From Blepharisma stoltei ATCC 30299 (Eukaryota; Protista; Ciliophora): a stretch of DNA of 64,000 bases. The position numbers and the translations under genes were made by a program. The notes below the pieces were generated by a model. That model saw only the letters and a list, made by a program, of their open reading frames with translations, was not told the origin of the DNA and did no database searches. How positions within the stretch are numbered: position 1 is the stretch's first letter; every line of letters begins with the position of its first letter. The stretch lies in the NCBI GenBank assembly GCA_965603825.1, contig CBFDEM010000043.1, positions 248,001 to 312,000 on the forward strand. Direction: 5' to 3'. Shown piece after piece: positions 1 to 64,000 of the stretch.

Positions 1-493
1 CGCTGGGATTATTCTTTTTATTTTATTGTCTGGAAGATCTCCATTTTCTACGGGGTCTCCGAAAGAAACCCTCACAAAAAATAGAGACTGTTTTATAAGC
101 TTTTCAGATAAGTATTGGGGTAATATATCAAGACAAGCAATAAATGTAGTTATAAAACTAACCCAAGCCAGTCCTTTATTAAGGCCTTCTGCTAAAGAAG
201 CCTTATCTTATGACTTTTTTAAAGGAATCAATAAGGACTCTGCAACTACGAGAAGCAGTTTGATATCACCACCTAACTCTGCTGGCCTTGTAAATATTTG
301 GCCTAAGAGTTATTCACCTGTAGAAAAAGTTGATTTAAGAAAAAATAGGATATCAACTGATAAAAATAAGCTTCCAGTTTTAGGTGAAAAACATAGGTTG
401 AGCTTGAGGCATGCAAGCACACCTATGCTGAATAATGTGAAAAGAGTGAAAATGATATTAAGAAGTGATGCAGAAACTCCAAAATTAAGATAA
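1..493 (+). CDS. Ser/Thr protein kinase (CAMK-like), 3' part only; 5' end lies outside the window
   Basis: Frame opens at the window edge with kinase subdomains IX-XI: AGIILFILLSGRSPF...RPSAKEALSYDFF; ends in TAA. Confidence 0.85.
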   Translation, partial: AGIILFILLSGRSPFSTGSPKETLTKNRDCFISFSDKYWGNISRQAINVVIKLTQASPLLRPSAKEALSYDFFKGINKDSATTRSSLISPPNSAGLVNIWPKSYSPVEKVDLRKNRISTDKNKLPVLGEKHRLSLRHASTPMLNNVKRVKMILRSDAETPKLR

Positions 494-991
494 TCCTATT
501 TTATTATTTAATTGGTAAATTTAAAGCTTTAAGGCTATTGTTTAAATCATTCTGAGTGATTTTTTTGTGATTTCAATTTGAATTATTTTTATTTAAATTT
601 CATATTAGCGTCATAAATCGTAATAAATTGCTATATTGATGATTAAAAATAGAGTTTAGGGTACTTGTCTTACACAGTCTTAGTTTGATAGGCATCTTGA
701 AACTATAAATTATTTTCATTTGGCTTTTAAAAACAGCCACAAAGATAATGCCGTTTAAAAAAGGGTCAATTAGAATCAGCAGTGTCTTATTCACTCTGTA
801 TATTTTGGCAATCATAATTTACCAAAAATTTTTTGATAGTTTGATATTTGGTCTTTAGAATAGTTAGAATAGGTAAAATTATCAGACAAATAATCTGATA
901 AGAAGTCAATTCCCCAATAATTGCTTAAATATTAAAATGTCCAAAAATAGTTATGCACTAATACTAAGTGATTTATTAGCAAGATACTTAC

Positions 992-1993
992 TTATGAGCT
1001 ATTATTACCAATCGATAATAGACGATCAGTATCTGTATATGCTAATAATAAAAAGTTTTTGGTATCTTCTTGATCACCAGCAAAAATATCCTGCAAAATT
1101 TCCTTAAATCTCCTTCATTTCTCGCAACAAAGCTCACTATGATTTAGCTCCTCACAACAAGAAAAGTTGTAAAACGAACCACTATAATTGTTATCTTTGA
1201 AAACTATTTCAAGGTAACAATAAAATGCTGTTCTTATGTACTTAGAATCAAATAAACATTTCAAGCAGTCGCTATTATATGATTTAAATCTTGATCCAGG
1301 AACTTTGATATTTAGTTTTTTAAAGTCTTCGTCATGATATGTAAGGCAATAAGTAAGAACATGTAAATCATAAAAATTATTCTTTGTTCGCTTTATTTTC
1401 TCATGATTTTTGCAAACGGAGCGAAAATCCCTTATTAAGCATGGCTTTAGATGCTTTAGAAGTGGATGAGTTAATGTTGATACTCCGTTTTCTTCTATTC
1501 TTTGTTCAAATTTTTTCATAATTTCATACAAGTCTTGCCTTTTCATATTTATTGGATAATTGCTTTCAAATTTTACATTTGTAGAATCATAATTTTGACT
1601 TTCTTCTTGGGAAATTCTACTTTTTTTTGCTGGTTTTACTCTAAAATTGGACTTTCCTCTGCATCTTTTCTTTTTTATCTTTGACTCTTCCCCAGCAGCA
1701 GTTTCCGATCCTGCTAAATTTATTTTTCCTTCACTTTCTTTCTGCTTCTCATTTCTGCTTTCTTTAGAAGCAGTTTCTCTTGTTGAAGCATTTGAATCTG
1801 TTTCAAATTTATTGAATTTATTCGCAACATCTAACAAACGAAAAAAATCAATTCCTCCTTCCCAGTCACTCTCGTGTATTTTGTCATCGGGGAAAATTTT
1901 AAAGGGATGCGATGATTTCTGAGTAACTTGTGGAAATGCATCTTGATTAGTGCTACATTTAATTATATTTTGAGGGTTTAGAGCTCCACTCAT
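992..1993 (-). CDS. Hypothetical protein with C-terminal FSCC-x4-H-x3-CCEKW (possible Zn-binding) motif
   Basis: ORF 1115..1993 continues through TGA(Trp) at 1115-1117 to TAA at 992-994. Confidence 0.7.
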
Positions 1994-2020
1994 TGATAAA
2001 TTAGAATTATTCGTCTTAAG

Positions 2021-3628
2021 ATGGCTTTTGGAATTGTTATAAATATGAGTGAATCGAGTGAAGAAGAAAATCCATGGTATGACTGGAACAAAACCATGAA
2101 CGAGTCAATTGATGTTGACTCTACAATGGTCAAGTATTCTGTACAAATCGATGACGTCCCTCCTGCTGCTCCTAGGGTATCTCATACAAAGCAGCTGACA
2201 GATACCAAACAGGTGGCGTCTTTTTTTCTTGAAAGACCTATACCAATCCCCAAGCATCGTTCTCCCTATTCTCGAGATCTCAAGCGCATAATTCGTCATC
2301 ATCCTTTCTACCTTCACGCCCTAGTCTATGCCTGTCAAATCCCGATGATTTCTCAAATCCTTCACAATCCGCCCAGAAATTTAATTCAAATTATAAATTC
2401 CACAGACCACAAAGCAAATACTCCGATCATGCTGGCTGTGAAGCTATGCAAAAACTCAAGCGAATACTTAGCAATTGTAGAAATGCTAGCTGACAGTGGC
2501 GCTGATCTCCATATAAAAGATGCAAATGGCTGGTCTTGTGTAGATGAGGCAGTCAGCCAGAAAAATCGCGAGCTTTTAAGTGTTCTGTTTGAGTATCTAT
2601 ACAAAGAAAAAAAAAACAAATGGGAAAGAAATAAAGAAATCGCGTCATCAGCATTGAAAGAGCTCAAAGATTTTTATTTGGAATTCCGATGGCAGTTTAA
2701 GAGCAATTTGATCCCATTGGTAGGAAAAATTGCTCCGCATGATGTCTGCAAACTGTGGAAGATAGGACCTTATATAAGGCTAGATACAACTTTGGTGGGA
2801 TGGAAAAATCTTCGAGCTAAAAGAAGAAGCATTTCTCTTATATTTAAAGATGACATCTATCTGGTGAACCATTCACACAGAACTTATCTAAACCCTTTAG
2901 AAGAGCTAGATTCTGAGGAAAGATGTGAAATTATTAATGATATCATGAAAAATGACCCTGTACAAGGAAATGTTTCTTTGCTGGGGTATAATATTACAGC
3001 GATGAAGAGCTGGAGGAATAAACCTTTATCTAGGGTATATGGAAAGTGGAAATGCAATAAATATAAACTGCAGTTCAGAACTCATACGCAGGTTAAAAAA
3101 AGAGGGAAAGAGATTATAGAAGATAACCAAGACGACTATTTTAATGGGCTCCGTGGATCTTCCCCGAAACCTATATTCCAAATTGGTGATTCTCGGAGAC
3201 CCAGTTTTGTAGGTGACAGCTCAAGGCCAATCCATAGAAATAATGTAAATGACACAGTAACTCAGTCTGTAAAAGAAACAAAAGCATTTTGCTACCTTTG
3301 TGAAGATTTCCCACTTTCGCTTGAAGAATTTGTTTCAGTTTTAAATGTAATCAAGAATGCAAATACAGCTCTTGGCAGGCTTTATGATTTCTTGGAAAAT
3401 GAAGGAATTCATGAGCTCGTCCCAATTGATTCTTTTCCGGTTAAAATAGAAATTCCGATTGTTATGGGAATAAGAGCAAAAGTTGTGTTTACTAACTACA
3501 CTGAGATGAAAAAAGATGATAAAAGCATTTTTGATATACCGAATTATCAGAAGGTGTCAAGGAAAGTTGGCCAAAAAACATTAAGTTCGCCGCGCAAACG
3601 CATTCTGTTTGCTAATATAGTAGCTTAA
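2021..3628 (+). CDS. ANKRD13: ANKRD13-like protein (ankyrin repeats plus GPCR-chaperone domain)
   Basis: Ankyrin repeats (NTPIMLAV, GADLHIKDANGWS); DFYLEFRWQF..IPLV..IAPHDVCKLWK.G..IRLDTTLVG; FPLSL; FPVKIEIP. Start could be the ATG at 2045. Confidence 0.85.
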   Translation: MAFGIVINMSESSEEENPWYDWNKTMNESIDVDSTMVKYSVQIDDVPPAAPRVSHTKQLTDTKQVASFFLERPIPIPKHRSPYSRDLKRIIRHHPFYLHALVYACQIPMISQILHNPPRNLIQIINSTDHKANTPIMLAVKLCKNSSEYLAIVEMLADSGADLHIKDANGWSCVDEAVSQKNRELLSVLFEYLYKEKKNKWERNKEIASSALKELKDFYLEFRWQFKSNLIPLVGKIAPHDVCKLWKIGPYIRLDTTLVGWKNLRAKRRSISLIFKDDIYLVNHSHRTYLNPLEELDSEERCEIINDIMKNDPVQGNVSLLGYNITAMKSWRNKPLSRVYGKWKCNKYKLQFRTHTQVKKRGKEIIEDNQDDYFNGLRGSSPKPIFQIGDSRRPSFVGDSSRPIHRNNVNDTVTQSVKETKAFCYLCEDFPLSLEEFVSVLNVIKNANTALGRLYDFLENEGIHELVPIDSFPVKIEIPIVMGIRAKVVFTNYTEMKKDDKSIFDIPNYQKVSRKVGQKTLSSPRKRILFANIVA

Positions 3629-3960
3629 TTTCAAATTAACACTGTTAATATTAAATTTAACAAATAAAAATATTAAAAACTTATTGATTTTTGTTAAAAT
3701 AATAAAATAATTTGTTTTAATTATATCATTTATTATCCCTCACTGTCCTAGCTATGAGGCGTATTCCTCTCTTTTTTACCCGAATTATGGTGCTCCCGAT
3801 CTTAAGTACTCAATTCTTCCTAATAGCTCCACAGCCTAACGCCTATAGCTTCATAAGAAAGAAGAATTGGTATAATTTCTGATGCTTATAGCAATCTTAA
3901 CAATAAAATCTCACAAATATGAAACATTTAATTATTAAGTTGAGATGCATTTTCATGCAG

Positions 3961-4648
3961 CTATTGATCTACCTTTGTAAAGTCATGAATAGGTATGCTA
4001 TTTAAATCAATCACTTTCAAATTATCCTGAGGATAAGCTATAACTTCTTTAGCTGGAGACTGACTAAATGCATCCTGAGCGTTATCAATCCCTATAGCCT
4101 GTACTTCATTATAAGTTGGCATTACCCTTTGACTGCCAGTCACTTGAACCATTTCGTTTCTCAAATCTCCTTGTACTCCAAGTTTGTAACAGGAATAAAT
4201 GACATAGCAAAAATACATATCAATAAGAACTCCAATAGCATTTAATATAGAGTAAAGATAAAGTGGAGTCATCTCAGGTTCCTCTAGAACTCACCATATG
4301 GCTACAATCCCCCATTCTACAATCCAGCAAAGGATTCTGATTATTTTAGCTTTATAATATTTTTTAACAATACTTCAATCTGGTATTATCAGCTTTAAGC
4401 TTCCGTAAGCTCTGAGTGAGTAATAGCTCATGAATAAAAACGTTAAAGTCACTAAGTTATAAATTACAAAATAGATCGTAATAAAATAGAAAGTTCTTTA
4501 CTGTACGGATCACTTGCATTGATAGCATAAATCCTAAAAATATTGAAGCAATTACATCTAGCACTGAAATAAATTTTGTTCCAGATAAAACTCGACTGCT
4601 ATCTTACGTTTACCAGCAGCAATAAAGTGTAGGAGGTAGTCTCACCAT
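3961..4648 (-). CDS. Small multi-pass membrane protein, paralog 1 (2 tiny introns: 4599-4613, 4452-4467)
   Basis: ATG 4648 MVRLPPTLYCCC; removing the 15-nt and 16-nt GT-AG introns and reading TGA as Trp gives one frame to TAG at 3961; about 4 hydrophobic segments. Confidence 0.8.
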
Positions 4649-4680
4649 TTATTAAAACTTATATATTAATGAGTTCCATA

Positions 4681-5342
4681 GCTGGGGGTATAATATTACA
4701 GTGATGAAGAGCTGGAGGAATAAACCTTTATCTAGGTTATACAAATTGCCCGAGGATGGCGCAAAATAGCGCCATCCTCAGGCAATATGTATATATTGAA
4801 AGTGGAAATGCAATAAATATAAACTGCAGTTCAGAACTCATACACAGGTTAAAAAAAAGAGGGAAAAAGATTATAAAAGATAACCAAGACGACTATTTTA
4901 ATGGGCTCCGTTGATCTTCCCCGAAACCTATATCCAAATTGGTGATTCTCGGAGACCCAGTTTTGTAGGTGACAGCTCAAGGCCAATCCATAGAAATAAT
5001 GTAAATGACACAGTAACTCAGTCTTTAAAAGAAACAAAAGCATTTTGCTACCTTTGTGAAGATTTCCCACTTTCGCTTGAAGAATTTGTTTCAGTTTTAA
5101 ATGTAATCAAGAATGCAAATACAGCTCTTGGCAGGCTTTATGATTTCTTGGAAAATGAAGGAATTCATGAGCTCGTCCCAATTGATTCTTTTCCGGTTAA
5201 AATAGAAATTCCGATTGTTATGGGAATAAGAGCAAAAGTTGTGTTTACTAACTACGCTGAGATAAAAAAGATGATAAAAGCATTTTTGATATACCGAATT
5301 ATCAGAAGGTGTCAAGGAAAGTTGGCCAAAAAACATTATTAA
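4681..5342 (+). pseudogene. 5'-truncated, frameshifted copy of the ANKRD13 3' half
   Basis: Near-identical to 2980-3590 but lacks the 5' half, has single-base indels, a 54-bp insertion and a ~41-bp loss of the last codons. Confidence 0.9.
4738..4793. mobile_element. TA-bounded palindromic insertion (IES/MITE-like hairpin)
   Basis: TATACAAATTGCCCGAGGATGGCGC-AAAATA-GCGCCATCCTCAGGCAATATGTATA; arms 23/25 complementary; absent at the homologous site (~3035) in unit 1. Confidence 0.75.
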
Positions 5343-5674
5343 AATCAAATTAACACTGTTAATATTAAATTTAACAAATGAAAATCATTAAAAACTCTAT
5401 TGATTGTCGTTAGAATAAAGAATAATTTGTTTTAATTAGATCATTTATTATCCCTCACTGTCATAGCTATAAGGGGTTAATTCCTCTTTTTTTGCCCAAA
5501 TTATGGTGCTCGCTATTTTAAGTACTCAATTCTTCCTAATAGCTCCACAGCCTAAAGCCGATAGCTTCACAAAAAGGAAGAATTGGTATAATTTCTGGTG
5601 ATTATAGTAATCTTAACAATAAAATCACAAATGTGAAAAGTTAATTATTAAGTTGAGATGCATTTTTATGCACT

Positions 5675-6362
5675 TTATTGATCTACCTTTGTAAAATCAT
5701 GAATAGGTATGCTATTTAAATCAATCACTTTCAAATTATCCTGAGAATAAGCAATAACTTCTTTGACTGAAGACTGATTAAATGCATCCTGAGTGTTATC
5801 CATCCCTATGGCCTCCACTTCATTATAATCCGGCATCACACTTTGACTGCCAGTCGCTTGGACTATTTCGTTTCTCAAATGTCCTTGTACTCCAAGTTTG
5901 TAGCAAGAATAAATGACATAGCAAAAATTAATATCAACAATAACTCCAATAGCATTTAAAATAGAGTAGCCATAAAGTGGAGATATTTCTGGTTCTTCTA
6001 GAACCCACCATATGGCTACAATCCCCCATTCTACAATCCAGCAAAAGATTCTAATTATTTTAGCTTTATAATATTTTTTCACTCTACTTCAATCTGGCAT
6101 TTCCTTCCTTAAGCTTCAACAAGCTCTGAGTGAGTAATAGCTCATGAATAAAAACATTACAGTCACTAAGTTATAAATTACAAAATAGATTGTAATAAAA
6201 TAGAACGTTCTTTACTGCACGAATCACTTGCCTTGCTAGAATAAATCCTAAAAATATTGAAGCAAATGCATCTAGCACTGAAATAAATTTTGTCCCAGAT
6301 AATAATTCACTGCTATCTTACGTTTACCTGCTGCAACAATGCATAGGAGGTATTCTCACCAT
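5675..6362 (-). CDS. Small multi-pass membrane protein, paralog 2 (introns 6313-6327, 6166-6181)
   Basis: Same exon/intron structure as 3961-4648; ATG 6362 MVRIPPMHCCSS; ends in TAA. Confidence 0.8.
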
Positions 6363-6379
6363 TTATTAAAACTTATATA

Positions 6380-9300
6380 TTAATGAGTTCCATAACCTTC
6401 ACTTCCTTCCAGCACTGCAATTGTCATAAACTTCGAAAACTCTTTATATGATTTATAATTTGGGATATAAATCGTGCTTCCGCATGTTGATGCTGTTGGC
6501 AAAATTCCATTTTCCAGCTGTGGGGAAAGCACAATGCCCCAATTTCTTTGCTTATAAGGAATTCTGCTAGACCCAGTCACAAACCTCAAAAATGCCTTCA
6601 ATATCTCTTCATTAGAATTTTCCAGCCAAGTCCACAGCCATTGCACAACTTGTGATGACAGCCCAGGCCCATAATGCGAAGTCCTTTTCTTAATAAACGA
6701 CAAATTATAAGTCGAGCTTCCATTAAAAAGGATTTGCAAGTCTTCAGGGTTTAAGAATGATAGCAAATCCAGCGTAATTACATCTTGAAAAGATGTGGTA
6801 AAAGACTCCATTTGGAAAGCTACTGATCCATATAAATGCCAAAGGGCTCGAGTTTCAAAATATTGCTGCCTGTTTTCTGCAGTCACTTTTATTTCTGCAC
6901 CATTCGGGATTAGCTCAACTATTTGTTTGTCTTCTGATGTCACTACAAAGGTAAGTTCTGAGTATTCAAGTAAGGCAGGGTCCATGGTAAGGATTTCTTT
7001 TAAGGAGTTATAGAAGATTGGGTCATCGTCTTTTAAATCTTCTGGGATAAGTCCACGGCCTAAAAGCTGCTTATATATAGAAGGAGCGAAATTTATTTCT
7101 AGTAGATATTTGTGGAGAATGGCTTTGGCAAAATAAGCCCCGAGGACATGGAATAATTCTAAGTGGTTAGGGTTTTGGCTTGAAAGGGGGTTGATTTTGA
7201 AGAAATCGCCAACCTGAATGAATAAATGATGCTCAGGAAGCACAATTTCTCTACCTAATTTGTCAAAAAATTCACGACTAAGCCCACCTCCATCAATTCC
7301 AGGCTCATGCTCAAATTTGATATTTAAATATCCCCTCAAAGTTTCTACATCCTCATTAAAATTCTTCCTCAAGCTTTCTAAAAACTGGGTTCTCACCACA
7401 TCCACATTATGATTCTCATAAAACCCATGCAGTCTTTTCGCTTTTTTAAAAAATAATTTCCTTTTCACCTCAAATCTCATAGGCTTTACAGTAAAATCAA
7501 TAGGGGAATTTGATAGTTCTATATTATTGATAAACACCTTCAAAGTTGCGTCGGTAGAAGTTTTGATTTTAATTATAAGCAAAACTTGGCCTAATTCTTG
7601 CAAAAATTTCAGCTTTACAGGGTATTCTTTGCCAGCTTTATTGAAAAGAGTCGCTGATATCAGTACATTAGAAGCTAAAGACATATGGTTTTTGAAAACT
7701 TCAGCGTTAATTGATGGTAATGGAGATTCTAAATCAACCTCTGGGGAAGGGATAAATTCTTCAGCGTTAGGATTTAATTCAAATGGTTTTTCTAGTATTT
7801 TATGAGCTTCAAAATCGCATGGAGAATAAAAGTTTTTGTATTCATCACAGACTTTGACGAACACCTTATGCTTTTCCATTTGAAAAATATCTCCAACATT
7901 AGCAACTATACAGTGACTTGGAGAAATTTTTGCTGGGCATACATATATTGGCTTAGATGATTTTAGCTTGTGAGAGTTCAAGTAAAAAATGTAGAATCCT
8001 TTGCTAAATGGTGTCCACTTTATAATGCAGCTGTCAGAAGAATGGGGATAGATAGTAGCTTCATACTCAACTTCAGGGTTCTGCTTGTGCTTGAAAACTC
8101 CTTGAAGATGATTTATGTTGTAGCTTCCACGCAAATCACAGTCTGCACGAATTAGTAATAAATCTGAGCGTTCACAGCCAGCTCGAGAGCAGATAGCATC
8201 TTTCAAGCTTTTCGGGTGAGAAGGAGATTTATTGCAGAGCTTTATCAATAAATTTTTCTTTTTAGATTTGTTTTTAACTCTTAATTTTTCATCAGAAGAA
8301 GTAGCAATATATGAATGCTTATAAGAGAGCTGCTTTTCTGTTAATTCTATTTGTAAGTAGCTTTCATAATGGTTTAAAAGCAGTGGCTTAGCTTTTTCGT
8401 TTCCGCTTTGGGTATGAGTAAGAAATCCTCTATCAGTTGGGTTTTTATTGGAAAAATTCATAATTGGCTGAGGAACTCCAGTTTTTTTAGAAATAAAATA
8501 AAACACCCTTTTTTCATTTGACGTCCAATTAATGCTAATTAAATAGATTTCAGGAGTAATTTTGATATAGCGATAAGAGTTCTGATGTCCTAAAGAGTAT
8601 TCTTCTCCAATGCATGAAATAAAAAAATCATTGGAAACGATTAAGTCATAATCTTCTAATTGTTCATTATTTATATTGCTTAACAAGTTGAAGATAGATG
8701 GTGGAGTTTTGGTAGAATGCTTAAATTGTGGTATTTCCTGCATCAATAGTTTGTATTGATTTTGCTTTTGTTTACTGGAATCATAAAATTCAATTAAATG
8801 CTTTGGGATTTGTGGGCCTGTATAAACTATTTTTGAATCAATAGGGAATCCATTGTCGAAGAAAACAATTAATATACAAGAATTTTCAGGAAGGTTTTTT
8901 ATCGAAAAAATGTCTTTTGTAAGCTCAACCGAAAATGCTTGTAAGTTATCATAGCAAATTCCTGTTGCTGTTATATAATCTAATTTTCCAAAATGAACAA
9001 TATAATTTAAAACTCCTTCAGGGCTAAAAAGTACTGAATTAAAATCAGCAGGCAAAATTTTAAATAAATTTACCTCATGCCATGTATTTTCTTTAAGCTT
9101 AACTAAAAGATCAAAAATTGATGGAATATTCACCATTTCAGCAGCTGTAATAGAAACTAATAAAACTTCATTAATAGAAATTGCTAATAATTCATCCGGA
9201 TTATTCTTGTATTGATTTATTTCGATCATCACATCAATATTGAGAATTTTTCCAACCATATCGAAATGCTTACTGATTCGAGGTGCTTGTGAAAAAAGGA

Positions 9301-12300
9301 TAAGGTCTTGTAAGGAAAATTCATCTTTATGTAGAGAGACTTTAGTGTTTTCTGGAAGCTGAGAAAGTGATATTTCAGACAGATGCTTTATTATTACTCT
9401 CATAGTGCTGCTCTTTGAGTATATATCTTTAATGCTTTCTGATTTTCTTGATGTTGGCAAACAAACAAATAGCATGTTTTCTTTAATGGAACATTCATTA
9501 ATCGAATTTGATATTTTTATCACGATTTCTTTGATATTTTCACTAAACAATTTAGCGATCTCGTGCTTTGAGATCTGCTTTATTTGGATATCATTGGGAT
9601 CATATGTTTCAATATCAAAAATAAATCCATTGTAGTCGCAAACATTTTTAATTGCTTCGTATACATTTATTAAGCACTCTTTAATATCGTTATTAAAAAA
9701 CTCAGCCATGTCTTCTATTATTGGCGCTTCTCCTGAATCATTCCAGTCAATATTCACTGGGATATTTCATTGTTTAAGCCCTGTAATTTTTCTTAACTGT
9801 TTAAAATATCAGCATAAATTATCAATAAGCTCATAATAATTGGGATTCGATAGTAGAGTTTGCTCCAATGAAGGCTCAGGAAAAACAAAATTGACCTTAA
9901 TATCAAAATCTTTTGTCAAGCTTAAATTTAAACCTGGCCGATTTTCAGAAAACTGCAAAGAGATTTCTTTTGGAATCGGTTTATAAATTTCTCCACATTT
10001 AGGGAACCTTAACTTTTCCTTATAAAGCTCTCCTTTAGCTTCTTCATATTTGGGTAAAGATTCCTGATCAAAAAACCATATTCTCCCAGCAGAATCACAT
10101 ATAAAAATCGGTCCTTCTTTCATCTCGATTTCTTCTTCACTAGGGAAATCTTTGTACACCTTAAAAATCTGTGATATTTTATTAATAGGAAAATCTTCTT
10201 CATTTCCCATTATTTTTATTTCGTCTATGGATTTGATTTTTAGGACTTTTGATGTATTTATCAGCACCGTGTCATCTTTTTTGCAGATTAGGCTTAAGTT
10301 TGATATAGAAAAATTGAGGAGGTAGCTTCTTTTTAGCTTGGAAAAATGCCTATTACATGCAATTTGAGCATTTCGCTTTATTTTATTTGAGATGGAATTT
10401 CCAAGGATAAATGAAGATGTGTACAAAGAGAAAGATTGATTTATCATTAAATCATCCCACGTGCTTTGAGAAAGAGAGATTGTTATATTGTCCCAGAGAG
10501 TTCTTGATTGAAGCTGCTTTGCAATGTATTCTAACTTTTTTATATTAACAAGCTTTTCAGAAAATGAACAGCAATCACTAAATAAGATTTCAAAGTTTTT
10601 AGAGACTGCATCATATAGAGACTGCTTATCAAAATAAAAAGTGACTTTTGAACCAATACTTTCTGATACTGGGAATTCGTTTAATTTCAAAGTAAACTCA
10701 GTGATTTGCAAAATTTCTTCCATTATTTGTGGAGGAGTCAGCATTTTTGTTAAGAAATTTCAGCTAATTTCATCTACAGACTTAATAGGAAAATCCTTAT
10801 TGGATTCTATTTCTAATAAAGGATTTTTCCTATATACCCAAATTGTTACTAGAATATATCCGTACTTAAAGTCAAAGGTTAAATCGTAAATATTGACAAT
10901 ATCATCTATATTTTCAGTTTTTGTATTAAAATTTGCTTCTTTAACATTGAAATCAATATAAATTCCTTTAGCTTCTAGTACTAATTTTTTATGTTTCGTT
11001 AAAGCTATCAGCATATTTCCAAACCAAGTTTTTAAATCTTCTGTTTCAAAGAATTCCTCTATGACATTTAAAGGATGAGAACATTTTTCATTAGTAAAGC
11101 TATTGGAAACTGCCAAGCCAATCTCATTATAAAGTGTTAGGAGCTCAAATTCTATTTGGCGAGCAAGATTAATCATATCTTTTTCCCAGAACCAAAATAG
11201 CCTATGAGTAATCACTTTTAGCTTAAGCTCATTATAGATTGACACATTTGCTAAGCTGTATATAGCGTCTCCTTTGTTAATAGTGAACTTTCATTCGTCA
11301 GAATCAAAAGAAGAATCTTCATAGTTCTCAGGTTCGACATATCTAATTGCAAGATTGACATAGCTTAAATTTACTTTGTTAAAAGTATCAGTGATTTCTT
11401 GTGGCGGATCTTCATTGCCAACTGTTGGTCTTAAAACGCCACTCACACTTCTTGTAAATACAGGCGGTTCTGGCTCTTGTCTAGGAGCTTCTGGCTCTCG
11501 AGGTTTTTCAAAGCGGAAATGCTTATAGTAAGTGTGTTCTTCTATAAATATCATTCTAATTGCCATTAATAAATTCAATGCTCCACATGCTTTTCCTATA
11601 AAAATTTCATCAATAATTTTACGATTCTTTGTTTTATACACTTTCTTTATCAACTTAAATTGTTCAATTATTGTTTCATAGTGCTCCTGAGGAATGCTAT
11701 CATAAATCATTCTCAATTTTGCCTTGCCTTTAAGGTAATATTTATTAAAAAATTTTAAGTATCTTTTTACTGCTGCTTGGAGATAATTTTTACTGATGAT
11801 TATTGGCTTTTCAATAGTGACCTGCAAGCTTTTTTGCACTGACGAAAATATAGAAGAGTTTTCGATGTTTTTATCAATTATTTCTATTTTTCCTTTTATA
11901 TTGATCTCCTTATCAGGAATGATTTCATAGCTGGGTTCTTCCTTGCTTGATAGCAAGTAATTTACTTTATGCTTATTTGGAACCCATTTTGTATCAAGTA
12001 ATGAAAAGAGTCCTGAGGAGCTGAACATCTGCACTAGGCATAATATTTTCTGCCATCCTTTTTTTATACCAACTAATTCAGACATCAGTGCTTGATCAAT
12101 TTCTATTGAAATTCATTTTTTATCATAAATAATCAGCTCATTTTCACTGCTTTTTTGATAAGATATATATGATTTTAAGTAAGGGATATATTTCTCTAAT
12201 TCCTCTTCTCCTTTTTCTTTCAAAAACACAAGTGATGACTCACTTATGATTTTATTAACCTCATTTCTCAATAAATCTGCAGCTGCAGTGTGGAAAAACA

Positions 12301-15300
12301 GCTTATCTCTTCATAGGAACCTTGTATCTTCATCAAAATCTTTTCTGAAATCATAATGTGACAAAATTAAATTCCAATTATTTTCACTAATAATCCCTCT
12401 CTGGACAAGTTCTAATAGTAAAGCCTGCAATTTAATTTCACTTATCATCGAGCCTATTGATTTTAGTTGCTCTTCAATTTGTTCAGAATTTATCATAGAA
12501 TTTTGAACAAAATAAAGTAAAATTAGTACACCAAGATCAAAATAGTTATACCCGAAAATTGATTCTAATGCTTTAATATCAAAAGCTAGTGGGTTTATAG
12601 ATAAAATCAGCTCAATGGTGTATCTACAGCCTGTGCGGCATGCTGGTTCAGCTATTTTTCTAAAAAATGTGTCTTTAATTGTTTGTTTTATAGATTCTGG
12701 CTTATGCAATGCTATAAGATCATTTAATAAGCCATGGTCAAAACCTTTAATTTTTCCTTCTTGCTCAAGTTTACTAAAAGGTGAATCACTGATCCCAAAA
12801 TATTCAAACAAAAATAAAACCACATCATCTCTACCTTGTTCTGCAGCAAAAATCATCACTTTTTTAGAAGGCATTAGCCCACAAGCCCTTAAAATCTGCA
12901 TTCCTCACAAATTATTGGATTTAATCGCTTCTTTATACAAGTTATCAATTATTTTTCCTTCTTCTGAAGTGCTTTTTTCATGATATTTGATAATATCTTT
13001 AATAAGTAAATTGTCCTTCAAAGTACAATATAATAATGGAATATTTTTAGAGCCTATAGCTTTTGATAATCCAAAAATTAAAGGAATTTTTTTCCACGCA
13101 GGAGGGGATTCATAATGGTAATGAGGGGCTAGTGAGGGGTACTTTGGGCAACTGAAAAAAGAAGTACAAAAGGAGTGCTGAAGCAATAGGTAGGATGAAA
13201 TATCAGTAAGTCCATTGCTGAATATAAAATTCATTGGAGTTTTGCTTACATATTTTGATAAGAGGTAAGGTGTAAATCCATAGGCTGTTTTAGCATCAAA
13301 TAGCTCTTTCTGAAGCTCTTCAGGAATCTTATCTATGATTTTTCTAATTAACTGCTCATTCCCATTGATAGCACAATAATGCAATATCCCTAATCCTTTT
13401 CTCTTTACGCTTTCTACAATTTCATTTCCTCTGTAAAATTGAAGCAAATATTCAGCAATTTCTCTGAATCCATGTCTACAAGCCTTATTCAGCAATTTTT
13501 TGCTTTTAACGTACTCCTCTAAATTTTTTATGTTAGAAATCCCTTTAATAAAAGAATCAATTTTTCCTGACATGAAAACAAGAATTAAATTTTCTTCATT
13601 GACTTCACCTAATTTGCTTATAATTTCTCAATTTCCTCTTAAGCATGCTACATCGAGTGGAGTTACTAATAATACTCTTAATTGCTTTTTCCCTAAATAA
13701 GGCTTTAATAATGATAGCCTAACTTGGATATTTATTCTTGCTTTATGCTGTAATAATAGATCTATCATTTTCTCATCACTTCTTTCAGCAGCCCAATGCA
13801 AAGCTGTAGGCAACGTTGCTGTAAAATTTGACCGGGGAGCTTCTTCATTCTTTACTGATGAAGAATCAGAGTCGCTCCAAGGGCCTAAATCTTCATGCTC
13901 TTTATAAGAACTTAGCTCATTTGCATCATATCGAGGCACAAGCTCCCATGGTGGCAAAGCTTGGCACCAATCAGGGTTGGCGCCCATGTCTAATAATTTG
14001 TTAAGTCCTTTTATATCTCCAATTCTAGCTGCAGTTATCAAAATTCCTCCAAAAATGCTTGGCTCAACTTCTAATTTATTTACTAACTGAAATAGAGGAA
14101 CAGCGACATCTAATAAATGATAATGCAGACATATATAAAAAATATGCAAAAATTTCATTTTATTCTGGTGGGTGTTTTCTATGTCCATGATTGATAAATT
14201 TTCTGATAAAAATACCAAAAACTCATTCCATGACTGTTTATGGGTTTTTCTTTCTTCTGGCGAGTTATAATTTGATCCTAATTTAAATAAAAACTTGCTA
14301 CAAGAGCTTCCATAAAATGAATAGAAATTTGGAGCGAATCTATAAATATAACCATTTATTGAAGCTGTAAAAATGTTCAGCAAATCTTCAGATGACTGAC
14401 ACAAGTGTCCCTTTATGTAATCCATAAACCAAGATTGACCATAAAATGAAGCAATAATAAGTGAATCAAATTCCGGTTCTATATCACGCTCAGAATTCAA
14501 TAAAATCTGTAAGACTTGATTATAATCTTGCTGAGAATTTGGAAATATAAAATCCTCAGAACATGATCATTTGGAAGGACTACAAATGTAGCGAGATATT
14601 AGAGGTGCAGATGATATTTGTTTAGGGATATAATTAGGCAATTGGATGTATCTGTCATTAAAAAGTACAGATTCCCCAATTATTGCATAAAGAATTGCCG
14701 ATGAAATTATATCTTTTATGTTTTCTATTTGAGAAGGCAAGTTATCTAGATAAAGCTCTAAAAGTTGCCAGAATCCGTTTAGAGCAGCTATTTCTAATGG
14801 AGTTATTTTATAGTCATCACTTCTCATCTCTTCCTTTTCTGATTTACTGTATTTTTTTACTTCTCTATTATTGCTACATATAATTAAATTGTGATTATTT
14901 GGGGTTGAGAGAATCTCTTTCACCAAATTGCAATTGCATAAAGCTGTGGCTAATTTCAAAGGGTTGCTTTCACCAAGCATTTTTATTAAAGGGGTCAGCT
15001 CTTTTCTTAAATCAGGCGAAAATTTAAAACTGGTCATGACATCAAGACCAAAGCTGATTCAAAAAGTATTTAAATTTGAAGCAAAAATCTTAATAGCCGC
15101 CATGTTTTTTTCAGCAATAGCGGTATAAAATGCTCTATTAATCCCTATTCTTGATTCAACAGCCAAACTAACAAGTTTTTCTAATAAGTTTAATTGATTT
15201 TCTTTCACTAGTTGCTCAGCGATTAATCCTAAAGATTTATTTGTTGGGTTTATCGTTTCCATTAATTTTTCTAGCACTTTCCACCATTTTCTTTTGCTGG

Positions 15301-18300
15301 CTAATAATATGCATTCTTGATACAAATCCGAACTTAAAATGTCTTTGGGTAAATACTTAATAAGAACTAATGCCACATTTTCCTCTTGGTTATGAAGTAG
15401 GCACTCTTTTAATGGATATTTATCAAAAAATTCTAAGTTGTTCTGTCCAATTTGAGAAGATGCGTTTTTCATGTTTAAATTTTTAATTTTATAGGTTTTG
15501 CCTAAGATCTCAGGAATAAAGCATTTTTCAAGCATACTCATAATAGTTTGTTCTGATTGAGAAGATGAAGCTGCAATCATGGGATTGCTGTATGCTGATT
15601 CATTATAATACTGAGATGATGAATTTGGGTTATCTGTCGTTGTGGTATAATAATTTATCAATAATGTTATAACAGCTTCTCTTTTCAGATTTTCTTCAGT
15701 AAGCTGATTCCAAATTTGCATTTTAAAGGGATCATGTAATTTATAGCCCAATAAAGAAACAGCGCAAATGATTTTTGCAAATACTTCTGTTGGTATTGGA
15801 ATTTCATAAGCAATCATAAGCTTTATTATTTTTAGCTGCCCATATTTGCATGCCCGCGTTAACAAATTTTTTGATTTGTCTGTTCAAAGTAACCACTGTG
15901 GCTGATAATCTAATATCTCTTTAATTAATTGAAGAAAATTGTCATTTTCGCAGAGGTAATAAGCTAATGGCCTTTTTTTAATAATAGCATTTTTTGTTGC
16001 ACAGATTAGAGGCTTCATTTCATCATATGCGCTTTTATCATTTCTTTTTAAAAAAAATTGATAAGTTAAGAGTTTTTTAACACTGAAATGCAAATTCTCT
16101 AAAGAAATTCGCCTTAAAATATCAATAAAGACTTTGCTTTTACCTTTAGTGAGGTGCTGAAGTAGGTATTGATTAAATTCGTCTTCAGCTATACTAAATT
16201 CTTTATAAATAACTATCAATTCTAAGAGCTTTGGTAAAATGTCAAACAGTTCTGAGTTAATAAGGAATATAAACCACTTTTTTCTCTGCATAAAGTTAGG
16301 TTTGTGACTATTAATATAGAGTCTATTATCGTATTCAGCTATAACAGTCCTAAATAATTCTTTGTAATTCAATTCTACTGACAGATCTAGTAGACTGCAC
16401 AAGTTAAAGTTATTTGATTCCTCTGCATGATACTGATAAGAGCATTTTATGAGCTCAATTAAAATTACTTCAAAAGACTTGTGAACTGAAATATTTTTTT
16501 TAAATCTTTTAAGCCATTCCAATTTCCCAGCCAATAAAAGGTGTGTTCTCGAAAGAAATGTGGTTTCTTCTGTTTCTATTTCAGTAAAAATTGATTCTGA
16601 TTTTATTAATTTTTTTGAGATTTCAATACTAGGATTATTTGATAAAAAGGTATATGAAAGGTAAAAGTGAGAAAAATAATCTTTGTAGTCAGAACTGTCT
16701 GTAGCATAATAGGTCATGTGCTTTTTCTTAACAATTTTATATAAAAATTCATTAAATCATTCTAACTCTCTGATTTCATGAGTTAAGTCTATTGATATAC
16801 TATTTTTCTCTAATAATTCTCCCATCATATTAAAAATTTCATTTTTCCCAAAATAAATCGTATAGCAGTAAACTTCGATAAAGATTTTCAAAGAATGAGA
16901 GAGACCAATATTATTAATTAAAAACTCCAAAAACGCCCGAACTTGTTCAATCGCATTTTTCTTTACAAGCAATTTCGTAAAGCTAGTTTTGTTTATATTT
17001 CAAAGGGATTTCGCTGAATGATTTCTAATAAAAGATCTAGTAAGCATTTCTTCACTTCCTAATTGCATTAAAAAATGCTCAAGTAAAATCACAATAATTT
17101 GAGGCTTTGTAAAAGAAGAAACAGCAAAAAGACTAAAATCAATTTTCTCATAATTAAGAGATGCTTCTTCGTATGAGTTATGAGTATTTTTGCCTTTTTT
17201 GTCACTTGCTTCAGTATAATAAAAATGAAGTCTATTGTTTTTTGTGAGCGTTTTGATTATTTCTATATCATTTACTAAAATAGCTGCTTCAAGTATTGAT
17301 TTGCCTGAGTTTGTAAATGAATTAGCATTGAACCCATTTGCAATTAAAAAGCCTAGCATCTCAGGTGATTTTTGCTCTATCGCTATTTCAAGAGGGCTAA
17401 CAGGGTATTTCCATTTGAAGTTTTTAAATGTTTCTTTGTCTTGAGTTTTAAAGTAATAAGGCCAACTATTATTAGTTGAGATGAAATATGAAGGAAGTTG
17501 TTTTGTGATTGAGTATAATCCGATAGTTTCGCCATATAAATAAAGTAAAGTTTGCAAGCAATCATTGCTTTCTTCATTTGCAGCTAAAGAAAAAGCATTT
17601 TCTCCCCAGACATCTACAGCTGATATCATATTTTTTAACATATCTTGATTATAATCGCGAAACTTCCTCAAGATTCTGACTTTAGCTTGCGTTTCAATAT
17701 TTTTATTTCTTAATAAGTAATGAATAGGTGTTTTCGCTTCGTTATCAAAAAGGTCGACCGAGTTTTCATACCCTAAAAATAAGTCAATCCTATCTTCTAT
17801 ATCTATCAAGTCAGATTCAAGAATGTACATTATAGCAGATTTTCCTTTAAAATCTCTATAATTTAAATTTTTTGGAGTAATCGACAAATATTGTTTTAAT
17901 TTCGAGAGTTTTGCCTTTATTGAAAACTCTTTTAAAAGTGTAAGCCCTATATCTTCCATCGTATTTATATCTTTACTGAGCTTTTTCTTTGTTCATTTTC
18001 TTGCTTTTTTTAGTAAATCAAAGTCCTCATCCAACGCTTTTTCTCATATTAATGCTTGGAAATCTTTATAATAGATGTTTCAAAAGTCTTCTACAGTCAA
18101 ATCTAAATAATCCTCGTAATAAAAGTCATTACTAGAGCAATATTCCATTAACTTGAATATTTCCAATAAATCAGGCTTTATAAGCAGTGTATGCCAAACA
18201 GTCCTTTGTGAAGAGTCTTTAATTGATCCGAGGCGAGGATTCATTTTCAAAATTGCTTCTAAATTTCTATAATCTCTTTTTTCTGCTAAAAAGTGCAGCA

Positions 18301-18514
18301 CTGTTTTTCCACATAAATCCTGTTGGGCTAAAATTGAAGTATCAAAAGCGAATAAGCCCATAATTAGATGTGATCTTTTAGCCAAGACAAGATGATGAAA
18401 AATATTGAGTAACAAGTGATCTTGGCCTTGCAAAGAGGAGCTTTGAACCTTTAAAAAGGATAGGACTTGAAAGTCATCAGAATTCGAGTAGATTAGCTCT
18501 AAAGCCTCTTCCAT
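6380..18514 (-). CDS. Giant (~4044 aa) ankyrin-repeat / filamin-Ig / HECT E3 ubiquitin ligase
   Basis: All 13 track ORFs from 18514 to 6380 share one frame, and the junctions checked are TGA. Ankyrin motifs (GKTVLHFLA, TALHWAA, TPLDVAC), filamin-like strands, and HECT (EPGIDGGGLSREFF; FLRFVTGSSRIP; LPTASTC). Confidence 0.9.
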
Positions 18515-18556
18515 GTTTATTGCTTAATAATTTACTTATTAATAGAAAAGGATAAA

Positions 18557-19276
18557 TTATAGCTTCTTTCTTTTCCAGCATTGAAGAAGGTAGATTATTG
18601 ATGTCACTGTTCCCAGTATTCCAATTATTGTAGGGTGGAATTTCTTTTTATCTAAATAATAAATCGCAATTGGGATGTCAAATATTGATTTTATCATGAC
18701 CCATTGCAAAAACTCGTTTTTTCTTACCAGTGCTCTATATCTGTCTTTTGATTGTGAAAATTGAGTATGTAGATTTTGGTCTCTCTATATAGAAATTACC
18801 ATTTTTTGAAGCTGGATGTTCCCTTTGTGGACTTTAATTGCATTAATTAGCGCAATTAAGCCGTTATCAATAACCCAGCTCAGGTTCCTTAAAACATACA
18901 CAAGAAACACAGTTTTTGATTCCTGAGGCATATGAATAATTTCAATTTTGTGCAAAAATAAAAAATGATCTGAAAAGTAATAGACTAAAGAGACTAAATT
19001 TTCTAGGGTTTTTGCCAATTTGATTATATCCAAATTCTTATTAGAAAGCCTTCTATATAAAGTTATAAGAACTCCTATTGGCATCCCAAATCGTAAAACT
19101 TTTCTCACCATGTGAAGATTTCCATTAAGTCTCCCTGCTTTTTTGGAAATTTCATTCATATTGGTATACTTCAAGCCTGATTTAATACCGAGAGAGAAAT
19201 ATTGAACTAATCGAATGCATTGCTCTCTAAAATCTGATTGGTTGAGCAAGGATAGATATTTCTCTGCACTTTCCAT
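18557..19276 (-). CDS. PEX11: Peroxisomal membrane protein PEX11 (intron 18785-18799)
   Basis: REQCIRLVQY...RKVLRFG...YYFSDH; removing GTAATTTCTATATAG adds the C-terminus (FDIPIAIYYL...IGILGTVTS...W) to TAA at 18557. Confidence 0.85.
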
Positions 19277-19362
19277 ATTACTATAATATTCATCAATTCC
19301 TAATCTATTTACGAGATCTTTTCAAATTAGTTATCGATTAAAAAATTGTTATTATACCATTA

Positions 19363-20340
19363 TTATTTTCAATTTATAAGTACAGGATTTGGAGCATTTT
19401 GATATTCCCGATCTATTTGCAATAGCTCTTTTCTTGATAAAGTTATATTAAATGCAGCTCGTAATAGTAAATCTGCATCTAAACTAGTCTCAATCCTTCG
19501 AATTCCTGCCAGCAAATTTTCAAAGCTGAGATTTATCAAGTCATTTTTATGAAGTTTAAAAAAACTTAAAAATACCCTGAAAAGTATTTTTGGGCCTTCA
19601 AGCAAAAAGCAATCCCAAATCCTCAAAACTGTGTCGATATTAAAAGAGAAAGTAAACAAGGTCATAAATCACTGCATTGCGTAAATCTGAGGATAAAATT
19701 CCGACTTGGCAAATTTTTTCCATAAGGCAGGCTCATGAAGTTTTAGTAAATAATTGGCTTTGTATAAGCTTTGATATACTTTTGCCATTCCCTGCATATA
19801 ATAGCCTCTCATTTGATAATTATACATGAAGCTTACAAGCATTCAAAACGCGCTTTCTTCATCAACATGCATTAAAAAGACTCCGACTATATATGCCATT
19901 CCTTGGCAGTAGCCGATTTCTGGGTCTAGAAATGCATAAGCTCGTAAAATGTTAGTCAAAGACTGCTGGCCACCTTGACGCACAAATAAAAAATGCTCAG
20001 GAAAAGTACGGCTTACGTCCTTTGTAATGTCAAGCATGCAAGGCGGATCTTCTTCGCGGTTACAGAGCCTAAAATATAGATGATGAGGATAGCTGTTTTG
20101 AACTTCAAGTCCTTTACAGAGCATAAATCAAACTCTTCCACGAACATTACTCGGGATCCCTTTTCTGCATCTTTGCTTAAGAATTTTATATTTTGGAGTT
20201 GAGTAGTTTGAATAGTCAGATCAATTTGATAGCATGTGGTCTCATATTTTAATCTGAGCAGCTGCTTTGGTCTGTGCTGAGGAAATATCTCTTTTGGTTT
20301 GATCTGAAAGAAATCTTGGTCTGTCTATGTAATCTATCAT
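19363..20340 (-). CDS. Rab-GAP TBC domain protein
   Basis: RKGIPSNVRGRVW, DITKDVSRTFP, IGYCQGM, WFMTLF, VLRIWDCFLLEG; several conserved Trp are TGA; TAA at 19363. Confidence 0.9.
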
Positions 20341-20474
20341 TTACTTTTTTAATTAATTACTTTTTTTAAAAATTTTAGGTTTTACCAGTTATTTAAATTT
20401 ATGAATTTAACTTTTATTATTAATGGAGTCTTTTTACTGTTGAAATTCTAGGTTAATAATAAAATTTAAATTGT

Positions 20475-22268
20475 TTAGATTGATTTTTGGCCTTTTTTGG
20501 CTCGTTTGACTAGCCCTTTGATATTCATCAGTGACCTAATATCATTATAGTCAATTTTTCCTTTTGTAATGCATATTTGCTGCAGCTCTTGAACGATCTC
20601 CCAAAATTTTTTCACTTCCAATGTTTTGTCCTTTAATTTATCTCGAAACCCTTCTTTTTGTGTCTTAAAGCTGATTTCTCCTTGCATTTTATTTGCTCTG
20701 CTTCTATCTAATTCCTCCAGAAGTCTTCGGTTATTTTCACAAGACTCATATAGCTTCTCTTTAAGTTGTTTAATTTCTAGACTTAAATTATCACAAATTT
20801 CTGCTCATTCAATTTTCTGCTTATTTTTTATTTCTTCTTTTTTATCAATTTCTGCCATTAGTCTCTCTCTTTCTGAATACAGCTGTCTATCTTTTTCTTC
20901 CAATTCTAAATGAAGCCGCTTTCATTCTTCTCTTACATCAATTTCATTTATTAATTTTTCTCTATCTAAATGAAGCAGCCTATCTTTCTCTTGCAATTCC
21001 CTTTGAAGACTTTCTACTTCTTCTCTATATCTTTTTTTTATGTTTTTATTTTCATCTGATAATTTTTTGATTTCTCTTTGCAAATCTTTATTTTCAGCTC
21101 TTCCTAAATCATCAGTTTTTCTCATATGATTTACTGACTCTTCTAATTGGCTTTGTAGCATTATGATGTCGGATTTAAGTCTTTCAACTTCTCTTTCTCT
21201 TGTTAATTCTAATTTAGAAAGCTTTCCATTATCGCTTTTCCTAGAAGATTCTAATTGTTTTTGAGACTGAGAAAGCATGTCATTTAAGTAGCTTATTTCT
21301 GCTTTTAAGTTGGCTGTTTGAGAAGAATCTATGGATTCTTGAGATTTTATAATTGCTTGGAAGTTTTTTATGTCAGAATGAAGATGATCGATTTCTTCAT
21401 TTTGCTTAATTATTGTGCTTTGAAGTTTATTAATTTCTGCTGATTTCCGCTTAGAATTTTCAATATTTTCATTGCAAGCTTCAGCTACAGATTTTATTTT
21501 TGCTTCAAGTTCAAGAATTTTATCTTTATGCTCTTCTTCAGAAATTTTGCCTTTAGTACTTAAAGATAGCTCTTTGTTGTGCTCAGTTAAAGCTTTTAGT
21601 TGATTTTCGTATTTTTCTTTAGCTTTAGATAAAGCTGCTTCCTTTTCTTCTTGCATTACACTTTTAAGCTCATTTTTTTCTAACGTATAAATTTTGCCAA
21701 GCTGCTCTATCAATCTCAAAACTTCATGGAATGCGAGCACAATTCCTTCTATTCCTATTAAAAGATTCGTCGAAACTCCTTCAATTTCACTTACTTGCTC
21801 GTTTAAATAATCTTTATTATTTGATCCTCTAATTGAATTTAAAGGTTTTTTGATTTTTCTAATATTTTCTATTGTATTTTCTAGAGAGCTATTTTGCTTT
21901 ATCATTAGTTCTTTAATTTTCAGAAACTCTGCCTGGGTTGAAATTTCAGTTTTATAAAGATCGCTCATATCTCATTTTTCTTTAAATTTTTTCGCATTCA
22001 TTCTCTTTTTAAAGTTTGCTGAAAGTTTCGGGGACGTATTTTCCTCCTTAAACATGCTTTTTTTCATTTTATCAATTTCCTCATGATTTATCATTCTTCT
22101 TGATCCATTATCTTCATTTAAATGGAAATTGATCATTTCTTTTGCTTTTTCTCTAAAAGTCTCGAATTTCGAAATAGGTGTTTCTTCATCAAACTTTTCT
22201 TTATAAGGCGCCATTAATTTCCTTTCAAGTATGATTTCTGAAGGCGATTTCTCTCTTACTTTATCCAT
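20475..22268 (-). CDS. Long coiled-coil protein (~597 aa)
   Basis: Three in-frame track ORFs joined across TGA codons; E/K/L heptad composition. Confidence 0.75.
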
Positions 22269-22282
22269 TTATAAAATCAAGC

Positions 22283-22792
22283 ATGGAGGCAAACAAAAAA
22301 TTCGTGGTAGACAAAGGTCATTCTAGAGGTACCCAAATCTCTTCAGAAGAAATAGATCAAGCTCTTAGAGATATCTTAGCATGGCTCTCCACAAATGTCC
22401 CTAACTTTTCACCGCCAGGCCCATCAAACAGAATTAATCAACTACAAAACCCTCCATTAGCTCTTTTAAAAATGCTTCAAAGCCATAACGGAGGAATCCA
22501 GCTCCAAGAAACATTTATCACAATATCTGTTGAAGAAATTCTTGATGCTATCGAGGTAGGTCGAGTATCGATATACTGGAAAAATGGGTATTTTCCATTT
22601 GCCAGAAATATTGATGGCGAATTTTTAGTTGTTGATGGAGAAGGAGGAGTTTTTCATTGGAATTTGGATATTGGGATCGTAGAGCAGGTCGGAGAAAGTT
22701 TGGCACTGTTTTTAGAAACTCTTAGAAATAATATGCTTTCAAGAAAATATCAGTATTTAGATGAAGACTGCGGACTTGTCGAAAGCGTTTAA
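22283..22792 (+). CDS. SMI1/KNR4 (SUKH)-like domain protein
   Basis: P..LLKML..HNGG, YFPFA..IDGEFLVVD...GVFHW, V.ESLALFLE pattern. Confidence 0.6.
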   Translation: MEANKKFVVDKGHSRGTQISSEEIDQALRDILAWLSTNVPNFSPPGPSNRINQLQNPPLALLKMLQSHNGGIQLQETFITISVEEILDAIEVGRVSIYWKNGYFPFARNIDGEFLVVDGEGGVFHWNLDIGIVEQVGESLALFLETLRNNMLSRKYQYLDEDCGLVESV

Positions 22793-22811
22793 ATAATAAA
22801 AATAAAGATAA

Positions 22812-23486
22812 ATGGGCGGAAATTTGTCTCTTGAATGGCTTAAAGGAGCAATTAAAGATGAATTTGAAAGAGTAAGAGAAGATAAGAAAAGAGATTATTT
22901 AAAATTGTCAGAAATTTTACAAATCATTATGCCGCGAGATGTTACGATTTCATTTTTTCATATAGGAACACTATTCACGCTAGATGAAGACAAAGATGGG
23001 AGATTTACTGTTCAAGATTTAGAAAACTATGCAATTTTCTGTTTAAATAAGCAAAAAATATACAAACCGCATGAGATTACCTCGATGATTCAAGGAGCTT
23101 GTACATTGAATATGTGGCAAAACGTTTGCACAGAAGATGGAGAAGATGATTTCGTTGCTTGGCTAGGAAGATTATTATATGAAAACGAAAATGTCGCTTA
23201 TTTTGAATATAAACCTGGCGTTCCATTTATCCAAAGATCAACAATTCTACATATCTATGAAATTTTAAATGTGAAAGCGACTCATGGGGTGGAGTTTCAA
23301 TATTTTTTCGATTTATTACAGCATGCAGCAGAGGAAGATGGTCTTATGAGCATTGATTATGAAGAAATGGACGATTTTGTACCATTAAATATTTGCCAGA
23401 AATTTTCAAGGTATTTTATAAAAGGTTTCGTTAGGCTTATGAATCAGCTTGGATTTGCTCCAGGTGCAAGGCAGTCTATTATATAA
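22812..23486 (+). CDS. EF-hand-containing protein
   Basis: LDEDKDGRFTVQDL EF-hand loop; intact 224-aa ORF. Confidence 0.7.
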   Translation: MGGNLSLEWLKGAIKDEFERVREDKKRDYLKLSEILQIIMPRDVTISFFHIGTLFTLDEDKDGRFTVQDLENYAIFCLNKQKIYKPHEITSMIQGACTLNMWQNVCTEDGEDDFVAWLGRLLYENENVAYFEYKPGVPFIQRSTILHIYEILNVKATHGVEFQYFFDLLQHAAEEDGLMSIDYEEMDDFVPLNICQKFSRYFIKGFVRLMNQLGFAPGARQSII

Positions 23487-24230
23487 TTAATTGTGAGAAA
23501 AATAATCAATAAGTACTTGTTTGAGACCTTCTAAATTAAATTCAGTAGGGACTCCATCACATCTTGCAATTTCTGAGTTATTTCTTAATGCAGTAGCTGT
23601 GGTGTCTCCTATAGCAAACGTTTTTACTGCTCCCCAATTCCAATTTTGGTCAGCTAAATGTTTTGTTGCTGTTTTTACGCCTGATGGACTGAAAAATACG
23701 CAGCCTATTGGCTGGATGTTTTGAATTGAATTTAAAAAACTTTCTTTTCCTACTGGAATTGTGGAATAGCAGCACACTTCTTTGATAGTTATTTCTGCTT
23801 TTTGATATTTTTCATGAGGAAGAGTGCTTTGATTGTCTCCTCCTAAATAAATAAACGAGCCTCCTGGGCCTTGGTCTTCAATAATTTTATCTGCCAGTTC
23901 TGCTGCTCCTCTTGTACCGATTACTTCTGGAGTTTTCCCAAGGATTTCTAAGCATGCTTTCGCAGTGCTTTCTCCAACTGCATATCATTTTAAATGCCTT
24001 AAATCTTGATTAGAACGACTTAATGCAATCACAGCTCTCGGACTTGGAAAAATTATTCCTTTCTCATTTGATAATTCATGTATAGCAGCTCTTAAATTTG
24101 GTTCATATTTTATATAATCGAATTCAAGAACTGGGATGCAAATAATTGATAACCCTAGCTGTTCCAAAGGAGAAATAAAATCTTGAGAAAGGTCTGGATT
24201 TCTAAAAAATAAGAGAGTCTTGTTTTGCAT
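23487..24230 (-). CDS. UROS: Uroporphyrinogen-III synthase (HemD/UROS)
   Basis: IIFPSPRAV, W(TGA)YAVGESTA, FFSPSGV, FAIGDTTATAL motifs in one frame. Confidence 0.9.
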
Positions 24231-24249
24231 ATATTAAATTTCATACAAT

Positions 24250-24723
24250 ATGGATCCAGAAGAGATTAGAAGAAAAAGAAGGGAAAAAGTACTCGCAAGG
24301 GCTGGAGCTACTGTAGAAAGAACTCCTGAGCCAGATGCCACGCCAAAAGAAGAGCAAACCACAAAAGAAAAGTTCATTGAGATGAAGAAAAAAGATAGCA
24401 GGAATGTAATGATCATTTAGAAAATGAAAATAAAGATCAAGAACCTTATCACATGCATTTTAGCCGTTATATTTGGAATTTCTCTTGCCTTTGGATATGA
24501 AGTTAGAGCAATGAGTTATTTTCTGCTGCTTATTATAGGCTTCAAGTTTATTGATTTCGTCTCTACAGATATCAGCATATCTAATAGATCAGTTCATATT
24601 GTTGAAAAATGTGCAAATGTATATCAAGTGATAGATGATATTTTTAAAAGTATCGCTCTTTTTGTGTTCACATTAACAATGACTTTAACATTAAGCCTAT
24701 CAATTGTGCAGAAAATAAAATAA
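24250..24723 (+). CDS. Small membrane protein with basic N-terminal helix and ~3 C-terminal TMs, possibly GET2/CAML-like (intron 24406-24420)
   Basis: ATG 24250 MDPEEIRRKRREKVLARA; removing GTAATGATCATTTAG joins track ORF 24424. The family call rests on architecture only. Confidence 0.55.
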
Positions 24724-24950
24724 CTTTTATCATATTTATTATAAGGCTGTGTATGATTAAAATATTAATTTCAATTGAAATTTAATATAGAAAATAAATA
24801 TCAGGGTTGCTTAAGCTTTTAGTTTTTTATATCTTGTATTAAAATTGTTTATATTTCGTGCTTCAAAGTCTATTTATCTGTAATTTCGGCTTATAAAGCA
24901 TTTAAATCTTTAAGTTTCGCTAATAATAAGTGTTGTAAATATACGTTAAA

Positions 24951-26771
24951 ATGTCAAGCCCAGATGCTAAGGAGAGAGGATTCAAAGGATTTAACGATGA
25001 ACTCACAAAAATACGAAACTCCGAACAGACTTTTGATAGAAATGATGACTTTTCATCATTGTCACCAAGTAAAAACAGCTACGAAATTGAGTATTTTCAG
25101 AATATCATAAAATCTCAACAAGCCAAACTTTCAAATAAAGAAAAAGTTGAATTTGAATTAAACGAACTCAGAGCAATTGTAGAACAAAGCAACAAATCGC
25201 GGCAAGACCTACAAATGTCTATCAACGAAACCACTGAGCAACTTACAAATCAACTCAGGTCTCAAAGCGCAATTATTGATAAACTTATAGACGAAAGAGA
25301 CAAAGCAATAGCTGGCTTAAGAAAAGAGCAAGCAGTCAGCAAAAATCTGGCACTGTCAGAGGAAAAACTAAAAGCAAGAATAATGGAATTAGAAGGAAAC
25401 CAAGAAATTCTGCATTCAAAACTGAATGAGGCTGCAGAAACTGAAAGAATGCTCGAGGATGTAAGAAAACAGCTAGAAAATTCAATGAAATGGAAAGAAA
25501 TTTTGGCCCAGAGATTTGATAAAGCAATTGAAGATTTTGAAGTAAGAAGCAATGAGTATGAATCAAGAATCAAAGACCTAACCCAAGAAAAGCTAGAGCT
25601 CTTGACTAGAATAGAGTCTTTGCAATCTCAAAATCATGAGCTAAAAAATGAAAATGACAGACTTACCAACGCTTTGCTACAAATGAAAGCGTTAATGACT
25701 CAACTTTCTGCAAAAGCTCACCGAAATGAAGCCTTAGCCCAAAAAGACCAAGAACAAAAAGCTTTAATATCTAGCCAAGATACTATGATAAAAAAGCTTA
25801 AAGAAGACCTCTCTAAATCCATCCAAAATTTCAAAGAAAAGCTTGATCAGTTAAACATCAACGTCTCCCAGCTGCTTCAAGACAAAAAATCCTTAAATAC
25901 TGAAATTTCTTCATTGACTCAGAAAATCGACACAAAAGATACAGAAATTTATAAATTTTCTAAGCAAGCAGAAGATTTGCAAGCTGAATTAACAAGTCTT
26001 GAGCAACATCTTTGCGTCCAAGAAGATTTAAATTCATTATTAGATCAAATTAGCGAGCAGAAAGACCAAGCTTTGCAAATGAAAGATCAGATTGCTCAAG
26101 AGCTGAACCAGATGACTGATTTATTTGCAATTGAAAGCCATAAAAATAAAGCCAATTGTGAAACAATAGAGCAGCTGAAAGAAAATCTTAAAGAAAGAGA
26201 ATTAGAAATTGAAGAACTAAGAGAAGTTATAACTGAGCTGCAAAAAGAAAGGGAAGTTTATCTGCCAGTTAAAGATGATCCCATTGATATTGCGTTAGCT
26301 GATTATGTGAATACTCGTCAAGATCCTTTAGATGTACCGTTTACAAGAGAAGATTTAGGAATTTATTTGTTTGGGACCAAGAGAGTTTTTGTGAAACTTG
26401 AAAGAGGGAAAGTAGTCGTGAGAGTTGGTGGAGGGTTTATGGTGCTTGAAGAATTTTTGGAGGTTTATACTCCTGTAGAGCTAGAAAAATTCGAGTCAAG
26501 GCAAAGAGAAAAAGCACAAGGGATAAGGAGAGAAATTCTTGGAAAATATGCAGACACGCTAATAACTGCTGAAAAGCCACAGAAGAGTCCTGAGATGTCG
26601 CCGGAAAGAGCTTCTAAAATGATAAAAGACCAGATGGCAAAAGGAAAATATGCTACGTTTTATGCTACGAAAAGAAGAGGAACTTCTCCTCCAAAACAGT
26701 CACAATCTCCTTCGCTGTTGAATAAGCAAGTGTCATTTAAAGAGCTATCGCGAAATTTTGATCAAGCTTAA
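24951..26771 (+). CDS. Coiled-coil protein with GAR (GAS2-related, microtubule-binding) domain
   Basis: GIYLFGTKRVFVKL...VVVRVGGGFMVLEEFL after ~430 aa of coiled coil. Confidence 0.8.
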   Translation: MSSPDAKERGFKGFNDELTKIRNSEQTFDRNDDFSSLSPSKNSYEIEYFQNIIKSQQAKLSNKEKVEFELNELRAIVEQSNKSRQDLQMSINETTEQLTNQLRSQSAIIDKLIDERDKAIAGLRKEQAVSKNLALSEEKLKARIMELEGNQEILHSKLNEAAETERMLEDVRKQLENSMKWKEILAQRFDKAIEDFEVRSNEYESRIKDLTQEKLELLTRIESLQSQNHELKNENDRLTNALLQMKALMTQLSAKAHRNEALAQKDQEQKALISSQDTMIKKLKEDLSKSIQNFKEKLDQLNINVSQLLQDKKSLNTEISSLTQKIDTKDTEIYKFSKQAEDLQAELTSLEQHLCVQEDLNSLLDQISEQKDQALQMKDQIAQELNQMTDLFAIESHKNKANCETIEQLKENLKERELEIEELREVITELQKEREVYLPVKDDPIDIALADYVNTRQDPLDVPFTREDLGIYLFGTKRVFVKLERGKVVVRVGGGFMVLEEFLEVYTPVELEKFESRQREKAQGIRREILGKYADTLITAEKPQKSPEMSPERASKMIKDQMAKGKYATFYATKRRGTSPPKQSQSPSLLNKQVSFKELSRNFDQA

Positions 26772-27001
26772 TAATAAAAGTCACTAAAACCTAAAATCTC
26801 TATCTTCATTTATTAGGTAGACTTCTATTATTTCCAATTAATTCGAAAAATATCTTTTTGAATTTAAAAAAGGGTCACCAGCTGTTACACTTTTAACCAA
26901 TTCATTTCTAACGAAATAAAGGCAACTTAGCAGAAAAACCGTTTCTGGAAATTTCTCCAATGTCTAGCAAATCACCTAAAAAACTTATACTAAGAATCTA
27001 A

Positions 27002-27709
27002 TTAGATTGCTAAAGCTATTACTTTATTCATATTAGATCATGGCAAGCACACCTCCTCAATTGGATCCATCTCATCTAATCCTGTCAAGCTCTCACATGA
27101 AGAAGATTCCTCAATAGGTTTAAAGCAAAAGCCATCATTATTGAAAAAGCAATCATCATCTTGAGTGTTTTGGTCACTCGAGGTGTTTCTACACAAACCG
27201 GTATAGTCAAACATTCCTGAGTTTCCTTTTTTCACTCTTCTGATGATGCTTTTCCATCTGTTTTTTACACTGTTTTCGGTTCTTCCTGGGAGACATTTTG
27301 CGATAAGACTCCACTTGTTACCGAATTCCTTTTGCTTTTGGATAATTAAATCGTCTTCTTCATATGACCAGCCACCCTTTTTAAGGGCTGGATTTAAATG
27401 ATTGCACCACCTTTCCCTACATTGCTTTCCGTTTCGGACTGGCTTGTTGTTGTAGATTTTTTCGTTAAGCTCTTTGGCGATTTGGGCCCACTTTTTGCTG
27501 GATTTCGTGGGAAAAAGGCTTAAGAGCATGTCATCTTCTTGTTGGGACCAGGGATGGCGCAAATGGCTGGCTGGTGCTACAGGCTTGTAAAGTGGATAAA
27601 ACTTGTGCTTGACGTCGTCAAGTTTGCAAGGAATCATCCAGACCCCATCTTCAACCTTATAAGGGCTGCATGGCTGATGATGGTTGTTGTCTTGGTTTAA
27701 AAGTTCCAT
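27002..27709 (-). CDS. R2R3-type Myb transcription factor, paralog 1
   Basis: WSQQEDD...RNGKQCRERWCNHLNP...WSYEED...GNKWSLIAK.LPGRTENSVKNRW; first TAA at 27002 if the TGA at 27038 is Trp. Confidence 0.9.
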
Positions 27710-28217
27710 ACGTGAGGGAAAATCCTATTTATTTATAACCATTGCCAGAATATGGGTTTAAATTGTTGATAATTTTACAAACATTTACATATGAGGTCTT
27801 ATAAAACTTTGACCGATTGTTGATCGGAATATAAATGGACAATAAAGAAAAAAACCAAAGATCAAATCCAAATTTTTGAGGAGAAATAAAAAATCCATTG
27901 GAAATTGGAGAGGTAATCGCTTAATTAAAGGAAATATAAAAAAGTAAGGATTTTTATTGAATAAATAATAACTTCAATACGCTTTAAAAAAGTCTATACG
28001 AGTCCACCAATTGTTACAGAAAAATGGCTTATTGATGTTGAAATTTAACATACAAAGATGATGCCAAAAATAATGATATTTATTCTATATGAAGAAATGC
28101 ATTTTCTTGGTAATTAATGCCTTTTCACAACATTTTTAAAATATCATCTGAAAAGTTATTGAAAATTTTTTGGCAAAGAATTGTTATAAAATAATTAATT
28201 TGAGTATTTAAAGGCAT

Positions 28218-28886
28218 TTAAAGACAGAAATCTTCAATCGGATCTATTTCATCAAGCCCGAGCTCGATAAAAAGAATATCCTGATCCCTATTTCTGATCG
28301 AATAATTTTGGCTTTCCTCAGTATCTTCATGTGAATCTGTGCTTGAAGTATCAATACCCGCACCCGTGGCATGAGTAAGAAACCCTGAGCTTTCGCATTT
28401 TCTTTTCCTCCCAATACTTTTCCATCTATTTTTAACACTGTTTTCAGTCCTTCCTGGCAAAAATTTAGCAATAATGCTTCATTTATTGCCGATTTCTTTT
28501 TGTTTTATGATAATAATTTCGTCTTCTTCATTACTCCAGCTTCCTTTTTTGAGATCTGGGTTTAAATGGTTGCACCACCTCTCCCGACATTGTTTTCCAT
28601 TTCGAATAGGGGTGTCGTTATGAATTTTTTGATTAATTTCCCGAGCTATAATAGTCCACTTTTTAGTAGTCTCGGTAGGAAGATGGCTTAAGATTATGTC
28701 ATCTTCTTTTTTAATCCATGGATGTCGCAGATGGCCTTTTGAAACTCTCGGGTAAACGAGAGGATAATACTTCTGCTTCATGGTATCCAGCTTACAAGGA
28801 ACCATCCAGACCTCATCATCGAGCCTGTAAGGGCTAAGTAGTGGATGATTGCTGTCTAAGTTGATGTTTTCCATAGGAGCAAGCAT
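28218..28886 (-). CDS. R2R3-type Myb transcription factor, paralog 2
   Basis: Same motifs; the invariant Trp in GNKW is TGA (28479-28481) here and TGG in paralog 1. Confidence 0.9.
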
Positions 28887-29551
28887 CTTATGGTATTTTG
28901 ATAATTATTTGTCATCCATATTTGGATGAACTCATAAGTTTAAATTAAAACTAAGAATTTAATTTCTAGATATTTCCATTTAATGCTTTATTGCAGCTGA
29001 TAGATGGACGAAAGAATAGATTGGTATCGGATTTAAAAATTTAAAAAAACATATTAAATTTATTAGGATGAATTAATTTTAATAGCTTTAAAAATTCTAT
29101 GGGTGAAGATTAAGACAAATGAGCATTCTTAACTATTTGTAAGGAATTTGCATATTCCTTCTTTAGTATTTGAATTTCGAAAAGTGTTTATTTATTAGCA
29201 TATTTCTTCTAATTTTCAAACATTTTTTTTGCTCATTTGGTTCAGAAAGTTTTTTGCAATAATTGTAAATTTCAAAATAGTAGCAATTTTCTCCAAATAA
29301 AATTAGATTACCATTAATATTCTTAAAATCCAATTTTTAGCAAAAATTAATTTGAATTATATATCGTAAATTTCAAAGTAAAATTAATTATTTTGTTACT
29401 GACAATAACATTTTTTTTTGTCTCATAATAATTGTATTTTTCTTATGCATCCTTTAATCAAATTATCCATTATAAATAAAAAACATTTGACCTCTGATTT
29501 AGTCAGTATTGATATTAGATATGATAAATTAAACATTGATTAAATAAACCC

Positions 29552-32500
29552 ATGGTAAATATTCTAAAACGAAAACATGAGGACAAAGATCTTGATAATC
29601 TCCTAACAATTTCTCGAAGGGAACAGATATATCGCAGTCTTTCTCAAGATAGAGTGAGCCATTGAAAGTCAACTCTCTTTGAAGTTTTCATTTGGCTTGA
29701 TTCAACTAATGGAAGATTGAGCAAAACAAGCAAGCTCGAAAGCTTTTTAAATTACTCAGCTCTTATTATAAGAAAATTTCAACTTTTATCCTTGATCCTC
29801 TTGGATTATGATCTAAGTGCATCAGCTACTTTATTGTCAATTTTCAATATGTCAATGATAGGAATAAGATTTGATGCTTTAGCAACAAAATTAAATGGCC
29901 AAACGATTTATCTTGTAGCATTATTGTCAAATGTTTATTTATGAGGATTTTTTGTTTTACTTTTATACTGCCAATTTTATTTTAAAAAAAATATTCAAAG
30001 AAAAGTTGTTATTGTCTGTGCACAAATTACTGGGTGGCTCTGTGAGTATATTTTGCTCATTCCTTACATCTATACAACTACATTATACATTAAGTATTCT
30101 TTGATTTCATATAAAAGTGTAACTGAGTATGGGGATATGAGTTCTGATGACCTTGACTGATTTTTTATTTTGCCATTGATTTTTGGAGCAGTGATTTTTC
30201 AATTTTTGTTATATTTTAGACTAATTTATAGTTGCCATCCAACATATTCGATCAAGCATAAACGAAGTAGGATGTATTCTTTTGCCACTTTAAAAGATAT
30301 TTTCGTACAAGAAATCATAATTGTTTTGTCGCTTTTTCGTTTCAAATTTTACTTCGAGATGATATGTAGTATATTATGTTTGTACATGATTTCTCAGTAT
30401 GCTATATATTTTCCTTTTGTTACAGTTATTGATAATGTATTTGAAGCAAGCACTTTTGTGTTGCTAATATTTGGAATGATTTCTTATATTATAGCTGATA
30501 GCTTGAATGCTTTATACACAAAAACACTTTTTATTATACTAGTTTTCCCTTTTATCATTTTTTTATTTTATTATGCTATGAATTGATTTTTTAATAAAGT
30601 TAATAACTGTCCATTAAAAGACCCTTATTCTGCTGAACTTGAAATTCGAAAAATTATTAATAAAAGAATTAATAGTTTCGGGAATGATGCTATTGAGGAT
30701 ATTAAAAGCATTTTTACAGAGATAACAAAGAAGTTTTTATCATTTAAACTTATCTTTATCTGAGAGTGCATATTCACGTTACATTTTAGACACAATAAGT
30801 CTCTTGCACTACTAAAATTATCAAAAATTAACTTATCTTGCCCAGAGCATTTAAAGATTTATTACAGTAAAGATAGACAAATTTCCAGATATTATAGTTG
30901 TCCAAACTTAGAATGTGAATTTTTATTTTATTTTTATTACAAGAAACTCATAAACGAAGAAAAATCCGAAGATTTAGCTCTTTTGAGGTATTTAAAGGAC
31001 ATAAGCGAGCTTAAAGATCTTGATTTGGATGTCTTCTTAGAACTATGAAACATTTATCAAAAGCTTTCAAGCATATCAAAGCACCCTGCTAATGAAATTA
31101 ATAAGGCTTGCGAAAGACTTATTGACTCAAAGCAAAAACTTGAATCTAGAGCTGAAAAATTAATAAAAAAATATCAGACTGACTCTGATCTATTAGAAAT
31201 TTATGGATCTTATATGTCTGAATTTTTGAAAGAAGAAAGAGGAGATATAATCCTGGCAAAAAGTAGAGCGCTTAAGGAATATAATGATATTGCGATGGAA
31301 AAAATAATGGGGTTCAAATTTGAAAAAGGGGCTTCTATTATGGTCGTAAGTGGGATGTTTGGGTCAATCGGTGATATTTTGTATTTAAATAATGAAATAC
31401 TTCATTTATTGGAATTAGAATGTATTGACGATTACATTGGCACAAGTTTTATTCAGTTTATTCCGGCTCCTTTTGATATCATGCACAATGATATTTTAAG
31501 AAAATTTTTGATTTTTGGTGACAAAATTGAGTTGTACAGGCCTCATCAATTTTTAATTACAAGCCAAGGTCACTGTGTAGAGGTTAGTATGCATTTTCGT
31601 CTTGTTTTTTATAAGCAAATTCCTTATTTTATAGCTGATTTTAACCCAAGAGGACACAGAAAAAATTTAATCTTGCATTCTCCAGACGGTTATATATATG
31701 CAGTTTCAAAAGAAATTCAAAAATACATCGGAAATCGAGAAGGAACTATTTTCGAGATCCTTAAAAACTTCATTTATTACTATGAAAAATATGAAATTGG
31801 CGAATGCTTTGAGTATAATGAAGAGTTTTCATGAACAATGATGAGGTTTAGGCTAACAATAGATGGATATGCACTAGAAGTTTTATATATAGCTGATTCA
31901 AATGAAGCCATAACTCCATTAGATGAATCACCTAAACTGAAATACCAAAACAAGTCTTATAATGAAACTACTCATTTAGCAGAATTTTCTATAGAAAATG
32001 AAGAAATTTCTTTAAAAAACCATATCGTCAGCAGCAATGCTGAAAACTCAACGGTTGCATCAAAAAAGAGAATCCAAATTAGAACGGAGTCTGCGAATAA
32101 GAGGATTTTAGCAATGTGCAAAGTTTTGAATATGAATATAAGAATTGCTTTAGCCATTTTATTTGCTGTTACTTTTACAACTATATTTCTGGAGAATAAT
32201 TTTGTGAGCAGTTTAAAATTATATGATATGCTCAACCAAATGGCTTTGATGAGATATTTAGGAAATTCTGTTCTTGTTAATATAAGATCTTTGGATTTAC
32301 TAAGTCAAGGGTTTGAGACATCATCTTCAGAGGCTTATTATAGAAATTTGGCAAAAGTAAACTCAAATACCCTTCAAGAAAACTTAATGCTTGTTAATGA
32401 TAAATTAACATCTTACAGTTTTTTTCATGATGTGTTTTATACAAAGGTTTCTTTATCAGAAAAAATTGATAATTCTATAAGAATTACTGATGAAAATTTA

Positions 32501-33676
32501 TTTCATTGCATTCAAAGGTACGTTTCGCACGTGAATGCAATAGTTAACACAAAACTTGAAGATTTTCATACAATTCCTTCAGACTTTTATTTTGTCTATT
32601 ACAATTTTCCTACCATAATTTTGCATGCTTTAAACGATAGCGTGTATACAACATCAACAGATTTTAAAGAACATGTTGAAGATACATTTAGATTTCTAAA
32701 ACTTTTCAAAATAGCTTTTTTCATTCCTCCAATTATTATCATTATTTTATCATTGCCAAGTATTATTGTGCTTGAAAAGATAAACAAAACAAATTGACAC
32801 AGCCTTTCACATCTAAACGCCGATAAGAGATCAACTATAAGATATAAACTTATTGATCGGCTTCACAATTTGCATGGGATAGACGTTAATAATATCAAAC
32901 TCAAATCCAGTGGCAAAGAAAATTATTCTCCAATTTGAAAATCTTTCATTATAAAAATCCTTTCATTACAGGTGATTAGTATCATCTATTATTTTGCTGT
33001 TTCGTATGGATTTGAGGCTGATTTAAGTGAAACTTTTATCTATGAATCAAAATACATTTTTAATCATGGACTAAGAAGAATGCTTTCTGCGAATTCTTAT
33101 TTCTGGGCAAGAGAGAAGTTTTTAGACAGTGTAAATTCTTCTTTTATCAATTGACTCGACAATAATAAACTGGCAACACCCTCATTTTCAGTAAAGCTTG
33201 AATCAGTGACTGATGAGTATGAATTTCTTATACAAACATTAAGTTATGGAAAATACGCAAAATTTTATAATGATGATATGATTGAGCTGGAATTTGGAAA
33301 CCCTTGTAAGATCATTGGAGAATCGATAACAAACTGTGATAGTAGTTATATTAGTGCGGGAACAGTTCCAGCAATGAAAATTTATTTGGAAGATTTGAGA
33401 GGCAGTTCTATTTATAGCCAGTCGAATTGGAAAAATATCAAAAAATTAGAAGTATACTCGAGTTTAATAGTAAAATCTGCACAGTATATGATGTTTAATT
33501 ATCTCAATGCGACTGAAAGCAATATTGAAAACACTATAGCAAACTTAACAATTGCTACAGTGTTTTATTTTATCAGTATTGTGTTTGCATCAATTATTTT
33601 GATGCTTGGTGCTGTAAACAAAATCAAAAAAGAATTAATAGGCAAAATCGAGATTTTGAAGTTTTTTAGAAATTAA
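29552..33676 (+). CDS. Multi-pass membrane PAS-domain protein (TmcB/TmcC-like), paralog 1, ~1374 aa
   Basis: All track fragments are in one frame joined by TGA; N-terminal TM bundle, helical region, PAS (GDILYLNNE...FIPAPFDIMHNDIL), four C-terminal TMs. Confidence 0.85.
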
Positions 33677-34360
33677 AGCAGATGTTATCTCAACTATAAT
33701 TTACTCTAAAAAATATTTAATTTTTATAACTTATTTAATGTAAATAAAAATGGATTGTGATAATTATTTTATACTACTTTATATAATCAAACTAAGGAAA
33801 TTTATGAATTTTTAATATTAATTTCTATAAGCTTTCAATTATCCTTTTATTTTCTTCTACATAAGCATTAAGAAATGAAAAAAGTTGCTCATTTTTGGAA
33901 TAAATAATTAATATTGGATTAAAGAGTTGATAACTCATTAAATATGTTTAATCAATTTCGATAATATTGGAGAAAAGTATATTTTTTTTAATTTTGTAAA
34001 TGATGATCCTGAGTTTATCTGCTTAAAATCTCAAAATAGCTAATAAATTGATGCGGTTGTCAATATTTACATATAAATGAGACAATCTATCAATATTCTA
34101 ATTAGCTTTATATTTTCAATTATTCAAATTTTGCTTTAACAACTTTATAGGCACGCCAAACTAAACTATAAGCTTTTTCGGCCTGCTAAAATGGAAAATA
34201 TTATCAATTCCAATCAAAGTTCAAAATTCTTATTAAATTCATTCTCAATTTCTTTTTTACAATAAAAGCATAAATATAAGTAAAAAATTAAACATATTTG
34301 TATCAGTACTCCATATTATCACAATATTTTCAACATTTATAATCATAAATACAAAATCTC

Positions 34361-37300
34361 ATGGAAAGTATTCTTGAAAAAGACGAAGAAAAAAGGGATC
34401 TTGATAATTTAATAGCAATTACTAGAAGAGAACAACTTTATCATAGCCTTGCTCATGATAGAGGCCATCGGTGAAAAACAACTCTTTTTGACGTCTTTAT
34501 TAGGCTTGAATCAATTGACGGAAAAAGAAAAACCAACAAATATCAAGTTTTTCTAAATTATTTAGGACTCATTGTAAGAAAATTTCAATTGTTGTCGATG
34601 GTAATTTTTGATTATAATTTAGATCCGTCAGTCTCTTTGATTGGGATATTTAATTCGCTGATGGGTGGATTAAGATTTGATGCCTTATCAATTAAATTAA
34701 ATTTTGAAATTGGGTATCTTATAATTTTATTATCAAGTGTTTACTTGTGAGCTCTCAGTTTTGTACTGCTTTACATCCAGCTTTATTTTAAAAAGAAGTT
34801 TTTGAGAAAATTAATAATAATATGTGTAGGGACTTTTGGTTGGCTTTGCGAATATATGCTTTTTATTCCTTATATTTATACCACCTTATTGTATCTCAAA
34901 TACTCTTTAAATTCAAATGAAAATGTAACTGAATATGGAGACATCAGCACTAATCGTCTCCACACTTATCTTGCATGGCCACTTGTATTTGGAGCAGCAA
35001 TTTTCCAGTTAATTTTATATTTTAGAACAATCTGTAGCTGTAATCCTGCTTATTCGTTAAAAAATAAAAGAAACCGAATGTATTCTTTGACAACTTTAAA
35101 AGATTTTTTCGCTCAAGAATTCATTGTGATTTTATCTTTCCAAGGTTCCACGTATTATTTTGAGCTTGTATCAGTAGTATCATCTTTATATATCATTTCT
35201 CAGTACTCCTTATACTTCCCTTTTGTCACTATTTTTGATAATGTTTTTGAAGCTGGCACATGGCTAATATTGATTTTTGGTGTGATTTCGCATATTGTTG
35301 CTTATGACATTGGAGCTTTAAGTGCAAAAGTCCTTTTGATGATTTTTGTGTTTCCCTTAGCAATGCTTCTCTTTTATTATTTTATGCAATGATATTTCAA
35401 TAATATAAATCATTCAACTCAAGAGGATCCTTACACAGTAGAGCTTAAAATTCGTAGGCTAATTAATGGGAAACGCGCTCAAAATTTTAACAATGATCTT
35501 CTTGAAAAAGTTAAAAAAATTTACACTGAAGCAACCAAAAAATTTCTCTCATTCAAACTTTTGTTTATTTGGGAATGCTTATTCACCTTGCATTATAGAA
35601 ACAATAAATCTTTGGCATTGCTTAAGCTATCAAAAATCAATTTTTCCTGCTCAAAACATCTAAAAATCTGGTATGATCAGGATCGACAAATTTCTAAATA
35701 TTTCAGTTTTCCAAACCTAGAAGCAGAATTTTTATTTTATTTTTATTATAAAAAACTTATCAATGAAGAAAAATCTGAAGATCTTATCCTTCTAAGATAT
35801 CTAAAAGATATGAATGAATTTAAAAACAAAGATTTAGAAGTGACATCAGAGCTATGGAACGTTTGCAAGATGATTTCAAATATGTCAAAGTTTCACGTAA
35901 AGGTATTTAATCGAGCTTGCAAAAAGCTGATAAATGCAAAACGCATTTTTGAGATAAAAGCTGAAAAAATGATAAAAAAATATCAGTCAGATTGTGATTT
36001 ACTTTCGATTTATGGATCTTATATGGCAGAGTTTTTGGAAGAAAATGAAGGGAATTTATTTTTAGCTAGAAGTCAGGCACTGAAAGAATCGAATGATGGA
36101 GGGATTGAAAAACTGACGGGGTTTAAGTATCAAAAAGGGTCAGCGATAATGGTTGTAAGTGGAATGTTTGGGTCGATTGGTGATATTTTGTATCTAAATA
36201 ATGATATTCTTGATTTGCTGAAAATAGAGTGCATTGATAATTATATTGGGACAAGCTTTATTCAATTCATGCCTGCCCCTTTTGATGTGATGCATAATGA
36301 TATTTTAAGAAGATACCTAATTTTTGGTGACAAAATCGACCTATTCCGGCCCCACATGTTTTTAATAACCACAAAAGGCCACTGTGTTGAGGTTAGCATG
36401 CATTTTCGTCTTGTTTTCTATAAACAAATTCCATATTTCATAGCAGATTTTAATTCAAGAGGACACAGGAAAAATCTAATATTGCATTCTCCAGATGGCT
36501 ATATATATGCAGTTTCCAAAGATATTCAAAGTTTCATTGGAAGCCGGAAGGGCACCATTTTTGAGGTGATTAAAAATTATATCTATTATTATGAAGACAA
36601 TGAAGTTGGAAAATGCTTTGAGTACAACGAAAATTTTTACTGCACAATGATGAGATTTAGCCTATCAATTGATGGATTTGTTTTAGAAGTGCTATATATC
36701 GCTGATTCTATTGAAGCTATTACTCCATTAGATAGCTCACCTATTACTAAAACAAGAACTGCCTCGTTCAATGAATTCGGCGCTTATAAAACTGACGTTT
36801 CTATGGAGCCTGACGAAAATTATTTAAAAAACACTATGGGGAGCAATCATACTTATGCTTCATCAATTTTATCAAAAATCCAAGGAAAAAGAGAAATTGA
36901 AAAAGCAAACCTAAAAATACTAAAATTGTGCAGTGCTTTAAATATGAATATAAGAATCGCGATATTTGTCCTTTTTATTATCACCTTTATAACAATAATT
37001 TTAGACACTGCGTTGATCAGTAATCTAAAAATGACAAGCATGCTTGAAGATCTCGCTTTTATGAGGTATTTGGGGAATTCTATGCTACTAAATATAAGAT
37101 CACTTGACTTGATCAGTCAAGAGCATGAACCTGCATTTTTTGAAGAATATTATAGAAATTCAATTAAGGAAAACTCAGAAACCCTTGAAAACAGCATAAT
37201 TCTTATCAATGATGATATTTCCTCATACAACTTTCTACACAATATTTTTTCTAACCATTTTGTCTCTATCTCTGAAAAAATTGAAGGAAATTTCATAAGG

Positions 37301-38485
37301 ACCACAAACGAAAATTTGTTCCATTCTTTGCAAGCCTACATTTCTCATGCAAATGTAATAGCGAATACCAATATAAAAGATTTCCATACCATCCAGAATG
37401 ATTTATATTATGTTTATTATAATTTTCCTACAGGAATTATAAGAACTTTAAACGAAAGTGTCCATACAATTTCCATTGATTATCAAGATCATGTGGAAAA
37501 TACTTTTTTATTTTTGGAAATTTTTAAAGTTACATTTTTTGTTCCACCAATAATTATGATAATTTTATCAATTCCAAGCGTTATTATATTAGAAAAAGCA
37601 AATAAGACAAATTGGCATAATCTTTCGCATTTGAATATTGAAAGACAACAATATCTAAGAGACAAACTTATGGATAGGCTAAGAGATTTGCATGGAATTG
37701 AAGTTGAGCATATTGAGCCGAGGCTTGGAAAAACTGAAATGTACTCTTCAGTTTGGAAAAAATTCATAATAAAAATATTTTTGCTGCAGATTATCAGCAT
37801 TATTTATTATTGTGCTGCTCTATATGGATTTCAAGTCGAGTTAAGTGAAATTTTTGTTAGTCAATCAAAATACATTTTTAGTCAGGATCTGACAAGCATG
37901 CTATCAGAAAATTCTTACTTTTGGGCAAGAGAAAGATATTTAGATGGCCTAAATGAATCTTTTATTGGTTCAATTGACAATAAATCGCCATTTCCTTCTT
38001 TAGAAGTTCAGCTCGAAAAATTAATAGAGGAATACGAGTATTTTGAAAATCTGATTACATATAAAGATTTCAAAAGGTTTTACAATGATGATATGATAAA
38101 TTTAGAAGTTGGAAATCCATGCGATAAACTAGAAGATTCCTTATCAAACTGCAAATATAGTTATTTGGGTGTAGGAGTCACTGCAGCAGTGAAAATGTAT
38201 TTAGAAGAATTAAGAGACTTTTCTGTTTTCCAACGTTCAAATTGAGAAAATATTATAAGATTAGAAAAATACACAAACTTAATTATAGAATCCACAATTG
38301 CCATGATGCATGTTTACAATGACTCTATGGATCAAAAAATTAATGAAAACATTATCAGATTGATGGTTACAACGCTAATGTATTTTATTTGTCTGGTTAT
38401 TGTATCAATTATACTTGTTTTCGGAGCTGTAAATAAAATTAAGAGAGAATTGATTGGAAAAATTGATATTTTAAAATATTTTTAG
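34361..38485 (+). CDS. Multi-pass membrane PAS-domain protein, paralog 2, ~1374 aa
   Basis: ATG 34361, single frame to TAG; colinear with paralog 1. Confidence 0.85.
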
Positions 38486-39084
38486 AAGTATATTATCTGA
38501 AAAAGCTATTTAAGTTCAAATTTTGATTTGTAATAGTAATAAGATTTATTATAAATAGCGAATTAGTAAGTCATTTAAGTCTCCTGCGCTATCTTATTAG
38601 AGGCTCGTCATTGCCATTTCATAGGAAGCCATCTTCCAAATTATTTCCAATAATTAGTTACTATTTGAGGAAAATTATAAAGAAATAAAATCTAAGCTCA
38701 GCAAATTAATAAATAATACCTATTAATTATTTATTATTTTCATGCATTGGCGAAGTTAAGCCTCAAATAAGGGCTCACTTAAATCGCTTTCTCTTCTTTG
38801 GTGACATCATAAGTATCATCTCAAATATATTTAGATTTTAAAATTGATAATTGGTTCTTTTTTACTTCTTTATTAATAAAAAATAATTTTAAGTACCCAG
38901 GAATTAAAATCAGAAAATTTTATCGCTAATTATTGAAGTAAATGAAAGCCTAAAATATATTAGTATTTAATAAGAATTTTAATTTGCAAATATCACAATA
39001 ATCTTCTTAACTCGATTATAGTTCTCCAGTCATGATAAAAAGAATTATTAAATCAGTATAAATAAAATCCATATAAAATCCAGC

Positions 39085-42000
39085 ATGGATTCAGAAGCAG
39101 AAAAAAGACAAGGAAGCGCTTCATTTAAATTTGACACATCAACATCTAAGCGTGATATTTTGTATAAAAGCTTAGAAGCCGAAAGAGCAAACCGCTTTAA
39201 AATCACTCTTTTTGATACCCTGATAAAGCTTGAAGGTAGCGATAACAAAAGAAAAATAAGCAGAGAGCGCCTGATACTGACTTATCTTTCACTATTTATA
39301 AAAAAAATTCAACTTTTATCAATTATACTCATAAGCTTCGAGACATCTGACAACGTTACTCTTGAGTCCTCCTTCAACGTGTTGTTAAGAATTCTGAGAT
39401 TTGATATCCTGAGCATTAGTTTAAATATTCAATTAGAATTTTTACTTGTTATGATAGGTGGCATTTGAGGCCTTTGCATAAGCTTTTGCATGATTTATCT
39501 TCAAATTTTTTATAAAAGGAAAATCGCTCTGAGGCCCGTTCTTTTTTTAACCAGTTTGCTGGGATGAATATTTAAACATGTTTTTTGCATCCCTTATTTG
39601 TACAGTGTAGGGATATTTGTAAAATATACTTTTTTTGATGATAATTCTGAGGTTGGAGAATATGACAATGTGAGCGCCTCAAATTACAAGACATTTTTAG
39701 CTCTACCTTTAGTTTTTGGAGTGCCGATCCTAGCTTTGAATATTTATTTTAGGACAATTTATTATTGTAATCCTTGTTACACAGCGAAAATCAAGAGAAA
39801 TAGAATGCATTCTTTGGTGACGCTTAAGGACAATTTATTTCAGTTTATTATTGTTTTTGCTTCATTTTATCGTTCAGCAGCTTATTTTAATATTTTATGT
39901 GTTATTATTTCGATTTATATGATTTCACAATATATTTTTTATATGCCATATGTAGCAATGTTTGATAATGTATTTGAAGTCGATACTTGAACAATGGTTT
40001 TATTTGGAGTCATAGCATATCAGATCTCTATTTATATTAATACAAACTCCGTACGTGCTTTAATAATGATTTTTATCTACCCGTGTATAACATTTATCAC
40101 CTATTTCTTAATGAATTGGTATTTCGACCGAGCTTTAAATTTTCCAATTACAAACCCCTATAATGTTGAGTTAAAAATAAGAAGGCTTATTTTTGGCAAA
40201 AAGCCTCGAAATTTTCAACATAATTTAAGCGAAAAAATAAAAACGATGTACAAAGACGCAACGAAAATATTTTTATCCTTTAAAATGCTATTTGTTTGAG
40301 AAAGCTTATTTTATTTACACTATGAAAGAAATAAATCTTTAAGCTTGCTAAAATTATCAAAAATTAATTTTTCCTCCCGAAAGCACTTGAAGATTTGGTA
40401 TCAGCTTCATCGCAACAAAGCAAGATACTACAGCTTTCCGAACTTAGAAGCTGAGTATTTATATTACTTTTATTATAAAATGCTTGTAAATGAAGAGTTT
40501 GCAGACGATTTAACATTAATAAGGTATATAAAAGACATAAATGTGCTGAACAGGAGAGATTTAGAAGTGACGTGCGACCTGTGAGATGTCTATAGAAAAC
40601 TATCAGAAATTTCTGAGCATTCTTTGGAGTCAATTAATGAAGCATGTACAAAGCTTGTCAAGTCAAAAAAAAAATTTGAAGAAAAAGCTGAAAAAATGGT
40701 CAGAAAGTATCATTCTGACCCAGCTGTTTTGTCGGTGTATGGATCATATAAAGCTGATTTTTTGGAACAAAACCAAGGAAACTTACTTTTACAGAGAAGT
40801 AGAAGTTTAAAGGGCTCGAAAGATACTGGAATTGAAAAAATCACAGGAATGAAATACAGACAAGGAGACGCAATTATGGTGGTAAGTGGTATGCATGGGA
40901 CTATTGGCGATATTTTGTATTTAAATAATGAAATAGCCAAACTTTTGAACATTGATTGTGTTGATGATTATATAGGAACTACGTTTCGCCAATTTATCCC
41001 AGCTCCTTTTGATGTGATGCATAACGACATATTAAGGCGAGGGCTGATTTTTGGGGAAAGAATTGAACTTTATAGGCCAAGCCTTTTTTTAATTACAACC
41101 CGAGGGCATTGCGTAGAAGTTACCATGCATTTTCGGCTTGTGTTCTTTAAACAAATCCCTTACTTTATTGCAGATTTTAATGAAAAAGGCTATAATACTA
41201 ATTTAATTCTTCATTCCCCGGATGGCTATATATATGCAGCTTCCAAAAACATTAACCAACTGATCGGTAATAGAAAAGGTACAGTATTTGAAGTTGTAAA
41301 TAACCTTGCGAATTATTATGAAAATTATAATCCAGGAGTCCCTTTTGAATATCATGAAGATTTCGACTGCTTTATGATGAGAATTACACTAGTTATAGAT
41401 GGATCGCCATTAGTAGCATTATATGTAGCCAACGATTATGAATATTTTGCACAGATGAATAATTCAGACGAAAATACCCCAAAACCTCATCATGTAGAAT
41501 CTTTTAATGATGGAGGATATAAAACTGATATTACAATGGAGCCTGAAGAATTAAATTTGAAAAGTGGCTTGGCGAGCTCTTTTACATATGCCTCAACTGT
41601 TTTATCCAAAATGGAAAAAAAATATGAAAAAGGAGAAAAGGAAAGTAGTAAAATTGCAAGGCTTTGTAATTCCATGAATGTGAACGTTAGGATTTCTAAT
41701 GCAGCTTTGCTTGGGATTATTATTGCTACGATCATCATAGAAAGATATGTAGTTAATGAACTGAAAATATCTAATTTTCTAAGCAATTTTTCTACTCTCA
41801 GGCACTTAGGAAACAGTATATTATTAGATTCAAGATCCCTTGATCTTTTAAGTAAGGGCTATGAATTAGCATATGAAGAAACTGACTATCGAGCTTCTCT
41901 TCAGTCAAGTATAAATAACTTTGAAAATACACTATTACAAGTCAGTGATGAAATATCAAATTATGACTATATGGATGATGTTTTTGTTACAAAAAAGGTC

Positions 42001-43221
42001 AAAACGACAGAAAAAACAGGTGAAAATGCCTTGAGGATTATTAAAACTAATTTATTCCAAGCTTTGCAAAAAATTATCCAAGAAGGATACACAATCTACG
42101 GTGCTGAGCTTTCTGGATTTCAAGGAATTCAAGCAAGTCTATTTTATATTTATTGGAATTTTCCTGGGGAAACATTTAGAAGCTTAAATAGCAGTCTTAA
42201 TTCTATTAACGACGAAACACATAATCATATATCTTCAGTTTTCGAATTTTTGAAAATTTTTAAATTGATTGTTTTTATCCCTTCTATGCTTATTATCATT
42301 CTTTCTATTCCAAATCTAATTGCTCTTGAAAAAATCAATAAAGAGCACTGAAATGAGCTTTCATCGCTAAATATAGAAAGGCAAATAGCTTTAAGAGAAA
42401 AACTAACTGTAAGATTATCTGAGTTCCATGGCATTCAAGTTGAAGAAATAGAGCCAAAACACACAAAAAAGGCAGTTTATTCATCTATTTGAAAAACATT
42501 TCTGTTTAAAGTACTTTTTTTAGAACTTATCAGCATTATCTATTTCTTTGTTTCTATTTATGCTATCCAAAACAGCATAAGTGAAGCCTTAACTTATCAG
42601 TCTAGCTACAGGCTTAGATCAGGCTATAGAAGATCTCTAACAATATCTACTTTCTTCTGAACAAGAGAGCTTCTTTTATCAGAAACCGAATCTTCTCTAA
42701 TCAATACTCTTGATAATAAAAACCCTTATCCTTCAGTTATAAAAAGCTTGCAATCCTCAATTGAGGACTATGACTACCATGAGCATCTTATTGACTTCGG
42801 CTCGGCAACAAAATACTTTGAGCATGACATGTACAACTTACTAATTGGAAATCCTTGCAGCGATGCTGCCAAGTCCATACCTAACTGCCTTACTAGCTAT
42901 ATCAGCACAGGAATGCTGCCTGCGCTTGAATTGTATTTGGATGATACAAGGACTATTTTTTTTGATAATAGCTCAAATTGGCAGGACGTTATCAAACTAG
43001 AGAAATACTCAAAATTAATAAGTAACTCAGTAGGGCTGATGACAGAGAGCTTTATGAATTCTACTGATGATAAAATTGATGCATATATGACTTACTTGAC
43101 GATTACCACTTTACTCTATTTTTTTATTTTGCTTTTAGTTGTATTATTACTTGTCTTAGCATCTGTTAATAAAATCAAGAATGGTTTGATTGGAAAAATT
43201 GAGATCCTCAACTATTTTTAA
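39085..43221 (+). CDS. Multi-pass membrane PAS-domain protein, paralog 3, ~1378 aa
   Basis: Single frame with TGA=Trp; same PAS core and C-terminus GKIEILNYF*. Confidence 0.85.
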
Positions 43222-43491
43222 GCTTAGATTATTCGTTAACTTATAAAGTTAAATTGTAATTTTGCTAATCAGTATTTCTTATCACTGGTTTTATAAAATC
43301 CTTAATGAGCATTTCTAGAGTTGAGCTAAATATTAATATACACTAAATTACTTTTATCCTTATTATCAAAGAATATTAAGAAATAAATAATATTTATTTT
43401 ACATAGGCCAATAAGATCTTATTTTAAAGGTCGTTTCTTTTTAATATAAAAATTACATGATTTTTAAAATAATAATACAATAAATTAGCAT

Positions 43492-46400
43492 ATGGATTTA
43501 GGAAAAGAAAAGAAAAGAAGTAGCAATTCATTTAAGCTAGACACATCCACATCCAAAAGAGACAAACTTTATCAAAGTCTTGAAGCCGATCGGGTTAGTC
43601 ATTTTAAAAGTGCTTTATTTGATGTATTTATTACTCTTGAGGGCTGCGATAGCAAAAATAAAATAAGCAAGCAAAGACTTGCAATAAACTATACTGCGCT
43701 ATTTATAAGAAAACTGCAACTTCTATCACTGATTTTAATAAATTTTGAGGCTACTTCAAATATCAGTTTAGAATCTGCTCTAAGCTCCTTGTTAAAGGTT
43801 TTAAGATTTGACGCTATCTGCGCAGAGCTTAATCTTGGCCTTGGCTTTTTAGTATTATTAGTTATATCTATATGATGTCTTGGATTAAATTTTTTTATTA
43901 TCTATGTGCAGGCTTATCGTAAAAAGAACCACGCTATAAAATCAATTGTCTGTATTATAACTGTACTAGGATGATTTTATGAGTATTTATTGTGAATTCC
44001 TTATTTATATAGCGTTGGAATATATTCAAAATATACTTTTTTTGTCAATAACTCAAGAGTTTCTGAGTATAGCAATATAGATTCCAACGGTTTCAACTCA
44101 CTTTGATCAATTCCACTGATTTTTGGGTTACCAATTTTAGTTTCAAATATTTTTTTCAGGACAATTTACTATTGTAATCCATGCTATACATCAAAGCTCA
44201 AAAGAAATAGGCTGCATTCGCTTGTAAGTATGAAAGATCTTTTATGCCAACTTCTTATGATTTTTTCTTCGTTTTACAATTCAACGTTTCATTTTAATAT
44301 GATTAGTGGATTTATATCTATTTACATGATTTTTCAATATACTATATATTTGCCATTTGTATCCATATTTGATAATACATTTGAAGCTGGAACTTGAATA
44401 CTAGTTTTACTTGGAATAATCTCGTATCAAATTTCAAGAGAAATTAATACTGCATCTATTCATGGACTCATCATAGTATTTCTATTCCCATGTATAATAA
44501 TGCTTTTGTATTATTTAATGCACTGATATTTCAACAGAACTTTAAATTCAAAAAAACAAAATCCATACTCAGTTGAGCTGAAAATTAGAAAACTAATTTT
44601 AGGAATAAAGCCAAAAGATTTCACAAGCAGCCTCAATATAGAAATAAAAAAGATTTTTAAAGACTCAACCAAAATATATTTATCTTTTAAGATGCTATTT
44701 GTATGAGAATGCTTATTTTATTTGCATTATGAGCGTAATAAGCATCTTGCACTTATGAAAATATCCAAAATTAATTTTTCTTGCCAAAAACATCTAAACA
44801 TATGGTATCAGTCGAACAAAAATAAACTAATTCACTACAGCTATCCCAACATAGAGCCTCAGTATTTATTTTATTCCTATTATAAAAAACTTGTAAATGA
44901 AGAGCATTCTGAAGATTTGGTCTTATTACGATACATCCGAGACATAAATTCATTCCGAAAATCTGACTTAGAAGTATCATGTGAGCTCTGGGATGTTTAT
45001 CGTAAACTCGCAGATATATCTGCCCATTCCGTAAAATCCATACAAAATACTTGTCTAAAACTCGGAAAGGCAAAAAAAAGGTTCGAAGAAAAAGCTGAGA
45101 AAATGTATAGAAGGTATCACTCAGATCCTGAAGTACTTTCTATATATGGATCCTATATAGCAGACTTTTTAGGGGAAGAAGAAGGAAAATTGCTACTGCA
45201 TAAAAGTAGAAGTCTAAAAGACTCAAAAGACCTGGGTGTTGAAAAATTCACAGGGTTTCAGTATCACCATTTAGGAGCATCCATAATGATAGTTAGCGGA
45301 ATGTTTGGATCAATTGGAGATATTCTTTACTTAAACAAAGAAATTTGTGAGCTGCTGCAAATAGAACTTGTCGATGATTATATTGGAACAAGTTTCTGCC
45401 AATTTATTCCAGCTCCTTTTGATGTGATGCATAACGATATTTTAAGAAGAAATCTTATCTCTGGTGACAGAATTGAATTATACAGGCCAAGTCTTTTTTT
45501 AATCACCACGTCAGGTAACTGTGTAGAAGTTACAATGCATTTTCGACTTGTGTTTTTCAAGCAGATCCCATATTTCGTTGCAGATTTCAATGAAAAAGGT
45601 CACAATACTAATTTAATCCTCCATTCCCCAGATGGTTATATATATGCTGCATCTAAAAATATTAATGATTTAATTGGAGAAAGGAAAGGGACGGTTTTTG
45701 AAGTTATTCACAATCTTGCTGATTATTATAAGAATAATAGCTTGTTCAAGCCATTTGAATATCATGAAGATTTTAATTGTGTCATGATGAGAGTCAAGCT
45801 TGTTATTGATGGTTCACCATTAGAAGCTCTATATATTGCTCAGAATTATGAATATTTTAAAGAAGGAGGTGGCTCAGTAAACCATTATGAAGAAAGCCAA
45901 AAAAGTGGATCGGTCCAGGAATTTGGATTTAAGACTGATGTTTCTATGGTTGCAAGTAAGTCTCTGATGAAAAGTAATATCACAAACTATTACATGCATC
46001 AATCAACTTTACTATCTAGAATAGAAAAAAAGAAAAAATCTGAAAAAAGCAATTTGGAAAGTAGTCAAATTACTAAGCTTTGCAGCCTCCTAAATTTTAA
46101 TATCAGGTTTTCATTACTTGTTTTATTTTCTATAACCATTGCTACTTTAGCTACAGAAAAAATTATCACAAATGAACTGAAAATGTCAAGTTTTTTAAAC
46201 TCCTTTGATATAATGAGATTTTATGGTATTTCTATTATTCAAGACTCCAGATCTCTTAATCTATTAGAAAAAGGATATTTATTAACTTACCCCGAGGAAT
46301 TTTATCGGTCTTCCCTTCAATCAAATCTTGAGAATTTTGAAAAAAATTTAATGTCTGCAGGTGATGACATATATAAAAGAAGCTATATGCATAACGTCTT

Positions 46401-47637
46401 CTCTATAGCAAAAGTGTCATCCACTGAAAAATATGGCAATAATACTTTTCGGACTATAAAAATCAACCTATTTCAAAACTTGCAAAAAATAATTAAAGAA
46501 GGCTCAATAATTTTAAACACAGAGCTTGCAGATTTTCCTAAAATTGACTCAAGCTTTGCGTATCTATACATGAATTATCCTTGAGAAACCTTCAATCATT
46601 TAAATGACAGCGTTTATATATCGTTAGAAGACATTGAAAGCCATACAGAATGAGCATTTGAGTTTTTAAAAAGTTTGAAACTGACTTTTTTCATCCCTTC
46701 CTTATTAATCATAATGCTATCAATCCCAAGTATTATCAAGCTTGAAAAAATAAATAAAAAAAACTGAAAGTGCTTATGCAATCTTGATATAGAGAGACAG
46801 ATAGAGATAAGAGATAAACTTATTGATAGGCTCTATGTCTTTCATGGTGTTCAAGTCGATGAAGTTGAGCATAAGTATTCGAGAAATGCAATTTTTTATT
46901 CACATTGAAAATCATTTATGCTGAAAATTTTGATCCTTGAAATATTAAGTTTGGGCTATTATTTTGCTGCTGTATATGGATTTCATGGGACATTAAAAGA
47001 AATTTTAATCTCTCAGTCAGAGTTCATTTTTTATTCTGGAACTAGAGGAATGCTATCTTCAAGTGCATTTTTTTGAGCAAGAGAAACGTTTTTAGATACT
47101 AAAAATGACTCTCTTTCTGTTTTTATTGGGGATTTTTACCCATTTCCATCACCGAAAAAGCAGCTTCAGTCGATGATTGATGACTGCCTCTATGCTCAAA
47201 ATTATATTGACTATAGAAAACCTCATAAATATTATGATGACAACATGATTAATTTATTAATAGGGAATCCATGTGAATCAAATGATAAATTTGTGCAAGA
47301 TTGCACCAAAAGCTATATCAGCATGGGGATTAAGCCAGCTATCAAAATCTATTTAAACGAGTTAAAAAGAGTACCAAGCTATAATAAAGCAGATTGGCAA
47401 GATATAAATGATTTAGAAAAATATTCAAAAATCATTGATAACTCCACAATTTATATGCAGAAGAGCTATATCAATTCAACTGACTCAAAAATCGATTCTG
47501 AAATGGATGATCTAATCATTTCAACACTTTTATACTTCTTTTTCCTTTTAATTATCTCTTTTTTACTTATTCTATCAGCAGTAAGTAAAATAAAAAGAGA
47601 TTTGCTGGGCAAAATTGATATCTTAAAATATTTTTAA
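43492..47637 (+). CDS. Multi-pass membrane PAS-domain protein, paralog 4, ~1381 aa
   Basis: Single frame with TGA=Trp; same PAS core and C-terminus GKIDILKYF*. Confidence 0.85.
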
Positions 47638-47707
47638 AAATAATCCTTCTTGATAGACAATTCATTTTTGGTCTTACTTTTCTTTAATATTTTTTGACAT
47701 AATAAAT

Positions 47708-48538
47708 ATGATTTCAACCCTTCTTGGTAGCTTGAAATTTGCATGGTATCAATGCCGTGCTCCTTATGTCAACGAATCTCGCCTTCTTGTAACCAAAGAA
47801 CTTGGATACACCTTAGAACCAATAGATAGAAATCTATCAAGACTTATGGGCTTTGAAAATGAGCCAGGCTCTCAAAGAATGTCAGCCCTCGAAGCTTCCT
47901 TCTTCCTCAAAGACTTTGCAGAGCAAGACCTTGCTTCTCTTGAAAACCGTGCTCCAGCTATTTTGCAAAAAGCTAAAGAAATAGACCAAAAATTGATTTT
48001 CTTGAGAATTTATTACTTCTTCATGAATGCTGAATACAGAAACGTATCAACATTGAAGCCTTATATAAAAATTCACAAGGAAAGAGTGTCAAAAGTTCAT
48101 GAGAGTCTAATGAGACTTATACAATATACCCAAATTGATGCTTTGCCAGTGGCTGCTGTTTCTAATACACTTTATGGAGCAGCCAAGCTTAACTTAAGCG
48201 TGGACCCAGTTTTAAACTCAATTTTACTGCCAGTCCTTAGTCAGAAATATAAGTACCTCACTACAGTTGGGCTTGCTGAAACGCTCTGGGCACTTCATAA
48301 GTTAAACTCCAAAAACGCAGATTTATCTAAGAAGATATTGGCAGACTTAGGACAAAGAGAAGTGAAGTATATTCAAGTAGTCCCTGGATATTTCAATCAT
48401 TTGCAGTTCCAGCTTGACCCAAATGCAAAAACTCCAAGAGAAGTTGGACTTTTAAAAGATGTGCTGATGATGAGTACTGATTCTGATACGAAGAAGCAAA
48501 TTGAAGAGTTTCTCAGCAAATATAAGCCTAACCAATAA
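47708..48538 (+). CDS. Helical-repeat protein (FASTK/OPR/HPR-like repeats), possibly mitochondrial
   Basis: AVSNTLYGAAKL and GLAETLWALHKL repeat-like motifs; short non-acidic N-terminus. Confidence 0.5.
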   Translation: MISTLLGSLKFAWYQCRAPYVNESRLLVTKELGYTLEPIDRNLSRLMGFENEPGSQRMSALEASFFLKDFAEQDLASLENRAPAILQKAKEIDQKLIFLRIYYFFMNAEYRNVSTLKPYIKIHKERVSKVHESLMRLIQYTQIDALPVAAVSNTLYGAAKLNLSVDPVLNSILLPVLSQKYKYLTTVGLAETLWALHKLNSKNADLSKKILADLGQREVKYIQVVPGYFNHLQFQLDPNAKTPREVGLLKDVLMMSTDSDTKKQIEEFLSKYKPNQ

Positions 48539-48756
48539 CTCAGCTTAGAGTTAATTTATTTTTACTTAAAAAAATTTGAATCACAATCCCTTTCCACATC
48601 CATTCAAAGAATTCAAAATTTTTTAGTTGCATAGCTATTCACATTAATATATGTCTAATTCACTAGCTTCCTATCCGCACAGAGTTTCTTAATTAAAGAT
48701 AGAGAATGGTTAATTTAATGAGCAGTGCTGAATTAATAAAATAATTAGATTTCATC

Positions 48757-50799
48757 ATGTCCAAAGTCTTTCCTGGAACCAACAAAGAACTATTCCTATC
48801 TGGGCCAAAGCAGCTAAATATTTGAAAATTACGAGCAAAAGAGCTGCAAAAGGAAGAGCCACGGCTCAGGAGTAACCCAGAATTCAAAAACGTGAAATGT
48901 ATTATTTTCCCTGACGATCATTTTATGACTTTTTGAAGAGTTATTTTATTTCTCTTATTATCATATACAATTTTTATTACTCCATATAGAATAAGCTTCG
49001 TAGAAGTTGACACTAAGAATTGGCAAATAGCAGATTTATTTGTTAATGCACTGTATTTTCTCGATGTTTTGATCAACAGTATTTTAGCTTATTATGACAG
49101 TGAAATGAACGTAGTAACCTCCAATAAAAAGATTTTTCTTAATTATTTAGCAGGGTGGATGCTGATTGATTTATGCTCTTGCATCCCAATAGACATGATA
49201 ACAGAAACCGATAAAAATTACTCTGGATTAGTCAGGCTAAGCAGACTTCCAAGATTATACAAATTAGTGAAGCTGACCAAAATGATTCGTCTTGCGAAGG
49301 TTGGGAAAATGAAAAATAAGGTTGCAAGGTATATGAGTAACCTATTAAAAATAGATGCTGCATTAGAAAGGCTTTTTTGGCTTATTATCACCTTTCTCAT
49401 CCTTATTCATATTTTAGCCTGCCTGTGAGGGTTTATAGGACAAATCATGCTTCTTGAAACTGACAAAAATTGGATAATGCAAGGAAATTTCCAAGATCTA
49501 GAAATGTTTGACTTATATATTTGTGCAGTTTATTGAGCTGTGACCACATTAACTACTGTTGGATATGGAGATATCCACGCTTGGAATCTATATGAAAGGA
49601 TAGTTTCCTGCGCTGTAATGATTATAGGCATTTTTATTTATTCTACTTTTATTAGTTCTTTATCCAATATCTTGACAAACACTGATACCCTTGAGTCTAA
49701 GCTAGAAAAAAAAAGAGACATAGTAAATAATTTAGCAAAACAATATAATATCACTCCAGAGTTCCATAGCAGACTTATAGATGCTATTGAATATTATCAA
49801 AGGCATGACAGGACTGACTTAGACTCATTGATTGAGGATTTGCCAATTAATCTTAGAACACAGTTGCTTATTGTGATCTATAAGAAAATCCTCGAAAATA
49901 ATGCATTTTTTGAAAATAAGCAGCCGCAGTTTGTGGCGTATATAGCGCCACTTCTGAAGCCTTTCAGAGTAGAAGAAGGAGACCATATTTACAAAGCTGG
50001 AGAAGTTGCTGCTGATATTTATTTTATAGTGAAAGGAGAAGTCGTGATGGTAGCTGATTACGAAGACAATACCAAAATTCCTTTTAATATATTAAAAGAA
50101 GGCTATTACTTTGGAGAAACTGATTTTTTACTAAATGAAGAGCGGGAGCACTCATATAGCGTTAAAGCACTAAAGAGGACTGAACTATTGGTCCTCCCAG
50201 GCGATGATTTTGAAAATGCTTTAAGAAATTTTGAAGAAGACGGGCTAAGTGTATTGATGTTAGCAAAAGAGAGATATAATAGACTTAAAGAAAAAGAAGA
50301 AGAAGCTATCGAGGAATATAAGAATAAAAGAAGAATCAAACGATTTCAAAGCTTCCCGGTTATGACTCCTATCTCGAAAAAAGACCTTTTAAAAATTATC
50401 CAGAAAACTCAAGAAGAAAAAGATGATGACAAAATGACAGTAAATGAAGAAGAAGATTTCAGGAAAGAAAATGAATATTTAATTCCTGGAGAAAATAAGG
50501 ACTTCGATATGCTAGGGGAATCTTGAAAAAGTCAAAGTTCTCAAAATTCTTTGAGTAGGAATAAATCGATTTTTAATTCGATTTTAGAAGAAAGATATGG
50601 AAATAGTGAAAAAGAAGATGAAGTTGAGAAAAAAATAGAGAGATTGGAGGAAACTATCATGTGTGTCAAAGAAACAGTTATGAGTTTGTGTAGAATACAC
50701 GGATGCCAAATACCGAAAGGAATGATGGAATATAGTGCTCCAGTTTCTAGAACTGGAAGCGCTGTGAGTTATGATGCAAAATTAAATGTACTTCAGTAA
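48757..50799 (+). CDS. Cyclic-nucleotide-binding voltage-gated K+ channel (EAG/KCNH-like), ~680 aa
   Basis: S4 RLSRLPRLYKLVKLTK; pore YW(TGA)AVTTLTTVGYGD; CNBD GYYFGE; single frame. Confidence 0.95.
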
Positions 50800-51023
50800 A
50801 TAAATCAGAGTTAGTTTTCTATAAGGCAAAATAAAAAATATTTATCAAGTTTCAGCATTGAAGCTAATACAAGATATTATTTTAATTTGAGATATTTAAT
50901 TTGCTTTGGGAATAAAATTTGTCCAAGAGAAATGAAAAATAATTATTTAGGTTTAAAATACAAATCAATTAACATTGAAAATACGTAGTTTCGATTCTAA
51001 ATTGATTCAAAATTTGTTATAAA

Positions 51024-51722
51024 ATGGCTCAAAATTATGATCCCGCTTTAACAGTAGCTGATTTAGAAGGTTTACGCTCCTCAGAAAGCTCAGTGGAACC
51101 TCCCCAAGAGCTAACTTTAAAACCATTATCCAACTCAAATGAACTCTCAAGTTCTCTCCCTTCAATTTTAAAAAAAAGGTCATCAGCTCTTTCATCTGAA
51201 TCTAAGAAAGTTTTATTTTCTGAGCCTGAGCTAATAGTGGTCAACGAAATTTCTTCAGAAACTCAAAAAAAGCCTGAAACTGTTATAAGCTCTAGCACCT
51301 GTGCTTCAAGCAATCAAGAAATCCCTATAGATCCATGCGAAAGCAAAGAGGAGAGCTTAAATACCTTATCAATGCTCAGTTTTCACAAATCCCTTGCTAC
51401 AGATAGTTTAGCTGTAAACTCCAAACTGGAATCTGAAGGAATTCTAAATAAACCTTTAAGCCAAAGAAAAGAAACATCAAGTTACCTCGATATGAGATGA
51501 AAAACAAATTCCATAATAAATCGGCATAGTGAAACAAAGCGTTTTGATATGTGTGCAAGTGAGGTTTTTAGAAAAAAATTAAATGCTTATTATATTAAAG
51601 ACATGAAAAGAATTTTAAATCAGCAAGTTTATGAGCTAAGAAACCCAGCTGAGCCTGAAGCATGATCATATATGGGTGAAAAAAATAGTTCGAGCAGCAG
51701 TTTTAGTAGATTAAATTATTAA
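51024..51722 (+). CDS. Hypothetical Ser/Glu-rich protein
   Basis: Track ORF extends through two TGA codons to TAA at 51720-51722. Confidence 0.65.
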
Positions 51723-51777
51723 AATATAATTATAGATGTGATTAAAAGTTAAAACCGAATTTTAAAATATAAGGAAA

Positions 51778-52704
51778 ATGGCTTTGAGATACAGAAGGCT
51801 AAGATCTGGAGCCATGATGCCAATTATTGGATTTGGAACTTATAAACTTAAAGGTGAAGAATGCTATAATGCAGTAAAGTCAGCTGTCTTAGATGCTGGA
51901 TATAGACATATTGACACAGCAACTATGTATAAAAATGAAGCTGATATTGGTAGAGCATTAAAAGATATTTTCGCTTCAGGAATTCGTCGAGAAGACCTAT
52001 TTATTACTACAAAGCTCTGGTGCAGCGACCATTCTCCTGAAAGAATTTCTCAAAAATTTCAAGAATCCTTAGATTCTTTAGGACTAGATTATATAGATCT
52101 CTATTTAATCCATAAGCCTTTTTCTGTGGCAGGCTGTGAAGACTATCCAAATGGCGACACTTTTGAGCTTTCCTATATTCCTACTACTGCAGTTTGAGCT
52201 GAATTAGAAAAATTAGTAGACAGGGGCTTGATAATTGACTTAGGAATTTCAAACGTTCCCGCAGCATTGCTTTTAGAAATATATTCATCAAGTAGAATTA
52301 AACCTTCTGTAGTTCAAAATGAGCTTCATCCTTATAACACATCAGAAAATATCATCAAATTTTGCAAAAAACTGGGAATTCAGTATCAAGGCTATGGTTC
52401 TCTTGGAGGTTTCAATTATAAACATGACCATCAATTGACTCCATTGATTGAGCATCCAGTTATACAGGAAATTGCATTAAAATATGGAAAAAGCTGTGCA
52501 AATATCCTATTAAACTGAAGCCTGAGCCAAGAAGCATGCATTATTCCAAAATCTGCACAATTAGAAAGGCAAATTGAGAACTTAACTGCAATTGAATACA
52601 AAATGGAAGAAGACGATATAAAGAGAATTTCTCAGCTTAACCAAAATCTTCGATTTTATGGAGTAGCCTTATTAGTAAAAGCAGGTATCCCTTTATATGA
52701 CTAA
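51778..52704 (+). CDS. Aldo-keto reductase
   Basis: MPIIGFGT, GYRHIDTA..Y.NE, FITTKLW, LDYIDLYLIH, LGISN, QNELHPY, IIPKS; conserved Trp encoded by TGA. Confidence 0.95.
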
Positions 52705-52864
52705 AAATTAAGGATTATTTATTAACCTATAATTAAGAAACCCAAGCCAAAAATGGTGACTCATATGTGTCAGAAAGCTGAATTTTTTGTTTTTATTTAT
52801 TTTTTTTATGTGAGTTTATCCATGATTTTATTAATTTTGATTTTCATATAAAATTCAATTTCTA

Positions 52865-54397
52865 ATGAAAATTTTGCCTCTTCTAATAAGCTCGGCCCTT
52901 GCTTATGATATCAATACAGAAGAAGATGGTAAAACCTTTGGCTACGGAACTTTATATTCTATGGTTCCGCTATGAACGCTAATGCTACTCTTAGTGCTAC
53001 TTTTTCACTGAAATCGCAGCCAATTACTAGGTGGATTTATCCAATTAGTTACGTTTTTCCAATTCGCGCGATACGTGCCTTTAATGAATTTTTCAACGTC
53101 AGTATTCTATGGTTCTTTTTGGAAACAAATTGTTTACTTTTTTCAGGCTTATATTTATTATGAAGATTCAGATGTAAAGCCATACCAACCTCATTTTGAA
53201 TATATGGAAATTAAATCAGTTTTAATTTTGTATAATGCACAAGAATATTTTGTTATATTATTGCTATGCCTAATGATTTTAACCTTTTTGCCATTCATAC
53301 AAAAGTCGTTGCAGGAATCTAAGGCGAGATATTCAATTTTCTTTTGGTTTGTTGTTGCTTCATGTATGGATTTAAACTTTTACAGTTTTTTGACTATCCA
53401 AAATGTAGATTCTGCTACTCACTTAATGATAATAAGTGCAATTTTATCAGGGATTTGTTTAGTAAATCTCTTTGTAATATTTTGCTTAATGGTATACTCT
53501 GCATTCACAAATGATTTTAAAGGATATTTTAGCTTATTTTTTAAAGAATTTAAAAAAAAATCAGTATGAATGCACTTATACTACCCATTATCTATGCTAA
53601 AACGAATTATCTTCGGCATACTTTTAGTCTTTGCTTATGAGTATAAGTATTATCAGTGTTTTACGATGATATCACTTGAATTATGCATAAGTATTTTTTA
53701 TTTAGTATTATATTTACTTATATCTCTACCTTATATATCTTTAAGAAATACCATAATTACTATCTGTTATCATTTATTTGAAATCATATTTCTAATCATC
53801 CCAATTCTATATGAAAAATCCTATTGAAGCCAGGAAAATGTAAACATTTTAACACTTTCTATATGTTGGGCAGGCTTTTTATTAATAGTTTTGAGGTTTT
53901 CCTTAGATATTGTCATATTAGAAAGCGAAAGGTCCAAAGTCGACCTAAATGATATATCAATTGATGAGAGATCTGCCAATGTTATCACATTGGAACCACT
54001 TTCTCACATAAATGAAGCTGACATTACTGATAGTTTTGAATATCCCAGAAATAAACATTTAAAGCATGAAAGCATAAATAAGCCTGCATCATATCTTAAT
54101 CCAAATGAAATCAAAGAGTTCTCAATGCATACAAGGAATAACTCTACTGATATGAGCATGATGTATCCATCGCAAAGGCCATCTGTTGAGTACAGACACA
54201 ATCCTTTATATCAAATGCATTTAACCCCAGAACTTTCGATGGAGAATAATGATATTCCACAGATTATAACTTTAGCGATCCCAGAAGTCCTAGATGAGCC
54301 AGTAAATAATTCATCTAGCCCCAAGCAAAGCTTAATGCAAAATAGACTGAAGAAAATCAAAACTTTTAATCTGAACAACTTGACAGTAAAAAATTAA
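52865..54397 (+). CDS. Signal-peptide multi-pass membrane protein (TRP-C-terminal-like TM domain); probable intron 53691-53705
   Basis: ATG 52865 MKILPLLISSALA; single frame; FSLFFKEFK...W..YYPLSMLKRIIF...PY...RN pattern. Confidence 0.65.
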
Positions 54398-54429
54398 AAA
54401 TAATTACATAATTCTTGAAAATATTAAAT

Positions 54430-55311
54430 TTATACCAAATTTAATGTCAAAGCATTTGACTCTCTCCAAATAAAAGCATCTACAAAACCGATCATTAAAC
54501 TATGATCCAACTCTCTCCCTTTACACGCAAAAGTCCCTTTCACTGGAGTTCTTCTCAAAATCAAGTCATATATGTCTTGAATGCAAAATTCTCCAGACGT
54601 TTCGAACCCAAAACTAAGTTCTCCAACCACAATTCTGAACACTGTGGTCTTTTTGTAATTGAATAATTTTCTTTGTCTCTCCTGGCTTTCCTGCATATTC
54701 ATTGTAGAAAGGCTGTTTATTAACTCATATGCTTTGTCCAGTCTCGGGGATGCAATTGGATAACTATAAAGTATATAAAAAATAAATGCCTGAAGAATCC
54801 TATTCGGGATATATGATTCTATATCTTTACCACAAGGACATTTTTTATTGCCCTCTTTAAGCCACCTGGCAATACAGAGTTTACAAACTAAATAAAAATT
54901 ACAGTTATGGAAGCAGCCTGATAGTAAAAAAGGTTTTCTGAGGACCCCACCGCATAACCCACAGCTAATTTCCTGAGAAATTTCAGAAGCTCTGAACTTA
55001 AGCTTGTCAAAACAAACTCCAAAATTTTTAATTGTTTGATTATTTTTCAAAGCCTGTATTTTTTTGCTGGCAAAAGCTGAGTTTTTTAAACGCATTTCCA
55101 TAAAACTTATTCTGTTGGCAGCTTCACCTAGGGAATTCTCTATTTTATGTTGAGGTTGTCCTAGCTCAAATTCATCAACTACTTGAAAGAGAATTTCTGA
55201 AGTTATAGGAGCAAGAGAGCTTACAAAAATCCCATCAGCCTCTTCTGTCTCACTTTCTGGCGCAAAATTCATAATCTCAAGAGAGTGAACACTTTTAGAA
55301 GGGTATTCCAT
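54430..55311 (-). CDS. C3HC4 RING plus C-terminal ubiquitin-like (RAWUL-like) protein, PCGF/BMI1-like (intron 54888-54902)
   Basis: Spliced RING CGLC...CFHNFCKLC...CPC; C-terminus ACKGRELDHSLMIGFVDAFIWRESNALTL resembles the end of a RAWUL domain. Confidence 0.65.
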   Translation of the reverse strand: MEYPSKSVHSLEIMNFAPESETEEADGIFVSSLAPITSEILFQVVDEFELGQPQHKIENSLGEAANRISFMEMRLKNSAFASKKIQALKNNQTIKNFGVCFDKLKFRASEISQEISCGLCGGVLRKPFLLSGCFHNCNFYLVCKLCIARWLKEGNKKCPCGKDIESYIPNRILQAFIFYILYSYPIASPRLDKAYELINSLSTMNMQESQERQRKLFNYKKTTVFRIVVGELSFGFETSGEFCIQDIYDLILRRTPVKGTFACKGRELDHSLMIGFVDAFIWRESNALTLNLV

Positions 55312-56125
55312 TTATTCAGCTAATATAATACAACGAAAATTCTTTTATAAATAAAGCAATTATTTTTCTCTTAAAGTTTATGAAATGCTGTCAACAAAAA
55401 TTTATCACGAAATGGCAATGGATATTAATTAATTTCATTGTCTTTTTCTGTTGATAAAAATAGTGTATTTCATTAGATTTTTATGTAAAAAGCCAGGCGA
55501 ATTAAAAGCCTTAATGACTAAATATAGTTCTCATATATTTATATCAATCTAAGCTATCAGAAAAACAATTAGATCAAGGAGCTTTTCACTTTATAATTAA
55601 GAAATCTATATGTTAAGCTAACTTCATAGCAGTGTCCAAAAATGTTAGTAAAACAAATTTTTATTGATTAGAATGGAAGATAAGCTAGTTATTGTTTTAC
55701 GGATATAAGGCTCAACCTCTAAAAATAGATTAACTGCAATAACAAATTATCTTTATATCCTAAAGAATTAGAAATTTCTTAATAGCTTTGTTTTTATTAT
55801 GAATTTCTTAATAGACTTAAATTATAAAAATCTAATTATTATCTCCAAAATCAAAATGAAATTTTAGATTGAAATTATATTTGGCTGTATGCATTACTGG
55901 ATTTGAAAGATAAATAAATACAGATAAATTGATAGAAATTGAGAGGTCTTTATTTCACTTTTGAGTAAAATTTTGCAAAATAGAATCTTAAAAAATTCTA
56001 GATGCAGAACTTTAGTAAGGTGAAATATTTATAATTGGCTATATCTTATCTGTTTTTAAATGGTCCCTTTTTCACTATTTAAAAGTAATTTATTCCTAAC
56101 TGTCTGTCTTAAGAAATTGCTAAAT

Positions 56126-57748
56126 TTAATATCCTTCTCTTCTTCTTGGGGCTGCTTTTACAATTTCGTCTACTCTTAATATCATTTCAGCTGCTTCTGA
56201 AGCTGCTAACAGTGCTTGTTCTTTAACTCTTAAGCATTCCTTAATGCCCAAATCTTCCATATTTCCGACGCATCCTCTACCTATATCAATTCCTGCTGTT
56301 GTATTCCCATTATGGATTTCAGCTCTTAATTGTGAGATGATTTCTGCGCTATCAAAACCACCGTTATCAGCTACAATCATTGGTAGCTTTCTTAGTGCTC
56401 GTCCGTAAGCTTCAATTGCTAATGATTTCTTGCCTGGGATTTGTCTTGCGAGTTCATCTGTAGCTTCAGCCATTCTTACTTCAGTATTGCCACCTCCATA
56501 GACAACTTTGGAATTTTTGATAGTTTGGATGAGGACACATAGGGCGTCGTGTAAGCTTCTTTCTGCTTCGTCTAATATGTGAGTGCTGGCACCTCTTAAT
56601 ACAATAGTGCTGGCTCTACCTTCATGGCAACCTTGGAATCTGATGACTTTGTCTTCGCCTATCATAATTTCATCAACTAGCTCACATGTTCCGAGCTTTG
56701 CAGATTCAGGGGTGTCAAATGTGGATAAAATATCAGCACCTAAGACAGATGAAAGTCTTTCAACACCATCAAAATCAGCGTGCTCAATAACCATTACACC
56801 TTGCTCAGCCATCAGACTTTCAGGATAATCATAAATTAGCTGCCTATTAATAAATATGCTAGGCTTGTGTGCTAAGATTTTGTCGACTTTCCTTTTCATT
56901 TTTTCTCGTTCTGCTGCTTCAATTTCTGCAACTTTGTCAATAGAGTCAACCTTTACTTTTGAGCCAAAAATCTTGATTTTGTCATAATCCATAGGGGTAT
57001 TTGCTACAAGAATTCTTGGGGTTATTTTCACTTTTGGAGATTTTGAAGCAATCTTTTTTTCCAAGATAAATCCGTCTGCTAAGAAAGAGTCTTTTAAGTT
57101 CCCACCAGCCTTCTTAATAATTTGAATAAGCTTCAAATCGTCACTTCCTTTAAGCCTTAAAACTGCATCTACAGCCAAATTAACGAAATGCTCTTTTTCT
57201 TGTACTAGCAATTTTGAGCTTAGAGTGGTTCCAGCGATACTTTCAAGATCCTTTCTGAAAACAGCTTCATCTTGTGAGTGATCCATTGCAATATCGAGAA
57301 GAGTTTTTCTTGCAGCTTCTTTAGCGAGTCTCCATCCTTGGATGATAATTTGAGGATGTATTTTTGCAATAACAAGCTGTTCAGCTTCTCTTAGCAATTC
57401 TCCGCCAAGAACAGCGACTGTAGTTGTCCCATCTCCTACTTCATCATCTTGGGTTTTTGAAATGTCAATTAAAATCTTGGCAGCTGCATTATCAACGTAG
57501 ACTGATTTTAGTATTGTTGCTCCATCATTTGTAACAGTGATTTTCTGCTCATTTGGGTCAGCACTTTTCAAGATCTTGTCCATTCCTTTCGGCCCAAGAG
57601 TTGTTTTGACAAGCTCAGAAATGGCAATGGCCCCTACAAAGGATGTAAGTCGAGCCATCTCTCCTTTGGACTCCTCTGCTTGTTCATCAAATATCTGAGG
57701 ATTTACATTGCCAGCTTCATCTTGCCTGCCTGCGTAAGGTCCACTCAT
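56126..57748 (-). CDS. CCT2: T-complex protein 1 subunit beta
   Basis: [61 protein letters not shown]. Confidence 0.98.
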
Positions 57749-57762
57749 ATTATTATTACAGT

Positions 57763-58224
57763 ATGTTCAATAGCATAGATCCAGACGAAATAATCCCCAA
57801 TCTTTACCTAGGAAGTATTGAAGCAGCCTGCGACTCTCGGCTATTACAGAGTCTAGGGATCAACATTATAATCCAAGTTTTAGAAGATCCAAGAGAATGC
57901 AGGGTTTTTGACCAATTTCAATACTATCAGATAAGGATTGGAGACTGGCCAACTGCAAATATCACGAAATATTTACCTAATGCTATTAGATTTATACACA
58001 GAAATCTAAATGAAGGAAAAAAAATTTTTGTTCATTGCGTCGCCGGAGTTTCAAGGAGCGCGACGATTGTTATTGCGTATATGATGGCTTTGAGGAAATG
58101 AGAATATGAGGAAGCAATTAAGTATGTGAGGAGTAAAAGAAGTAGGGTAGCGCCTAATAATGGGTTTGAGATGCAGCTGAGATGTATTGAAAAAGAAATG
58201 CTGTATGAAGCTTTAGAATTTTAA
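57763..58224 (+). CDS. Atypical dual-specificity protein phosphatase
   Basis: [28 protein letters not shown], then TGA(Trp) and VRSKR...PNNGF..QL to TAA 58222-58224. Confidence 0.93.
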
Positions 58225-58346
58225 TAAGGAATGGGTTGCTGTTAGATTATTATAAGCTTTACTTTTTTGGTTATATTACCAATTTTACTTATTTTACTGT
58301 AAAAAATAACTGTGCTTCTAAAAGACAGTCATGTGTATCAAAAATT

Positions 58347-58694
58347 TTAATTAGAGCTACTATCAATATTTAACTGCAAAAATGATGCGGACTTTTCTGA
58401 ATCTATTCGAGCTTTATATTCCCCAAGAAAATCAGGTCCAACAGAAACTAAGTAATTTTGTCCGTCATAATCAAGCAAGACGGACTCCATATCTTCATTC
58501 AAATTTTTTATTCTTGTAGGCTGATCATCAAAATCTGAGTCAGTGATTGTTGCAATTAGCAGATCATAATCAGCTCCTACTTCATTTTTAGAGATTGAAT
58601 AAGATCCTCCTTCATCTATTACCACTTCTTCTTCAGCCTCATTTTCAGATAGTAAACCTTGAATAAGTAAAGCTATTATAAGTAAGCCTTTCAT
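58347..58694 (-). CDS. Small secreted acidic protein, paralog A
   Basis: Signal peptide MKGLLIIALLIQGLLS; DDQPTRI motif shared with 61816-62214. Confidence 0.75.
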   Translation of the reverse strand: MKGLLIIALLIQGLLSENEAEEEVVIDEGGSYSISKNEVGADYDLLIATITDSDFDDQPTRIKNLNEDMESVLLDYDGQNYLVSVGPDFLGEYKARIDSEKSASFLQLNIDSSSN

Positions 58695-58739
58695 GGAGAG
58701 TTTTCAGATTAATTATTCATAAATCCGTTAATCTAGATA

Positions 58740-59113
58740 TCGTTAAACTCCTTTTTTGGTAAATTTTTTTGATGATTCATTTTTGCTGATGCTAGATTAT
58801 AGATAAACAACTTTCGGAGTCCGAAGACCCTTATTCCCAACCATATCGCATCGCTACTCAGCAAACGATTTTTCCGCTTATTAATCGTTTTGGCAGAACC
58901 TTGCACTCGCTTCCAAAAGTAAGAAGTTTTTGCCACCTTGCTGCATCCTATGCATAGGCTGCATTTCATGGAAATTTCCAAGTTAGAATATTCTGGTTTG
59001 CTGCTGATTAAAATTGAAGCTAGAAACCGAAGGTTCACATCAGACGTTGCACTCCCTTCCTCAAGCTCCTCACCACTGTCGGTTATCAGCTAAAGAATTT
59101 AGAGTTTAATCGA
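58740..59113 (-). ncRNA. Candidate structured RNA of unknown family (alternatively a small ORF lacking a clear start)
   Basis: ~42% GC island, two cUUCGg hairpins on the minus strand, nested terminal helices. Confidence 0.35.
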
Positions 59114-59178
59114 CTCACCATACTATTTTGATGTATAAATCATTTATTATATCAATTACCCATTTTCGTTAGCAACCC

Positions 59179-61758
59179 ATGGTGTCATTTCCAAGACAAA
59201 ATTCCAACTTATATTACCAAGACCAATATTTTGAGCAAAATAAGTACTTACAATTCAAAGACAGCTCTACCGAAAAACGTTATTCTTCAGACATTATCAA
59301 ATCTCGTGCAAATTCACTGACTTATATTTGTGTATGATCAATAGCAATAGCCTTATGCTTATTCATTTTAGGTGATATTACTCTATATGAGTTTTTCAGC
59401 TTTTTTTCTGCATGTCTCCCATGATTAGCTGCAAGAAATTCTTCTCCCCTCTTGCAAAGAATTTTATTAGAAATACCAAACTTTATGATTTTATCAAAAA
59501 TAATTTCAAATGGGAATTTTTTCGAAAGTTTAGCAGGCTTTTTATCTAGTTTTATCATTACTTTACTTTTATATCCCCACTGAACAAAATTCCTATTATT
59601 TAGCACCATGGAAATCATTGTGCTATTTTTTACGAATCATCTTAAAAATCCTGGAGTGATTTTGACAGCCTTTACTTACACTTTAATATTTTCTCTGGGG
59701 GAAAAGGATTTCCGGGCTTTATGAAGAATCTATCAGACTATGAAAAAATCCAACGCTACTTATTATTCTTTTTTTCAGAATTTGCATTCAGCTGTTTTTA
59801 TAGTAAATTCCTCAGGAAGCATCATTCAATTCAATAAAAAAGCTGCTAAAATGATGGCCAGAATGTGCCCGAATTCAAGAAATTTTATAGATATGTTTTT
59901 TCTAGAGTATCGTGAATTGATTGAGTTATTAATAAAAAATGCTATTTTAAAAGGATGCCCAGGAAAGGAAGAGCTTTTATTCAAGCAATTTGAAAAAGAT
60001 ATAGAATTTAGTAAAGGTGAAATTTTAGGATGCTCAATTTATGCAGAAAGTATAAAGTGAAAAGCAGAAAATTGCGCACTGCTTATGTGTGATGATATCA
60101 CTGATAATATAAACAATAAAGCATTAATGATGAGATATATAAGAGATTCTAAGCCAGCTGTAGAAGCATTTGGAAAATCTCTTGCAAACGATATAGACAA
60201 TACTCAGCTTAGGAGTAAAGAAAACTTTCAAGAGTATATGAATATAAAATATTACTATTATACATGCTCAATATATCAATCCGTGTTTTTCAACTCAATT
60301 GTACTAAGCAAAGATTCCTTTAGCATCGACGATGATATACAAAACACTATTGAAATTTTATATGGAAAAGCCCAAAGAAAAAGCATTACAGTCACTTATC
60401 AAAAAGACCAAGGAATTCCAAAATCAGTAATAGGAGACCAATCTATTCATTTTTATATCCTGCAAACAACTTTTGCCTTTGCTATCGAAAAAGCCCTGCC
60501 CAATAGTGAGATCTATTTAAGGGCAGAAATTTCAGTAATCATTATTTAGTCTGCTGTAGGAAAAGAACTTTATGTATCTTATACACTAGTAATCCGAACA
60601 AGGAAGCTTAATAGCAACGATGTAAAAAAGCTATTTCATGTGAAAAGAACTGAAAGACAAAGGATTTCAATGGATGAAATAGTCGAAAATTGTGTGCAGT
60701 CTGGCTTTGGAATTGCTTTATTTGATTCTATTCTGGTATTTCTTAAAGGTGAAATTTCTGAAGCTGCAATGGAAGATTATGGCTCTGACAAATTTTCATT
60801 AATTTGGAAAATCCCATACTCTCTTTCAGATAAGGCGGCAAAATCTAAAATAATAAGAATAACTGCGAATCAAACTTATGAGACTCCTTTGACTTCTAAA
60901 TGAAAGCCTCAGCCTGAAAATAGGATAGATGAATGCCAACAGTTAAGCAATCAGATTATCAGGCTAAGATCTCGAGGAAGAGATAGCTTCTCAATGAAAT
61001 TCGAAATGCAGACAGTAGGAAATATTAGCATTGAGTCTATTCATCACTGCTCAACCTTTTCCAGCTTTGATGTGTCAGATTTAGACGAAAATCCAGATAT
61101 TGCGCATAAAATATGCAGTTATCGCTCAAAAGAAGTGATAAGAGTTGTCACTTTTGACCCAGCACAATATGAAACAAATTTTAAAGAAGAAAATCCGAAA
61201 AAATGTGCGACTCAGTCTATTGCTAATAGAAAGATAAGAGTTTTTAGCAAAAATAATGCTCCTGTATTGCCAGATTATTCACTAACTAGTATATTTAAAA
61301 TAAACAGGTTCCTTGAAAAAGAGGCTGTCAAATACAAGCTGGATCCTCAAAGAATGAAAATTTTAGTAGTAGACGATATAGACAGTCAGCGTGAGATCAT
61401 TGAAGAAATGACTGAAAAGATGTTCCACGCAAGCTATGATAGTGCAAAGGACGGAAGCATGGCAATAGAAATGTTTAAAGCTTATGAAGACCAAGGATAT
61501 ATATATCAATTGATTTTTATGGACGTTTATATGCCACTTACTGATGGATTTAAAGCAACGCAACAGATAAGAGATATTGAAAAGCAAAAAGGCATGCCAA
61601 GGACCTTTATATGCGGGATGTCTGGAGATGCGGGGCTACGGCAGAAATGCCTCAACGTCGGAATGGATGAATTCTGTAAGTTTTATTTAGTGCAAAAGCC
61701 ATCATGTCCTGCAGATCTGAAAAGAATTGTGGAATTGAGTAGGATTAATAAATTTTAA
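59179..61758 (+). CDS. Membrane hybrid sensor: TM domain, PAS, degenerate His-kinase, receiver (~849 aa; introns 60535-60549, 61676-61690)
   Basis: Single frame; PAS (AVFIVNSSGSIIQFNKKA), IPKSVIGD, SGFGIAL; receiver ILVVDD, IFMDVYMP..DG, and GMDEFLQKP after splicing. Confidence 0.85.
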
Positions 61759-61815
61759 ATATAATATAATATAATTTTGAAAATTTATAGTGGTAAGTCA
61801 ATTATATTTTGGAAT

Positions 61816-62214
61816 TTAAGATTCTGCCTGTAAAAATGAAGAAGATTCATCCTCTGCTAATTCCTTTAAATATTTTTTAGCATAATCAGTGTCGATAGTC
61901 ACAACATATGACTGGCCTTCATAATAAATAATAATTGATTGGACACTTGTATCACTATTATCAATTCTTGTAGGCTGATCATCTTCATCAGAGTTTGTGG
62001 AAACTGAGATTAGATCTTCATATAATTTTTCTGCGTCATTTCTAATTTCTCTTCAGTTGATGGAATATTCATCATAATCTTCATCTGAGTCTTCTTCAGA
62101 CTCAGTGTTTGTGTCTTCTTCTGTTTCTGTGGTGCTGTCTTCTTCAGAATCAGTTGTTTCATCAGTTAGGGATATAGCTTGTAATGTTAAAAGTAGCAAA
62201 ATTAAAGCTTTCAT
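61816..62214 (-). CDS. Small secreted acidic protein, paralog B (132 aa; missing from the ORF track)
   Basis: MKALILLLLTLQAIS, D/E/T/S tract, W(TGA), DEDDQPTRIDN...YEGQSYVV...SSFLQAES*. Confidence 0.8.
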
Positions 62215-62667
62215 ATTTATTTAAACGGATACTTTAGGTTGACGATAGAGCTAGAAATTTAAAAAATAGAAGATAAATTTTATACTGCAATAATTATTTA
62301 TTTTAATTTATTTATTCTTCAAGAATAATGTGTACAAATTTTAAATATAAAATTAATATTATCTCAAAAATAAATTATTAAATTATTATAAAGAAAATAC
62401 AAGTTAATTTAAGAGTTCGTTCTGGAATATATTTAAAGCTAATAAATATTTGAATTCTTTATTGACAAAAACAATTCAATTATTCAAACTTAATTATCAT
62501 TATATAAAGCACTTTGAATGAAACCAAAAGCAAAATTATGCCCTTTCTTATTTTTGAGAGCTTTATATGGGTTTTTCAAGGAAATTTCTATCCTTTTTAT
62601 CATTGAAATTTGCTTTGGTTTTCCTATAGACATATTTTTCCAGTGACGTTCAGCTATAGAAATTATT

Positions 62668-63144
62668 ATGGAAAGCCAGAGATTTATTTGCAGGGTTGCA
62701 GGCTGCAATAAAGATTACTGCAACCAATTTAACCTAAAGAGACACTACGAAAGCCAACACATGGGTGTAAAGCGCTTCAGATGCAAAATATGCAAGAAAT
62801 ATCTTTCATCCAAGCAGAATCTTAAGGAGCATCGGTTTATGCATACAGGCGCAAAGCCTTACGCCTGTCCTTATGAAGGCTGCATGGAATGCTTTCGACA
62901 AGGGAGCCAACTTTCTCTACACAAGAAAGTGCATGAGGAGGTAATCAAGCGAGTTAGAGGAATCCCTCAGGTCGAAACAAGTTTAAATCTATTGACGTCT
63001 GTGCTGACAAAAACAGAAAATGAAGACAAAATTGAGTGCATGGCTAAGCTGGAAGAGCAGAATATTGTCCTCCCGTCAATCAGTTCTCCCCAAGTTGGAA
63101 TAATCCTTCCTTCAACTATCAGCAGTCTTGTGATAGTGAGCTAA
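62668..63144 (+). CDS. Three-finger C2H2 zinc-finger transcription factor
   Basis: CRVAGC...H...H, CKIC...H...H, HTGAKPY linker, CPYEGC...H...H. Confidence 0.93.
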   Translation: MESQRFICRVAGCNKDYCNQFNLKRHYESQHMGVKRFRCKICKKYLSSKQNLKEHRFMHTGAKPYACPYEGCMECFRQGSQLSLHKKVHEEVIKRVRGIPQVETSLNLLTSVLTKTENEDKIECMAKLEEQNIVLPSISSPQVGIILPSTISSLVIVS

Positions 63145-64000
63145 GAACATACATTAGAGTTAAGTAATATATTTTGTACTCACTCATAAACTTGCTTTGT
63201 TAAAGCCTTAATAAGAAGGTTCAAATCGCTTTATTTTTAAATACTCTATGAAACCAGTAAGTTTAAAGACAAATAACATTCAAATAATACTTCGAGAAAA
63301 TTTATTATATTTATAAGATGATGATTTAATATTTACTTATAGAGAATTTATTACTAATTCAAGATTAGTAGCTCGACATAAAATATATAAATATTAAATA
63401 TAATACTTATAAGATTCTATAATAAGGATTACGCATAAGAGATTTAATTCTCCAGTTTTGATTTGCGGATTTTATGAAATTGATAAAGCTTGATAGTATC
63501 ATAATAGATAAACGAACAAAGTCTCATAAATTGGCTATGATCAGATAAAAATAGATTTGTGTTCGTGAGTATTCTAAACTGCTATTGCAAATATTAAGAA
63601 AATAGTGACTATTTAATGATTTCAACAAAATCTCTTTGATGGATGGCTTGAAGTTCAACATTAAAATCAGTTAAGATTATATCAAAAGTTTTCCAAAATC
63701 CAAATGTTAAGCAAAATTATTCCTTTTTCTCTCAAGGTTTATGTTTTCATTTTTAAACTATATTTAAGCTAAATAATGCGATTATTATGAACAGAATTTA
63801 CTTTTTCATAGAAGTAAACTATTTTTAATTTTTTTCCTGCATATCTCATTGAATAGAATTATTAAGTATTATAGAATGGCATTTAATGAAGTATATCCCA
63901 AGCCAAAAGCAATAGTAAATTGATAGAGAATAAATTATTGATTAGTATTATTTTCAATTTATTGAAAAATTCAGCTTCTTTCTTTATAGGAATGATAAAT

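Follow-up and report, generated by a model that had tools for sequence, protein, structure and literature searches.

The window, a stretch of 64,000 nucleotides from contig CBFDEM010000043.1 of Blepharisma stoltei ATCC 30299 (positions 248,001 to 312,000), holds a 1.7-kb tandem duplication whose second unit carries a TA-bounded palindrome of 56 nt at 4738–4793 (Table 1). Unit 1 includes the 3′ part of a 542-codon open reading frame (ORF) on the plus strand (2000–3625), plus a 178-codon minus-strand ORF. In unit 2, the duplicate of this 3′ part is truncated and frame-broken, and the element lies within it; when the parental frame is read by hand, the loop of the window copy yields a TAG stop. 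The copy reads TA-TACAAATTGCCCGAGGATGGCGC-AAAATA-GCGCCATCCTCAGGCAATATGTA-TA. An inverted-repeat search placed its arms, counted with the TAs, at 4738–4762 and 4769–4793 (25 nt each, 92% complementary, 23 of 25 positions paired), with 6 nt between them. Folded as single-stranded DNA, the copy reached −23.3 kcal/mol (z = −9.0), a value equaled by none of 200 shuffles. The arm core has two matches within the window, compared with 0.01 expected.

Table 1. The window copy of the palindromic element and the tandem duplication that bears it (positions in the window)
Feature	Position	Strand	Basis
Tandem duplication unit 1	2980..4680	.	Self-comparison
Empty site TATAT in unit 1	3036..3040	.	Spacing of duplication copies
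Tandem duplication unit 2, bearing the element	4681..6394	.	Self-comparison
Left TA of target duplication	4738..4739	.	TA..TA in 41/44 copies; single TA at empty sites
52-bp element proper, TAC...GTA; subfamily A	4740..4791	.	Sequence and family alignment
Left 23-nt terminal inverted repeat (arm)	4740..4762	.	Repeat search and folding
6-nt loop AAAATA	4763..4768	.	Family alignment
Right 23-nt terminal inverted repeat; 2 mismatches vs. left arm	4769..4791	.	
Right TA of target duplication	4792..4793	.	TA flanks of family copies

The spacing between the two units is 1702 before the element site and 1756 after it, and unit 2 is therefore longer by exactly 54 bp. Where unit 1 reads CTAGGG-TATAT-GGAAAG, the counterpart of TATAT in unit 2 occupies 59 nt, and removing 52 bp and one TA from unit 2 gives the sequence of unit 1. 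The junction in the window is ambiguous over 4 nt (TATA); cleaner empty sites elsewhere set the duplication as TA. An earlier sequence-only reading of this DNA had described the 54-bp TA-bounded insertion, its hairpin and loop and the empty site in unit 1, and had proposed that removal leaving one TA restores colinearity. The repeat search and the duplication spacing bear out every one of these elements. The window copy is best explained as a neutral insertion into a truncated duplicate, later than the duplication itself. The duplication is a mosaic, with 95–98% identity over the first ∼600 bp, 89% over the remainder and a 41-nt indel at 3584–3624, a pattern suggestive of gene conversion following duplication. 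Near position 6347, the start of the duplication unit appears a third time as a partial repeat.

A family of 52-bp palindromes

The published somatic assembly of B. stoltei ATCC 30299 comprises 41 Mbp in 64 telomere-to-telomere contigs (PMC9942806). We searched the somatic assembly (41,464,486 bases, or 41.46 Mb, in 64 contigs) with the arm TTGCCCGAGGATGGCGC at up to two mismatches. This search, which is the copy-number check that the sequence-only reading had proposed, returned 85 matches; the reversed control returned none. All 85 belong to inverted pairs 5–6 nt apart, with a shorter loop in one copy, and resolve into 44 palindromes, such that the family has at least 44 copies at the thresholds used. 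These copies are spread over 33 of the 64 contigs, and their flanks are unrelated. The same search found no solitary arm in the somatic assembly. No further members came from a looser paired pattern, a three-mismatch two-arm search or an 8+8-nt core pattern. The sole extra match of the loosest core pattern was a weak 25-nt palindrome, GAAGATGGAATATGGTGCCATCTTC, at C24:110114–110138, which may be either a chance occurrence or a decayed relative. A metagenome scan with the element core gave 0 matches, and a geometry-based scan of 303 kb found no other family of TA-bounded, GC-rich palindromes.

The family consensus, including both TAs, is TATAG-NAA-TTGCCCGAGGATGGCGC-loop6(N6)-GCGCCATCCTCGGGCAA-TTN-CTATA, beyond which there is no similarity. 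Including both TAs, 39 copies are 56 nt long, four are 55 nt and one is 53 nt. The element has no coding capacity of its own and consists of two arms and a 6-nt loop, 52 bp in all. We distinguished subfamilies A (32 copies), B (9 copies) and C (3 copies). The nine B copies are identical across all 56 nt (TATAGCGCTTTCCC..., loop GGAATG), and the three C copies carry ..GATGATGG.. with the loop ATTGA. The loop is the only part of the element that has polarity, and since it occurs both as a given sequence and as its complement (AAGATA/TATCTT, AAAATA/TATTTT, GGAATG/CATTCC), the element inserts in both orientations. The 54-bp insert of the window is one copy of a previously undescribed family of 52-bp palindromic mini-transposons.

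TA..TA flanks were found in 41 of the 44 copies, the sole other preference being a weak A at −1. Three comparisons of filled and empty DNA sites (in the window, on contig 22 and on contig 4) each gave a clean gain of 54 bp, made up of 52 bp and one TA. On contig 22, a 1062-codon ORF (locus L057, 2474–5659) contains a B copy at 3869–3924. Four paralogs with 61–73% protein identity are empty and read AAAAAT|TATGTT; the filled gene reads AAAAAT-TA[TAG...CTA]TA-TGTT and is longer by exactly 54 bp. Because this empty site has a TA but not a TATA, the duplication is TA and the element is 52 bp. Duplication of TATA, as in BstTc1, is ruled out by the same site and by empty sites that differ by 54 rather than 52 bp. 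At the protein level, annotated P0001 and its 75%-identical paralog P0002 are separated by a 17-residue gap that stems from the 18 added codons. When 54 bp are removed from a filled gene on contig 48 (locus L073), its translation aligns without a gap across the junction to P0004, an MMETSP transcript protein from what we take, given the level of identity, to be another Blepharisma species. Identity is 76% over the query, and KKPTKELW.K.F..V is matched upstream of the junction. In these searches, proteins with in-frame TGA were queried as TGA-free pieces. Such a gap-free alignment argues against an old, immobile motif. The copies, the empty sites and the subfamilies together are best explained by transposition. 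The sequence-only reading had proposed that such mobile micro-palindromes may form a family not described before and persist in the somatic genome, and the 44 copies, the TA duplication and the empty sites agree with it.

Across the 44 copies, complementarity holds in 95.6% of arm cells. Seven of the 25 arm pairs have changed on both sides, with a covariation score that no shuffle matched, and the arm differences that define the three subfamilies match on both sides. Symmetric changes of this kind distinguish B, C and the variant TATAC...GTATA, whose C at element position 3 is common to the window copy and the copy in L034; another, GCAC/GTGC, is found in one A copy and one C copy. Symmetry would be favored because a transposase must recognize both ends. 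Symmetric differences at multiple sites also suggest that, in a hairpin or cruciform, one arm may serve as the template for correcting the other.

On contig 4, two genes are filled and seven paralogs are empty at the corresponding position. In the two filled genes, the element occupies one and the same homologous TA: a B copy at ∼109 kb (L059:4077–4132) and an A copy at ∼84 kb (L060:3695–3750). Their flanks are only about 60–65% identical, and in a tree of the nine paralogs the sisters of each filled gene are empty (supports 96/95 and 100/100). That one TA should have received two subfamilies is not accounted for by random TA targeting. The shared site may reflect a double hit at a preferred TA (a hotspot), an old insertion followed by repeated precise loss or conversion, or the replacement of one subfamily by another via templated repair.

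Copies in and around genes

To see which copies fall within ORFs, we deleted the 54 bp and counted a site as interior to an ORF if any frame continued without a stop for 50 codons or more in both directions (TGA = Trp). Only 9 of the 44 copies occupy such sites, compared with 2093 of 3000 TA positions drawn at random from the window (70%; p = 2e-11). Five of the nine are in frame and open (L002, L043, L045, L047 and L055), three of them in host ORFs of 1062, 1028 and 736 codons. The other four (L021, on the minus strand, L032, L035 and L052) interrupt their ORFs via the TAG frame. Frames 0 and 1 of the element are stop-free on both strands in 41–43 of the 44 copies, and frame 2 contains a stop in 41–42. 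As 54 bp amounts to 18 codons and two of the three frames are stop-free, two-thirds of genic insertions would leave the reading frame open. Selection on frame was considered and is unsupported: five open and four stop-frame copies do not depart from the 2:1 expected by chance, and we therefore claim permissiveness and not selection. Four of the nine identical B copies are genic, compared with 5 of the 35 others; the B copies are presumably young, and the trend is consistent with slow purging.

At its length, the element escapes the repeat finders applied to the B. stoltei genome, and public gene models are affected as a result. Public annotation translates through the copy in P0001, and this gene model, together with the continuity of the ORFs, suggests that the 18 added residues may be translated. 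The public model P0003 (208 aa) begins at an internal Met downstream of its copy. At this locus (L073:3515–4537, contig 48), the TAG frame of the element removes ∼115 N-terminal codons from P0003, of which ∼53 are matched in P0004. Gene models near other copies may be affected in the same way. On contig 50, an A copy (L035; L074:4279–4334) interrupts a retroviral-type integrase-like ORF, a transposon inside the gene of another mobile element. Read by eye, the insertion lies just before the putative first catalytic Asp (..ERVQI|DLFELT..).

Sequencing reads and rival explanations

We aligned read contigs from four runs (X1, X6, X8 and X10) to L057:1500–7400, a region with two copies, one (B) in a gene and the other (A) between genes. 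In the DNA runs X1 and X6, contigs break off within each element, as they should where a repeat exceeds the word length of the assembler. Neither run contains a DNA joint that skips either of these two copies, although Logan contigs lose rare variants, such that low-level excision at these sites could go undetected. DNA runs from two studies contain 0.88–0.92 of the words of window positions 2500–8400. For the window copy itself, a contig of run X10 has a 30-nt loose end that, by eye, matches positions 4716–4745 and thus the left junction of the copy. This is independent but indirect support from reads, on a point for which the sequence-only reading had asked for reads. Runs X8 and X10, whose label as RNA is a guess, each have one contig that joins position 3856 of L057 to 3919 and skips 62 nt (3857–3918). 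The skip, which the DNA runs do not show, is flanked by two 5-nt GCTAT direct repeats, has GC..GC ends and breaks the frame. Folded as RNA, the stretch forms a stem of 25 perfect pairs at −59 kcal/mol. The skip is probably a jump of reverse transcriptase over the hairpin, which would imply that the hairpin was present in the transcript.

Run X6 has 778 contigs at L057 and X1 has 151, a difference of about fivefold. In X6, summed depth at the element bins (L057:3864–4060 and 6031–6424) is ∼18,500–20,000, compared with ∼115 elsewhere, or ∼160 times the single-copy level. This excess, with its many different flanks, is a lead to many more copies, possibly hundreds, that may lie outside the somatic assembly, possibly in germline-limited DNA.

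The sequence-only reading labeled the insert a retained IES and attributed its retention to its position in a pseudogene. A related explanation is that the copies are “cryptic” IESs that the excisase cuts from some somatic molecules, with the assembly showing the unexcised majority. The element is TA-bounded and has inverted repeats, as Blepharisma IESs do; 10,048 candidates of at least 50 bp with about 5% excision have been reported (SI of PMC9942856); and the terminus TATAGAAATT fits 10 of 11 positions of TATAgnnntTT, the end signature of the ∼153-bp and ∼174-bp IES classes (PMC9942856). Precise removal would restore four likely real genes that are now interrupted by the stop frame, and X6 has about five times more element-bearing contigs than X1. 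We nevertheless consider this explanation unlikely. All 44 copies are present in the somatic assembly, and the DNA contigs show no excised form at the two L057 copies, which leaves the retained-IES label unproven. Annotation reads through the copy in P0001 and starts P0003 downstream of its copy, cryptic IES lengths peak at 72 bp with no mention of 54 bp in the accessible part of the source (SI of PMC9942856), and strong depletion from ORFs is what a non-excised element predicts. At 54 bp, the insert also falls short of the excised length classes (65 bp and up); its boundary repeats are of the TA type. As for the pseudogene, the window copy does lie in a truncated duplicate, but since all 44 copies are somatic and some occupy long intact ORFs, retention characterizes the family rather than the site.

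That the hairpin is instead removed from transcripts like an intron, leaving genic copies harmless, appears very unlikely. The 62-nt joint in X8 and X10 does span almost the whole element and is missing from DNA runs, but no register within its 5-nt ambiguity gives GT..AG, the frame is shifted, and GCTAT repeats at the foot of so stable a stem are the signature of a reverse transcriptase jump. A spliceosomal intron or introner is rejected, as the element ends in TAG..CTA and the sole RNA joint is GC..GC, 62 nt long and frame-breaking. We give very little credence to a host cis-acting element or small RNA gene (a regulatory hairpin, terminator or protein-binding palindrome) conserved for its structure. 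Covariation and palindromy of the arms and the intergenic majority of copies would suit it, but copies also lie inside coding sequences and break some genes, paralogs and the P0004 transcript lack the element cleanly with a TA footprint, no Rfam family came near its gathering score (sub-threshold chance matches only), and position relative to genes is not conserved. Finally, strand switching during replication can make palindromes, yet a one-off event of local template switching, or an assembly artifact, has a negligible probability here. The sequence-only reading had named template switching and a single-copy sequence as what would overturn it, and both are excluded by 44 dispersed copies with an identical 52-bp design and boundaries; the junction of the window copy is also seen in the independent run X10.

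A probable micro-MITE below the size of excised elements

We compared the element with known systems of similar design. MADE1 is a human MITE derived from Hsmar1, and MITEs derived from Tc1/mariner elements duplicate TA. MADE1 consists of two 37-bp terminal inverted repeats separated by 6 bp; this near-perfect palindrome folds into a stable hairpin on transcription, and MADE1 is reported to avoid protein-coding exons (PMC1784062). The Blepharisma element shares a near-identical architecture with MADE1/Stowaway-type MITEs and, like them, is dispersed, multi-copy and non-coding. It differs from MADE1 in its length (52 bp vs. 80 bp), in its host, a ciliate with separate germline and soma, and in the presence of several copies in frame within ORFs; in addition, a parent transposon with matching ends was not found. 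To our knowledge, 52 bp is among the shortest lengths of such elements, near the lower limit of size at which DNA still acts as a transposon.

The TA-bounded IESs of Paramecium have Tc1/mariner-like ends with the consensus TAYAG. The TA and TAG... ends of our element fit TA-YAG, but Paramecium IESs are excised from the soma, and the Blepharisma element was not seen excised. For Paramecium IES ends, TAYNR is quoted in PMC9942856. In Blepharisma, the repeats that most often bound IESs are TA, TAT and TATA. MITE-type IESs of this organism (“MITIES”) include BogoMITE, the palindromic rnd-1_family-87 and family-160, which are 153–389 bp long, germline-limited and excised; in BogoMITE, the duplication is TAA/TTA and the inverted repeat is C-rich (PMC9942856). 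Compared by description, the MITIES and our element share the organism, TA-type boundaries, inverted-repeat or palindromic structure and MITE nature; they differ in that the element is 52 bp long and present in the somatic assembly. The likeness of TATAGAAATT to TATAgnnntTT may be a lead to a parent family. Bogo (TAA duplication) and BstTc1 (TATA duplication) are rejected as sources because their published C-rich ends are unrelated to those of the element. With these inverted repeats differing and solitary arms absent from the somatic assembly, no autonomous partner was found. The available main text and SI of PMC9942856 and the available main text of PMC9942806 mention neither a 52/54-bp element nor a somatic palindrome.

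Taken jointly, these data very probably describe a non-autonomous, cut-and-paste micro-MITE that duplicates TA, is mobilized in trans in the germline, is too short for excision and is exposed in the soma. The element consists of two 23-bp terminal inverted repeats and a 6-bp spacer, and its insertion at a TA, with duplication, adds 54 bp. Mobilization would take place in the germline nucleus by a TA-duplicating transposase supplied in trans, of the Tc1/mariner type or possibly from PiggyBac-derived TA-cutting machinery. The first peak of Blepharisma IES lengths is at 65 bp, with a periodicity of about 10–11 bp (PMC9942856). As the sequence-only reading had noted, the insert is shorter than this first class. 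Judging from that distribution, the developmental excisase would skip the element, since the shortest class that is excised efficiently exceeds 54 bp by about one helical turn. Each germline insertion would then be carried into the soma and come under selection there, and surviving copies would be mostly intergenic, or genic where a stop-free frame adds 18 codons.

A reading of the family as sub-threshold IESs is possible but doubtful. The family would spread in the germline as Blepharisma MITE-IESs do, sit one turn below the smallest loop of a PiggyBac-derived excisase and form the only class of invader not hidden from the soma; its copies would be transcribed and translated in open frames, its arms would be equalized by hairpin-templated correction, and X6 would hint at many more copies in DNA absent from the somatic assembly.

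Rickettsia palindromic elements are mobile bacterial repeats of about 100–150 bp that sit in frame in protein-coding genes and add a peptide segment. They resemble the Blepharisma element only as palindromic mobile repeats able to sit in frame; the sequences are unrelated, and no membership is implied. If true, the 18-residue inserts would be a eukaryotic counterpart of these elements. Genome editing in ciliates, by eliminating germline transposons from the soma, is thought to shield them from selection, and this family is visibly unshielded. It occupies the expressed genome, where its copies are depleted within ORFs, cut some genes short and lengthen others by 18 codons. The family thereby provides a natural test of how short an IES can be and still be excised, and of whether MITEs seed IESs.

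Follow-up and report, generated by a model that had tools for sequence, protein, structure and literature searches.

We know little about the membrane sensing of oxygen and chemicals in free-living protists, and ciliates are not known to have obvious counterparts of many animal receptor families. Eukaryotic membrane proteins with a FixL-like PAS domain that binds heme and O2 and with no kinase domain, the Chlamydomonas FXL proteins, were reportedly described by Murthy et al. in FEBS Lett in 2012. They would be the closest functional precedent for the genes studied here; our literature search found nothing on Chlamydomonas FXL.

The heme-PAS oxygen sensors, rhizobial FixL (PDB 1d06, 1xj6, 1dp6) and Escherichia coli DosP (EcDOS), have histidine-kinase, GGDEF, or EAL outputs; FixL carries a proximal His on the Fα helix, with R and Y after it, and DosP arranges two PAS domains in tandem (PAS-A/PAS-B). 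The bacterial chemoreceptor and histidine-kinase sensor domains of PcaY_PP (6s18), HK9 (3va9), Adeh_2942 (4k0d), and McpN (6gcv) are four-helix bundles of ∼140 to 165 residues placed between two transmembrane (TM) segments, whose final helix passes directly into the membrane. Dictyostelium TmcB is the sole studied relative of the proteins reported here: its gene has a key role in forming macrocysts, acts as a regulator of the cAMP pathway, and shows induction when hypoxia has lasted 24 h (PMC12750705). The literature search retrieved nothing on TmcB structure or on PAS families in Blepharisma, and the main text of the Blepharisma genome preprint does not mention the TmcB family.

Here, we analyzed a 64,000-nt stretch of the Blepharisma stoltei genome (the window) that contains a tandem array of four genes, g1 to g4. 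We read them, with a probability of about 55%, as two-sided sensors of a divergent TmcB-family branch that lack an enzyme of their own and form an array born by old tandem duplication. The genes are present in the public annotation and their family has a name; their function is only modeled.

Four intact genes under the Blepharisma code

Once TGA is read as Trp (Blepharisma code), positions 29552 to 47637 hold four intact, uninterrupted, same-strand genes, in agreement with the original prediction of four colinear intronless genes of 1374 to 1381 aa. With TAA and TAG as the sole stops, four long plus-strand open reading frames (ORFs) emerged (29528 to 33676, 34349 to 38485, 39052 to 43221, and 43489 to 47637), and gene starts were set at the first ATG of each. 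All on the plus strand, these are g1 (29552..33676; 1374 aa, with 10 in-frame TGA codons read as Trp from ATG to stop), g2 (34361..38485; 1374 aa; the copy used for AlphaFold), g3 (39085..43221; 1378 aa), and g4 (43492..47637; 1381 aa), of which the first two are type I and the last two type II paralogues in the tree. TGA stood opposite Trp 14 times in the paralogue alignment and is therefore taken as Trp, not Cys or Gly. The region falls to pieces under the standard code and table 11, and the ciliate code (TAA/TAG = Gln) and the TAG = Gln code each break all array genes. A pseudogene reading was ruled out, since all four frames stay open throughout and dN falls far short of dS. A public protein collection contains proteins identical in sequence and length to our models, so the uninterrupted gene models are already on record. 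No tRNA genes or Rfam families were found in the 64,000-nt window.

A divergent branch of the TmcB/TmcC family

Within the TmcB/TmcC family (Pfam PF25474, TPR_TmcB), the four genes fall into a divergent branch that extends across the heterotrichs. BLASTP aligned them with a canonical Blepharisma member over 632 colinear residues (1e-10), a second segment spanning the first TM-loop-TM module; this member itself matches TPR_TmcB (5e-19) and PAS_9 (1e-7), and its part aligned to the subfamily is TPR_TmcB. Among homologue regions, 67 of 95 matched PF25474 (best, 7.5e-20). The nearest Atlas clusters carry PF25474 TPR_TmcB (Atlas feature score, 0.98), and the TPR+PAS cassette matched a ciliate TPR_TmcB+PAS_9 cluster structurally (TM score, 0.65). 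The subfamily has 406 representative relatives; a full-length orthologue was identified in Stentor coeruleus (E, 7e-275), and a relative in Fabrea.

Dictyostelium discoideum TmcB/TmcC and the canonical Blepharisma members, which bear the name "TmcB/TmcC TPR repeats domain-containing proteins," share with g1 to g4 a colinear order of parts, i.e., a multipass N terminus, a TPR-like region, PAS, and TM-loop-TM, together with the PAS motif IP.P[FY]...H and the absence of an enzymatic domain. Hydropathy, AlphaFold, and BLASTP together recovered this architecture, and the TmcB/C-like build originally proposed from the sequence is borne out by BLASTP, the PF25474 matches of homologues, and the Atlas comparison. 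The array proteins differ from canonical members in their low identity (∼21 to 27%), in scoring below the Pfam TPR_TmcB threshold, in their shorter length (∼1375 aa versus 1500 to 1700 aa), and in forming a clade of their own with orthologues in Stentor and environmental eukaryotes. PF25474 gave no match at an E of ≤1 in seven subfamily proteins and none at an E of ≤0.01 in g2 residues 344 to 600. The subfamily shows that the TmcB family reaches past what the Pfam model detects.

A search of the B. stoltei genome (41.5 Mb, 64 contigs) returned at least 149 PF25474 matches, from which g1 to g4 are absent. The genome-wide count called for by the original prediction thus reveals its impression of a small, special family as overstated. 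Such a number in a single 41-Mb genome makes the TmcB family a strong candidate for membrane oxygen and chemical sensing.

Overall layout

The layout was derived from Kyte-Doolittle hydropathy and the AlphaFold model of g2 (residues 1 to 1160; pLDDT, 86; pTM, 0.75; models overall, pLDDT 86 to 88). About 8 TM helices within residues 60 to 347 are followed by a cytosolic region (348 to 860), a TM segment (861 to 888), loop 1 (889 to 1058), a TM segment (1059 to 1077), a second cytosolic stretch (1078 to 1135), a TM segment (1136 to 1157), loop 2 (1158 to 1338), a last TM segment (1339 to 1357), and a 17-aa tail. The anticipated 8 to 9 N-terminal hydrophobic segments, and the two TM-loop-TM modules with a tail of some 20 aa, were largely as first described. 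Both motifs singled out at that stage are present and invariant in seven sequences.

The cytosolic region opens with a TPR-like helical solenoid (g2 residues 357 to 586; 35429..36118, plus strand), which AlphaFold, BLASTP, PF25474 matches in homologues, and the Atlas match equate with Pfam TPR_TmcB. A linker of pLDDT below 50, predicted as disordered, lies at residues 791 to 834 (36731..36862, plus strand), within the most divergent segment of the protein (791 to 860; 32 to 35% identity). Pfam detected no kinase, cyclase, HisKA, or HATPase_c domain in the subfamily proteins and the chain ends shortly after the last TM segment, in accord with the original prediction of proteins without a cyclase or kinase. 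Run directly on g1 to g4, Pfam yielded sub-threshold PAS matches only, and single-sequence phmmer searches found no match in PDB.

A FixL-like PAS domain with a putative heme site

PAS-A (g2 residues 592 to 702; 36134..36466, plus strand) is closest to the heme-PAS oxygen sensors FixL and DosP in sequence and modeled structure. A profile of 104 PAS-A sequences matched the RmFixL heme domain at an E of 7.2e-8, the next PAS domains following at ∼5e-4. His645 (codon 36293-36295), on the modeled Fα helix (641 to 655), aligns with the RmFixL proximal His that precedes DGYLQRY, with R/K651 and Y/F652 opposite the FixL R and Y; both the profile alignment and the helix place it at the proximal-His position, its orientation being judged by these two means only. 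The 104 sequences have six near-invariant residues, among them His645, and 123 of 140 relatives retain this His (132 retain Pro638). The AlphaFold model of the domain (pLDDT, 87.9) superimposes on BjFixL with a Z of 17.3 (rmsd, 1.6 Å; 104/105 residues), ahead of RmFixL (16.3), FG214 (16.1), and EcDOS (15.5), and the best non-heme PAS reached 14.8. The top 18 structural matches were all heme-PAS domains, an independent search against all of 48,161 structures gave the same order with heme-PAS first, and Foldseek returned a TM score of 0.79 by target. A PAS fold for the core and its parallel with FixL, including the His, had both been predicted and are upheld by these comparisons.

PAS-B (g2 residues 705 to 781; 36473..36703, plus strand) was modeled with PAS-like strands and helices, and the second PAS-like stretch pointed out in the original prediction (NLILHSPDGYIYA) forms its first two strands. 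DosP, with its tandem arrangement, was the best structural match of the pair, and HIF-ARNT and CLOCK-BMAL1 also matched. Unlike FixL and DosP, the array proteins are eukaryotic, set their PAS domains between 8 and 4 TM helices, and lack a histidine-kinase, GGDEF, or EAL output; identity to PAS-A is 17 to 20%, and heme on PAS-A is putative.

The same fold and family could go with a heme-free PAS-A, in which the His-Pro motif helps folding, binds some other small ligand or a metal, or mediates protein contacts, and the protein acts as a scaffold or non-gas sensor; we regard this as rather unlikely. Several points speak for it: direct Pfam PAS matches are weak (E, 0.006 to 0.15), His645 is absent in 17 of 140 relatives, AlphaFold carries no cofactor information, and many PAS domains are alike at Z values of 13 to 15. 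A FixL-like distal Arg, moreover, appears not to be conserved across the family. The distal or propionate-binding Arg residues of BjFixL are R206 and R220; of the 140 relatives, 76 have R/K at position 651, which aligns with a FixL Arg, and 48 have Arg663, a candidate counterpart of R220 where Gβ begins, as do 6 of 7 subfamily proteins. Against a heme-free domain stand the separation of FixL from other PAS domains in the profile search, the exclusively heme-PAS top ranks, the near-invariance of His645, and a conserved H-x-x-hydrophobic-hydrophobic-x-[RK]-[YF] face that fits the FixL Fα helix.

Two TM-loop-TM modules

In the model, loop 1 takes the form of a four-helix bundle that resembles bacterial chemoreceptor and kinase sensor domains. 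Module 1 (g2 residues 861 to 1077; 36941..37591, plus strand) consists, according to AlphaFold and structural matches, of TM-a, this bundle with a β-hairpin, and TM-b. The predicted helices span residues 892 to 919, 928 to 953, 986 to 1002, and 1012 to 1058, the last running on into TM-b, and a near-invariant N1031 opens an N-x-S/T sequon. Structural matches to the sensor domains of PcaY, HK9, Adeh_2942, McpN, McpS, and PilJ had Z values of 11 to 13.7, which lie within the chance range for bundles, a Z of ∼13 being attainable by unrelated or designed helical bundles and designed proteins appearing in the match list. Residues 885 to 1048 aligned almost throughout with PcaY (Z, 13.7; 141/143 residues), Adeh_2942 (142/145), and HK9 (126/127). 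The bacterial bundles differ in having no sequence or Pfam kinship with loop 1, into which a β-hairpin (967 to 985) is inserted, and g1 to g4 have no HAMP or signaling domain afterwards. Pfam 4HB_MCP and related models did not match the subfamily proteins, and PDB sequences did not match the profiles of either module. Whether the loops are four-helix-bundle sensors had been raised as a question in the original prediction; the model, which covers residues 1 to 1160, favors this for loop 1.

Module 2 (g2 residues 1136 to 1357; 37766..38431, plus strand) comprises TM-c, loop 2 with the near-invariant pair Cys1254/Cys1264, and TM-d, the layout being that given by hydropathy. An internal duplication of the two modules was considered and set aside, the profile similarity being weak (hhalign probability, 59%; E, 9e-5; C-terminal halves). 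N-glycosylation sequon density did not separate the loops from cytosolic parts.

The N-terminal membrane domain and rival functions

The N-terminal membrane domain (g2 residues 60 to 347; 34538..35401, plus strand) was modeled with helices at 60 to 82, 116 to 142, 149 to 183, 202 to 225, 243 to 258, 264 to 285, 291 to 317, and 321 to 347, and D107, P170, and N294 are near-invariant in 79 to 95 sequences. It had no PDB sequence match and gave sub-0.9 leads only in the Atlas; in full-model fold searches, matches to PAS and to the bundle took up the results. Since this domain has no known relative in PDB sequences or the Atlas, the output of the proteins is a guess.

PAS domains modulate KCNH channels, and the 12 TM helices may likewise form a channel or transporter with the membrane domain as effector, the PAS pair and ectodomains acting only as gates. 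This would fit the conserved polar residues in or beside TM helices (D107, Q140, K144, R239, K247, and N294), the lack of any other output domain, a pTM of 0.75 suggesting a single compact assembly, and an Atlas lead to a TRP-like channel cluster. We hold it to be quite unlikely, given that Pfam, PDB sequences, and the Atlas contain no significant channel or transporter match and that the Atlas lead scored 0.82, below the Atlas's own level for a mere lead. That the subfamily serves as receptors for the Blepharisma mating pheromones (gamones) is very improbable: tmcB acts in macrocyst (sexual) development of Dictyostelium (PMC12750705), the Blepharisma genome preprint covers gamones 1 and 2 and names no receptor, and the ectodomains resemble ligand-binding bundles, but the full-length S. 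coeruleus orthologue and many environmental relatives mean that the subfamily is not Blepharisma-specific, and the wider family has at least 149 matches in the genome.

Proposed mode of action

A two-sided sensor without an enzyme of its own is the most likely mode of action. Judging from fold and topology, the extracellular helical bundles would bind outside ligands; PAS-A, from its FixL-like sequence and model, would use the conserved His to hold a cofactor, of which heme is the most probable, and hence might report intracellular O2, NO, CO, or redox state. The combined state would conceivably be passed on by conformational change to the TPR scaffold, which might recruit partners, and/or to the N-terminal membrane domain. 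The modeled TmcB-family build combines an orphan membrane domain with a FixL-like PAS and an ectodomain resembling that of chemoreceptors. The broader proposition that TmcB-family proteins, those of the present subfamily included, are the main chemosensory receptors of heterotrichs, a eukaryotic receptor class uniting an ectodomain of the bacterial four-helix-bundle type with heme-PAS sensing of gas or redox state inside the cell and signaling via a new 8-TM effector rather than a kinase, cyclase, or G protein, strikes us as speculative and unlikely.

Divergence and copies of the array

Pairwise identity among g1 to g4 is 43 to 59%. The per-domain dN/dS comparison suggested at the outset yielded dN (0.27 to 0.33 among paralogues) and identities, and this dN, beside the saturated dS, and the uninterrupted ORFs mark the genes as real and under constraint; dS was saturated (pS, 0.55 to 0.8), so that the ratio is uninformative as to diversifying selection, and only dN and identity are usable. 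By domain, identity is 75 to 83% in PAS-A, 36 to 56% in the loops, and 39 to 56% in the N-terminal membrane domain. The loops are thus more divergent than PAS-A, as had been claimed, but not than the N-terminal membrane domain, which weakens the contrast drawn in the original prediction between variable loops and a constant core. The array was probably born by old tandem duplication and would later have been copied, together with its neighbors, onto a second contig; in the B. stoltei genome, the g1 to g4 branch occupies two syntenic arrays that together hold about eight intact genes.

Four intact same-strand membrane PAS genes

Read with translation table 11, the 29.5- to 47.6-kb portion of the window (G+C content, ∼30%) falls into fragments. 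With TAA and TAG as the sole stops, it contains four plus-strand ORFs of 1379 to 1390 codons each. TGA was assigned to Trp because it pairs most often with this residue among the paralogues (14 times in their alignment, against at most 6 times for any other residue). Translated from their first ATGs, these neighboring genes, hereafter g1 to g4, occupy positions 29552 to 33676 (g1; 1374 aa), 34361 to 38485 (g2; 1374 aa), 39085 to 43221 (g3; 1378 aa), and 43492 to 47637 (g4; 1381 aa), all on the plus strand. The original prediction of a four-gene array is thus borne out at its coordinates, with intact ORFs for proteins of 1374 to 1381 aa under TGA = Trp. Ordinary eukaryotic genes, encoding ANKRD13, a giant HECT ligase, a GAS2-domain protein, and TCP-1, neighbor the array in the window. 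A single ORF of ∼4048 codons under the same code, with a HECT domain at its end, spans 6380 to 18523 on the minus strand. Elsewhere in the assembly (41.5 Mb; 64 contigs), near-identical full-length matches to the small-subunit rRNA occur on 15 different contigs (e.g., C23:325801-327541 and C1:566520-568260), and rDNA is therefore dispersed, not confined to one chromosome.

Kyte-Doolittle hydropathy agrees with the AlphaFold prediction for g2 (residues 1 to 1160; 95 sequences; pLDDT, 86; pTM, 0.75) on the layout of the protein, whose numbering is used throughout. A cytosolic helix at the start of the modeled protein is followed by an N-terminal membrane domain of ∼8 transmembrane (TM) helices (residues 60 to 347), delineated by both approaches. 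The model then places a TPR-like region of eleven helices (357 to 586), two PAS domains (PAS-A, 592 to 702, with its Fα helix at 641 to 655; PAS-B, 705 to 781), a disordered linker (791 to 834), and a long helix (833 to 888) whose end is the first TM segment downstream of the PAS domains (TM-a). The ectodomain (loop 1) comprises helices 892 to 919, 928 to 953, 986 to 1002, and 1012 to 1058 and a hairpin (967 to 985); its last helix continues via TM-b into the cytosol, to residue 1089, where a short cytosolic helix and then TM-c follow. Loop 2 and TM-d lie beyond the modeled range. The two near-invariant cysteines of loop 2 (C1254 and C1264) and a near-invariant Asn of loop 1 (N1031), which heads an N-x-S/T sequon, fit an extracellular location of both loops. 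As predicted, the proteins stop shortly past the last TM segment: the tail after TM-d has 17 residues, and Pfam scans of the subfamily proteins found neither a kinase nor a cyclase nor any further catalytic domain.

A divergent branch of the TmcB/TmcC family

Direct Pfam scans of the subfamily proteins returned only PAS matches, all of them subthreshold, and g2 residues 344 to 600 have no match to the TmcB/TmcC TPR model (TPR_TmcB; PF25474). By language-model features, g2 adjoins Atlas clusters carrying PF25474 (score, 0.98). Genome-wide, the count proposed with the original prediction gives at least 149 PF25474 matches, a list from which g1 to g4 are absent; most lie in arrays with ∼5-kb spacing on contigs C17 (367 to 553 kb), C4 (32 to 197 kb), C35 (401 to 490 kb), C46, C25, C32, and C38. 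TPR_TmcB appears to rank among the largest gene families in this genome. A canonical Blepharisma member, L009 (TPR_TmcB at 5e-19; PAS_9 at 1e-7), aligns colinearly with g2 across the membrane domain and the helical region and into PAS (E, 1e-10; 21% identity over 632 residues), with a second segment spanning the first TM-loop-TM module, and the canonical member has the same motif, IIPSPF..SH. In the region equivalent to g2 residues 344 to 600, 67 of 95 homologues do match PF25474. Of the 406 representative relatives that an exhaustive profile search recovered, 99 reach E ≤ 1e-30; the named relatives include a Fabrea salina transcript, a B. stoltei UniRef entry named "TmcB/TmcC TPR repeats domain-containing protein," and, from Stentor coeruleus, a full-length "PAS domain-containing protein" (E, 7e-275). 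Finally, the modeled TPR-plus-PAS cassette superimposes on a ciliate TPR_TmcB/PAS_9 Atlas cluster (TM score, 0.65). On the basis of this colinearity, the homologue matches, the relatives, and the structural match, g1 to g4 belong to the TmcB/TmcC family, within which they form a divergent branch that is heterotrich-wide, as the anticipated likeness to TmcB-type architecture had indicated. A Pfam entry for the family already exists, and the genes have been publicly annotated, with sequences identical to the g1 to g4 proteins in a public collection; new here is that a divergent subfamily, with orthologues in Stentor, escapes the Pfam model. Among ciliary proteins of Tetrahymena, a proteome table (PMC10522465) lists Q22AC6 (1177 aa), named "PAS domain S-box protein," which may or may not belong to the TmcB family.

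PAS-A has a FixL-like fold and a conserved His

A 7-sequence profile compared with the PDB already had the RmFixL heme domain as its best match (E, 0.005), and a 104-sequence profile strengthened it to 7.2e-8, with BMAL1 and CLOCK at ∼5e-4 and BjFixL and DosP at 0.05 to 0.09. The latter alignment has no gaps over the Fα region and pairs His645 with the FixL His preceding DGYLQRY, position 651 (R/K) with the FixL Arg, and position 652 (Y/F) with the FixL Tyr. Only G607, N613, L620, P638, H645, and E677 are near-invariant among the 104 sequences; of 140 PAS regions from the family, 123 retain His645 and 132 retain Pro638. The PAS model (pLDDT, 87.9; pTM, 0.82) consists of two tandem PAS folds, a fold whose absence would have contradicted the original prediction. 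Its top Foldseek match is DosP (2.6e-9), a protein with a heme PAS-A plus a PAS-B, and the best single-domain match is BjFixL (TM score by target, 0.79; 1.6 Å). In the VIA structural ranking, heme-PAS domains fill the best 18 entries, among them BjFixL (Z, 17.3; 1.6 Å over 104/105 residues), RmFixL (Z, 16.3), FG214 (Z, 16.1), and EcDOS/DosP (Z, 15.1 to 15.5); the top non-heme PAS scores 14.8. A Foldseek-independent search of 48,161 representatives left the order of the heme-PAS matches unchanged. The expected FixL parallel is thereby upheld, and modeling and alignment support a pocket resembling that of FixL, including the proximal His; its binding of heme is a prediction. A distal Arg like that of FixL is not shared throughout the family: Arg663, its possible counterpart, is present in 48 of 140 relatives. 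The variable Arg would favor a rival reading in which the family is the same but its PAS domain holds no heme; given the widely kept His645 and the heme-PAS ranking, we consider this reading rather unlikely.

A helical-bundle ectodomain and domain-specific divergence

In the same wide search (48,161 representatives), residues 885 to 1048 align at near full length to the bacterial sensor domains PcaY_PP (Z, 13.7; 141/143 residues), Adeh_2942 (Z, 12.2; 142/145 residues), and HK9 (Z, 12.8; 126/127 residues), and likewise to those of PilJ, McpN, McpS, and MCP2201. Designed helical bundles are also among the matches, and Z scores up to ∼13 are common for helical bundles in general; the matches therefore bear out the fold and its TM-bundle-TM arrangement, but not kinship. 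Of the two loops, for which the original prediction raised the question of four-helix-bundle sensors, loop 1, the one covered by this check, models as such a bundle. Profiles of either TM-loop-TM module found no match among PDB sequences. Compared with each other, the two modules may derive from an old internal duplication, judging from their profiles (hhalign probability, 59%; E, 9e-5).

Protein identities within the close pairs (g1-g2 and g3-g4) and across them (mean of four) are highest in PAS-A (0.80 to 0.83 and 0.75, respectively), followed by PAS-B (0.74 to 0.78 and 0.55) and the TPR-like region (0.63 to 0.65 and 0.52). They drop in loop 1 (0.50 to 0.56 and 0.36), loop 2 (0.43 to 0.46 and 0.38), and linker 791 to 860 (0.33 to 0.35 and 0.32). 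The loops do vary more than the PAS core, as envisaged, but the N-terminal membrane domain is equally variable (0.50 to 0.56 and 0.39). The suggested per-domain dN/dS comparison proved uninformative because dS is saturated; dN is far below dS in every domain.

Possible signaling mechanism

The observed elements are TmcB family membership, the topology elements, a FixL-like PAS fold with its conserved His, a bundle ectodomain, and no catalytic domain in Pfam scans. In the mechanism that we favor, the ectodomains would bind ligands, PAS-A would bind heme and sense gas or redox state, and the signal would be relayed to the 8-TM domain, the TPR scaffold, or both. A rival reading, in which the proteins are a channel or transporter gated by PAS, we judge improbable. 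That the proteins are gamone receptors, for all their ectodomains, is very hard to credit. Our literature search found no structural or biochemical studies of the TmcB/TmcC family, nor is the family mentioned in the main text of the genome preprint. Its sole functional anchor is Dictyostelium tmcB, described as a gene key to macrocyst formation that regulates the cAMP pathway and is induced after 24 h of hypoxia (PMC12750705).

Duplication of the array with its neighbors

A sister array on contig C63 (277354 to 297608) contains three intact genes (C63-A, -B, and -D), one copy (287047 to 291116) that a stop or frame break splits into two ORFs (625 and 774 aa), and a C-terminal fragment (296562 to 297608). 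The genes flanking the array are also paired between C63 and the contig of the window (C43, on which the window covers 248001 to 312000), at 50 to 78% protein identity; the whole block was therefore duplicated. Specifically, window positions 19366 to 50796 and C63:249786-307093 (loci L013 to L020) share at least six neighboring genes in the same order, and the syntenic stretches lie at nearly equal distances from the contig starts. This diverged pair suggests that a segment or the whole genome was duplicated long ago, and the copying of the array together with its neighbors onto a second contig is likewise new here. Just upstream of the array, two paralogous Myb-domain genes on the minus strand (27005 to 27724 and 28221 to 28904) have one C63 counterpart. 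Directly downstream lies a plus-strand gene for a cNMP-binding K+ channel (48745 to 50796; Ion_trans, Ion_trans_2, and cNMP_binding), which is also kept in the C63 block. Its adjacency to the array may be chance, though an action of TmcB on the cAMP pathway is reported for Dictyostelium. In the gene tree, the subfamily splits into two old types, type I, (g1, (g2, C63-A)), and type II, (g4, (g3, (C63-B, C63-D))), so that at least four genes are older than the block duplication, with gains and losses afterwards. The history of the subfamily is one of birth-and-death evolution.
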